A stretch of 61,211 nt of DNA, filler included, from Globobulimina sp. (GCA_003354225.1; 17 parts of 17 records of this genome joined end to end with filler, not necessarily neighbours in it); one strand, 5' to 3'. Shown: positions 1 through 61,211, counted from the first letter of the whole stretch. The notes: generated by a model from the sequence alone, not told the origin. Made by a program: numbers and translations.

Positions 1-8
1 ACGAACGA

Positions 9-2393
9 ATGTGCCGAGAATTCCAACGTAAAGTGAACAGAGACGATCTACCAAAAGTACAAGGTATTCTGGCTAGTATGGATCGACCAGTTTGGAGACG
101 TATGGCAAGACGTATTAGAAATGCGGCTCAAGCAGACCCAGAGTTGGCACAAGGTCAAGCCAGACATCCAGTGGGCATCCATACAATCGTGGAAGATGAG
201 CCAGCCAGATATGACTCATATTCACATGATCCAGTCAGTGTTGGTGGAGGCATGCAACATCAAGAGAAATTTTCGGTGGAACAAAATGCATTATCATCCT
301 TCGTCATCAATTCAGAAACAGATTGGAATGCTATCATATCGGATGAAGCCAGAAAAGTGGTCCAATTTATATGGGATAATGCTCAGGCAGGACATCCAGT
401 TACATCACGTGACATGCTCACACGTTTGAAACCACTGAGTAAAGGTGACATTTATACTGTTGTTTCATATTGTTTAGATGGCAGTTTGGGGAATGCAGCC
501 AGACACTCAGGAATGCAAATAATGCCTGAATTCCCGCAGGTGTATGACAAAGAAATCTGTGAGGTCGAAAAGAACCGAGTTTTGAAACTTGCTTTGGAAT
601 CTGGCAATTCAGTGCAACAAGCCGCAAATAACAATCAGCGCAGCTATTATCAACGACCCCAAAATGGTGGAGGTCCTAGACATTCAGCTAGCCACAGTAG
701 ACCGCAAAGACAAATAGGTCAACCAGGACAAGGGTATGTCTGTCACACATGTGGCAAGACAGGTCATTGGCGACCAAACTGCCCAGAAGAGGAAACAATA
801 GATTATGGCGACCAAGAGACAATGGGAGAACCAAATCAACAATCATTGGTAATCAATGCTACAATTGTACCCGATCAACAATCAAAAGTTGCAACAACAA
901 AAGAGGAGATCGACAACATCAAATGGGATTATAAGGTACCAGGTCCATTACAGTATACTGAGTATTTATATCAATTTGCAATAAAAACAGGCCAACCATT
1001 CCCATTAGGGGTTTTTGATAAATTACCAGAGTTTTTGGTACCAGGTTGCGACTTCCCATACTCCTATCATAAAGAGGCCTATGACAGTTGGAAATATTAT
1101 ACTGAAAGAGGGGAACCCGAGGCAGTCGATTGGGTAACACCAATATTTGAAACCATGCGTAAAAACGAATTAGAACGGTTAGAAGCATCAGTCGTGCACA
1201 CATGTGTAACTTCAAGTACTGTAAATGAGACAATTAGACCAATTGACAATTTGGGGTTATGTTTTGCCAGAATGACCGGCGAACCACTGGGTACAGTAGG
1301 TGAAGTACATACAGAAGTTGAGAGTGTCAATAACAATAGGAGGTGTAAAATTATCGGTAACCAACCTGTATGGGTACCCAAACCGCCCGTATCCCAACTA
1401 ACTACGTTTGGTGATCGACCTGAACCCCAAGAGTCGGTTGAAACGGCCACCAAGGAAACTTGGGTGACCAAGGAATTTGTTTCCCCTGTACCTGAACTAC
1501 ATACAGTCCGGCCAAATCGATTGGACGCCGAGACAATGAATGCAATTGTATTGACTGGGGTGCCTGAAGGAGAGGTAGAACCTAATTCAGTAATTTTGTT
1601 ACAACCAATGGAAATGGCCCTTTATTTATTACGGGAACACATTAAAGTATGTAGATTAGCAGCATTAGCCGATACTGGTTCTGGACTTAGTATTGCACAA
1701 GTGTCAGTCTTGAAATTTGTTGGTATTTGTTTGTCCAAAATCCGTAAATGTCATCATAAAGTAATGTCTGGTTTTGGGGGCAACATAAACATCTTGGGAA
1801 AAATTGTAATGTCTTTTGCTATTGGTGACCTGGAATTCGAACAAACTGTACACATCGTACCTGACGATTCACGACTACCATTGGTCATTTTCGGATTGGA
1901 TTGGTTGCAAACCCACCGTGTTCAAATCAATTTTGTGGATTCAACAATGTCATTTCATAGTCAACAATATCCATTGGGAAAACCACGTGCTAAATGTACA
2001 TCAGCTAATTATGCAGCAGCATGGCCAGAGATGCCAGGATTACAACAGAATGTTACAGAAAGTGAAGATGAATCCGAGCAAACATTGGGCAATATGCTTG
2101 CAACAGTAGCTGAACCGGAAGTACCAATAGCCGGAAATCATATGATCAACATTGAAACACTGCGGAGACACAATAGAAGATGTATTGCACTGGAAGTGAG
2201 ACCAACAGTGGACATAATCAAAGGACCATCAATGGAAGGAACCATGGTGCAAGTGGATGCAGAATTTTCCCGCAGAGCACAAAATCGACAAAATGTTCAC
2301 AGGCAGCAATCACAACGTGGACGCGGAGGACATAGAGGACATGGTTCAGCTCATAATCCACGACAGTATGGCGATCGTACATCACAATATTGA
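9..2393 (+). CDS. Gag-protease polyprotein (CCHC knuckle plus retroviral-type aspartic protease)
   Basis: CHTCGKTGHWRPNC fits CX2CX4HX4C. ALADTGSGLS is the catalytic DTG motif, and VIFGLDWL matches the ILGxDxL C-terminal retropepsin motif. Confidence 0.88.
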   Translation: MCREFQRKVNRDDLPKVQGILASMDRPVWRRMARRIRNAAQADPELAQGQARHPVGIHTIVEDEPARYDSYSHDPVSVGGGMQHQEKFSVEQNALSSFVINSETDWNAIISDEARKVVQFIWDNAQAGHPVTSRDMLTRLKPLSKGDIYTVVSYCLDGSLGNAARHSGMQIMPEFPQVYDKEICEVEKNRVLKLALESGNSVQQAANNNQRSYYQRPQNGGGPRHSASHSRPQRQIGQPGQGYVCHTCGKTGHWRPNCPEEETIDYGDQETMGEPNQQSLVINATIVPDQQSKVATTKEEIDNIKWDYKVPGPLQYTEYLYQFAIKTGQPFPLGVFDKLPEFLVPGCDFPYSYHKEAYDSWKYYTERGEPEAVDWVTPIFETMRKNELERLEASVVHTCVTSSTVNETIRPIDNLGLCFARMTGEPLGTVGEVHTEVESVNNNRRCKIIGNQPVWVPKPPVSQLTTFGDRPEPQESVETATKETWVTKEFVSPVPELHTVRPNRLDAETMNAIVLTGVPEGEVEPNSVILLQPMEMALYLLREHIKVCRLAALADTGSGLSIAQVSVLKFVGICLSKIRKCHHKVMSGFGGNINILGKIVMSFAIGDLEFEQTVHIVPDDSRLPLVIFGLDWLQTHRVQINFVDSTMSFHSQQYPLGKPRAKCTSANYAAAWPEMPGLQQNVTESEDESEQTLGNMLATVAEPEVPIAGNHMINIETLRRHNRRCIALEVRPTVDIIKGPSMEGTMVQVDAEFSRRAQNRQNVHRQQSQRGRGGHRGHGSAHNPRQYGDRTSQY

Positions 2394-2588
2394 TCCATAT
2401 TATAATTTTACTTTTATTTTTTATTAAATTAATTTTTACCAAATTGTTTTTAAAAAATAAATAAATAATTCTTTCGTGTGAATGATACTGAATGAATCCG
2501 ATTGATTGATGTGGTGCTGAGGGTCTAGTTGCACTGTTGACCAGTGCTGATAATCTACATGTAGTAATTTGTTACCAACACCACTTCC

Positions 2589-2960
2589 ATGGGTCTATAC
2601 TATATGGTACATACACAAAAATATGGCAAACCAATGGAGCAAATGGTATGATGGTTGAGTCGACACAACTTTCATGTCCCTGGCACTGTGGTTGCTGTAA
2701 AATGGAAATTTTTATTGGATGATAGTACTTCTAGAGGAGCCAAAGAGGAAGCGATCCGAGATCTTGCTGGTCGATGATGGGCGTCCAATACATTGGATAT
2801 ACCAGATCCGAGATTAATAACGGAGATCCCTCTGCCTGCTAGTAGTAATATGGTAGTAGCGGGACGCCGCCTAACTATCACATGAATCCGAAATCGACAA
2901 CTCCATTCACCCAGAAAATTCAGAACAGAATGTTGTTATCAATTCAGCATTGGAAACTAG
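2589..2960 (+). pseudogene. Possible degenerate second ORF of the LTR element
   Basis: A 124-codon ATG-to-TAG frame interrupted only by three TGA codons (2649, 2775, 2883). Composition resembles the gag ORF. No recognised motif. Confidence 0.35.
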
Positions 2961-3081
2961 TCGCAATGGGACATCAGCACTATGGGTACTGCAGTACAGT
3001 GATTGATTGTGTGTGTATGAATAGGAGTTAAAAAAAAATTTTTTAGTTTGGTCGTTTAGGATCACCAACCCCCATTATTAT

Positions 3082-3093
3082 GGAGGGGAAGGA
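3082..3093 (+). promoter_or_regulatory. Polypurine tract
   Basis: GGAGGGGAAGGA lies 2 nt before TGTAAT. Confidence 0.65.
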
Positions 3094-3095
3094 TC

Positions 3096-3400
3096 TGTAA
3101 TCAGCAATTACAGTTTTTTAACAATATTTGTTTTTGCAGGTTTTTGCATGTTAATTTTTAATTCTTGCATGTTCAAACTTTAAAATAAGTGTAGCTTGAG
3201 GGTAAGTTCGGCACAAAACAACGCAAGAGCATTTGGATCAACATCTCCGAGGAAACCATCGAATCATCAATTGGTAATAAGTATCGGAAAGCTACCAACA
3301 TATAATACCAATAAGCGCTTATCTTGTAATATATTAAGCATGTCTTCTAAAGACATTAATAAATAAATAAATGGTAACATATGTGGAGGTCAAGTTTACA
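3096..3400 (+). repeat. Candidate 3' LTR
   Basis: Starts TGTAA after the PPT and ends TTACA (3396-3400), with overlapping AATAAA motifs at ~3358-3371. The second LTR copy is not in the contig. Confidence 0.5.
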
Positions 3401-3510
3401 TTATTTTAATGTCGGGAATTCGATCAAATCAATATTATTCACAGGTTGAGCACCACACATTATCCCAGAGGTACGGCGAGGACTCGAATCTGCAGAAGAA
3501 CAGCAGGAAG

Positions 3511-3610
3511 NNNNNNNNNNNNNNNNNNNNNNNNNNNNNNNNNNNNNNNNNNNNTTAATTAATTAANNNNNNNNNNNNNNNNNNNNNNNNNNNNNNNNNN
3601 NNNNNNNNNN
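3511..3610. other. Artificial contig spacer N44-TTAATTAATTAA-N44 (first of 16)
   Basis: Identical 100-nt spacers start at 3511, 7120, 10729, 14338, 17945, 21552, 25159, 28766, 32373, 35980, 39586, 43191, 46796, 50401, 54005 and 57609. The core has stops in all six frames. Contig lengths decrease from 3510 to 3503. Confidence 0.99.
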
Positions 3611-4114
3611 AAAATGATTCATTATTTGGTTGTAATTTATGTGATTGGCATTAATTTCTCCATGATTTTGACTTATGTGATAATGCGGGCTCGCAATGCC
3701 TGGGTAAATATCGGAGGAAATCTCGAAGCGTATAAAACATATCAACAAATATATCAAGCTCTAAATCACCAATATCCAGATGCTACGAAGCAAGAATTGA
3801 TCATTGAAAACGCAAAAAACACCAAAAAATCTAATGGAACGGACTTTGAATTATGTATAATTTGTCGGGATTCAATGACTGAAGCAAAAAAACTGCCATG
3901 TTTACATATGTTTCATTTGCAATGTATAATGGGATGGATGCAACATTCATACACATGTCCAATTTGCACCAGACCATTGACTGAAGGAACTGTACAAAAT
4001 GTAGGAAATGGAGTGTTGGATAATATTAATAAAGATTTTAGTCCATGGGGCAATATGTTATTGATCATAGCACTGTTTACCTACAGTTTCATTGATATTG
4101 TTGTTCGGTGTTAA
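3611..4114 (+). CDS. Membrane-associated RING-H2 E3 ligase (Hrd1/AMFR-like), 5'-partial
   Basis: CIICRDSMTEAKKLPCLHMFHLQCIMGWMQHSYTCPIC RING-H2, preceded by YPDAT and flanked by hydrophobic segments. Confidence 0.85.
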   Translation, partial: KMIHYLVVIYVIGINFSMILTYVIMRARNAWVNIGGNLEAYKTYQQIYQALNHQYPDATKQELIIENAKNTKKSNGTDFELCIICRDSMTEAKKLPCLHMFHLQCIMGWMQHSYTCPICTRPLTEGTVQNVGNGVLDNINKDFSPWGNMLLIIALFTYSFIDIVVRC

Positions 4115-4258
4115 TATTGTTTTGTTGCAATGTAAGTCTATAAAAACTCACGTTTTTTTTTATCTGAACAAATCTGAAAAAAACGGAGCTGTCCGTTGTT
4201 TGAACTTTAAAGTGAAGTTTTTGTAAAGCAAGCAAGTTCCAATACTATATACTGCGAA

Positions 4259-5577
4259 ATGGGTAATACAGCCAATAGGTTTTATTATACATCCACCGCT
4301 GAACAATCCAACACCTGCAAAGGTACATCATTTATGTGTTATAGTCCACTAGTAATTCAGTACTTATTTACAATATGTTTTATAGATTACATAGCAATAC
4401 ATACCAAACTCATTAATATGGGATTTGACGAAACTTTAAGCTTAAAAGCAGCCAAAATGTATCCCAAAAATATTAATCGCGCAATGAATTATCTCCAAAA
4501 ACAAGAAGAAAAGCATAACACACAAGATTCACAACATCCAAATACATATGCATCCATTCCTTCTATCCATGGCCATAATGTTAACGTTGAGTTTGACCTT
4601 CCCGTTTTCATCAAAATTCCAAATCGTAAAAACGATTTGCCTCAATTTGAAGAACACAAAGAGCTGTTTACAATCACTGAAAAACTGTGGTCTGAAGCGA
4701 GAGTGATTGAAATTTTGCAAGCATCGATTCTTAAATTCAATCGTAAAATGATTCCAACAGAATATAAAATAATGAATCCAGCGCAGAATTTGATAGCAAA
4801 ATCATTTTGCGATATTACATGTCATAAGGAACTATGTAAATATTTAAAACAATTCAATAAATGTGACATTATGCGCAAAGGATTGCATTTATACTGCGAT
4901 GTTAACCGCAAAATGCAGCCACAGCATACTGTGCAAACAGATGATATTAAAAGAAGGGTAATAATGGAAATGGGATATGATGAACGTATCGCGACCATAT
5001 CATTGAAAAAAGCTGAAGGTGATTTAGCAAAAGCAATTAAAATCATATGTGACAGCCACACAACGCATGGTTCGCAGGTACGGTGTATACTAAATATTGT
5101 TTCTTGACAGTAACTTTAAAGCATGCATGACTTTGACAGGCTGATTTTGCAGCTTTTCAGCTTCCTGTTTTCATCACGGTATTGAACAAAGACAACAATG
5201 ATGGTTTGTATGCAGTGGCAGCGCATGAGGACTTTCTTAGAATTTCATATGATTTGTGGATGAATGCGACGGTGAGGGATATATTGGATGGAAGCATTCA
5301 AAGATTGAATGAAAAAATGAACGAAGAGTATGAAATAATGAGTCCTGATGAAAAAATGATAGCAAAATCATTTTGTGATATTACTTGCGACGAACGGCTT
5401 AAACCATTGAATCGATTTAATAGAAACGATATTATGATAAAAGGATTACATTTATTGTGTCGGAAAAAGGATATGCTACAAAAACATTATCAAACAGATA
5501 ATGATACTATGATGACAATGGGATGTGAGGCCAAATCAAAATTATCAAAAAACAACCTTAATATGCACAGAATGTGA
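4259..5577 (+). CDS. Protein with two UBA-like domains and two copies of an ~110-aa unknown domain; introns 4323-4385 and 5078-5139
   Basis: LINMGFDE...AMNYL and IMEMGYDE...AIKII are UBA-like. The block LPVFI...LW...IAKSFCDITC...DIMxKGLHL occurs twice, and splicing at GT-AG restores the second copy. Confidence 0.72.
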
Positions 5578-5717
5578 ACCAGTTGTATTTTTATAAAAAT
5601 TGTAGGATCTTTATTTTTTCTGAGTGCAAGGATTTGTATACGAAAAACGTCAATATACTAAAAAACATTAAGCTAAAAATATATGTACATTTAAATACAT
5701 GTCTTGCATACATAAAA

Positions 5718-7119
5718 TTACGGAGTCTTGATTTGTTGCAATTGTACAAAATCATCGGTAGCCTTAAACCTAGAATACGCATAAGTTAACAATTGATATA
5801 TTTGTGCTCGACATCCATCAAATATGTGAAATAATTGATTAATATCAATATTTGATTGGTCTTTCAACACTTTAATACACTCATTATATTCACTCCGATC
5901 TGTTATACCCAAATTATATCCAAATTGATCATATAATGTATTCCTTACATGTCCGTCAACATTGATACAAAAATATGCTTCATTACATATATATTTTCTA
6001 AATAATTTAATACATTGTAAATATTCAAACTCTGAGGGATAATTCTTATTTGTTATACTTTTTAGATCCAATCCTTTTTGCATTTCTATGGTATACAAAT
6101 TGTTATCATCAGGACCAATAATTCCTGATTTTGGTGCATTTTCAGGAAATTCAATGTTTAATAAAAAATACCAAAAATGCTCTCGTTTACTCTCATCAAC
6201 GTCGTCCATATTGTCACACAAACCTTGATATTTTTTATTGATTCTCAACGAATTTAACCACTGTTGCGTCTCCACAAAAAACAGCAAATTTTCCAAACAC
6301 CATTGCTTTGTCAAATGCCTCGCAAAACAATTAAATCCATGTTTTGTTTCCAACATTTCCTTCAATTTCACGTAAACCGTTTTTGTTCGCGCTGCGTCAT
6401 CAATAATAGAGGCAAAAGAACGCGACGTTTCCACTTCCATAAATTCTGTGTTTACATGCAATTTGGCATGAAATGGATTGGTTGGTAATTTAAATATTTT
6501 TATTACAAAATAAAACATAATTAGCACAAATCCAAAATAAGATAATATGCCCAACAATGCCAAAAATACATATTTTACTGAGTATGGCTGTGCGTCCAAT
6601 ACCAATGTAATAATAAAAAATGATATCAGAAATATTATTTTATAGCGTAATAACAATTTCGTTTCTTTATGGATATAATAAATATCATTAAATGATGGCA
6701 TTTTACAATATAAAATTGTATCGATTGTAATTATTATGGTTCCAGCGGCGCCAATGGTTAATTTTGCTAATTATAAAAAAAGATAACAAACTTTTTTGTT
6801 TGTTTACTTTGTTTTTGATTTAATTTACAAATAAAAGCATGTAAATTCAACAAAAACAAGAAACATTTAATGTACAGAATAAAAAGATAATGTTATACCG
6901 ATTTTGCTGTTTGGACCAGATTTTTGTCCTTTGATAATAATGGATGCGCTGCCAATTAGTATCCAAAATAACCAATGAGCGAAGGTGATAAATAATATTC
7001 TTTTTGATGAACCCCATTTATTTTTATTTTTTAGGAACCAATTTGTTTCATTTGGATCAATAAATAAGCGCCATTTTGCATCTTCCATGGCTTTATTCCA
7101 TTTAATATCATAATAAACC
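5718..7119 (-). CDS. Multi-pass membrane protein with C-terminal RGS domain, 5'-partial, probable intron ~6767-6875
   Basis: Hydrophobic helices followed by RGS motifs FARHLTKQWCLENLLFFVE, LFRKYI...CINVDGHVR and IFDGCRAQIYQLLTYAYSRF. Confidence 0.82.
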
Positions 7120-7355
7120 NNNNNNNNNNNNNNNNNNNNNNNNNNNNNNNNNNNNNNNNNNNNTTAATTAATTAANNNNNNNNNNNNNNNNNNNNNNNNN
7201 NNNNNNNNNNNNNNNNNNNCATAAAAGGTACGCCATATTTTTTACAAATGTTGTATTATTTCAGATTTCTATATATTAATAAATTCCTGTTGTTGTTGTT
7301 ACGTACTCTCCTTCTATATTTGTTTTAAATATGTTATTCAGAGAGTACCAGTTCA

Positions 7356-8957
7356 GTGAGTCCACTACATGAAGGACATGAATATAAAAAATCAACCGTA
7401 TTTATTCATGAACAAACAGATACAAATACAAATTTTTATGTACATTGTACTCCAACTCCCAAAACAGAGAATGAAAATGATAATACATTTATTATTCATG
7501 ACAGTGATATTGCGTCAAGTGATGAAGAAGCGGATAATTTAAAATCACCATCACATACAATTGATAACACAGAGAATGTCAATTTTAATAATAGAGTGAC
7601 CACACCAATAACACCTGAAGAGAGTCTAAATATTCTTAATCAAACTGTAGCAAAATTTGAATCAATTCCAACCAACCAATTACAACAATTATTTGATGAG
7701 GATGATACATTAAGTGATACCAATATTGTTTCAACTTCAAATAAAACCGATGTTATGTCTGAAATTAAAAACTGTTATAACGATGAAAACGATTCCTCTG
7801 CAAATGACGATGATGAAATATCTCAATTAAGTGCAACATTAAATGCATCATCAACTATTATCGAGGACAGTGCAAACACACCGAAACAAAATGAAATTGC
7901 TGATATTATTTTGCCACAGTGTATGAATTATAATATCACCGAAGAACCGAGTAAATCTGAAATGAGAGCGCCGCGACCAATGCTTAATAATAAGCAGCGA
8001 AGCTATTCGTATAGTTATCATAATGTGAATGTATCACGAACAGATTTAGGCATATCAGGCACTGGCGATGATACAACCACGTCGGGCAGCGATGAGAATG
8101 ACGCAGTGGATGCTTTGGAGAGTTCGTCCGGTGGAGATACAGCAGAATTGTATAATGATTTATGTGATGATCCATTCAATACATATAATAATTCCTCGCA
8201 AGGTAGCTCGCCATCGCCAATCAAGAATATTGAAAATCGATCATCTGATTTTAAACAAGAAATTCAACAAAGAAAAACTGCAATGGATAATCATTATAGT
8301 ATACCACATAAATTTAAAACGTATTTTTGTTGGTATTTTGCAATATTTATTGGTGTTTTGGTGATTTTAATGGTTTTAATTGGCAATTTATCATTTGATA
8401 AACATGTGAAATATACAAATAGTGTGCGATATGATAATAAACATTCATTTTTAAGACAAGAATGTATGAATAATACAAATATAAATGAAGATTATTTAAT
8501 GGAATATGGATATGAATTGGTTGCGAATCAACAGTATGAATTTATTGATGGTTTACATTGGATGATATTAAGTGTAATAAGTATTTGTTTAATGTTTGTA
8601 ATTTATGGTTTTATATTATTTGTAACAGCGGCTTTATTAATTTGTCGTCATGAATATTATAAATATTATGGTGTTGATCCTTTATTTATTTGTAAATTTT
8701 GTCCAATTTATCAAAAATATTCAAGTCCAAATGCACCACAGTTATCATCTATATTAGATCCAAATAATTTATATTTATTTAATAATGCTCAAATATCACC
8801 AAATGAGAGAAATAAACAACAATTACAGCAACGACAAATTCCAATGTTTGTAGCAAAACAAGAAGAGAATGTACATGATTTAGTAACTGTTGATGAAGAA
8901 GAATATTTTGATGAAACGGAGATTACTTTTGATAGTAATCATTTTTTGGTTATTTAA
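7356..8957 (+). CDS. Hypothetical membrane protein with acidic, disordered N-terminus and two TM helices
   Basis: 533-aa open frame, D/S/N-rich N-terminal half, two long hydrophobic segments. The true start is probably upstream and spliced. Confidence 0.7.
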   Translation: MSPLHEGHEYKKSTVFIHEQTDTNTNFYVHCTPTPKTENENDNTFIIHDSDIASSDEEADNLKSPSHTIDNTENVNFNNRVTTPITPEESLNILNQTVAKFESIPTNQLQQLFDEDDTLSDTNIVSTSNKTDVMSEIKNCYNDENDSSANDDDEISQLSATLNASSTIIEDSANTPKQNEIADIILPQCMNYNITEEPSKSEMRAPRPMLNNKQRSYSYSYHNVNVSRTDLGISGTGDDTTTSGSDENDAVDALESSSGGDTAELYNDLCDDPFNTYNNSSQGSSPSPIKNIENRSSDFKQEIQQRKTAMDNHYSIPHKFKTYFCWYFAIFIGVLVILMVLIGNLSFDKHVKYTNSVRYDNKHSFLRQECMNNTNINEDYLMEYGYELVANQQYEFIDGLHWMILSVISICLMFVIYGFILFVTAALLICRHEYYKYYGVDPLFICKFCPIYQKYSSPNAPQLSSILDPNNLYLFNNAQISPNERNKQQLQQRQIPMFVAKQEENVHDLVTVDEEEYFDETEITFDSNHFLVI

Positions 8958-9110
8958 TAGTGGCGGTATAAAATTTATAATATAACTACTAAATATTAGT
9001 AGTTAACTGAAGTACAAAGTAGTAACTTATCAGAAAAATCAACTTCTCCGCGTCGACCACACAAACCCTGGTCTTAAGAGTTCGACTGCCTTCAAATCAA
9101 TCTTTCAAAA

Positions 9111-10493
9111 ATGTCAGATGACACAGCATATGGAGCGCTAATATCCAGTATATATTTTTTTACCAATCAAGCCTTGTTAGTTTGCTTAAGTTTATGTTTA
9201 TTTAACTGGTGAACATAAAAATTGCAAAGAATTTTTCAAGACCGTATGGGAACGTAAATGGATTTATGGAGAGGTAACAGCACATCTTTACGATACAGCA
9301 TCCGATATTGGTGTGTTAGTCGAATGGTATATTTTAGCATATGATGGTAACGAATATTCTATTAATATGATGGCAATGTTTTGGGCGTCTATTGCTTTTC
9401 AATTTCTTTATCGTTTCCTTCTTTGTGGTTTCACTGTGGTTCGCTTTGGGTATTCCCCAGAAGATGATGACACAGAAAGTTGCGGCGGCTGTATGGCGGG
9501 CATTTGCTGGGCATGGACTGACATGCAAATTATTAAAACAGTGTATATTTCAATAAAACATGGCGAAACAGAGCCAAATGCGCGGCAAAATTCCATTGGA
9601 ATCATAGAAGCTATCGCTGAATCCGCACCACAGGTATTTTATTTACATTTATTTCGTGTTTATAATATTCATTTATGTAATTTGAATACAGATAATTTTG
9701 CAGTGCATATTTTTAGCGCAAAGTTATTCTGATCCAATATTATCAGAAACGGACAGCTCAGTGATGGTAATTATATCCTTAGTGGCGTCAATATTTAGTA
9801 TAAGCAGTAAATATGTCGAGTTAGATTCGTCATCGGTTGTCGAAGGAGCAAAAGAGTTGGGGTTTAATTTAAAACAATGGCCCTGTGTTAATTTTATGTA
9901 TGTTTTAAGAGTATTATGGAGATTTAATTTTTTGTTATCTAGGATGTTTTTGTTAGTCTCAATATGGTTCGTTTTGGGTGGTCCGATGTATTTGGTGCTG
10001 TTACTTATGTCGTCTCACAGATACTGGAGATTGTTATGGTTCTGGCAATTATTATGTTTGTTGTGTAGCATGTATTGCCAATCCAATTACTACAGATTTC
10101 AAAGTGAATTGCTATCATTTTTTCGAAATGATTACATGGATGATAATAATCAGCATTCTTGGTTTTACAAACGATTTAGAATTATATGATGATAATTGTG
10201 GTGAACTTTGTGCGGACGAATTGGACAGAATTGCGACTGGCAATCCATATGCTGAGGGCTTTATTATTATTGCTTGGATTGCATTGGTAATTGATTTTGT
10301 TTTATTTTATATTTTGTATGCAAATGATCAATTTGAAGATAATAATTTGGATGAAATATTTCAAGTATTTATTGATGGGCAGACTTATTCTCCCGGAAAA
10401 ACAAAGGTAAAACAGCAACAACAGGAACAGGGACCGGATGAAATTGCACATCATATTGAATTACAAGTTGATCAGCAAGCAATTACAAGATGA
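9111..10493 (+). pseudogene. XK-related-like multi-pass membrane protein with two apparent frameshifts
   Basis: LYDTASDIGVLVEWY and IIEAIAESAPQ (ESxPQ) motifs. Intron 9634-9691. Frame changes near 9195 and ~10010 without clear splice sites. Confidence 0.55.
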
Positions 10494-11035
10494 TCAACGT
10501 CTGCTCCTCAGTACATTTGAATAAATCTAAACTAGATAAATTTACGTTTTTTCGCATGTCAAATTTTTGGATGGTTTTTGTAAAGTTTTAATTATAAAAT
10601 TGTAAAATAGTAAACTGCAGCTGATTAATACCACATACTGCATTATCACCGCCATTATGAATACTCATAATCCATATATATATTCTACAAAATGTTCCTT
10701 AAATTGCCATCTAAAAATAGAATCTAAANNNNNNNNNNNNNNNNNNNNNNNNNNNNNNNNNNNNNNNNNNNNTTAATTAATTAANNNNNNNNNNNNNNNN
10801 NNNNNNNNNNNNNNNNNNNNNNNNNNNNATATTTTAAAGGCTATTGATACGACATTAAGCAAATATCAATTTTGGATGCCTAAGATCAATGGAAGTAAAA
10901 TGTATACGTTTCCCTCAAAATATGATTGTTATGTTCAGAAATTAAAAAATATTTATGTGACGATTTGCAACTATCAAAAAAATAATGTGTAGAGATGGGG
11001 CATGATGACATTTTTATTTTTATCATAATATTTTT

Positions 11036-12655
11036 TTAGTGACATAAACTACAAACACCATTCAAAAACGAATGAACACCTCTTGGGTCAACACAATTAA
11101 TTGTTGTTTGTGGGTAATACTTTGATATTTGCATAAAGAAATTATGGCAATCTTCACACATTCTCATTGAAACTGAAATTGTAATGTCTTGATCATGTCC
11201 AATATCATTATCATTATTACTATGCAATAAAATGGCTAATGCTTTTTTTTCAGAGTGAGATTTTAAATGTCTTTGCCTTGATATATCATCTGGTAATTCT
11301 AAAGCCGATGATCCATCAAACACAAAATCTATTTCTTTCATTAAATATTCGACCAACACAATCGATTTAAACTCATCAAACTTATATCCATTCTCCATTA
11401 TAAATTCATTTCCATTTAAATGAAAACAGGAAATAACGTTTGTTTTTATTGATGATTTATTATTTAATATGTTCCATATTTCTTTCTTCATTTCGTAATC
11501 ATTGCATTTTGAACATATTCTATAAAATCCGATTAAATCCGCAACGTTTAACATTTCTAAATCAATATATCTCCGAATAATTCCATCCAAAATCCGTTGT
11601 TTCAGCACTTCGAATCTATTCTCATTCGATGCCAATACGTTTATTGCGATTATGTCATTTTGCTCATTTCCTTTGATTGAATTATAAAATGTGTACATTT
11701 CATCCAATTTATTGAGATTACCATACGACGATAGCACCTGTCTGAAACACAACGAATTTTCTTCTTTTTTTAATTCATTCAACATTTGTTCATTTTGATT
11801 CAAATCATTCAACAATTTATTACATAAAACAATGGATTGTTTGTGATTTTGTTTATGTTTTGCAAGCACAAAAATAGCCAAACAATAACAATAAATTTCC
11901 GTTTTTATATTCAATTTATTCACCAATAAATTCCAAACATTGCATAAGAATGAATTTGATATTTTATTTCCAGAATGCGAGCAACAAACAATTAGAGATT
12001 GAATGGACCGAGAATCAAATAGTTGTTTTATTGCATTCTCATTCTTATTATGTTTATTTATAACATCATTGTAAATATATTCACCATATTGCGGCGAACC
12101 ACTTTTTATGAAACCTTCCAATAACGAGCTAACAATATATTTTGTCAATTTTATGCCATGTAATGTTAAATTATTATATGCATTCAACAAATCTGTGCTA
12201 TCTCCATACATTCGATGACAATTTATAATAATACAATGTTCCTTTGATGTTAATTCATATCCATTGCTTTGTAGTTCATGCAAATCATTTATCAGATTGT
12301 AAACAAATAATTGATTATTTTTATTCGCATCTCCCTCTCTTATAATTAATGATAATATCAATGAGTATGATGTCAGTGAAGCAATTACGTTCTTTTCTAT
12401 CACCAACTTATTCCATACATGGATAGCCATTACGGCCGCATTATTCTCGGCTGCCTTCTTGCATCTTCTTAATAATGTATTTAATGTGTCGGTGTTGTAT
12501 TGTTGCTCGTTTCCATTGTTTATTTGTTGTGTTATTTCTAGCAAAACATCAGGTATCTTGCCATTAAATTTAATAAGGTTTGTATATGCGTGATAATGAG
12601 TGGTGTATATACATATGTTTCGCATGCACTGTTTCAAGGGCGATTTGACGAGCAT
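11036..12655 (-). CDS. Degenerate PPR-like helical repeat protein with C-terminal DYW-type cytidine deaminase domain
   Basis: FVFDGSSALELPDDISRQRHLKSHSEKKALA...MRMCEDCHNFFMQISK...DPRGVHSFLNGVCSLCH aligns by eye with the DYW consensus (GYVPDT..L.....KE..L..HSEKLA...LRVCxDCH..xKxIS...D..RFHHF..G.CSC). PPR-like units include LTSYSLILSLI and IVSSLLEGFIKSG. The first ATG is at 12655 and the N-terminus is basic with no acidic residues. Confidence 0.9.
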   Translation of the reverse strand: MLVKSPLKQCMRNICIYTTHYHAYTNLIKFNGKIPDVLLEITQQINNGNEQQYNTDTLNTLLRRCKKAAENNAAVMAIHVWNKLVIEKNVIASLTSYSLILSLIIREGDANKNNQLFVYNLINDLHELQSNGYELTSKEHCIIINCHRMYGDSTDLLNAYNNLTLHGIKLTKYIVSSLLEGFIKSGSPQYGEYIYNDVINKHNKNENAIKQLFDSRSIQSLIVCCSHSGNKISNSFLCNVWNLLVNKLNIKTEIYCYCLAIFVLAKHKQNHKQSIVLCNKLLNDLNQNEQMLNELKKEENSLCFRQVLSSYGNLNKLDEMYTFYNSIKGNEQNDIIAINVLASNENRFEVLKQRILDGIIRRYIDLEMLNVADLIGFYRICSKCNDYEMKKEIWNILNNKSSIKTNVISCFHLNGNEFIMENGYKFDEFKSIVLVEYLMKEIDFVFDGSSALELPDDISRQRHLKSHSEKKALAILLHSNNDNDIGHDQDITISVSMRMCEDCHNFFMQISKYYPQTTINCVDPRGVHSFLNGVCSLCH

Positions 12656-12738
12656 TCTGACACAGGTTTTTTGGAAGTTCAAAGGATTGAATCATCGAAA
12701 ACGCTTTTAATTAATATTATAACATACATAGTCAAAAC

Positions 12739-14316
12739 TCAATCATTTGTGTACATGATTTCTGTTTCATTGACAGTTTGATTATAACCATCATTATCTG
12801 TGATTTGCTTAGCTCCATAGCTGAAATATTTAAACCAAATTACAATTATAATAACCACAGCAATCACAAATAAGACAATAAATATAATTGCAATGATCAT
12901 CCACGTATCATCATCCTCTTTATCTTCCTCATCATCACTTGTATCCCTATATCCTGCCACATATTCATCACAAACTGCACTATCTGCACAAATGGCATTC
13001 ATTCCATAAACATATATTATCACATCCTCATATCCTTTGGGTACAACATAATATTCCGAATACACAATGCGCAGTGTCTGAATAAACTCCAATTTGCAGG
13101 ATGCGCAGTGTCTGAATAAATAACATCCAAATAATCCGCATCATACTCTGCCTGAAATAAACCATACCACATTTTCTGTCCCTCATTCCCCACCGCACTG
13201 CAATCATATCCATATTCAATGTTAATGTTTGGAACAATCTCTCTTTTGATCATATTACAAAATGACATATTATACTCTGTAGGTCGACCATCATAAATTA
13301 AATGAAAAAATCCAGAAATAATGATATTACCCATGTACTCATCACGCGATTCAACCACAATTCGATCAATATCCGACATAGAATCCATTGTAATGGGTCT
13401 TTCTGAAAATAAAAATGAATCGTCAGATGGTCCAATTTTATCCATACAATTATCATCATCATCATTCTCTGACTTATCTCTGCAAAATACCATGTTTCCA
13501 GTCGCCACAAATCTGTCATCATCAAAAGCGTCTGTTATTTGCTCAAAATTTGAGAATAATGGAATGTAATCTATTTGTTGATATTGCCAAAAAAATATAT
13601 CCCCAGCACAAATTTCGCCGCATGGCAAATGCAAACTGCCTTTATCTCTGAACGTGGAATTTAAAGTACTTTCGATGGTACTCAATGAAACATGGGATGG
13701 TTCGTCCATTAATGGCACATAGAATCCACTTAATATGCTTTCAAACTGCGTCATATTATCCAAACATCCTTGAATGATGCTTTCGTCGTATCTTCAGGAT
13801 AATTACATTGAGCAATCTTATCATTGTCAAACCACTGTGCTCCTTCAATAAGACTGCAATCACAGAGCGCACTATTATTAGTATCTAGATCTTGAGCATA
13901 AATACATGGTGCCATCATACATGCGGCCCAATTTGAAATGGGACATTCTATCCATTCATCCACAGGAAATGCTCGGGAACAGAATGATTGCCATGAATAT
14001 GTTGACACGATTTCAACTAATTCGTCATTTACATAATATTTATTGTTTAAGATGGCATCACAAATTGGTGCTTGGTCAATGTGGCATGGCGATGCCAAGG
14101 TGCAATTTTGTGAGTTTGTTGTTTGACAGTTTGATTGGTGATGGCTGCTGTGACAATTTGATATTTACTGTCATATATTTTGCACTCACAGGTTGCGTTG
14201 AGATCACAGGTTTCAAATATGCATAAAGCATGAATTCCAAGACACTCAACAATTGTCTGAGGATCAGCGGTGAGGAAATCAACCATAAACAGTGCTAATA
14301 AAGTTAATACTTTCAC
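12739..14316 (-). pseudogene. Cysteine-rich type I membrane protein broken into four frames
   Basis: Signal peptide MKVLTLLALF, Cys-rich ectodomain (ALC...CEC, IVSTYSW, WAACMMAPC...CDC) and a C-terminal TM helix. Frame changes occur near 14100, 13760 and 13070-13120. Confidence 0.6.
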
Positions 14317-14437
14317 ATTAGGGTTTTTGCTTTTAGTNNNNNNNNNNNNNNNNNNNNNNNNNNNNNNNNNNNNNNNNNNNNTTAATTAATTAANNNNNNN
14401 NNNNNNNNNNNNNNNNNNNNNNNNNNNNNNNNNNNNN

Positions 14438-17400
14438 ATCGGAATGTCTCAAACGATGGGCGTAGTTATACCAATCATTAATGGTGTCATTTCTTGTATG
14501 ATGCATTAGCAATCCGTCTGGGACTAAGTTGTGTTGATTTATGCAGTAATTCAATGTGATTTCATTATTATGTATTCGATAAACAGTATTTAGGAACCGA
14601 TGGGATTGGGAGAGGATGGATTTATAGAGGGTATTTTTTGCATGAGATATATCAATATTTACGTGTTTGTACGTGAATTTGAGGTTATCTTCATCAAAGC
14701 AATTGGCACCGCATATTATTGACCATAAAGTGTCACGGTTTGTGCGGACATCGGTGCAAAATTCAATTAGTCGTTGCATGAATATTTGGTTATGGAATGT
14801 GTTTATTTTGGAGCCAATTTTGGCCAAGACTGCCTTGGCATGATTCCAATAAATATGGCGGAGGGTATCTAGGACTGGGCAATGTATACAGAGGTGGACC
14901 TCAATGGGAGTGGGGACATCATTGCCACATAGGAGGCAGTGGTTATGTTTTTGGTTAAAGAAATAAAATAATTCTCGGTATTGGACAATCATTTGTTTAT
15001 TTACAAAATCTGCCAGGTCCTCTACCTCGTATGTGTTCATCGCTTTGTAATCCGGGAGATGGTGTTTGAGCACTCTCAAGGGATGATATTGGTGTAGTGA
15101 GTTGACTATTTGTCGGTGTTGGCGTTTTACAATGATTGGACGTAATTCGGAGGGCCCTAGAACGTCATCAAAGATATCTATGTTTGTGGGGATATTATTG
15201 ACCATTCTGGTTTCATTGGGCAACCACTCTTGTTTTAAAGCAGTATATTGTTTAAAGAGGGTGTAATTGGTGATGTTTGGGAGGGAATTCCATATATGCA
15301 TATATGATATGGGTTTGTTTTTATTTAATTTCCAATAAAAGGCAAGTTTCAGAACAATCCATCTCTCAGAGGGGGACGGAATGCCTGCAAAAATTGAGAA
15401 TTGTTTGAAAATGAAATTTTCAATTTTGGTTTGTTTGCGAATCACTTCAATTTGCTTTTCTAAAGCGGCTACAAGGTTTATGGCGGTGCAGTCTAAAACT
15501 TGGGCAAATATTTCTGTGTAAACCAGATAGAAAGTTTTTAGAATGCGTATTTTGTCCCTTAGTGAGATAAAACTGTGGTTGAAGTCTAATTGCGACAACA
15601 GTCTGGCTTTCTGATCTAATTTGTTTAGGAATACTTTATTGGTGCACTTTGTGGAGACTAAATTGGTGTTATCGTGGGAACAAAGGTGAGCGCCCAGGTA
15701 GCGCAGGAAGGTGACTATTTGGAGGGGGTTGTTGTTCATTTGACAAGAAAAGTGCATTTTGGAGAGTGACCAGCTGTCATCGCGGATCATGTTGTCCCAT
15801 ATTATGTGGAATGGTTTGCCTGAGGTGTCATTTTGGTAGTACTCACAATGTGCTTTAAAGGAGGCTAAGATATCTGGGGGTATTTCACTGAATTGGTAGA
15901 AGCATATAGAACCATCAATGTCGACTGCGGTTATTCGTTTATTGGTGGGGTGTTGGATTAGCACCATTGGCGCTTCTTTGTCGTTGGGATTTTGCAATTT
16001 ATTATGATATTCATTGGTGATGAGTTGTTTTTGCGCGGCACTGTGATGGTGGGTATTATTGGTGAGTATCGATGGGTCATTATATATCATGGCTTTGCAT
16101 TTATTGGCATTGAAGGTGTAGGCCGATGTTGCTCGCAGATTTTTAGGAGGGCCGCGAGGTGTTCTATGGTATTGGCAGTTAGTACAACATCGTCTGCATA
16201 GAAGATGCAGGAAATAAGTGTGTGTATATCGGGGGAGGTGGCCCCTTTTTGAGATGCCTGTAATTCAGATATCATATCATTTATGAATGCTGCAAAGAGA
16301 ATGGGGCTAAGCACAGAGCCTTGCAGCACACCATTATGCAATTCGAAAATATTTGTGATGAACGGGATGTCGCGGATGGCGGAATGTGAGTTGTTGTACA
16401 CTGCTTTTATTATTTTGCATATATTAATGGGGATTTGGAAGTTTTTATGTAGTTTGTAGAGTAAGCCTTTGCGCCAAACGGTGTCAAATGCTTTGCGTAT
16501 ATCCAACGAGGCGCAGTATAATGGTTTATTTTGCAATTTGGCAGTTTCAGCAACAAGGTGCAGTGTTCCAATCTGCTCAGGAACCCCGCGTTTGGCTCTA
16601 TTGCCTCACTGTAGTATGTGTAAGTTTCGCCTGAAATCATGTTTTATATTCATACGCCACAGGACGAGGCGTTCATATGCTTTGAATATTAGGGGCAGTA
16701 ACGTGATGGGGCGGTATTGATTTGGTGTGTCACCATCTGGTGTTTTAAGTATGGATATAACAGATCCCAGACGGCAGTAATACGGGATGACGTAGGTGCA
16801 ATTCCATGTGTTATACATTACGCAAAGTAATTGGCGGACGACATCGCCATTCAGTTTAAGGTGCTGTGATTTTATTCCATCGAAACCTGGGGCGGAACTG
16901 CCGTTGGCGTGTTGTAGGGCCATCTCAACAGAGGAATATTTTACGTAAGGATCCTCGGCTTGGTCTGCATTGGTTTCGTTGTCGGTGTCTGTTTGTTGGC
17001 CTTCTCCTGAAGGGTTGGGCGAGCGCATAGTAACACAAACATTATCGATATCATGGGCATGTATCTGGTCATGTTCTATCTGAAACATCTCATTCATATC
17101 GGTTTCGTGTTTGTTTATGAAGCTTGGATCATAATGCGGCACATTTTCAATAATATCATTGTGCTGCCAATCCTCTCTGGCATTTGTGAACGATTCAAGT
17201 GGTGGGGGAGTGTCGTTTGTGTCCTCTTTGGCAGGTTTGGAAGGAATGAAGATGATGGGATCATGGATGAATGCATTGAGGTTTATATGGAACTGATTGA
17301 TTGGTGTGATGGAATGGTTGGAAATGGGATCAAGGATTGGTCCATTTATATTGGCAAAATGTTCAGATAATGCGCTATTTTTTGGAACGAGGCCGCCTTT

Positions 17401-17944
17401 GTACCGCAGGAAGGGCTCATCCTCTATATAATCTAGGCTGCGATTCATTGCTTTGTAACGTTTCAATTTTTGGCAATGGTCTAAGTTTCCAAAATTGATC
17501 GTGTTTCGACGTAAATTTGCGATCTTTTCTTGTCGATATGTGCATTGAGCCTCGGTTAGGATTTGTGCGCCTATATCAAAATCAGGATTTGTGTTATTCA
17601 GGATATTCTGTTTTATATTTAGATTGATTCTGGAGATGGAGGAGTCTGACCATTTGCTGGCAGACTCGAAATCGGAGACACCATATGCTTTTATAGTGGC
17701 TAAATGGATGGAATACATTACACACAGTGAGACGATGTGGGATATAAAGCTTCTGTCATTGGGACTAGTGTAATATTCGATTCCTGCAGCAAACTTCTGA
17801 ATGTGTGGCAGTTTGGCTGCCAATATTTTGCGGTGCAGTTCTTTTAATTTGTCATTTGGATCATAGGGTCTTAAAACAAAGTGCTGATCTGCATATGAAA
17901 CGTTGCAAGTTGTGTCCTTCAGAGCAAAGATAACCGGTCTGTGA
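14438..17944 (-). mobile_element. Non-LTR (LINE-like) retrotransposon ORF2 with RT, disrupted
   Basis: SAPGFDGI, YRPITLL, LDIRKAFDTV, GVLQGSVLSPILF, YADD, YLG and a C-terminal CLLC...HLCIHC motif. In-frame TGA at 16606-16608 and a frameshift near 16125. Confidence 0.93.
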
Positions 17945-18343
17945 NNNNNNNNNNNNNNNNNNNNNNNNNNNNNNNNNNNNNNNNNNNNTTAATTAATTAA
18001 NNNNNNNNNNNNNNNNNNNNNNNNNNNNNNNNNNNNNNNNNNNNAATTAATAAAATAAACGGCACAAAGAATATAAAAAAAAAATATAAATCACAATTTA
18101 AACAAATTCAAAAAAAAACACACAAAGACAATTAACAACGCAAAATGGAACAAAAAAATTAGAACAATAAGGCGATATAAGCTTATTAAAAAAAAAAATT
18201 GTGATAAAAAAAAACAAAAAAAAGTGCATACAAACTACAGAGTGTTAATTAAAAAAAAAGGAAGACGAAAAATATAAAAAAATGCACTGTGTAATATTTA
18301 TGTTTATAGAAAAGATAGAGAGTGATCATAGAGAGCATTTATA

Positions 18344-19898
18344 TCAATCTTCATCTTCGTCCAATCCCTTCACACTCAATTCTTCCTTTTCGTCATTCTC
18401 CTCCGCGATCTCATTATTTTTGCTATTATTCGTGTTTGCATTGTTACTCGTCACAATTTGCGTGGATCCCGATGAAAACTTGCCATTTGGTTTGGGATTC
18501 CTCTTAATTTCAAATAACTGCGGTTTCAACGCCACACAGACGAGACTGGCGTCATCGTACGACCCCTCACCAAAACACGCCTTGGCCCTTTGTATGGTAT
18601 GTTTGAGTACAGTCTTGCACACATTTTCTAATTTATTTTGATATTTAGTCATAACGCCGTTCACATAATCACTGAAATCGTCCCATTTCCAACAGTCCCA
18701 CACCCCGTCACTGCCCACAGTGATAATATATTCGTTGTTGTTGTTGCACGGCAACTCGTTCACAGTCACCGAGGGCCGGTTAGTTAGACCAAATTGATGC
18801 GCATAAAAATCGCCTAATGAGCGCGTCATGGCAATGCACGTGATATCATGCGAGACGCCATAGGGAGACACGGCGTACACTGCGGGGTCGTACCGCACAT
18901 TGGTGGGTCTCAAATGGTTCCCCCACGGATTCTTGACATATTTCGGATCCTTGGTACCGTCCTGCAAAAAGACGATGGGACACTCAAATTTCCTGCAGGT
19001 GTTCGCCTGGTCGTAGACAAACAACAATTTGGTGGGATATTTATCCGTCGCTAAGTATTTAATTCGTAAATATTCATCTGCGTTATCGGGGCTATGATCC
19101 TATGTAAAAGTGTGCGAAAATGCGTATATAAACGTATAAAATGTGTATAATGCACGTACCACTGATAAATGTTTACATTTGTTATTGTCCTGTGGTAAAC
19201 GCGAAGGTTTGCGCGCAAGCAACAAAGCATCAGAGTCGCCAGTGTTGGAGCAGATTATTCGCCATTTGGAGCTCGTGCGTATAATGCACACAATGGTGCA
19301 GGTGGTGCCACCATGGACGGGGAAACCGGACGATTTGCGCACCACATTGTCGTCATTGATGTTGTTGGTTGGCAATTTGCTATGTTTTCTGCGTATTAAT
19401 TCCAACTGAATGTGTTTAATATCAATGCACGTGTTTTAAAATCAATATATTTATGCATTTTTAAGAATTGTTTTGATGAGTATTCATATGGAGGCATACC
19501 TGGACAAATTCATCCCGCACTTGGCAGTGTAAATGGTCATAAAATAACTCCATTTTGTCAGTCCATTGCTTGTTAGTCCAAAGTTTGCATTTCTGCCAAT
19601 GTTTAGAGAAATATTGCATGGTTAATTTAGAGACAATTTGTGAGGCCACTTGGCCGTTTAAGCCGCCATGTCCATCGAACACAGCAGCCACTAAAAATGT
19701 TAAATCGGGCGATTCAAACGTACAGTAACTGTCTTCTTGATATTGTTTGGCTCCCTGGTCTTTGCAGCCGGTGATGATTTGTGATATATCTATTTGTGAA
19801 CTCAAGTTATTCATGTTTTTATTCATCATCATGTTATTGTCGTTATCGAAGATTTTGTTAGATGGATGACCATTTTTTGATGGTTCATACATGGCCAT
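18344..19898 (-). CDS. Protein phosphatase 2C (PPM family); introns 19406-19499 and 19100-19159
   Basis: YQEDS, VFDGHGG, GTT, NTGDS, DHSP, MTRSLGD, GSDGVWD and YDDAS motifs appear in order after splicing. Confidence 0.93.
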
Positions 19899-20041
19899 AA
19901 TAATTTGTTGTGGTTGTTAATTAGTACAGCTTTACTCTCATTCGTTGGAATGTTTTGATTGCCTTTATTCCTTTATTTATAAAAAGATTTTGCAAAAAAA
20001 AACTTTCTTTTTAAAAAAAAGTGTTGCTGTGACGTTGCATA

Positions 20042-20708
20042 ATGTCGACCAGTGCAAGATGGCATGAACGAAAACGTAGATTATTAGGACAGGATACAAA
20101 TGAGACAAATCGAATGTGTCAAAAGTGTCTATCAAACAATCATTTCACGTTTGAATGTAAGCAGTTAGTGTCTAAATATAAGAAAAAAGAATCAGCAACG
20201 CAAAAACTAAAAAGATTGAGGTATGTGATTGGTTTTGTATGCACCGCGCAAGGATAAATTAACAGATTAATGGTAATATTTAAGCAAAAAATCAAAAAAA
20301 GAACTTAGAAACGAATTAAAAGCAACACCTAATTTACCGCCCGATGAGTTAATAAAAAGGCAAGAAATTGAGAAATTGCAGGATAAATTGAAACATTTGA
20401 AGGATGTTAAAAATAAGAAAAGAGTAAAAAACAAACATAAAAAGAAAAAGAAAACGAGAAAAAAAACAGATAGTGATAGTGATTCAAGTTCGTCTTCATC
20501 GGATTCATCGAGTGATTCAAGCAGTGATTCTGAATCATCGTCATCTGATTCTGATTCGTCTTCATCTTCATCTTCATCTTATGATTCAGAGACAAGTTCA
20601 ACATCTTCGAATTCATCATCCTCAGAATCAGAATATAGAAATAATAGCAAGAAAAGAAGGAAAACATTTAAAAATACGTTATCTCCAAAACGACAAAGAA
20701 TGGAATAA
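20042..20708 (+). CDS. ZCCHC10-like zinc-knuckle protein with K-rich and S/D-rich tail; intron 20221-20284
   Basis: CQKCLSNNHFTFECK knuckle. Splicing joins the two ORFs in frame. Poly-Ser/Asp tail. Confidence 0.75.
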
Positions 20709-20784
20709 CTTGACGAAAATGTATTGTTTAAACGTAATTTCACAGTCTTTTGTCACCACAATCTCAAACATGCAAAAATAATTA

Positions 20785-21198
20785 TTAATTTACAGTAATT
20801 GTCATCCAATCCTCTTTGAAAAAAGCACCTTCCACATCTCGTTTCAACTCAACATTGAAGGTTTCCGCAATAAACGCATTTTGAACATGCACATCAAATG
20901 CTTTATGAATCCATTTCTTTTCAAAGGCCGTATCTTTGATAATCACTCTTTTAAATGACTGTGGCAACCGATATTCAGTCAATACAGACAATAAAGACAA
21001 CGGCGAAAATAAATAGGATGACGAATATATTAATATTTCCTTCAAATAAGGGAATAATTTGAATATTAAGCCTCGAAATAAATTAGTTGCATCCTTTGGC
21101 ATTCCCAAATGCTCTCTATTCTGTACACAATGCATTATCAAACCACTAAATAAACGGTTGTCGACTTCATCCATATTGTCCAAATTCAAACTAATCAT
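20785..21198 (-). CDS. Hypothetical protein, C-terminal fragment
   Basis: 137-aa open frame with protein-like composition whose 5' end abuts the PKS-like fragment. Confidence 0.5.
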   Translation of the reverse strand: MISLNLDNMDEVDNRLFSGLIMHCVQNREHLGMPKDATNLFRGLIFKLFPYLKEILIYSSSYLFSPLSLLSVLTEYRLPQSFKRVIIKDTAFEKKWIHKAFDVHVQNAFIAETFNVELKRDVEGAFFKEDWMTITVN

Positions 21199-21551
21199 TG
21201 TTTTTTGTCTTGTAAATGAATAAAAATTCTGCTTTGAATACTGGTTCAGTTTCGAGTAGTTGTTTTCCAGCCCAACCTATTCTGCCATGGTCACCGAACA
21301 CAAATGCTAATGTATCATTTACTGGTAAATTGGTTGTATCATCAACATGTGCATTTTGAAGTTTGGATACTATTTCATTGGCTGTTTTACCAACACAAGC
21401 GATTCTGAATTTCAAATGCTCCGAACAATAATTGATCTGCTTTACAATATCTGACCAGTGAATAGAACTTGTTGCAATAAATTTGACCATCTGATTCTTT
21501 CGCTCGTCCAGAGCTTTTTTGTTGTGAGCTGACAAAAAAAAAATCTTATGC
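21191..21551 (-). pseudogene. Type I PKS/FAS KS-AT linker and start of acyltransferase domain (fragment)
   Basis: FLSAHNKKAL...DIVKQIN...FRIACVG...LAFVFGDHG..GWAGKQLLETEPVF matches the LSAxxxxAL...HRA...AFVFxGQG...GxxL...PVF pattern, then stops abruptly. Confidence 0.7.
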
Positions 21552-21823
21552 NNNNNNNNNNNNNNNNNNNNNNNNNNNNNNNNNNNNNNNNNNNNTTAAT
21601 TAATTAANNNNNNNNNNNNNNNNNNNNNNNNNNNNNNNNNNNNNNNNNNNNATGATATTAAATTTTCTTTTTGTTATTTTCTTTTTGTTATTTTCTTTTT
21701 GTGGGGGTATTAATCAACAGTTATAATTTAAATATAGATGGGAGCCCATTTCTTTTCTGCTTGTTTGGTTATTAATGATGTTCCTTGATCTCAAAAACTT
21801 ATTGTCTCAACATTTTAAAAAAC

Positions 21824-22381
21824 TTACTGGAAAGTTCCAGGACAATTCAACTGATGCTCAAACAATACGTCTTTTTTTATTTTCTTATCACAAAATAGAC
21901 ATTCTCTGTAAATCACTCTATTTGCATTTGAATTTGAGGAGTCATTGTCGAAGTTCGCAGTTTGATGATCTGATTTATTTTCCGATTCGACACATTTCTT
22001 CACTTTTCTTGGTGCCTTAAATCCATTTCTATGTCTCTTCAGCTTGTTATGTAATGGACTCCTTTTATTCTCAACGTTCTGTCTCCTTCCATTTATTACC
22101 ACTTTTTTTGGTGGCTTGAATTTTTTCGGTCTAAATTTGCTGGATGCTTTCTGCTTTAATTTCACTTTATATTTATGTTCTTTTTTAACTTTCTTCATGT
22201 TTCTCCTGTAATTTGTAGGTTTTGTACCAACATATTCTGATTTATACATCTTATGATTCTTATCCGAATTCAAACGAACTGATCCATTACGTGCACACAT
22301 CCAATTTGCTTCATCAAAATCCTCATCATCTGAGTCTGACATGAATTCAAACAGATCTGTCATTTTTATTTTTTTAGACAT
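21824..22381 (-). CDS. Basic hypothetical protein with C-terminal UBZ-like zinc finger
   Basis: K-rich 185-aa ORF ending in CLFCDKKIKKDVLFEHQLNC. Confidence 0.6.
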   Translation of the reverse strand: MSKKIKMTDLFEFMSDSDDEDFDEANWMCARNGSVRLNSDKNHKMYKSEYVGTKPTNYRRNMKKVKKEHKYKVKLKQKASSKFRPKKFKPPKKVVINGRRQNVENKRSPLHNKLKRHRNGFKAPRKVKKCVESENKSDHQTANFDNDSSNSNANRVIYRECLFCDKKIKKDVLFEHQLNCPGTFQ

Positions 22382-22433
22382 GCACTGAGTCCATGTTGCT
22401 TCGAGTTTTTGTCAATATCTTCAGTTTGAAATC

Positions 22434-23927
22434 ATGTCTCCCGCTCTGCTTCACCCATTCCATTCAACAAAAGAGATATTTAGCAATCTTAAGCCACAAC
22501 AGAAATACGGTATTGTTGCAATTGGAGGTAATGTGATTTATTACGTACGCCGTTACATTCATTATAAAATATACATCATTACAGTGTGTGCAGTGTCAAT
22601 AATCACTGGTTCGTATTATTGGTCTCTCCAAAAGCAAAAAGCATGGAAAAAATTACAAAAACCTATATTAGCAAAATATTGGAGCGATTCATACAACGAA
22701 GCAAGAAACAAATTTCGTGAGTCATGTGCAAAAATACCAAACTGTAAAACTCATTCCATTCGTGAGCATCCAATGGAAGATTTAACAATGGATCTTTGTT
22801 ATGTTCCATGCATTAAAAAAAGCAAACAAAAACCATCACATTTGGTGATTCATATCAGTGGAACGCATGGCGTTGAAAGTTATGCGGGTGCAGCCATTCA
22901 AAATAAATTACTTCAAAATATAGCAAACAGTAACTCAGAAAGCAGAGATTATGACATATTATTCATTCATTCATTGAATGCATTCGGAATGTGCCATAGT
23001 CGACGATTTAACCGATATAATGTAGATTTAAATCGTAATACAATATTAAATAAACACAAATGGAGGGAAATAAAGCGACGCGACCCTAATTTACATGGTT
23101 ATGACTCAATATCATATTTAATTAATCCAGAATATAAAACTAAATATCCATGGCCTGATATAGCAATTTGGTGGGGAATCATGAAAATATTGTTGAGATT
23201 TGGTAACAGAGATAACGCCGAAAATGCTATTGTTTGTGGACAATACCACCAAGCCACAGGTTTGTATTACGGTGGATTTCGACTGCAAAATGAGCAGAAA
23301 AAATTATTTAATTTTCTGGTCAATGAATGTAAAACAATTTGGAATGTTGATTTGTTGGGTTTGTTGGAGGGAAAAAATAGTAAATTGACTGTAATTGATG
23401 TTCATACTGGTGTTGGACCGAAAGGAGTTGACTCGCTATTTGCTGGAAATAAAGCAGACATTGAGAAAGCTAAACAAGTGCAAGGCTTTCCTGCGGAATA
23501 TCTGAATGATAAACAGAGACTGCGGAGTGGAGAGAAAGGTCGCCAGCGGACTGAGCGGAGAGATGTTTCTGTTGGATCAGTTGGTAGAGTTAATGTTGGA
23601 ATTACTAAATTGTTTAAAAATGTGGATAGATTTATGGATGATGGATATGAGAGTGATAGGGATTGTGATAAAGAGTTGGATGAGATGTTGGATTGTATTA
23701 CATTGACGGAAGAATTTGGTACTGTGTCACCACTGTTTGTTATTCATGCGTTGATAATGGAGAATGCAATTTATAATTTGCAATTAATGGATGCTGATTG
23801 TAAAAATGTGTTGAAATTTAGACAAGAAAAATTGCGGAATGTGTTTTTTTTGCACGATGATCTACAATGGAAATATGATGTGTTGAGAAGGGGTGTTGCA
23901 TTATTCAATTGTTTGTCAAACAGATAA
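22434..23927 (+). CDS. DUF2817 / M14 zinc-carboxypeptidase-like protein with N-terminal TM; in-frame intron 22528-22584
   Basis: ISGTHGVE, HSLNAFG, NVDLNRN, IDVHTGVG and EFGT motifs. Confidence 0.85.
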   Translation: MSPALLHPFHSTKEIFSNLKPQQKYGIVAIGGNVIYYVRRYIHYKIYIITVCAVSIITGSYYWSLQKQKAWKKLQKPILAKYWSDSYNEARNKFRESCAKIPNCKTHSIREHPMEDLTMDLCYVPCIKKSKQKPSHLVIHISGTHGVESYAGAAIQNKLLQNIANSNSESRDYDILFIHSLNAFGMCHSRRFNRYNVDLNRNTILNKHKWREIKRRDPNLHGYDSISYLINPEYKTKYPWPDIAIWWGIMKILLRFGNRDNAENAIVCGQYHQATGLYYGGFRLQNEQKKLFNFLVNECKTIWNVDLLGLLEGKNSKLTVIDVHTGVGPKGVDSLFAGNKADIEKAKQVQGFPAEYLNDKQRLRSGEKGRQRTERRDVSVGSVGRVNVGITKLFKNVDRFMDDGYESDRDCDKELDEMLDCITLTEEFGTVSPLFVIHALIMENAIYNLQLMDADCKNVLKFRQEKLRNVFFLHDDLQWKYDVLRRGVALFNCLSNR

Positions 23928-24357
23928 AGGATGTTAAAGTTTGTGTATGTTTAAATTTTAAAAACTTAGCTGCTGAGCTGTTTTGAACGCTAGCTATATT
24001 CCATTGCTGTTTGGATAACCCCCACCCCCTTTGTATACGCAAGACAAAAGTTATAACAAACCCCAGTATAAATCCACGACAAACCTATAGCAAACCGTTT
24101 CTAGATTTGCAAAGCGTTTCTCAGATAATTGAATAAAATGTATGCAGCTTATCGACCAGAGGGTGGTTATCTTTTGAAATATATCGTTGAGTGAAGTGAG
24201 AAGCATGAAGGTAAAAATGAAGCACGATGATGGAGACAAAAAAACAGATCTTGATTCACAAACACTGGATGTTTCAGCACTTAATGTAATTGATTTAGCA
24301 AAAGATGAAAAACAAATATTTTATTCATATTCAATTAAAAAGCTATACTTTCGGAGT

Positions 24358-24790
24358 TTAGTTTCGGTTCAATAAAAGAAGTTCCAATATATCACCATCA
24401 TATTTTACTTTGTTATCGCGGCAAAATACATCTGATAAATATATTCTGCTAATTGGGCGGTTGTAGTTATTTTTAAACAAATTATCCACACACTTTAATT
24501 TTACCTTTGTATCAATGGTACCATAACTATCATGGAAGTGAATACAGTCATTTCCATCATTACTGAATCCAAATCCCGCAAACATACAACTAATCACATT
24601 TACTTCTTTTGCGTGTTGCAGTATAAATATGGCTTCAGAGCTCTTAGATTTAGAACCATAAAAGTTACAATGTACAACATTGAGAACACACTGATGCTGC
24701 ACAGTAATACCATACATTCCAAACATCAAATCACAATTTTCCATCAACAATCTACATTTTTCATTTATGAATATCCCGCCATCTGTTTTA
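24358..24790 (-). pseudogene. C-terminal fragment of a right-handed beta-helix-like protein
   Basis: Repeating ENCDL, HCNF, SCMF and DNLFKNN units. The 5' part is replaced by an opposite-strand RCC1 fragment. Confidence 0.5.
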
Positions 24791-24799
24791 ATTTTAATA

Positions 24800-25070
24800 G
24801 CAGCATATATTTTATTTGATGATGAAACATATGAATGTTGTGGTTATAATAAAAGGGGTGTATTAGGTGTTGGACATAATAATAATATTAATATATGACA
24901 TCAAATAAAAGATATGAAAATAAAAAATATATTTTCAGCACCAAATGAATCAACACACTCTTTTTGTATTTCAAATGAGAATAAATTATATGCTGTCGGA
25001 CGGAATGATAAGAATCAATTTGGTATACAAACAAATGAAGAAAGTAATACTAAATGGATACCAATTAATA
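24800..25070 (+). pseudogene. RCC1-repeat gene fragment, close paralog of 56697-56967
   Basis: Clear nucleotide similarity to the RCC1 gene in contig 16, with TGG changed to TGA at ~24896. Confidence 0.85.
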
Positions 25071-25330
25071 ATTTAAAAGATGCAATGAATGCGGCAAAAT
25101 CTGGTGATAAAATATTAATTTATGATGGAAAATATGGTAATCCGGATCAGGATTTTATNNNNNNNNNNNNNNNNNNNNNNNNNNNNNNNNNNNNNNNNNN
25201 NNTTAATTAATTAANNNNNNNNNNNNNNNNNNNNNNNNNNNNNNNNNNNNNNNNNNNNTTTCACCTCGCCTTTTACCGGCAAGAAAATCCCCTTCCACCA
25301 GATCGGCCGGCTGCAATTGAAACTGAAAAA

Positions 25331-26230
25331 ATGCCGGACCAACCGCTACAACCAGCGCTGCCTCCTCACGTTCGACCATTGCCACCTCGGCCCCGGCCAA
25401 GCCATCGACGCAGCAACAATTCCAGTGTAGCTTTCAGATTTGGGGGCAAACGGGATTCCAAACGAAACTCATTGTCAAATTCCCGACATTCGGCGGCCAC
25501 GAATTCGCCATATACAGCAGCCACAAATTCACCGTATACAGCGGCCGCGAATTCGCCGGCGACAACTTCAGTGACTGCGCCTCCTCCAATCCATCCACAT
25601 CTACATGACTCACCTTCGCAGCCTGGGGCGCATACTGCAAATGCCCCGCCGTGGACTCCCAGAACGAAGAACAGCACTTCGCTGCCCCACGTACGCCATG
25701 CCGGTGGCAACAGTATGATCAGTAACCAGTTTGTGGTGCAGGTACCGGAGGCTCCGCCGTTGAAAGAGACGCAAATGGCAAGCAATCCACTCTCCGCTGC
25801 CGCTGCCGCCGTGGCACATAACTTGGACAAAAAGAGGCATTCCAATGCGATGCGCAAAAAGAGGCAAATCACTGCGACCACTGCAGCCTCGCACTCCTAT
25901 TCAAGTACGGCAGATTTAAGTGATGTGCAGATGGATGAGGTGGTCAATCAACTTGTGATTCCAAAGCATGATAATAATAATTCTGACGCACATTCGTCGA
26001 TATGGACAGATCGATCGGTTGAAAGTTATATACATTCTGGACATTGTTTAGGTGCATCGCGGTCGGAGAGTACCAGTACGTGCGTGTCGGCAACGTCTGG
26101 ATTGGGCGGATCCAATATGAATGAGGACAGTGTTTTGGGTGAAATGTTGGGTTTAAGTGCGGCTAAGCAAGGAACTCACGATACGGTTATTCGAAAAGAT
26201 GAGCATTGCGAAATTGTCATTGTTGACTGA
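25331..26230 (+). CDS. Low-complexity P/S/T/A-rich protein (probably 5'-partial)
   Basis: 299-aa ORF, GC-richer than its flanks, with an internal AATNSPYT-type repeat in about three copies. Confidence 0.65.
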   Translation: MPDQPLQPALPPHVRPLPPRPRPSHRRSNNSSVAFRFGGKRDSKRNSLSNSRHSAATNSPYTAATNSPYTAAANSPATTSVTAPPPIHPHLHDSPSQPGAHTANAPPWTPRTKNSTSLPHVRHAGGNSMISNQFVVQVPEAPPLKETQMASNPLSAAAAAVAHNLDKKRHSNAMRKKRQITATTAASHSYSSTADLSDVQMDEVVNQLVIPKHDNNNSDAHSSIWTDRSVESYIHSGHCLGASRSESTSTCVSATSGLGGSNMNEDSVLGEMLGLSAAKQGTHDTVIRKDEHCEIVIVD

Positions 26231-26771
26231 CTCTAATCGGCAGATACAAGTATTTGTATTATTGACTTAGTTTTATTAGTTATGATTTTTGTACAGGAAA
26301 TTATTGTTATATCGTGTTTTTTTGTTGTTTCTTTCCCTTTTTTTTGAAAAAAAAAATCTAAATACTAGTACTTCTATTTTCTATTATTGTCTTTTGTGTT
26401 AATTTTATGTACGTTTATTTATAATATTTATTTATAAAATATACTGTGAATTATATATGCATGGAATGCGAAATCTGATAGCCATGATAGAGCTTATTTA
26501 TTTAATGGCTTTTTGGTGCAACAAGAAACAGAGAAAGGTTTCTCGCGAACTTAGCGTGATCGAACAATCTTTCTCATGGTTCTTTTTCTTTTTCTTTTTA
26601 TGATTTTTGTTCCGTGCATATATATATTCACTTATTATTATTTCATATTCATTGTCTACAGTTATTTTTTTTCCAAAAATATTAATAGTTATGAGACTTA
26701 GATGACTCATGAAAATAAAGTATAAAAACTAAAAATAGCGAGCTAGATAAAAAAAAATAGTTTAAAATAGT

Positions 26772-26813
26772 ATTCATTCATTCACTCACTCATTCACTCA
26801 CTCATTCACTCAC
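26772..26813 (+). repeat. (CATT/CACT)n microsatellite directly before an ATG
   Basis: attcattcattcactcactcattcactcactcattcactcac followed by ATG. Confidence 0.9.
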
Positions 26814-28391
26814 ATGCCGAACTTCACTTATAAAGGGCGGCATAAAAATGCGACCAGTTCCAGAGAATTCACTGCTGTCTTGAAGACGTGGAAAAAACGA
26901 AAATGGCAAAAATCGATATCAATGATGGATGATTTATTTTTAAAGTATCCAATGTATCATGCTCCATTAATTGGCAATTACACTCACGCAATGAAGATGT
27001 ATACAGAAAAGGTGGTACAGTCTCTTGTGGATATCAGGAACACTCTGCCACGCTATGAAAAAGACCCAATGAAAATGTGGATATCGCAAACATTGCAAAC
27101 ACAATCAATAAACAAAAACATTTTGAAATCAGTTGATCAGTATTTCAAAAAATGGATATTAACAATAAAAATGAGCCGAAAACATGATGCAAAGGTATAC
27201 AAAAATAATTATAATAAACTCTTCAATGAAGCATATCAAGCATACATTTCGTTTTTGCTTTCCACAAAAAACAAAAATAAAGCTATTAAATACATGTTCA
27301 AATATTCACCAGATATAAAAACCAATTTGTATCATACATTATGTTGTTTGCATTTTTGTGTTACAAACAGTAAATTGTCAGATGGACTGAAATTTGTCGG
27401 TAAAATTTGTGGCATTCTCCTAAATAAATATATTAACATAACAGATGCATTCCTTATACATATGATGTATTATCATAGTTACATTTTACTGCGAATGCAA
27501 AAGTATCAAAAAGCGAAAGAATGTTGGAATCAAATTGAAAACAAATTTGATTATGAATGTATTCGAAATGTGTTATTTGAAAATAAAATGAAAGACCGGA
27601 CATTGCAAAAAATAAAACAAAACAGCATGTTATTTTTGCGGAATACGAGTGTTTATGATCTGAAAATGCGATTTTATATTGGATTGGAGGAGTTTGATAA
27701 AGCTGAAGAAGTGCAGTGGTTTTTCTACAACTTATGGGGCCATGAAGACCAAGTGCATTGTTACAAAGCTTTTTTGGAATTCAAAAAACAGCAAAGACCG
27801 GCTTGGGCATTGCATTTATTTGACTCAGTTATTACAGATTGTCAAGTAAAGAAAAATCAACATTATTTTTGTGGATTGTTTTATCTGGATTTGAAAGACT
27901 ATGAGCATGCAAAATATCATTTTTTATCATGTATTGTGGATATTGACTATTACAAATGGGATATTATTGTTGCTGAACATTATTTTTATTTATCAGTCAC
28001 ATTGTTAGAGTTAAAGGAATATAAATTATCGAAATATTATCTGGATATTGCACATAAGTTAACTCCGGAAAGTCCAGTGATTGAGCAGAGATTTTGTCAA
28101 ATGACTATTTTTTTGAATCAAGCACTAAATTTGTTAGAATGTGCAAATACTCGATGTCATAAAAAGTATTATTATTATACAGCAGGTAAGAAGTTAAAAA
28201 CATTGAGTGTTTGTAAAGGATGTGGTAAATCATATTATTGCAGTAGATTATGTCAAAAAAAGCATTGGAAAATTCACAAAAAAAAATGCGATGAATCGTG
28301 GATTGTTTGTTTCAAAATGTTGAAAGAGAGGACATATATCTCATGTCCACATCACACCAATACAAAGCAGATGATTAAACATATGCATTAA
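26814..28391 (+). CDS. TPR-like helical protein with C-terminal MYND zinc finger
   Basis: CANTRC...CKGCGKSYYCSRLCQKKHWKIHKKKC MYND finger. TPR-like units such as YFCGLFYLDLKDYEHAKYHF. Confidence 0.88.
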   Translation: MPNFTYKGRHKNATSSREFTAVLKTWKKRKWQKSISMMDDLFLKYPMYHAPLIGNYTHAMKMYTEKVVQSLVDIRNTLPRYEKDPMKMWISQTLQTQSINKNILKSVDQYFKKWILTIKMSRKHDAKVYKNNYNKLFNEAYQAYISFLLSTKNKNKAIKYMFKYSPDIKTNLYHTLCCLHFCVTNSKLSDGLKFVGKICGILLNKYINITDAFLIHMMYYHSYILLRMQKYQKAKECWNQIENKFDYECIRNVLFENKMKDRTLQKIKQNSMLFLRNTSVYDLKMRFYIGLEEFDKAEEVQWFFYNLWGHEDQVHCYKAFLEFKKQQRPAWALHLFDSVITDCQVKKNQHYFCGLFYLDLKDYEHAKYHFLSCIVDIDYYKWDIIVAEHYFYLSVTLLELKEYKLSKYYLDIAHKLTPESPVIEQRFCQMTIFLNQALNLLECANTRCHKKYYYYTAGKKLKTLSVCKGCGKSYYCSRLCQKKHWKIHKKKCDESWIVCFKMLKERTYISCPHHTNTKQMIKHMH

Positions 28392-28865
28392 TTTGCACAC
28401 ATTTCTAATATCACTTTAGTTTTTTTCTCAGCTGATCAAAAATCACAACAAAGAAACTAATAAGAATTATGTAAAAAAAATAAACTCTATACAATTAAAA
28501 CACAAAAAACAATATACACCGTATTATTTTTCTTATTTGCTCACCCCCTATTTATGTAATTAAATCATTGATACTTATATAAAAACCAATAATTTCACAA
28601 TTTTATCTACTCACACTTTCCGACATTCCTTCACTTGCCTCCATATCATCAATAATATGTTCCATCAAAGAATGCTCCGCCACCAACTTATTCTGTAAAT
28701 TCCGCTCAAATGAAGTTTGTTTCACAACATCGGGCAGTTTCAATGTTATCTCTGCCAATCCATCTNNNNNNNNNNNNNNNNNNNNNNNNNNNNNNNNNNN
28801 NNNNNNNNNTTAATTAATTAANNNNNNNNNNNNNNNNNNNNNNNNNNNNNNNNNNNNNNNNNNNN

Positions 28866-31800
28866 GATTCGGACATAATACAACTTAAATCAATAAATGT
28901 TCTGGCTTTGTTATCACAAAAATGCTCAAATAGCTCACAAACATATTTGGGAATATCGACTTGAGTTTGATTATCAAAACAAATATCATCCTCTAAATAT
29001 TCTTTATATTGAGCCAAATTACGAGTCATTTGATGTTTCATCAATGGAACTAAATAATTCTTTTGCCGATCCATCCATTTTTCTGCGGTTTGTGATTCAG
29101 TAATTACGCCATAATTATACTGCGCTTTTGTATGAATAGTTTGCTCGACAATACGCTCTAAATACAAAATAGCGTAAACCCACTGATCATATTCAATAAG
29201 CTTTCCGTGGACTACGTTTGTTATATTTGTAATGGCCATTATTGTCATACCAGCAAACTGCATATTAATTATAAACAAAATAATGAAGTAAAATGGAGTG
29301 AATATACAATATTTATACTTAACTAATCTCTCTTTTTCTTCTGGGAAATTAGATATTTTCGATACATCGATATATCTTGAAACATGAACTTGATTTTTGT
29401 ATTTTGGAGATAATCTTAAATAAAGTCCAGTTTCTTTGGTGAATCTGTTTGCAATGACAACATCCCACGTCGTTGATGTTGGCATCTCATAAACGGCAGA
29501 AAAGCTATCAAATAGACATTTGCATGAAATGCCAGTATAAATAATATCTCTTTTCTTTGCAGGTTTGCCATAAAACTCAATGGCATTCGTTAGAAACCGC
29601 CCCAACCAATAAAAGTTATCAGCATGTCTTGCAATTATAATATCCTCAGTATCCTCGTAATCTGTTTTCCTGTACGATTTCCTAAATTCAGTACACAAAT
29701 TGGAAAAGTTACAATAAAGCATAATACAAAGTATGTGTTGCACACAAATTAAATCTCCTTTACTTATACCATATTTTTTATCTGTTTTACACGCACTTCT
29801 TCGTAATATCTCATTATTGGTTTGCATAAATTCTTTAACCGCATCTAATTGCGATTTAAATTGGTGTATACCAATGCTGTAGGAATTATTTTGAGTAACT
29901 TCTTGAAACAGATTTTGATACAATGGCGTCAATGAGAAATATTCCATATAGACACCAATGGAAAACCGGACTTTTGTGGATTTAACATCTTCCTTTAATA
30001 GTTTTATGTGTCTGTCAGGATTATGATTGATATCTTGTGAGTGTTTTAGTAATGTATGTAACCGATCTAACATATCAATATAAATAAAATCATTGGCATT
30101 ATCGCAATTAAATAGTTTTCTTTTGGTATTAATATCTTTGGAAAAACGTTCGCTTTCATCTCTTCGCGATCTTTTAAAATGAATACAATCCGTTGATGTT
30201 TTTTGTTCGCATTGCAAAGTATCCGTTGGTTTGTGGCCAACAATATGTTCAATATCATTCAGCAATTATTCAACAATATGTTCAATAACACATTTTGTAT
30301 TATCAATATTTCCAATATATTTGGGTACGTAGGATAATAGAAACGCATTTTGATTGTTAACACTAATTTTATCATTTGTTGAGGCTGGAAAATGAATGGT
30401 CGGTGCAAACGCGTCAAATTCCATTGGCGTTGCTAATGAATGTCGCAATGGTTTAATTTTAAATCGATTGTGATCAAACCGTTCACCATAAAAATGTACA
30501 GATTCAAATAAAAAGCGGCCAAACCAATAAAAATTATTACAAAATAATTTGATATCTTTCCAATGCCAATATGCTGCACTGAATTTCCGGGCAAATTGAA
30601 TATTTTGGGTAAAAATCAGAATAACCATCAAATGCGAAATTCCTATCAATCCATTTGGCGCGATTGCAAAATCTTTGTTATATTCTTCCGGATCCACAAA
30701 CTGCAATGTTTCGAGTTTCTTATTGTTTCGTAAATGAGCATGTAATGATTTAGCTTCCTCCAAATATTTATAAAATAATTGTTTTGAAATCGATATAATA
30801 TCATTTGACAATATTTCTTCAGCCAACGAACAATATTTAGGTCTATTAATATCAAAAAGAAAAAATGAGACTAACTACAAAATGCAACACATACTTCAGC
30901 ACTGTATAACGAATCGGCACACCGCATTCATACTTTTCATAAAACGTCTCGTCTGATTTGGTGACCTGATATTGATTGATACTCAAATTTGGTGTCAGTT
31001 TAGTTACAGCGACGCCGACTTCGAAATCACTAAGATCAGCAACATTTGAATCTCGTTTATGATGACATAGCCGGCAATGATGTAAATTTATTGTATATTG
31101 AAACATTCTGTCAATTAATATGCTTTTGTTAATATGTCCGCATTGAACACATTTAAAGTTATAAAGTTCAAACGATATCCACTCCGCAATATATTTTCTG
31201 TATTTATTCAGATAATTTTCTTTATTTTCTTTCTTTTCGGACTTTTCCGGTTTTAATTTATCGGGCAAAATATGAGTGAATTTATCCCGTATTTTATTTA
31301 TAGTACGGTTTGGCAGCGATAATTGCTGTGATAAAGAGTCGTTATTTGCTGATTTTAACCCGATAATTGATAATATTACAGAATATGTAAAGGATTGAAA
31401 CGTATTCACGTCACAGCAACATATCAATTTTGCTTTGTTTCCACAGCCATTATTTTCACATTTTACTGCTGCAATCCACCCAATAAAACTCTTCAAAATC
31501 GTATTATAATCTTTTTTATCCAAATGGACAGAATAATTATCATATCGCATTCTAATTAATCCATTCTCATCGTTTCCAACTAATTTGGTCAACTCAACGA
31601 ATACTTTGTCGTCATACTCTTTTCCTGACCGTTTATTGAAAAACTCCAATACCACATCGCCGAGCTATATATATGTATATTTTATTTGTATTTTGACCTT
31701 GGAACAGACAGCAAAATGCACACTAAACTTCAGTTGGATTATTTGCTCGTATTTTATATTGGTCATCGTCTGTTGCCTTCAATTCGATTGATTCTGTACT

Positions 31801-32372
31801 TGGCGACGACGCATTGCATCCACTGCATATTGCTTTGCTCAGTTCGTTAGGCATTGCATCTGAAATTTTATTGTTTTATGACTTTTATCCTCGCACTCAA
31901 TGCCAATTAAGAAATAATATAAGGACTTAACTATTGGTATGATAACAGACATCGCATTGCCATATTTTATTATCTTTATACGATGTTATGATTCCATGTA
32001 GTTTTACCAATGCGTTTTCTGATAACTTTTCTTTGTATTTGCCATTGATAAATGTTTGTAGCCCTTTTATAAAATCATTTTGTTTGAGAGTGTTAAATCT
32101 GTGGCCATTAATTTTGTTCTCTACAAAATATTCAATGATCATGTTCCGACGCATTGCATTAATATCGATATCGCCGACTGCCAATTGTTTGAATGAGTGA
32201 TGAATTAAAAGATCAATCATTTGTTTTTCAGTGCAATTTGAGAAATCAGTCGTTTCCGTATACAATGCGGATATTGCTATAAACTCATTTAATATGCTTG
32301 CAATGTTCAGGTTGTTATCTTTATATATTGTTAATAATAATTGATATAAAATTTGATTATCTCTCTTTTCAT
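28866..32372 (-). CDS. Large protein with CxxC zinc-finger motifs and two ADP-ribosyltransferase-like domains; partial at both ends, several frame breaks
   Basis: ORFs 31927-32265, 30852-31655, 30266-30826 and 28866-30265 are colinear. The motif NFYWxGRFL...FYG occurs twice. The second copy has YTG, PTSTT and FPEEKERL-FAG (in-frame intron 29258-29323). CxxC motifs are WQCDVC and FKCVQC. Confidence 0.65.
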
Positions 32373-33581
32373 NNNNNNNNNNNNNNNNNNNNNNNNNNNN
32401 NNNNNNNNNNNNNNNNTTAATTAATTAANNNNNNNNNNNNNNNNNNNNNNNNNNNNNNNNNNNNNNNNNNNNGATGTTCACCCCTGAGAGCTTCGAGACC
32501 ACAGGCCACGCCCCCTATGCTACAACACAGGGGAAAGGGGGCCTTTTTTCTGGGGGAAGGGGGCCGATCGGGGGAAAACCAACAAAACTTCCTGGGGTTT
32601 TGGCCTAAGGGCTATCCATCGCAATGTGACCCCATGGGTCCAGCTGGCTCGCGGCAGAGAAAAAGCGTTCCAGACAAACACACAAACAGAGGACGCAAAT
32701 TATGGTATATATGGGAAATATTCTGGCAAACTTTATTTTAGAACGATTTTGCCACGGACGTCGAGCAGCCGGAACCAGAACAGTCGATTATTGGTTACCA
32801 AACGATATCACGCGCCGATGTGTCGGACAATTGCGAAGACGTCGTCAATTATGTATTTATTTTACTGCGTACAGTACAGTATTCTGATTACGGCCTTGTG
32901 CTGCTGATGTAGTGTGTTGATATTGTATGACGTCATACAACATAAGCATAAATTAGCATATTTGGTCAGAAATTACTAAAACTGCTGTGTGCTGCTATTG
33001 TTTGTTGCTTTTAAAATGTTCATGCTTTTTAGGTTTCCTTAGAAACTGTCGACATTGAGATGGCAGAATTGGCGATTTCATGACACTCTCGTATTATTTA
33101 CTGCACTTATGATTGTTTGAATTTTATTATTCTGCAGCTGCAGCATTATGTTTATAGACTATAACTCACCCCAATTTGTATCATGCCGTGTTGTGTTAAT
33201 GTACAGTACTTGATTGAACATGCATTTTATTAACTCATTTGTATTTAGTGTATTTTAGTAGTGATTGGTATTTATAAGTGTGTAGTAATAATTGAAAAAA
33301 ATTATATTTTATTAGTCCCTTTTGTCTATACGTATATTGTACATCATAAACAAATTTTAAAATTTTCAAAACCGACCATTAGTGACCTAATTAGCATAAT
33401 GTCACTGATCAAATGTAAGCGTGTGTCAGGTTATCATACATACATATTTATATTAAATTGAAATTGAAACTTTATTCTGTTCTTTTTAATGCACTATCAG
33501 CCAATTCTGTCTCTTCCTTGCGCATGACCACTGAGCATTCTTTGATATTCAAGTCCTGCAAAAGATAAACATAATGATAAG

Positions 33582-34034
33582 TTATCCATAAGTGTACATT
33601 TTAATAGAGCATACATTAGAGAGAGTTGTAGATTGCATCAAATATGCCATGAGATCCCGTTCCTTAACAGCATTATCATTTGTCAGAACACTGATATCGT
33701 AGTCGGCCAATTTGTGGGCATTTCGACAATGATCGTAAATTGCTGATTGAACTGCACTGACTAAGACCTGTGGTTGATCTGGTTCATAGAGACAATAGAC
33801 ACACTGGTATTTATTGTCCCAATCTAGATGAACAGTAGAAATATGGTCAATGATTCCGTCTTTGGTTTCTGAAATGGTCACATAAGTGTCTACATATTAT
33901 ACACAATAAATGTCCTTATCGGAAAAGAATTTGCATAAAGGACAAATGTTTACAGAATTTGCATAAAGGACAAATGTCTACATATTATACACAATAAATG
34001 TCCTTACCAGTAAAGAAGTTGCATAAAGGACAAA
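33582..34034 (-). pseudogene. Degenerate zinc-finger-like coding remnant with ~60-bp direct duplication
   Basis: YQCVYC...HCRNAH motif. 33887-33948 is repeated at 33975-34034 and reads CPLC on the minus strand. Confidence 0.4.
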
Positions 34035-34416
34035 CGAGCAGCATGATCTAATAGTAGTAATAAGGGTTATAAGAATCTGACCAAATACAAATTTGAATCG
34101 GCCAAATGTGAGTTCACTTTAAATCTGAAAAATTACCACATCCGAGTGTAACTACTGTATAGCACGTGAGCATCAATTATGCTATGATCATGCAAATACG
34201 GATAGGTAGCCTTGAACCTTTCAGATATAACGTAAAATACAATACATGTTTCATTCAAGTTTATTTTCAAGTTGCCAATAATACATTACCTAGTAACTAC
34301 AATTGTTAATAATTAAGTGACGTGTAATAAATTTATTATTGCATATCAGGAAGTTGTATACCACCACTTTCATCACCTATATGGACCACATCCATAGGAT
34401 TGGATTGGGATTTGAA

Positions 34417-34955
34417 TTGTCCTAAAAATGTCCCGTGTAATTTTTGAGTCAGTCCCAAATATGTAAGGTGTATTGTGTACACCAATGCCCAAATATGTAA
34501 TGTGTATTGTGTACACCAATGCATACCCATTACCTTCGTAAGCACTCCGAGCGTCATCACGCCAGTCATCAGACACTTCACCATCAATGGCTCCACTTGG
34601 ATGAGAATTGTCCTAAAAATGTCCCATGTATTTTTTGAGTCACTCCCATATGTATTGTGAACGTCAATACATACTTCACCAATCCCAATCCCATCATCAA
34701 TCCCATATGTATTGTGAACGCCAATGCCTACTTCTTCACCACCACTAACATCACCCATTTCACCAGACACTTCACCACCACTGGCTCAACTTGGATTGTC
34801 CTAAAATGTCCCATGTATTTTCTGAGTCACTCCCATGTGTATTTGTGAACACCAATGCATACTTCATCACCACCACTATCATCACTCATTTCACCAGACA
34901 CTTCACCACCAATGGCTCCACTTGGATGAGAATTAGCCTAAAAAACGTCCATATA
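34417..34955. repeat. Degenerate tandem repeat with ~140-190-bp units
   Basis: The anchor ttgtcctaaaaatgtcc recurs near 34417, 34608, 34796 and 34933, with shared gagtcactccca, tattgtgaac and cagacacttcacca blocks. Confidence 0.85.
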
Positions 34956-35089
34956 ATTCTTGAATCAATGTGACATTATGTGCCGCTCGAGTATGTATTT
35001 GTACACCCATACATTATACAACAGTATAATCACTGTACATGGAAATTCTACAAGTATAGTAATACATACAGTATTACAATGTACTTCAA

Positions 35090-35979
35090 AAATGTGGAAA
35101 GAATGCATACACAAAACTGTACGTACCCTAAATTCTTCTCTCTTTTTTGCGACCACAAATTGCCAGTGCATTTTAATTTGTTCCTGAATTTGTATCTTCT
35201 TAGCAGGGTCATCACTTCTTACAGCTGCAGCTTTATCAAGTTTCAAGATCTGGCAAATGCTACAATACGAAGCATGACGAATCTATAATGAGACAAATGC
35301 ACAATGTAAAAGGTCGAATATGATGGGATGAGCAAGCGATTGAGAAGTAAAAATACGTGCAAAACAATACCGCAAAAGTGATTGTTTCTCCATTTCTCAT
35401 GAACAACTCCTCTCTGTCTTCAAGAAACACAGGATGATTATTCAATTGTACCCGATTCATGTGTCCAGTGACTGTATCTCGAGCGGAATAATACTGTCGA
35501 CGACTCTCTGGTAGATTCTAAAATGTAAAACACTTGAGGTATTGTATGGCAGCTGCTTTACTTTCCCAAATTAAGGTGCATGCCATTTCAATAAATTGCT
35601 TGGGTATACATACCGTAATAACTTTTTTATAGCTTACAAATATTTCTGTCGACATTTCTGCACTGTACTGTACAATTAGATAACAGTATCATGAACAAAC
35701 TTACATTCCACCATTTTTCAATTTTCAATGATGATAATCCACATGTTAGCGACCGAAAATATTGTTTACCAAGCATGGCTTCTCGTTCTCGAGCGGAATG
35801 GATAACAAATTTAATGTGCAGTGCAACAAAAGTATATTGGAGTTAGCAAAACCAACTGCAAATGCAACTGTTTGTTACCAGCAGTGTAGAAATGACACGC
35901 ACGCAGAAAAACCGATTATCTCTGAAAACACATTCTGTATATACAGTAATCAGTCCAAGGGCAATTTCCAGTTGGCATC
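35090..35979 (-). pseudogene. Intron-rich gene remnant, possibly transposon-derived
   Basis: Short GT-AG introns join exons reading ...KWWN / YSAE...VIT / NLPESRRQ...ITFA / IRHASYCSICQILK...HWQFVVAKKREEFR. There is an in-frame TGA near the contig end. Confidence 0.35.
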
Positions 35980-36251
35980 NNNNNNNNNNNNNNNNNNNNN
36001 NNNNNNNNNNNNNNNNNNNNNNNTTAATTAATTAANNNNNNNNNNNNNNNNNNNNNNNNNNNNNNNNNNNNNNNNNNNNATCATTGTAAGAGCTCAGGAA
36101 ATATAAAATTGGAAGCATTCCTGCACGAATTTGAGATGACATTATATGATGAATGCATACCTAATCAAAAAATTTCACTTCACTTCACTTCACTTCACTT
36201 CATAATGGCACCTTATCAATAATTGTAAAGGACGAAGTCAATACAACTTAT

Positions 36252-36473
36252 CATTGTACGTCAAGTACGCATTGGTGAATATCAACTGCTACAATTTGGC
36301 TATTGTCAAACCACGCATTGGTAAAATCAATTTGCAACATCTTGGCAAGTGATAAATAAATCAAACAATAATTTGCATTGTACGTCAAGTACGCATTGGT
36401 GAATATCAATCGCTATAATTTGGCTACTGTCAAACCACGCATTGGTAAAATCAATTTGCTACGTCTTGGCAAG
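36252..36473 (+). repeat. Two 98-bp direct repeats (124-bp period), each made of two ~45-bp subunits
   Basis: 36252-36349 matches 36376-36473. The core acgcattggt occurs four times. A (TTCAC)n run lies at ~36174-36201. Confidence 0.92.
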
Positions 36474-36562
36474 CAAACAAACACCGAGAGCTAAATAAAT
36501 CAAACACCAAAGAGCTCATACAACGCAGAGATTTATTACAAACACTCTCTAAACAACATAAT

Positions 36563-37966
36563 ATGGACAATAAAGAGGAACAATATCAACCAGAATGGAA
36601 AAGAGATCATAATTATTTTATTTCGAACAGAATGATTCGCTATGATCCTTCAGACAGAAATCAAATAAATATTAAATTCCGCGAATTTGCGGATTATATA
36701 TCAATTGTAAACCCTCTGTACATCGAAGATGCAAAAAAATTGTATGGAATTGAATTAATTGTACATTCAACACAAAAACGATATTTATCTCAACACGGAT
36801 TCCCATTCATGTTAGAAAATGATGGAAAAATCGAACAAAATATCCGACAAAATATCCGATTGATTGTTATTTAAAACTTCAATTAAAACACTTTGACAAT
36901 GGCTACTTTACGCTAGCCGAAAGCTCAGTGATCAAACAAACAATAGACTCAACTAATTCGTACTATAAACTACTTTATACTTTTTACAATTAAAAATATG
37001 TTACAATCTCGTGCAAATTGTAAAAATTGGTGGCAATCACATGAAATTTGCGAAAATAATATGGCAATTTCCCATAAATGAGTCGGCAGAGAATCAATTG
37101 AGTGAAACAATACAATTAGTAAACCAATACATTATTCGCAATCAAAATATCCAAGAAAAATTAGCATCAAATAACACCAAAAACGGAAAAAAAGCTAACA
37201 TTGGGGATCATACGATCATAAGACATATCCCTACAAATACACATTAATAGGAATGGAGTTAGGTTTTGACTCCGTGGACATAAAAAATCTCCGTTCACTA
37301 AAATTAATCACAAGAACACTACTAAATAATATCAAAGGAACCACAGCGACAACCATTGCCTGGAGAGCACAATTTAATTCATCACAAAGTAAGTTTAATA
37401 GTCGCGAAATTAGAATATTCTCCTTAACTAAATTTGATTTAATCCCTGAAGGAGAGAGACAAATTAAATTAACACATTGGTGGATAGCTAACGTGCAAAT
37501 AAAATATACATTGATATTAAAACGAATCGGTCGAATAAAAATTGAGCCGGATAAGCAAGCTCTGTACAATAATGATTATGTAAAGACGCAATTTGAGGTT
37601 GAAATAGAAAATCGAACATATCAATCACTGTACGCACAAATTAATAATATTGCATACAAGAATAATGTACATCAGGCACCGCTATATTCGATACAGAATG
37701 AACTAAATAAAATAAGTAATAATATCGATATTAATAATCTCATTAATTACGCAATAAATCATCATCAAAACGCATGGAAAGTAATTCAAGACAGTATACG
37801 ATTTGATGTTGTTATTAAAGAGTTAAAAAAACAGCAAAATCAACAATACCAATCATCAAATAATGATAATGAAGATGTTAAAATTTCAAATCAATCAACA
37901 ATTAATAAATTAAACTCAATGGTCAGTGCTTCGATAGATAATAAATCGGAGCACGGACAAAAGTAA
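36563..37966 (+). pseudogene. Fragmented ORF1-like region upstream of a LINE endonuclease
   Basis: Colinear ORFs 36563-36874, 37011-37247 and 37253-37966 share the A-rich strand bias of the APE ORF. No recognised motif. Confidence 0.45.
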
Positions 37967-38259
37967 ACAAGCAACAAAAAGGAAGACCAACAACCTCACA
38001 AATAGTTGGTACACCAACGCATATTTTAATTTATTTAATTTTCTTTTTTGTGTAACGTTGGTGTTTAGAGTGAATTGATTAATTATATTGTGTATATATT
38101 CATATATTTTATAATTTCTTTTGAATTTTGACAATTTCACCAAAACAATAACGTGAGAAACAAACACAAACTTTACATTACGACTTTAATTCTTTTTCTT
38201 TTCTCTTTTTTTACCAATTTTCCCATTTTTCCTTCCTTTTCTTACATTTTTTCTTTCCA

Positions 38260-39585
38260 ATGCCAAGATACAAAAACCCAAACCCAATCAAAATACCCCA
38301 ATCCCAAACATGCACACAATCAATTCGCAACAAACAAACAATAAATCTATTATCAAAAACACGGGAACGTCGCAACGAAACTCACAGAAAAAACCTCTCC
38401 TTATTTAAACTACACAAACCGAGACACAGTAAAAATTCACACAAATATGGTGGTTCCTTAACATGCATTGCATGGAATGTAAATGGTGCACTGAGAAAAA
38501 ATGCGAAAAAATATGTAGACGTTGCTGATGATATCGATAGCTTTGACCCAGATATTGGTATGTTTCAAGAAACGTGCGGTTTCAAATATGTTGGTATACA
38601 ATTCGGAAAAATAGTGACTACCAAAAGTTACCCAGAATGAAACGCATTGCAAATGATTTATATGGCGCCACATCAATATATATTAACAAAAAAAGGATCA
38701 CATCATACATTCCAATCCATTTTCCAGAACATTTATTTGAAAATTTTCCCCCAAAATATCGCATTCACTCATGTGCAGTCATTATTTTCTTAGAAACTAA
38801 AATCCATAGAAATCGCAATTATATAATTTACTGGAATTCCTACAGATCACCAGATAAACATGCTGCATCGACAAAATTAGTATTGAAATTATATAAATTT
38901 ATCTGTTCATTTGTTGAAGATAACGCTCCCACAATAATACACTGTGCAGATTATAATATAAGATCAGAAATAATTGGATGTACACCCCGGAATTTGATAA
39001 AAAATAATGATTTAATGCGTAAATACATTGATGGCGATAACTTATTTTCAATTATGAACAAAAATAAATTGCATTGTGATAATAAATATGGTCAAATCAC
39101 GAGACAGTGTATACAAAAAGGTACAGTGTATAAAGATATCATTGATACAATATTTACAAATATTAACTCAAACCATCATGGTGTAATGTTTGAAAATAAC
39201 TATTTTAATGAAATTACAAATTCTGACCATTTCCCAAATGTTAATACAATCTTAAACCTAAATCCAGCCAAAATACACATTATTTGTACCAAAACCAAAT
39301 GGAATTTTGATAATTTTACTACTGAGAATATCACAGAATTTGTCAATGACATAAAAATCAAATTAAATACATTTAAGGACGTAACTGTAATGAAAATAAA
39401 CATAATCAAATCAGATTTACATATCTTTATAGACACTGTCTGTAAACACATACAAAAAATATTAATAAATTCAGCAAAACATTTTTTTGGACAAATTACC
39501 ATACGTTTTGACCATAAAAAATAGATCACTAAGCCCATAAAAACATTAATCAACAAAATAAGAATTTTAAAAAAAAAATATAAGT
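38260..39585 (+). mobile_element. Apurinic-like (APE/EEP) endonuclease at the start of a non-LTR retrotransposon ORF2, frameshifted
   Basis: CIAWNVNG, DIGMFQET, SYRSP, ADYN, IIDTIF and SDHFP motifs. Frameshift near 38580-38630 and a stop at 39524. Confidence 0.88.
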
Positions 39586-39707
39586 NNNNNNNNNNNNNNN
39601 NNNNNNNNNNNNNNNNNNNNNNNNNNNNNTTAATTAATTAANNNNNNNNNNNNNNNNNNNNNNNNNNNNNNNNNNNNNNNNNNNNATCACACACATACAA
39701 CCACTAG

Positions 39708-41372
39708 CCAATAAGACAGCTGTGGGAAAATCCGCCGAATATTCAAGAACATTTCAATATTAATCTATTCCGAGATTACTTAAGTGATCACCCAAACGGT
39801 GAAATCGAGATTAATCTTATAAAGGATGGATATCCACTTTTTTTGAAGGATAGAGATCCATCTAAATTATCTAAACACGTTTCAAACATTGTCAGGAATA
39901 AGAGAGACTTACATGCAATTTTAAAACGAATGGTAAAGGAAGCAAAGAAAGCATATATAACACAAACACGTACACAATTACATTATAATTTAAATCTTTT
40001 ATGTGTACCAAAACGTAACAACGATACTAATCAATTGACAGAGATACGAGTAGCGAGACATGGTTCTTTTGCTACTCGTACAACAATTTCAGTCAACGAT
40101 TTAATAAACAAGAAAGATTGCAAAATGCCTACACTTCCAAATATTCGTAAATACATTGAACTACTCATAAAATATGATTATGTGTCTCTTAGAGACCTAA
40201 AAGATGCCTTCCGTCAATTAAATTTAGCCTCAGCTGATTCTGAATATATTCAATACTCCATTTTTGGTCTAACTTTTCGAGATCTACGCCAAGCATACGG
40301 TGTTGCATCGGCTGCAGCAAATTGCCAGTACTTTGCACAAATTTTAATTTGGATCCTCCAAAATAAATATCTTCAGTCAACGCAGATTGACCAAATCTTA
40401 GTACATATTGATGATTTTATTCTAGCTGGTCATAATAAACAGGAAGCTTTACTTTTAGCGAATAAATTTGATAAAATGTGTGATGATTTGAATATAAATG
40501 TTTCCCATGTAAAGGATGAAAATGCTATTTGTGATGGCATTGTACATGGTTTTGGTTTCAATTTACAGTCAAAATATGTATATATTCCTAAGCATAAAGG
40601 ATTAAGATTAATAATAAAATATAGATATGCGACAGGACGAGCGCTGGAATCTGTGTGTGGTAAAATTATGCATTGGTCACAGTTTAGAAAACCAGCAAAA
40701 GTGCTCTGTTACAGATTATTACGTTTAATACATAAAAAAATTCGCGCAAATCCAAAATTAAAAAATAAAATATTTTGGGTACCTGATGCTATAATAACAG
40801 ACTTAACATTTTGGCTACAATACGCAGCTTACATGCGTAAGGTGACCATGTATTCAATTATAAATCAACCGGAAATAACAATTACCGGAGCGACAGATGC
40901 CAGTATGATTGGAGGTGGATTTGTAGTGGGAAGTTATTTTGGTGCATACAAATTCATTGACAAACAAAATTTATACGGCATAAATCATAGGAGAATGTCC
41001 ATAAATTATCAGGAAGCGCATGCAATTATTATGATATTGCATAATTATCGCCATCTCCTCACTGGGCGACAACTTTTATTGTACATTGACAACACATCGG
41101 TTTTATTCAGCATTTATAAACATTGGGCCGGAAGTGAACAATTAATGGAATACATCCATGAAATTGTCCTTTTAATGTGTATCTATTCGATTGGTTTGCG
41201 AGTTGAGTTCATTCCATCATCTTTTAATGATTTGGCAGATTCACTATCGAGATTTGATTGGAATCGTTTCTATGAAACCATTGACTTATATAATCTCAAA
41301 ATGAATGATCAACAAACAACACTTGAATATTATCCAACGTTGAAATTACTTCGTAAATATGACTTAGATTAA
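39708..41372 (+). CDS. Reverse transcriptase plus RNase H (DIRS type)
   Basis: The frame is open from ~39708 (LSDHPN...KDGYP). RT motifs are DLKDAFRQL, YGVASA and HIDDF. RNase H motifs are TDAS, INYQEAHAI, YIDNTSV and NDLADSLSR. Confidence 0.92.
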   Translation, partial: PIRQLWENPPNIQEHFNINLFRDYLSDHPNGEIEINLIKDGYPLFLKDRDPSKLSKHVSNIVRNKRDLHAILKRMVKEAKKAYITQTRTQLHYNLNLLCVPKRNNDTNQLTEIRVARHGSFATRTTISVNDLINKKDCKMPTLPNIRKYIELLIKYDYVSLRDLKDAFRQLNLASADSEYIQYSIFGLTFRDLRQAYGVASAAANCQYFAQILIWILQNKYLQSTQIDQILVHIDDFILAGHNKQEALLLANKFDKMCDDLNINVSHVKDENAICDGIVHGFGFNLQSKYVYIPKHKGLRLIIKYRYATGRALESVCGKIMHWSQFRKPAKVLCYRLLRLIHKKIRANPKLKNKIFWVPDAIITDLTFWLQYAAYMRKVTMYSIINQPEITITGATDASMIGGGFVVGSYFGAYKFIDKQNLYGINHRRMSINYQEAHAIIMILHNYRHLLTGRQLLLYIDNTSVLFSIYKHWAGSEQLMEYIHEIVLLMCIYSIGLRVEFIPSSFNDLADSLSRFDWNRFYETIDLYNLKMNDQQTTLEYYPTLKLLRKYDLD

Positions 41373-41395
41373 TTATGTGTAATCTTTGACTTACA

Positions 41396-42811
41396 TTGTT
41401 TAAATATGGCACTTGGGAGAACACAATAAGTGACTCACCCCAAGTTGCCATGCATTTAACTACAAACGTTACTTACTTTGAATTTTTTTCAACCTTACAA
41501 AAACTATATTTTTTTCCTACAAACTACACAGATATAACTGCTCGTTCTGTGTGGAATAGACCATTCGCAAAAAGAGACCCGGAAACAACCAAACGTATAA
41601 TAAGAGATCTTTTCAGATCCAGGCGTATAACCACCAAAGAGAACTATGTCTCAGTTTTAAAAGATTGGTGGGGTTATTGTATTGAGAATGGATATGATAC
41701 ATTCACACCATATGTAAATCCGACAGTAGCAATTTATTGGCAATATGATAGATGTTATCGTTTAGGGTCGTGCAACTCTCACACAACATGGTCCTCAGCT
41801 TTATCTTGGTGGGTTAAATCGTGGGGAAGAACACCAGAATATTATTTTGATGGCTTTTATTGCGATGTACATAAAACAATGTTATCATTATATTCAAAAC
41901 CAAGAAATGAGAGATTACCAATCAAAATCCAATGGATTATTAAATATATTAAATATTTAAAAGTATTACCATCGACTTGGCATACATGTGATTTAAATAA
42001 ATTAACAGAAACATATTTATTATGTATGGCATTTTTTACTATGAGTAGACCGGCGGAGTTATTATTTACAGATAGCACAGAAAATGCACAATGGGAAATA
42101 ATTATCACTGGTTTACGATGGATGGATATCACTTTAAATAATTTAAACAAACCATTTTGTCGGAGATATAAGAAAATCATTATAAACTGGTATAAAAATC
42201 AAGAGTTTCGATCGGAACCAAAAGAGATTTATATGGCTCCACCAGTTTGTAATAAAAGTAATTGTCATTGCCACATTTTGAATTTTTATACAATATATTC
42301 AGTTTTATTGCAACGTAGAAACACTTTGGTGATTAAATTAAAACGGAAATTAGTTACAGCAACAAATAAATCCGAACGCAATAACTTAATTAAACAAATC
42401 ACAAATTTAGATACAAAATCAGACAATTACATCTTTGTTGGAACAAACGGATCAATCTGGAGACCATCAAAACTATCTGAGATTATGAAAAATCTCACCA
42501 AATTTATTGGAGTGAAAAATCCCAAATCATATCCAGCATATAGTATCCGTATAGGTTCAACATCTTTGTGCCATTTACAAGGAATTGATCTATTAAAATT
42601 AATCCGTTATGTAGTATGGTCCATAAAAAATCTACCGCATGTATCAAATCGATACATTTTATTTACAATACCACAATTAAGAATTATCCCATTTGAAATG
42701 ATCCATGGTAGGAACCAACCAGGTGGAAAAACCATAGATAAAAGCAATGGAAAATTAAAACTTTACAATATATGGGATGGAAATTTGAGTGAACAATTGT
42801 TCACAAATTAA
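41396..42811 (+). CDS. Tyrosine recombinase
   Basis: AFFTMSRPAELL (R), YKNQ (K), YIFV, YSIRIGSTS (HxxR position), VVW and NRYI (nucleophile Y). The start codon is uncertain. Confidence 0.85.
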   Translation: MFKYGTWENTISDSPQVAMHLTTNVTYFEFFSTLQKLYFFPTNYTDITARSVWNRPFAKRDPETTKRIIRDLFRSRRITTKENYVSVLKDWWGYCIENGYDTFTPYVNPTVAIYWQYDRCYRLGSCNSHTTWSSALSWWVKSWGRTPEYYFDGFYCDVHKTMLSLYSKPRNERLPIKIQWIIKYIKYLKVLPSTWHTCDLNKLTETYLLCMAFFTMSRPAELLFTDSTENAQWEIIITGLRWMDITLNNLNKPFCRRYKKIIINWYKNQEFRSEPKEIYMAPPVCNKSNCHCHILNFYTIYSVLLQRRNTLVIKLKRKLVTATNKSERNNLIKQITNLDTKSDNYIFVGTNGSIWRPSKLSEIMKNLTKFIGVKNPKSYPAYSIRIGSTSLCHLQGIDLLKLIRYVVWSIKNLPHVSNRYILFTIPQLRIIPFEMIHGRNQPGGKTIDKSNGKLKLYNIWDGNLSEQLFTN

Positions 42812-42986
42812 TTATGACCATAGCGATAATAATACAATTTAAATTGATTGATTCATAAATGACACGAATAAAATAAATCATTTGAAATATAATAATGATT
42901 TATTTTTATATTCTTTTTCTTTGCACACAAAGTCGTGCAATATCTAGTTATTCCACTCAACAACACTCAGGGACACACAGGGAGGT

Positions 42987-43147
42987 GATCGGTTTCAGAA
43001 ACAGTTTTAGTTATACAAAAACGATATTTCTGAATCGATCAAATCGGAGAATAAAGAACCTGACACTTTGTTTTCAGATATACCCGAAAGAAGTCATACA
43101 CAAGTGTTGAATTGAGTGGCCTTATTCAGTAGAGTTCGATCCTCTAC
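42987..43147 (+). other. Array of four adjacent predicted hairpins downstream of the recombinase
   Basis: Inverted repeats at 42987-43040, 43043-43079, 43108-43128 and 43129-43147 (GTAGAG-TTCGATC-CTCTAC). Confidence 0.6.
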
Positions 43148-43393
43148 CTTTTCTGATAAGATATTTTTATGAGCAGTGACATTTTAATATNNNNNNNNNN
43201 NNNNNNNNNNNNNNNNNNNNNNNNNNNNNNNNNNTTAATTAATTAANNNNNNNNNNNNNNNNNNNNNNNNNNNNNNNNNNNNNNNNNNNNGCAAACGTAA
43301 AACACTCTTGTCCCGTAAAATGCTGTGCGAACAGCCAGCGAGCTACCGCAGCTGTGACTCTTGGAATGAAATTTCGCAGCAATATCACATTGA

Positions 43394-43882
43394 TCATTCG
43401 CATGCACAATTGTAATGTTCTGCTAAGCGCCCATACACCAGCACAGCAACAACAGCGCGAACAAGCATGTACATTACCAAGTTTGCAATGTTCAAGTTGG
43501 ACCAAACATGAATTTTGACATGCAAATTACCAGGTTCATCCAACATGTTGTTAATTGATAATTGCACTGCAGTTACTACCACTGTCAGGAGCGCAATGAC
43601 TGCAATCTGTCCAGTGATACGATGATTTCGCGCATTGAATATTTTTGATATTTGCAACCAGGATGTGACGGACCAAACAGCAGTTGCAAGGATATGGATG
43701 GTGAGAGGGGATATGTCAGGCGTTTTGTTGTACCAGGTCCACGTGGAAGTCTTCCAGAATTGACCCGATGTTGAATTCGAAAAGAGATAGATTGTTAATG
43801 TCAAGAAAATAATTTCACCGATACCAACAAATTGTGCGACCTCTAGTGCTGCTTTGCGAGAGGACATTTTCTTTTTATTCAT
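43394..43882 (-). CDS. DUF2306-like membrane protein, 3' end frameshifted or partial
   Basis: HILATAVW..SWLQI...HRITGQIAV pattern and several TM helices. Confidence 0.55.
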   Translation of the reverse strand: MNKKKMSSRKAALEVAQFVGIGEIIFLTLTIYLFSNSTSGQFWKTSTWTWYNKTPDISPLTIHILATAVWSVTSWLQISKIFNARNHRITGQIAVIALLTVVVTAVQLSINNMLDEPGNLHVKIHVWSNLNIANLVMYMLVRAVVAVLVYGRLAEHYNCACE

Positions 43883-44160
43883 TTGTGTCTTTTTCTGTTT
43901 ATTTTAAATTGTTTTGTGTCGAAAAGAGGTTAATTAATTCGGCGAAACGTTCTATAATTATACATCGAGTATGAATAGTGTGTGTTTAGGAGTGTGTGAC
44001 TGACATTAGCTAGTGTCAATCAGAAAAACAATGAGAAAAATAAAAATTTAATTATTGGTGACATTGATATTTTAAATATCACAAAAATTGACCATTGCAG
44101 TCTCATCTTCTGTGATACAAATCAACATTATTTTGTTTCCTTAAATCAGATCACTCCAAA

Positions 44161-45108
44161 TCAATGCAACAATGACAATAAATGGAATTTGATTTGTTTA
44201 CTATTCTTTCCGATGCACCCCAGTCTACAGAACAGATCCGATCCCAAATTGTACTGCATTCCAAATGGCGCAAAAGAGACACCCTCGCTTAGTCTCACTG
44301 GTGACAGCTCGTGCTCACTGAACATAGTATCAATGGCCTTCACACTCTTCAGTGCCTGCTTCAAATATATTTGCTGCAAATCTGCGGCCTTCTGTATCTG
44401 TTCTTTATCAGCAACGCTTCGGTACATTTTGTGCATTAATTCATCGGCTTTGACATGACTGTAACAGATGAAAAAATCCAAATACAATAAATAAATGTGA
44501 TTCATTTTCTCAGATTCCAAATCCATATTTCCCTTCATTAAAGTATCATTGACGGCTTTCAACTCTGCCAATACACCGAACAAATATTCAGTCGTTTCCA
44601 CAAACGTATCAATCTGTTTTTGTGTGGGTGGTTTACCATTTTTGGATGCTTTCAAAGCTTTCATTAATCGATCCAATTCAGTGTACAGTGTTATGATTTT
44701 ACGATTTGCCATGAATAGATTATGCTTCACATTGGGATATTTGTCTTTCTTTGCTGCCAAAAATTGATTGATTTGTTTGATTGTTTTACATTTCCCTGCG
44801 TTGGGCGCACACAATATCTGATAATACATATTTAATTCATCACAAAATCGGACGACAATGTTTTTTTCGTTTCTGAAAAACGTTTCTAAAACGTTGTGAT
44901 AAAATGAGATGTGTTCCAGTGATACCGCGCATGAGTCTTTTTTGTAGTGTTTGATCAGTCTTGTGGCGATATGTGAGGTGTACTCTTTCAGTGCAGCCAT
45001 ATTGTGCCAATCAGGAAATCTGTCGTCGATTTCCTTTTCGTCATATTGCGCATTTCTAACTGCTAACAATGATTTGGCTGTTTCTTGACGAATATATGAG
45101 GCTGACAT
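44161..45108 (-). CDS. Hypothetical helical protein
   Basis: Long open frame. The probable ATG at 45108 (MSASYIRQE) lies just downstream of the RGS gene stop. Confidence 0.7.
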   Translation of the reverse strand: MSASYIRQETAKSLLAVRNAQYDEKEIDDRFPDWHNMAALKEYTSHIATRLIKHYKKDSCAVSLEHISFYHNVLETFFRNEKNIVVRFCDELNMYYQILCAPNAGKCKTIKQINQFLAAKKDKYPNVKHNLFMANRKIITLYTELDRLMKALKASKNGKPPTQKQIDTFVETTEYLFGVLAELKAVNDTLMKGNMDLESEKMNHIYLLYLDFFICYSHVKADELMHKMYRSVADKEQIQKAADLQQIYLKQALKSVKAIDTMFSEHELSPVRLSEGVSFAPFGMQYNLGSDLFCRLGCIGKNSKQIKFHLLSLLH

Positions 45109-45154
45109 GTTTGAAAATGTAGTAAAGTTTTTTATTTTAATTACAGCAAATGTT

Positions 45155-46213
45155 TCACTTTTCGATAACTCCAAGCTCAACGTCACCAAACTCATCAACG
45201 CTGCTCTGAAATCGGCCAAATGAGAAGGACAGAAGTTTGAACATTTCATTGTGGCATTTAATGAACAGTTTTGAGATCCCTCCGACGATATCAGTGGGCA
45301 TATCCTTCTCGCATTGCTCGTCAAACATTATTACAAATTGGGTCCGCAAACGCGAGGGTATATTCAATTCAAACTCGGTTCCCTTTCGTATATATTTATT
45401 GAACAGAGCAAAGCCCATTCCGTAAATATCTTTGCTGCTCTGCTTTTGCTCAATAATGGTCGAATATGGCATCGCATCACACAATTCGACGGCGCTGTAA
45501 TTGTGCCAATTATTGGTCTGTGCAATCTCAGGAAAGACAGACAAAATATATTTCAAAAACTGAGTGCACTCAATAAACGAAACGAATATTTCCAAACTAA
45601 ATTCGCAGTTCAAATGCAGCACAAAAGCGTGGATGGATTGAATCGAGCCCGTCAATAAATGTTTCAACGCTGCTCTCGAATCATCCATGCTTTCCTGAAC
45701 GTAGCCACTCAATAATGGTTTAATAATGGCCACTTTCCCTGCTTTGGAAGAAATGGATTTGTTTTGTCTCAAATGTCCCCTCTCATTACTGTCGCCTGAA
45801 ACCAAATACTCTGCGTCGTGGTCCAAGTCGTACAAATCCGATTTTTTTAAGTTCCAAACAATCAAATAAGTGCAACTGAATGTGATACCAATCTCTGCCC
45901 ATTTCTTGATATGTTCCGCGAATAATATGTAATAAAACGCGCTTTTGTCATGGTTTTTAATTCCGAAAAACATGGCATATAATACGACCCATTGGCATCC
46001 CCAAATCACAGAAAAGATAAACGTCCATTTTGAGGACTGCAAAAAGAAGATATTATCCATGAATTTGGTGTTGCTGCCATTAATGTTTATATTAATATTA
46101 ATGTTATAATTCACATTCACAGTCACTGATTTGCTATGCTTTGCTGTGTTTCGTTGGTTTTTGTCAATGTTCTCCGCCGCGTAATACATAAGGCAGTCGA
46201 TTAAGGGTTGCAC
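45155..46213 (-). CDS. Membrane protein with C-terminal RGS domain
   Basis: Two hydrophobic helices, then FVLHLNCEFSLEIFVSFIE, LFNKYIRKGTEFELNIPSRLR and EMFKLLSFSFGRF. Confidence 0.82.
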   Translation of the reverse strand: MQPLIDCLMYYAAENIDKNQRNTAKHSKSVTVNVNYNININININGSNTKFMDNIFFLQSSKWTFIFSVIWGCQWVVLYAMFFGIKNHDKSAFYYILFAEHIKKWAEIGITFSCTYLIVWNLKKSDLYDLDHDAEYLVSGDSNERGHLRQNKSISSKAGKVAIIKPLLSGYVQESMDDSRAALKHLLTGSIQSIHAFVLHLNCEFSLEIFVSFIECTQFLKYILSVFPEIAQTNNWHNYSAVELCDAMPYSTIIEQKQSSKDIYGMGFALFNKYIRKGTEFELNIPSRLRTQFVIMFDEQCEKDMPTDIVGGISKLFIKCHNEMFKLLSFSFGRFQSSVDEFGDVELGVIEK

Positions 46214-47318
46214 TGCACTAAGTCAGACAAGGAACAGACGCCCTTCGTTTGCAATTGAGTAATCATTGCAATGCATAGCTTTTGTTTGAGTGTCTCTGTC
46301 TCTGTCTCGTGTGTGTCTTCGCTGCCTTTTTTGCTCTTTTGTTTGGGGACATATAAAAAGTGCAAAGATTGGACCCATTTCTGCAAATCATTTCTGTGTT
46401 TACTGCGCTCCCAATCGTGAATGGATCGACGTTTATGTCTGTTCAGTGCGTGTGTATGTGTGTGTGCAAGGATGGAACAAATGCATTTTTGTTTAATTTT
46501 GAGAGTGTCAGACCTGACTGCTGTTTCGATTTGGATTTAATTGTTTGTTTTCTTATTTCCATTTTTGCGTGACTGCTTTTTCGACATTGATTGGACAATT
46601 GATTTGAGACTCTGATTTGTGTGTTTGTTTGTTTCGACAATGACCAATTCGAAGTTGAGTCACAACAAAACATACAAGAAAAAACTCAAACACAATGGCA
46701 ATAAAAGAACAAAAAAACTGAAAGTCATGGGCCAAACCTGCTGCTCAACAGAGGCACAAAAATCAAAACAACCAACAGAGGATGTCTGTTTTTGTNNNNN
46801 NNNNNNNNNNNNNNNNNNNNNNNNNNNNNNNNNNNNNNNTTAATTAATTAANNNNNNNNNNNNNNNNNNNNNNNNNNNNNNNNNNNNNNNNNNNNTGGCA
46901 GCAAATAATAATCACAGCCACTTTAATCATAATGTGGTGCCTCCACCGATTGCAAGTAATAATTACCATAATAATGATAATGACCATATGTACTGCGGAT
47001 GTATGGACAATTCAATTAATACTAACATTACAAATGCAAACATTGAGTGTGGTATTGATGATATTAATGATATTCATGAATCACCAATGAATTCTTCAAT
47101 TTTTACAAGCAGCACAGTGCGTACTTATAAATTGTAAAACTAAGAGATATATGTTGTGCATAGCACAGTCTATCTTTTATATATTTATTTTATTGTATAT
47201 TTATTTTATCAATGCATTGTATTGCTAAATTAGTAAATTTTGGTTATTAGTTTCATTTCAGATTTGCTCTCACAAACACATTATTGCTATCCTTGCACGT
47301 ACACAAACAGAAACGTTA

Positions 47319-48314
47319 TTGTCCGCGAACAAGAGTCAACCGATTGATAAATGGGGTTTTGAAGTTATTAGTAGTGTTGAAAACTTTTATATGATGTCAA
47401 CTCAAACGCGTTTTTCCAGATTGTCAGTTGGCAGCAGATTGTCAGCTATATTTAAACCCAAAACAAACACATGGAAATGTCCAATGTGCAACAATGAAAA
47501 TGACTTATTGGAGATAAATCAAAAAGGAGATAAAACCTGTCTTAACTGTGATTTCCCAGTTCCACCATCGCCGCATCATTCAATTTCAACCTCAAAACTT
47601 ACCAAATTACTGCGCAGAGAGAAACGCACTAATTATTCAGCTGTTGATCACAAACAAAATGAGTCCTTTCCATTTGCACAGCCAATTACAATGAATCTTA
47701 ATAACAATAATGATAATTCATTGAATATATTGCATATTAAATGGAACCAAAATATAATGCATATTAAATCATTAAATCATAATCAATTTTTATATATCAT
47801 TTATGTGATAATCGATAAAATGAATCAAGACATACAATCGAGAAAAAAAGAAAACAAACTGTTTCTAAATAAACAAGGAATTTTAACTTATTTTGATAAT
47901 ATTGTTATTGACGGAATTTCATTTCAATACATTCCAAAATCACAATTTATAAACAATATAATGGATATTATACTTATTAATACATCACATAATATATCAT
48001 TGTATCGAACTGGTTATAAATATGCTGATTATTTATACGAAAACATAAAAACGTTTGATTTGAGTTCAATAAAAATAACAAATACACAAATATCATTTGA
48101 GACACAATATAAATACTTTAACCCCAAAATAAAAAATAAATTGTCGTCCATTATTATCACAATTAATCAATTTAATAATACTCAATATTTAGAAAATAAA
48201 ACAGATGAAATTATAAAGCAATTAAATGAATGTAATGATAAAATATCGGATATATTGAGGTATTATAATATGTACAAAAAAAACCTATTTTATCAAATAA
48301 TATTTGTTACATAA
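47319..48314 (+). CDS. Eukaryotic protein with RanBP2-like zinc finger, 3' end disrupted
   Basis: TWKCPMCNNEN...CLNC. A probable intron at 48306-48390 leads to a further exon that runs into the bacterial segment. Confidence 0.65.
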   Translation: MSANKSQPIDKWGFEVISSVENFYMMSTQTRFSRLSVGSRLSAIFKPKTNTWKCPMCNNENDLLEINQKGDKTCLNCDFPVPPSPHHSISTSKLTKLLRREKRTNYSAVDHKQNESFPFAQPITMNLNNNNDNSLNILHIKWNQNIMHIKSLNHNQFLYIIYVIIDKMNQDIQSRKKENKLFLNKQGILTYFDNIVIDGISFQYIPKSQFINNIMDIILINTSHNISLYRTGYKYADYLYENIKTFDLSSIKITNTQISFETQYKYFNPKIKNKLSSIIITINQFNNTQYLENKTDEIIKQLNECNDKISDILRYYNMYKKNLFYQIIFVT

Positions 48315-48564
48315 GATAGGGTCTTTGTACATGTTATCTTGAGAAGTGTTTCCAAAATCGGCATTCTAAAAAAAAAACTTTGTTACTTAGGTAACAGCAA
48401 CAGTCGACATGTTCGCATCATTTTTTACTACGAACAAAGTTTCAATAATTTGGCTCAACAGATCCATACAATTCGTTGAACGCCAAATTATCGAAAGTTT
48501 GTAACTGCTAAGCAACGAATTAAATATTGACCTTAAAAATAAATTATGTTCATGGAAATACAGC

Positions 48565-49332
48565 ATCCAAACCATAGAAGAATTTTACAACCAATCGGTA
48601 TTTGACAGAATGAATAAACAGTTTGTTCTGAACGCTTTCGGTAAAGAGTTATATGAGCATTCTTTGAAACTGTTAAATATTTATGATCAGATCTGTGATC
48701 TGGACCCAGAATCAAAAATGCCTTCTGGGAAACTACGTATAGGAGCGCCTGAGTCCACCATCCAATATCGTCTATACTCCGTCCTAAAAAAATATAAAGA
48801 ACTATATCCTGATGTTTCTCTGATCATAAAAAATGCAGCCAGCAAGGAGCTGCGGCGTGCTCTCATTGACGGCACATTAGATGTTGCTCTATTGCTGGAA
48901 CAAGAAAATTCTATTTTAGATACCCATATAGAAAAATTAATTGAAGAGCCTATGAGTGTCGTCATACCTGTGGACTACCCGGGAAACAAGTTAATCCCTA
49001 ATCATGGTTACACTCTGCTTTATACTGAGAAGGGTTGCAATTACCGAACAATTTTCGAGCATTTACTTTCATCTCAAGGTATTGAAACGGATAACATTAT
49101 AGAAACAACCAATGTAGAAGTAATAAAACAATATGTCTGTTGTGGCATGGGGATATCCTTTCTACCAACAATTACAATCAAAAAAGAAGTAGAAGCCGGT
49201 CAATTACGCATTTTCCCATGGAATGATAAAAAACCCGTGAATTTACAAATAGCCCATCATAAAAACAAATGGTTATCACCTGCTATCCGAGAATTTATTA
49301 GGTTGACAAAAGAAGATTCTGAACAATGGTAA
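48565..49332 (+). pseudogene. Bacterial LysR-family regulator lacking most of its N-terminal HTH
   Basis: IQTIEE...VFDRMNK..LNAFGKELY, GKLRIGAPES, YPDVSL, LDVALL, GCNYR, EVIKQYVCCGMGISFLP and HKNKWLSPA. Confidence 0.88.
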
Positions 49333-49522
49333 CGGCGAAACCAGGATTTTTTTGAATACAATCAAATCAAAATGTAGTATAGGACCATGTAAAATAAGAG
49401 TGATACTTATGTCTATAATTAAACTGATTTGACTGGTGTTCCGAGAGAGCGTACTTGGAAAAGATTCACCCAGTTATTTTTCAATGGATCTGGTCACCTT
49501 TTATTATTGGACGGTCCGCAAA

Positions 49523-49945
49523 CTACTCCGTAAACCCTTTTTCTGACATTTTTTGAGCGCTTATGAAAAGTGCCATACCGGTTTTCATCTTTCTGAAATC
49601 ATTTTTAATATAGAAGCCTTCTTTACCAGGTGATGCGTATAAAATGATGTTGCATTCAGGTAAACGTTCCAGAATGTTCTCAAGAATTATGTTTCCCAAC
49701 CCCTTTTTTTGAAATTCAGGATTCACTGCTACATCATAAATGGCAGCTTGGTAAGCACCGTCCGAAATTGCCCTGCCAAAGCCTATAATACGATTGCCAT
49801 GCTAAAGGAAAACCGTAACATAACTATTTTCAAAAGCCTTTTTATGTAACTCGGGATCATGGTATCCCATTTCTACTTTTCTTAGGGTATCTGCGACAAG
49901 TTTCCAATCTACTTTTGAACAGCTTAGGTTAATTTTTAGATCCAT
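49523..49945 (-). pseudogene. Bacterial GNAT acetyltransferase with in-frame TAG at codon 48
   Basis: GGAGG RBS before the ATG at 49945. IIGFGRAISDGAYQAAIYDVAVNPEFQKKGLG and LYASPGKEGFY motifs. TAG at 49802-49804. Confidence 0.88.
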
Positions 49946-49987
49946 AACATTCCTCCATTTGAATAAAGATAACATTTTTTAATTTTA

Positions 49988-50400
49988 TTATTTCCAGTTG
50001 ATTAAAAAAATTCCCGTAATCATAGACAACACACCTACAAATTTGACAAAAGTAATTGACTTAACAGGCAAGTCAAACCAACCAAAGTGGCTGGCTATTA
50101 TAGCAATTAAAATTTGCCCAGTCAGTGCATAGGACATCATTGACCCCACACCCATTTTAGGAGTCAGGTAATAAAACATGGCAACCCCAAAGGCACTGAA
50201 TAATCCACCTGTGAACCATAAATAAATTGGTACAGATCGGACTGCTTCTGCCTGCGGATAGTGTTTGGTCGATGCAAGGACAGCGATCAAGGTGAAAATA
50301 GCACTACACGAAAAAAGCGACGGTCGTTCCAATTAGTGAATTTTTAAGCAATACGCCAAGTTGGGCGTGCATACAGACTTGGGTTGCTATAGCAGCTCCT
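49988..50400 (-). pseudogene. Bacterial DMT-family (YdcZ/DUF606-like) transporter, 5'-partial, +1 frameshift
   Basis: GAAIATQ..MHAQLG..LKNSL, VPIYLWFTGGLFSA and GQILIAIIASHFGWF. Frameshift in the A/T run at ~50311-50317. Confidence 0.85.
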
Positions 50401-50500
50401 NNNNNNNNNNNNNNNNNNNNNNNNNNNNNNNNNNNNNNNNNNNNTTAATTAATTAANNNNNNNNNNNNNNNNNNNNNNNNNNNNNNNNNNNNNNNNNNNN

Positions 50501-51834
50501 GAAATGATTACGAAAAAAGGTTATGGAAAAGCTGTGGATTGGTGGTCATTAGGGACATTAATGTTTGAAATGTGCACAGGTGATCCTCCCTTTCGATCCA
50601 AAAATGGTAAAGAATTGAATAAAAAAATCTTAACTGAACGTATTAAATTACCAAATTGGTTAACTTCCGAAGCGCATTCCTTATTACGTGGTCTATTAGA
50701 AAGAAATGTAGAAAAAAGATTAGATGCAAAACAAGCATTGACGCATAACTGGTTAATGGGCCATGCATCCAATGATGATTTGGGTGATAATTTAAAGAAA
50801 TATCAAACAAATTTCCACCATTCCAACATGTTGCAACGGTTATTGATCGATGCTATGTTTTCGGAGATGAGTGAGCTGAGAAAAAATTCTGTATTCAAAA
50901 GTTGACCGAATATAAAACAAAACAACAAAAAGATCAAAATAAAGCACGTCGAAACTCTTTAGTTTCAGAGTCACAGTTTATTGAATTTATGATTGCCAAT
51001 CACGTCGATGAGAATAAAGCCAAATTAGAGACGCAAAGACTTTTTAAGCATATATCATCCAACAAAAATTTACTGCAAAAGAAAAGTACTGACTCTGTTG
51101 AGACAGCAACCATTGACGCAGTGGATGTGGAAAGCTTATTGGAGCAATTAATGGAAAGCAATGCCTTTGAAATGTCCACCTCAAATATTGATGAATTTGG
51201 ATTTGAAAAAAGTCCGGAACCGGCACCAGATGTTTGTGACGAAAAGAAGGTGGAGGAGTTTGTTGCATTGAGTCCTATTGTTGGAATGTTGAAACCTAAT
51301 AAAAATATGAGATATAATGCGTTTACAAAAGTAAAGAGTATGAATAATATTGATAATCGCAATAAAGAACCTTCGATATTAAAAAAAAGATCGCAATCAC
51401 TGCGTTTGGATAAGCCTTCGATAAAAATAACAAATTGTAATTCACAGCTATCGATTGAGATATGTAGAACATTGAAAAAAAGGACTATTTCAACTAATAG
51501 CAGCACCACATCAAATACATTCAATACGAGTAATACAGATAGGACTGATAGGTCCGATGCCATTGCAATTGGTTTTGATGTGTTGGATGCTGACGATTTT
51601 GAGGAAGCTCTAACGTTTGGCAGATCTGATTCTGAGTCGATTTATAAGACATCGTTGGCGTTGAGTAGGAGTAAGCGATCAATCACGGTGCAACAATTTC
51701 GAAATTTGTTAAGCAAAGCACCAAAGATATTGGATATAGAGAGTGTTATTGATGATTTAGATCCGACTCATTCGGGAATTATTGATTTAAGGAATATTAC
51801 AAATTATTCAAGGGAAATTGAAATGGAGGACTGA
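50501..51834 (+). CDS. Ser/Thr protein kinase C-lobe with degenerate EF-hand-like tail, 5'-partial, frameshift ~50875-50900
   Basis: GYGKAVDWWSLGTLMFEMCTGDPPF, LLERNVEKRL and ALTHNWL. Terminal DLDPTHSGIID is EF-hand-like. Confidence 0.72.
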
Positions 51835-52313
51835 TAATTAATTAATTATGAAATGTTTGCATTATTTGATTTTGATGTTATAATATTAATAAAAATTGTA
51901 AAGTACAACATGTTCTTTCTGTGTCCTGTTTTCCTGAAATTCCAGTAGTTGGATATTCACGAAAATTTCAGCCGTTTTCCCTTGCGTGTCAACACAAACT
52001 TTATGTTTTGGTGATCGGATTAATCCTGTGGTCAGCGTCACTCAGCGAACAGAAAGTTCCATTTACAGTGCACTCTATGCAGATAAAAATTATTTGAAAT
52101 CTCTAATCGAGCTCGTTGATATGGTATTGGATGTATGGAAATCCGCTGATTAGATTTAACGATATATAATTTGTTCTGACTTTGTTCTGGATTCGCAAAG
52201 CGTTGGACTAGCTCGGAGATTCAGTAATTATCGGAGAGCCCTATTGCAAGGATTACCTAAGTAAAGAAATGAAACGAAATCTAATTAACTAACAACAAAA
52301 TAAATAAATTACA

Positions 52314-52895
52314 CTACAAAGTCGCACATAAACAAAGCCAAGATGGACAAAGTGGTGGATTGTGATTACAATTTCGTTCACACCAATCTCCAATACCAGG
52401 TATTTCTTGCAGTTTTCCGGTTCCAAAACAATATAAGTAACCATTTGATGCAGTTGTTGGTGATGCAGTTGTTGGTTCTGCTGTTGTTGGTGATGCAGTG
52501 GTTGGTGATGCAGTGGTTGGTGATGCAGTGGTTGGTGATGCAGTGGTTGGTGATGCAGTTGTTGGTGGAGGAACACAGTCACATCCACCTTTCATGCATA
52601 AATCATGTGGTGGTGTGTGTTCACAATTTGCCTTACACCAACCATCATTTAATGATGGTTGTGTTGCTCTCCAAGTACAAGGAGTTGGTAAAGAAACACA
52701 TTCACAATATGTTGAGATGCATAAAGCATGTTGTGTGGTGTCTTCACAATTTGTCTCACACCAAAAATCATCTCTCCAAAGTCCTCTCTGAGTTGCTATC
52801 CAAGTTCCAGCACAATGTCTACCTGGTATGTTGTTGCTTGTGTTTGCAGTGTTTGTGGTTATAAGTAAACCAAATGAAATAATAGCTTTGTTCAT
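52314..52895 (-). CDS. Secreted protein with three Cys-rich modules and a PTTAS mucin-like stalk
   Basis: Signal-peptide-like N-terminus. The WCxxNC...LC...CxC module occurs three times, with eight PTTAS/PTTAE units. Confidence 0.85.
   Translation of the reverse strand: MNKAIISFGLLITTNTANTSNNIPGRHCAGTWIATQRGLWRDDFWCETNCEDTTQHALCISTYCECVSLPTPCTWRATQPSLNDGWCKANCEHTPPHDLCMKGGCDCVPPPTTASPTTASPTTASPTTASPTTASPTTAEPTTASPTTASNGYLYCFGTGKLQEIPGIGDWCERNCNHNPPLCPSWLCLCATL
52446..52565 (-). repeat. 15-bp coding tandem repeat, 8 copies (PTTAS)
   Basis: tgatgcagt(g/t)gttgg repeated on the plus strand. Confidence 0.95.
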
Positions 52896-53121
52896 AATGT
52901 AGAGGTATTTTTTGCTTTACTTTGCTTTGTTTTATTTCTTGTACTCTGACTAGTCACTAGTGTAGATAGCTGCTAACGAGTTTAGTAGTTTAGATGCAAA
53001 TGCGGTGAATTAAAAGTATTAATAGGTGAATTATGTGATTATATCAGTATTAATTATGTGATTATATAGTAGGTGGCCGGAGCTTCTACTAAGTACTCTT
53101 AATTGCTTGTTGTTTTTCAAA

Positions 53122-53815
53122 ATGTGGAGAAACATGCTTCCACGTCCACTGATAGTATATAGCGGTTTAGTTGGAGCATTTATTTTGCCGCATGGACCAT
53201 CGTTGGTGGATAAAGAAATATCATCACAAAATAGAGATATTAAGAAAGTGATACAGTCCATGCATACTGCAGCTGATATCATTCAAAATGAGTTAAAACC
53301 AGATATAATATTATTGACTACACCGCATGGTATTAAATCCAGTGAGCATCATTCTATTTATTTGAATAAAACTGCATCAGGCACTGCGGAGTGGTATAAC
53401 AAATACAAAGACGTAGAAATTGATATTGCAATAAATATTAAAAAATCGGAAAATCTTTTAAATTGGATCAAATCATCACATTTGTTATCAGATGGCATTG
53501 GTGGAATTGGTGCATTTTATCCGGGATACCCATTGCCTTTAAAATGGGGAGAGGTCATACCTTTATATTTCATTAAGCAGTATTTATCAAATACTAACTG
53601 TCAATGTATTATATTATCAACAAGAGATTATATGAAAGAAAGCGAATTGAGTTCAATGAATCAAATAAATTGTGATCAAAAAGACAGAAAAGATTGTAAT
53701 GAATTGAGATTGTTAGGTGAAAATATATTAAATTGGATCGAGAATATTGATGAAAAAGTAGTTGTCATAGTGTCAGGGGATGGTGCTCATTCACATAAAT
53801 GTCAACAGGAACAAC
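53122..53815 (+). CDS. LigB/MEMO-like (class III extradiol dioxygenase fold) protein, 3'-truncated
   Basis: FILPHG, PDIILLTTPHG, LKWGEVIPL and VVIVSGDGAHSH motifs. It ends at the junction with duplicated sequence. Confidence 0.75.
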
Positions 53816-53958
53816 CATCCACCTTTCATGCATAAATCATGTGGTGGTGTGTGTTCACAATTTGCCTTACACCAACCATCATTTAATGATGGTTGTGTTG
53901 CTCTCCAAGTACAAGGAGTGGTAAAGAAGCAGTTGTTGGTGATGCAGTTGTTGGTGGA
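53816..53958 (+). repeat. Near-exact copy of 52582-52695 plus PTTAS-repeat piece
   Basis: Identical apart from a 1-nt deletion, followed by gcagttgttggtgatgcagttgttggtgga. Confidence 0.95.
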
Positions 53959-54621
53959 AATTATGAAAGGAAGAAGGAACTACACTGAGAAACTACACGA
54001 AGACNNNNNNNNNNNNNNNNNNNNNNNNNNNNNNNNNNNNNNNNNNNNTTAATTAATTAANNNNNNNNNNNNNNNNNNNNNNNNNNNNNNNNNNNNNNNN
54101 NNNNGTTGATGTCCATTGACATAATATGCGTTTATACGGACATTTTGGTTTTTGATTCATTTGATTTTGTGTATCAGCAACATTGTCTTTGCTATTTATT
54201 GTACATCAATGTAGAAATTATGTACTACAGATATCTAAGAGATAGATATTATTTTACTTTACTAACAGTGTCACTGTTTTTTGTTTTTTACGAGATATTG
54301 CATCAATGCTTGATAATGGCTGTAATTTACGTTTCTTTGATATTGCTTTTTTATATTTTTCAGTTGCTTCTAACATGTCAATAGAGAATGTATTGATTGC
54401 TCTCCATAATGATGCCCTATATTCTATGTGTGCTCTGTCAGCGCTTTGTGGAGTCATTGCTTGTATAATAAATCCTGCAGCCATTGCCATTTTGTTTTAG
54501 TGACGGTTTTATCCACTTCTTTGATACAAAAACCTCTACACTACTAACTAACTATCATCCCTTCCTGTTTTTATTCCAGTTTTGAAATCACCACAAGTAC
54601 CGTCACTTCATTCCACCAACA

Positions 54622-56132
54622 ATGGGAGTCTGTGCATCCAGCATTGATGTCGATAATGTGAAAGAATCGCAAGAAAAGCAAATCTTTGGTCAACAAGAAG
54701 ACGAAACTCAGCTCAACAAAGCAAAAAAAGTCATTGATGATTTGAACGCACAAATCTATAATTTAGAAAAAGAATTAACTGCATTACGACGACAAGTTTC
54801 AAAGGAAAAACTAAAAAAAGACGAAGAGACTGATAAATTTGATCGTGCGCAACGACTTATTTCTAAAATCGAAATCGAAAAAACCGAATTAAAACAGAAA
54901 ATGTTCGAAATGTCAGCAGTAAACGGCCAAACCTCGACAATTGTGCATGGTACAAAGCATTTCACCGCAAACCATGCAAACCTTGAAAACCATGGAAGAC
55001 ATTGTATTTTTGAACCAGACTATAAAGACACTTTCGGCAAATTACAGAGTCCAATAAATATTATTTCATCCACCTGTTCAGCCGCAGCCACTACGAAAAT
55101 TATGAAAAAAGAAGAATTTGAACGTAATCCATTACGCTTTAATTATCCATCAAAGGTAATATATATTAATTATATTTGTACGCGTACTTTGCTATAAATT
55201 TGCTGTAAATTCGCAACACAAAAAACAGGTAAAAAATTGTACGATATTAAATAATGGGCGTACGGTACAAGTTAATATTGACCCGTCTAATAACTGCACA
55301 TTGCATATCAATGACAGAGTATATGAATTGAAACAATTTCATTTCCACACTCCTTCCGAACATACCGTCGATTCCAAGCAATATGACATGGAAATGCATT
55401 TAGTTCATATTAACAGTGACAATGAAATTGCCGTATTAGGTATATTTATATTATATGTGTTATACTTTCGGACTTGCACTAAACACAAAATAAATAGGTT
55501 TTATATTTACTGTACGAGAATCACATAAAAAACCAAGATTACAATTAACGAAATCGAGGGCCCACTTAATATTAGCAACAGAGTCTGCGAATAATGGCAA
55601 TGTAGCTTTTGGTCATCGATTAGGCGATGCGTTGGATGCTGAGGACAGCGAAGAGAGCGATATGGAGACTGATGATGAATGGGAGGAGAAAGGCGATGAT
55701 AAGAAAGGGAATGATTTTTTGGCGCAATTTTGGAGTCAATTACCAACACACAAAACAGAGCAAGATATTTTATTAAAGAAAGCAATAAGTTTTGATTATT
55801 TATTTGAAACATCGAGCAATAATTTTACTAAAAATGTCAAAACGAATGCAATTGATATTGATATGGAAATATTTGAATATACGGGTTCATTAAGTTTAGT
55901 TTGTCTGTTTTTGTTTTTGTGTTTGTGCGAATGTGTTGTTTGTATATCAGCAACGCCTCCATTTACAGAGGGAGTGCAATGGTTAGTGTCGAAAACCAGA
56001 CATTTTATAAATAGTAAGCAATTGGAAAAATTAAGTTCGTGCTGGAATAATGAAAATAATGCAAGACCAGTTCAAGAGTATTTTGGTAGAACGGTTTCTT
56101 TGCGCTCAAAAAGTAGTTTACGTGTTGTATAA
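54622..56132 (+). CDS. Alpha-carbonic anhydrase with N-terminal coiled coil; introns 55156-55228, 55440-55497, 55894-55950
   Basis: QSPINI, NNGRTVQ, QFHFHTPSEH, EMHLVH, AVLG, YTGSLTTPP (after splicing), EGVQW and NNARPVQ. All three Zn-ligand His residues are present. Confidence 0.93.
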
Positions 56133-56426
56133 CATCATTTTTTTCACATTTTTTTTTTTTTAATATCATTTTTTCATTAGAATTTTTTCTCCTGTTAATT
56201 TATTACATTTTTTTTTTATTTGTCTTATTTTTTTCTTCTCAGTGTGCTTATTTTTAGAAAATTAATAATTTAGTTTAGTTGCAAAGTCATTTCATTTTAT
56301 ATTTTAAATCGAGGATTAGACATTTACACCGATTGAGCTACGTGGCATTTATGCAGCAAATATACACTACCAACTGTGTTCCGATCAGATTTGTTCGTTT
56401 TAGCGAACTGAAAGCGGTCACAGAAA

Positions 56427-57608
56427 ATGAACAATGCTGTCAGGAAAAGACGATCCCACTTATTAGTAAGTGGATTTGTTAGAAAAAGTAGCACTCCATA
56501 CATTCATTCTGATATTATTAGTATCATTCATGCATTCCATTATTATATTTTGTTGCTATTATATTCTATTGGTGACAATGGATATGGACAACAAGGTAAT
56601 GGAGGAAATGGAGACCTTGGAAAAATAACAAAAATAAAAACATTTAAAAAAGAAATAAAAAATATTGTTACTGGTGGTGATGCTGGTTATGGTGCAGCAG
56701 CATATATTTTATTTGATGATGGAACATATGAATGTTGCGGTAATAATAAAAAGGGTGTATTAGGTGTTGGCCATTATAATAATATTAATATATGGCATCA
56801 AGTAAAAGATATGAAAATTAAAAATATATTTGTAACACCAAATGGATCATCTCATTCATTTTGTATTTCAAATGAGAATAAATTATATGCGGTCGGAAGG
56901 AATAATACTAATCAATTTGGTATAAAGACAGATGAACTAAATAATAATAAATGGATACCAATTAATACTTCATTATCGATTAAAAAAATAGCACCAACAG
57001 TGCGATATACAACATTTTTAAGTTCAAATGGTAAAATATATGTTGCTGGTTATGATAATGGTTGTGGTGGTTTAGGATTAGGTAAAGATATTTTCTCATC
57101 ACCAAATATTCAACAAATTCAAATAAAAATAAAATTTAAGGATATATCTTGTGGAGGTTTTCATACCTTAGCACTTGATGACAATTATGGTGTTTGGTCG
57201 TGGGGATATGGTGGTTTAGGCAGATTGGGTCACGGAGATGCCAGTACTAGATATTCACCAACAAGAATACAATATTTTATTCAAAACAATATTAAAATTG
57301 CTAAAATATGTTGTGGTGAAGCACATAATCTATTATTATCATTGAATAAAAAAGTTTTGATCTTTTTGTGTTTTTTATACACAAATATATTTTAATAAAT
57401 AAATAAGGTATATTGTTTTGGAGGGAATTATTATTATCAATGTGGAAATGGTTCAACTGAAACTGTATATTTACCACAACCAAATGAAACATTAAAAAAA
57501 GAAACAAGTATTGATTTAAAATGCGGCGGAGATCATAATATTATTAAAACAGCGGATAACAAATATTATTTATGGGGATATAACAATTATAATCAATGTT
57601 TATATGTT
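56427..57608 (+). CDS. RCC1/BLIP-II repeat protein, 3'-partial, intron ~57352-57407
   Basis: GDNGYGQQG, GRNNTNQFG, ISCGGFHTLAL...VWSWGYGGLGRLGHG and ICCGEAHNL. Confidence 0.92.
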
Positions 57609-57708
57609 NNNNNNNNNNNNNNNNNNNNNNNNNNNNNNNNNNNNNNNNNNNNTTAATTAATTAANNNNNNNNNNNNNNNNNNNNNNNNNNNNNNNNNNNN
57701 NNNNNNNN

Positions 57709-59485
57709 AGACATTGTTAATATTAATTCCATTATGAATGTTTGTGTCGAGAATAATGATTCAAACAAAGCTTTAGCAATTTATGATGAATATTTTCCAT
57801 TTATGGACAGAGATAATATCACAAATATGTTGGCCTTGAAAGCTTGTGCAAATATTGCAAATTTAAAGAAAGGAATGCAAATTATCAATGAAAATAATTT
57901 GGTAAATAATAATAATTGCATTGCAATACAAAACACATTAATTCATTTTTATGGCGAATGTTTTCAAATCAATGAAGCGGAGAAAATATTTAATTACATT
58001 TCAAATAATAAACATAAAAATATTGTATCCATCAATGCCATGATGACCGCTTACATTAAAAATGCGTATTTTAGTGCGGCATTACAGTTATATGATGATA
58101 ATATGTTTCAAGTGGATGCAATCTCTGATTTGCTAGCATTGAAAGCCTGTATAAATAATGAGAATTATTGTAAAGGCAAAGAGATTATAAATAATGGCAA
58201 TAATAATAAGAATAATAATAGTCCGCAAATGAAAAGTACATTAATAGATTTTTTTGGCCATTTTAATGAGATTGGAAATGCACAAAATATATTTAATAAG
58301 ACAGCAAAAGAGAAGCAATCCATTGTTAATATTAATTCGTTGATGAATGGCTATATTCGCAATAAGATGGATGGAGATGCATTACATTTATATGATGGCT
58401 TAAAAGAGGAAAAGAAGGATTGGACCACGTTTATGTTTGCCATGAAAGCCTGTATAAATACATCAGATATTAAGAAAGGAAAAGAAATCTATTCATCGAT
58501 ACCCATTCATAATTTGAATGATATTTGCTTGATTTCGACGTTAATCCAGTTTTATGGGAATATTGTATTTGATATCGAAACTGCCAAATATTTGTATGAT
58601 TTGATTGCAACTAAAAACAAAGAGAAATTGAATATAATTATTATCACTGCGATGATGAATGCGTATATCGGATGCAATTCAAATGAAGAATGTATTCAAT
58701 TATTCCAGCAAATACAAACAGAAAATAGGTCAATCAAAGCAGATATTATTTGTTATTGTTTGTTATTGACTGCTTGCGCCAACTCAACAAATTATTATTT
58801 TGGTAAAGACATTCATGACAAATTCAAAAGAAAGAAAGAATTGAATTGGATGTTGAATGAAGTTGAAATCCAAACCAATTTGATAAACTTGTATGGGAAA
58901 TGTGGAATGATTGATTTTTGTGAGGAAATATTTGAGAATGCGAGTCCAGCAAACAAAGAAAACATAGATTTGTGGAATTCAATGATTCATTGTTTTGGAA
59001 GGAATGGTTTTATTCATAAAGCATTTGGATTATTTAATGAAATGAATGAAAAGAAGATAATTGTAAATGAGAAAACATTTGGCATTTTATTGAGTGTTTG
59101 TAGTCATTGCGGGAATGATGAGATTGCGCGGGATTTATATTTGAATAAAATAACAGATATTGAGATTAGATATGATTTATATGTCATGAGTGCATTTATT
59201 GACTGTATCTCAAGGAAGGGATTTCTAAACGAAGCATATCAATATATCTTCCAATATAATAAATATAAAACAAAAGATAATAATAATAATAATAATATGG
59301 ATGATGATGAGGTGGTGATAATGTATACGTCGTTGTTAAGTGCCTGCAAAAAACATAAGAATCTCTTAATTGCTCAATATGTCTATAATGAAATGATAAA
59401 AAAGTTTAAAAATAATTCAAAATATATGACATCTGCATCGGTCATACTTCAAAATATCTATAATGAGAAAATAAATAATGTTTGA
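57709..59485 (+). CDS. PLS-class-like pentatricopeptide repeat protein ending in E-like motifs, 5'-partial
   Basis: Recurring triplets (LxACxN / TLIxFYG / INxMMxAY), then NLINLYGKCG, WNSMIHCFGRNG, TFGILLSVCSHCG, AFIDCISRKGFLNEAY, YTSLLSACKKH and VILQNIY, followed by a stop. Confidence 0.92.
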
Positions 59486-59527
59486 CGTACAATAAAGTTG
59501 AATTAATGTGTCATGTCCGATCCTAAA

Positions 59528-60757
59528 TTATCTAAACGGATCTATTATTATCAAAGTCTCATTATGCAAACAAATGACCTTTTCAATAAAATATTGCGCG
59601 CCGAGTTCTTTTCTTTTATCAAATAATCGTGGTTGCCATACATTATCCGCCTGCGTTGTCGTACTGCATTGTTTAAATCCGTTATATCCCCAAAAATATA
59701 AATTATTATTCTCTGATAATATCATTGAATGGTCACCACCGCATGAAATATCTTTTATTTTCTCATCAATCCGTATTAAATATGCTTCATTCTTTCCTAT
59801 TTGCGGATTTTTCACAGCCATAAACTGCTTATTGTCCACCCCCATAAACCCTCTCTGTCCGCAATCATTTCCATTACCAACGGTATATACACAACCATCA
59901 CAATCTAAAAATAAAGCATGACTCGCACCACATTTTGTGTTAATTATCTTTGTATTCTCATGTAAAATTACTCTCAAATCACCATAACATTTGCCAACAC
60001 TTTCAACTGTTACTAACGATGTAAACCAATCAGCACAACACACCATTTTAATGTCATAATCAAGTAACATGGGCACAATAATATTCTCTCGATTTGTATC
60101 AACAACACATTGGCCATATTCATTATTGCCACAACCATAAATTATATTATTTGATGAAACAAATATTGTATGTTTTGAACCACATTGAATATCAATTAAA
60201 TTATCTTTTTCATTCAACCATTTACTTGTATTCATTTCATTAAATAATATGGGATTTGGACCATTTACATACAATTTATTATCAAAACTTGTCATAAATG
60301 CTTGAAATGCATTACAAATACCTTTCGAAATGATATTAATATTATTTTTATCTGTAATTTGTGTCCATTGTGAATATTTTCCCCATCCCGCTACAAATAT
60401 TTTATTGTTTGATTTTATAATTAGTGCACAATCGTTGCTATAAATGTCTTGAATATTATTTACTAATGTTTCCAAGGCATACAATCGTTGAAATGTATGA
60501 AGTGAATCTCGATGATTTAAACCAAACTGACCGTAGGCATTCCTGCCACTTGCAAATATTATTCTTTTCTCAATATAGTTCATAATAATACATCGAATAT
60601 CGAGAGGAATAACTTTTTTTGATATCTCTTCATGTTCACGAAAATAACCATTCAAAACTATCACAGTTATTCTTGGCATTTTAAAACATGCTTGGCATTT
60701 TATTGCATTTACAGAATTAAACAATTGACAATTTTCGCATTTCCAAGAGTTTGCCAT
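59528..60757 (-). CDS. RanBP2-type zinc finger plus RCC1-repeat protein
   Basis: WKCENCQLFN....KCQAC, then GRNAYGQFG, IQCGSKHT, GNNEYGQC and ISCGGDHS. Confidence 0.9.
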   Translation of the reverse strand: MANSWKCENCQLFNSVNAIKCQACFKMPRITVIVLNGYFREHEEISKKVIPLDIRCIIMNYIEKRIIFASGRNAYGQFGLNHRDSLHTFQRLYALETLVNNIQDIYSNDCALIIKSNNKIFVAGWGKYSQWTQITDKNNINIISKGICNAFQAFMTSFDNKLYVNGPNPILFNEMNTSKWLNEKDNLIDIQCGSKHTIFVSSNNIIYGCGNNEYGQCVVDTNRENIIVPMLLDYDIKMVCCADWFTSLVTVESVGKCYGDLRVILHENTKIINTKCGASHALFLDCDGCVYTVGNGNDCGQRGFMGVDNKQFMAVKNPQIGKNEAYLIRIDEKIKDISCGGDHSMILSENNNLYFWGYNGFKQCSTTTQADNVWQPRLFDKRKELGAQYFIEKVICLHNETLIIIDPFR

Positions 60758-60854
60758 GAGCAGAGCAGGTTTTTCAAATTAGAAGTATTGAAAACTATTG
60801 ATTTCTGATCGAACATTTATTTTTAACATTTTATTACAATTTTCATGTTACAAT

Positions 60855-61193
60855 TTATGCTTTGACATCGATCAAAGAATCGAGTTTCTGCAAAAGAACA
60901 TTCCTTTCCTGTTGCGTTTGAATCGCTTTCTTTGTTGCTTGAGAGATACTTATTTCATATTTATTGATTAGTGATAGTTTGTCATTTTTAAATTGAATTA
61001 TCTCAGTTTCATACTTTTTGATTGCTTTTCTTAATTTGATATTTTCTATTTTTAACTTTGAATTCTCTTTTAATTCGGCTTTATATTTCTTATTTTCATT
61101 CAGAACATGACTCAAAATCCGCTTCAATTCATGGAACTGCTTCATATAATCGGTGGATAACTGCGTAAAATAAAAGGTTGTTCGATGAAACAT
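60855..61193 (-). CDS. Coiled-coil hypothetical protein
   Basis: 112-aa ORF with a K/E/L heptad pattern. Confidence 0.5.
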   Translation of the reverse strand: MFHRTTFYFTQLSTDYMKQFHELKRILSHVLNENKKYKAELKENSKLKIENIKLRKAIKKYETEIIQFKNDKLSLINKYEISISQATKKAIQTQQERNVLLQKLDSLIDVKA

Positions 61194-61211
61194 TTTCTTA
61201 AAACCTATTAA

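Follow-up and report, generated by a model that had tools for sequence, protein, structure and literature searches.

A PLS-class PPR protein ending inside its E2 motif in an apparently foraminifer-like protist, and a DYW protein as its candidate partner

Does a plant-like PPR protein that ends ahead of any deaminase domain work by itself, or does it rely on a deaminase carried by another protein? This question is raised by an open reading frame near the end of the stretch of DNA analysed here (61,211 bases, hereafter the window). PLS-E proteins that lack the DYW domain and depend on separate deaminases are, in most accounts, a refinement of organellar RNA editing found in seed plants. The first-pass annotation had read the frame as a PLS-E PPR protein without a deaminase, and had put forward a second protein of the window, a DYW deaminase, as its possible partner in trans. 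The model for such a pair is provided by Arabidopsis, in which E-type PPR proteins recruit DYW deaminases in trans (PMC9522420, PMC7076377).

The window is composed of 17 separate contigs, each of 3503-3510 bases, which follow one another in order of length; the spacers between them consist of 44 N, TTAATTAATTAA and another 44 N. By inspection of all the open reading frames of at least 40 amino acids on the 17 contigs, one PLS gene and one DYW gene were found. As had been recognized before, the two genes are on different contigs, the PPR gene on the last one (57709-61211; G+C content 28.8%) and the DYW gene on the fourth (10829-14337; 31.9%). At least one contig of bacterial type, with a LysR gene, is included in the same fragmented assembly.

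Repeat architecture of the PPR protein and the position of its end

The PPR frame is free of stop codons from 57710 to 59482 and reaches the first bases of the contig, where the first residues already belong to a P-type repeat. The gene is thus cut at its 5' end, the frame being open to the contig edge, and position 57709, from which the gene had been listed, is this edge and not a gene start. The closest relatives are 795-989 amino acids in length, and their alignments extend over 99% of the 591 residues of the PPR protein, indicating that about 200-300 residues are missing from it. At the cut side, sequence from run X1 extends 736 bases past the start of the contig. The first 30 residues were basic in all 16 of the full-length relatives examined, with 2-9 K/R and 0-2 D/E, a composition compatible with a putative mitochondrial presequence.

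Table 1. Positions of the PPR gene, its motifs, its convergent neighbour and the candidate partner gene in the window
Feature	Position	Strand	Basis or remark
PLS-class PPR gene, last 591 codons and stop	57710..59485	+	open frame; Pfam PPR/PPR_2; 56 homologues
Four P-L-S triplets, residues 2-418	57713..58963	+	motif table; plant C-module HMM 32, 21 and 17 bits, P-L-S part only
P2-L2-S2 variant triplet, residues 419-534	58964..59311	+	plant C-module HMM 84.1 bits
E1 motif, residues 535-569	59312..59416	+	hhalign; AF2 helices 536-548 and 552-566
E2 motif, first helix only, residues 570-591	59417..59482	+	AF2 helix 570-590; TGA at 59483-59485 next
RCC1-repeat gene	59528..60757	-	convergent with the PPR gene; gives the taxonomic affinity of the contig
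PPR-DYW protein, 548 codons from TTG	11036..12682	-	candidate partner; Pfam DYW_deaminase 38.4 bits (cut-off 24)
Beta-hairpin (PG-box position) and DYW deaminase, residues 417-548	11039..11434	-	AF2 strands 417-422 and 425-430; deaminase fold

By Pfam scan, the PPR protein was recognized by both PPR (93.9 bits; cut-off 25) and PPR_2 (97.4 bits; cut-off 30), and E_motif, E+ and DYW (PF14432) were absent even at E<=10. The AF2 model, of high confidence (pLDDT 90.9), consists of 16 helix pairs and a single terminal helix at residues 570-590. For analysis of the C-terminal part, a plant C-module HMM covering the E motif and the 125 residues preceding it was built from 21 plant-type matches. This HMM was aligned with residues 416-586 of the PPR protein along HMM positions 7-159 of 188 (84.1 bits, i-E 2e-26); for the inner triplets it gave the scores listed in Table 1. 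The plant E motif taken alone as an HMM gave a weak match (5.8 bits, i-E 0.036). By hhalign, the last 57 columns of the family were aligned with plant E1+E2 over columns 1-54 with a probability of 98.1% (E 1.2e-13) and a score of 63.9, as compared with scores of 36.3 or less for seven other 57-residue segments of the family used as controls.

By BLASTP, the PPR protein and a PLS-DYW protein of Cryptomeria are 25% identical over 550 columns (E 9e-41), collinear from residue 43 of the PPR protein up to the NIY of E2, and the Cryptomeria protein carries, as judged by Pfam, the E motif at 480-542 and the DYW domain at 578-671. The best sequence match in PDB is the synthetic PPR-DYW chain 9kfx_A at its residues 305-400, a segment that, read by eye from the letters shown, would be its terminal P2-L2-S2 triplet.

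The PPR protein ends at about position 164 of 188 of the plant HMM, which is about 24 profile positions short of the end of the plant E motif. Together with the single AF2 helix at the terminus, this position indicates that E2 is represented by its helix A alone. Within the repeats, the P motifs are 32-37, the L motifs 34-39 and the S motifs 33-37 residues long. The PLS length pattern of Cheng et al. 2016 is reportedly P 35, L 35-36 and S 31-32 residues; the 'short' S of plants is therefore not reproduced, and the description of the array as long-short triplets cannot be kept in the strict sense. The S2 motif carries an Asn/Asp-rich insert, and the pLDDT is low at residues 526-530. With position 5 and the last position of each motif taken as a pair, the P motifs read ND, ND, ND, TD and NN and the S motifs NN, SS, SN and TN, which we take to be combinations of the plant PPR code. 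By this code the known part of the array would recognize U-n-Y-U-n-n-U-n-A-G-n-A-Y, and an edited C would be expected about 4 nt downstream of such a sequence.

Based on these observations, it is nearly certain that the protein is built of four P-L-S triplets followed by P2-L2-S2, E1 and helix A of E2. The repeats are not of plain P class, as judged from the five P-L-S triplets and the score of the C-module HMM, and the earlier identification as a PLS-E protein without a deaminase is supported by this HMM, by hhalign and by the lack of DYW in the Pfam scan. The proposed plant-type ending, P2-L2-S2-E1-E2, agrees with the profile matches through E1 and helix A of E2, and went too far in claiming the rest, for the stop falls inside E2; E_motif gives no match.

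The stop codon itself, TGA, is separated by 43 nt from the end of the convergent RCC1 gene, and this distance leaves no room for a DYW domain behind it. A sequence error at 59485, hiding a DYW domain downstream, had been considered in the first-pass annotation. The stop is, however, genuine: it is present in record 4 of run X1, possibly the source sample, over 59335-59486 with 0 differences, and in record 12 of the independent study X2 over 59438-59630, on a contig that continues into the RCC1 gene. The sole variant near the stop among the X1 and X2 contigs is a deletion of 4 nt just behind it. A run guessed to be RNA carries only a diverged copy of the RCC1 gene.

A family with a shared end point and its apparent host

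A total of 56 matches to the PPR protein were obtained, the best being 46% identical and 795 amino acids long. Among them, 33 are non-plant relatives from metagenome assemblies, Logan and EukProt, with identities of 28-47%; one is a rotifer protein (E 1.6e-11, 50% coverage); and the remainder are plant or plant-like, the plant matches being 20-26% identical. Pfam E_motif was detected in 16 of the 17 plant-named matches, which marks these as members of the PLS class.

The end point was counted for 25 sequences with a complete C-terminal module, including the PPR protein itself, after exclusion of eight fragments that do not carry the module. In 22 of these 25 the chain ends inside E2, at projected plant-HMM positions 144-172 of 188, so that the missing deaminase is a trait of the family. 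Given the sequence divergence among the members, this agreement argues for an end inside E2 that would have been selected and not reached by accident. The three exceptions are P0004, with a plant-like E2-DYW arrangement in which, by eye, neither the zinc-binding His nor the CxxC is left; P0008, with a longer E2 and a tail; and P0026, with a tail that by eye resembles a zinc finger. The degenerate DYW domain of P0004 indicates that the ancestors of the family carried DYW and that catalysis in cis was abandoned later.

The same protein, P0004, indicates that decay does occur in this family, and the 5' end is missing from the gene model, so that the PPR gene might be taken for a functionless copy of a PLS-DYW gene, either in decay or cut short by accident. 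We regard this as highly improbable. A frame of 591 codons is kept open in a contig of 28.8% G+C, the AF2 model is of high confidence, the same end point is kept in 22 of 25 members that are 28-47% identical, and contigs from two studies agree on the stop, all of which speak against a decaying copy.

The named relatives of the PPR protein in EukProt are from the accessions of Nonionella stella (seven proteins) and Bolivina argentea (one). The neighbouring RCC1 gene has its best matches under the accessions of the same two foraminifera, with 55% identity and 100% coverage for Bolivina argentea and 47% identity for Nonionella stella. The host is thus apparently a foraminifer-like protist, as judged from these relatives. 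Organisms other than the foraminifer may, however, be represented in transcriptomes of field-collected material.

In the protein atlas the nearest large cluster is composed of PPR fragments of Rotifera (score 0.97), and PLS-type PPR proteins are known in rotifers, Naegleria, Acrasis and Physarum (PMC13386178, PMC4202320, PMC4758236). The contig could accordingly be a contaminant, its source being one of the groups with such genes on record, namely plants, bdelloid rotifers or heterolobosean amoebae. This origin has very little probability, since the best named relatives of both the PPR gene and its RCC1 neighbour are from foraminifer accessions, the plant matches are only 20-26% identical, and the sequence searches gave a single weak rotifer match over half of the length. 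The rotifer origin, for which the atlas was the only lead, was set aside on that result; plant contamination and an origin from Naegleria were rejected on account of the levels of identity and of the relatives of the RCC1 gene.

The possibility that the PPR and DYW contigs are derived from different organisms had also been raised. The correlation of tetranucleotide composition between the two is 0.96, the top value of either contig with any other, and both proteins have relatives under the same foraminifer accession (Nonionella); the two contigs do not separate by these measures. For pieces of 3.5 kb, this correlation constitutes weak but consistent evidence, and the two contigs may be of one origin.

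The DYW protein and the fused relatives

The second gene was listed before from its first ATG at 12655, which gives a protein of 539 amino acids; reading from the TTG gives 548. Its identification as a DYW deaminase was upheld: the Pfam domain scores 38.4 bits, and the residues H476, E478, C509 and C512, forming HxE and CxxC, are invariant in all the 17 aligned homologues, which are 20-49% identical. By Foldseek, the top match in PDB is 9kfx, a synthetic PPR-DYW protein with RNA (E 7.8e-13), and the DYW domain of OTP86 (7o4e) is aligned with a TM of 0.71. The invariance of the motifs and the match of the fold indicate that a working deaminase is kept in this lineage.

The protein had been supposed to carry few degenerate repeats. 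This does not agree with the AF2 model (pLDDT 77.7), in which, after 43 disordered residues, about 22 helices, or 10-11 hairpins, occupy residues 45-408 ahead of the deaminase, nor with the relatives, because Pfam PPR was detected in 20 and DYW in all of the 24 top relatives scanned. With a profile of four sequences, HMMER collected 49 representatives at E<=1e-30, a number that rose to 1476 at E<=1e-3. Three stand-alone DYW paralogues are found under the Nonionella accession (P0057, P0078 and P0089). The 548-residue protein thus belongs to a small family of PPR-DYW proteins and, with about 10-11 degenerate repeats, is not a near-bare deaminase. An E2-like stretch in front of the DYW domain, noticed by eye, was dropped because the plant E-motif HMM detected no significant E motif before the DYW domain in either the stand-alone or the fused DYW proteins.

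Fused proteins were found under the Nonionella accession, P0080 (1139 amino acids) and P0083 (1128 amino acids), in which a PLS array and the DYW module are in one chain. P0080 is aligned with residues 5-524 of the PPR protein (29% identity, E 4e-66) and with residues 90-547 of the DYW protein (34%, E 1e-69); P0083 is aligned with residues 1-465 of the former (31%, E 1e-63) and residues 183-547 of the latter (31%, E 6e-46). Further long proteins with both PPR matches and this DYW module are P0077 and P0081, on metagenome contigs, and P0100. All three architectures are therefore present under this single accession: PLS-E (P0005, P0006, P0014, P0017 and P0018), stand-alone DYW, and fused (P0080 and P0083).

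The fusions provide a link of the Rosetta-stone type, an argument that such PLS arrays and this deaminase module may act on one task. The plant C-module HMM matches the fused forms through P2 and part of L2, and S2-E1-E2 is absent; the chain runs from L2 straight into the DYW module. The tail of E1 and half of E2 is thus an alternative ending of the array and not simply the broken-off neighbour of this DYW module, and the Rosetta-stone link says nothing of the docking of this tail to the DYW module.

Proposed editing in trans, or a possible role apart from deamination

A mechanism for the two proteins can be proposed as follows. A foraminifer-like protist would carry in its nucleus a gene of which the frame at 57710-59485 is the larger, 3' part. 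The PLS array of the gene product would bind a short single-stranded organellar RNA, most likely mitochondrial, at one base per repeat. Because the protein carries no deaminase, it can only mark a site, and would act as a site-specificity factor without catalysis of its own; a separate, intact PPR-DYW protein of the kind encoded at 11036-12682 would then deaminate a nearby C to U. The arrangement would be analogous to that of the seed-plant E-type PPR proteins with MEF8, DYW2 or DYW1. RNA binding, mitochondrial location, partnership and C-to-U editing in this organism are what we infer here. That the PPR protein is a lineage-specific variant of a known protein type, beyond chance, is an observation; that it has a partner in trans is a reasonable and partly strengthened hypothesis, and the whole mechanism of editing in trans is tentatively put forward, with a chance that we place somewhat under one half.

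The DYW protein, with its own 10-11 repeats and several paralogues, could on the other hand find its targets by itself, which would speak against editing in trans; a PPR tract and a multi-gene family also fit a set of self-sufficient PPR-DYW factors. The PPR protein might in that case be an organellar factor independent of DYW, which stabilizes mitochondrial transcripts, processes them or helps their translation; the E1 and half-E2 tail would merely cap the solenoid, and the DYW proteins would work alone. We give this explanation about the same chance as editing in trans. The foraminiferal mitochondrial genomes are described in PMC10127745 as having fragmented rRNA genes, a split nad1 and, in miliolids, a conserved frameshift in cox1, and the available part of that paper holds no report of C-to-U editing in these mitochondria, which is against editing in trans. 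Genomes fragmented in this way imply a need for many RNA-specific factors. The lack of E1-E2 in the fused forms is in the same direction. Furthermore, DYW-type PPR proteins in Acrasis and Naegleria far outnumber the editing sites, and other roles have been proposed for them (PMC4202320).

Against a role apart from deamination, the tail is specifically E-like, with the hhalign score of 63.9 standing well apart from those of the control segments, and 22 of 25 members retain this ending; the Rosetta-stone fusions also tie such PLS arrays to a deaminase. Among plant proteins, the E-bearing PLS class consists overwhelmingly of editing factors.

A wider proposal is that foraminifera, or a lineage sampled together with them, evolved, independently of seed plants, a split editing machine in which the PLS proteins shed the deaminase by truncation inside E2. 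We consider this doubtful, though not far-fetched. If true, the machine would consist of a family of such PLS proteins and of stand-alone PPR-DYW deaminases whose module stays fused to such arrays in relatives, and C-to-U editing, so far unreported, would take place in foraminiferal mitochondria. A description of a foraminiferal PPR or DYW family was not found in the literature searched. The count of DYW domains given in PMC13386178 includes 31 from Rhizaria, among which foraminifera may be represented. For the paradinids, which are rhizarians, mitochondrial editing of both C-to-U and A-to-I types has been described together with 1-3 PPR-DYW proteins (PMC11946409), and, according to the same paper, there was no report of C-to-U editing for any rhizarian prior to 2025.

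E-truncated, stand-alone deaminase and fused forms are thus found side by side in a second lineage. If specificity and catalysis are indeed split between the two proteins, the lineage would be a natural replicate of the event by which they come apart, would point to unexplored editing or to a heavy PPR-based handling of RNA in the divergent mitochondria of foraminifera, and would lengthen, by foraminifer-like genes, the list of lineages with plant-like PLS genes. If the PPR protein is independent of the deaminase, it would show instead which task a PLS array capped by E1 performs without editing.

The nearest known system to the DYW protein is formed by MEF8, DYW2 and the PPR-DYW protein of diplonemids, with which it shares a degenerate PPR tract and an intact DYW domain with HxE...CxxC. 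The MEF8/DYW2-type deaminases of plants carry about five repeats, and the editing machinery of plants also includes the helper proteins MORF, NUWA and GRP23. The 548-residue protein differs from MEF8 and DYW2 in that its tract of about 10-11 hairpins is not clearly reduced, it is multi-copy under one foraminifer accession, and its module is also found fused behind a PLS array. In diplonemids, according to one proposal, a single PPR-DYW protein works with PPR specificity factors that are separate from it (PMC12699882).

Plant-like PLS or LS arrays in non-plant eukaryotes have been described, as here, for Naegleria, Acrasis, Physarum, bdelloid rotifers and paradinids. Such PLS and DYW genes outside of plants are thought to have been horizontally transferred and to have expanded in each lineage (PMC4202320, PMC4758236, PMC13386178, PMC11946409); Adineta vaga, for example, has 191 PPR genes, of which 60 are listed as DYW, in addition to E+, PLS and P subgroups (PMC13386178). 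These reports are centred on DYW-bearing proteins, whereas in the family described here 22 of 25 members are without DYW and are truncated at one point.

The PPR protein is closest to the seed-plant E subgroup (E-type partners of MEF8/MEF8S, E+ partners of DYW2, and CRR4 with DYW1). It differs from that subgroup in stopping after the first helix of E2, without a full E2 or E+, in giving no match to Pfam E_motif, in having S motifs of 33-37 residues, and in a non-plant host with 20-26% identity to the plant proteins. It shares with the subgroup a P-L-S array that ends in P2-L2-S2 and E-like motifs without a deaminase, an array for which, in plants, catalysis is supplied by a separate DYW protein (PMC9522420, PMC7076377).

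Composition of the window and its other genes

The window is composed of 17 whole contigs of 3503-3510 bases each, ordered by length and separated by spacers of the form N44-TTAATTAATTAA-N44, and does not represent a single locus; the neighbourhood of contigs within it carries no meaning. Further genes and ORFs noted in the window are listed below. Three ORFs were assigned to the retroelement type based on zinc knuckle and reverse transcriptase, and the first two of these are located on the two contigs of highest G+C content in the window (about 41%). The LysR-type regulator (LysR_substrate, 1.2e-40) is a gene of bacterial kind, indicating either a bacterial contig within the assembly or a transferred gene. 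DUF2817, LigB-type dioxygenase and DUF2306, domain families known chiefly from bacteria, are encoded on AT-rich contigs.

Positions of further genes and ORFs in the window
Feature	Position	Strand	Contig
Retroelement-type ORF	3-2390	+	
Retroelement-type ORF	16090-16605	-	
DUF2817	22389-23924	+	
Retroelement-type ORF	39708-41369	+	
DUF2306	43397-43903	-	
ORF on LysR contig	47229-48311	+	46896-50400
ORF on LysR contig	48505-49329	+	46896-50400
LigB-type dioxygenase	53062-53832	+	
RCC1-repeat gene	56427-57395	+	
RCC1-repeat gene	59528-60757	-	

Surroundings of the PPR gene

A 4-nt deletion allele was detected at 59486-59489, directly 3' of the PPR stop codon, in the sole contig spanning this site from X2, the run of an independent study, and also in a minor contig from run X1, possibly the source sample. 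Two RCC1-repeat genes lie within 7 kb in the window, and the depth of X2 reads over the convergent one downstream reached 110-289, as against 2.5-15.5 over the adjoining PPR gene. This high depth could be due to many near-identical copies or to RNA-derived reads.

Relatives with unusual C-termini

Among the members of the PPR protein family that differ at the C-terminus, P0026 (730 aa) carries an additional C-terminal tail, which resembles by eye a zinc finger of the C2H2 type. P0004 (906 aa) is the sole member with a DYW domain directly after E2, an arrangement shared with plants, and looks from its sequence like a catalytically dead relic, because the zinc-binding His and CxxC of this domain, as read by eye, are replaced.
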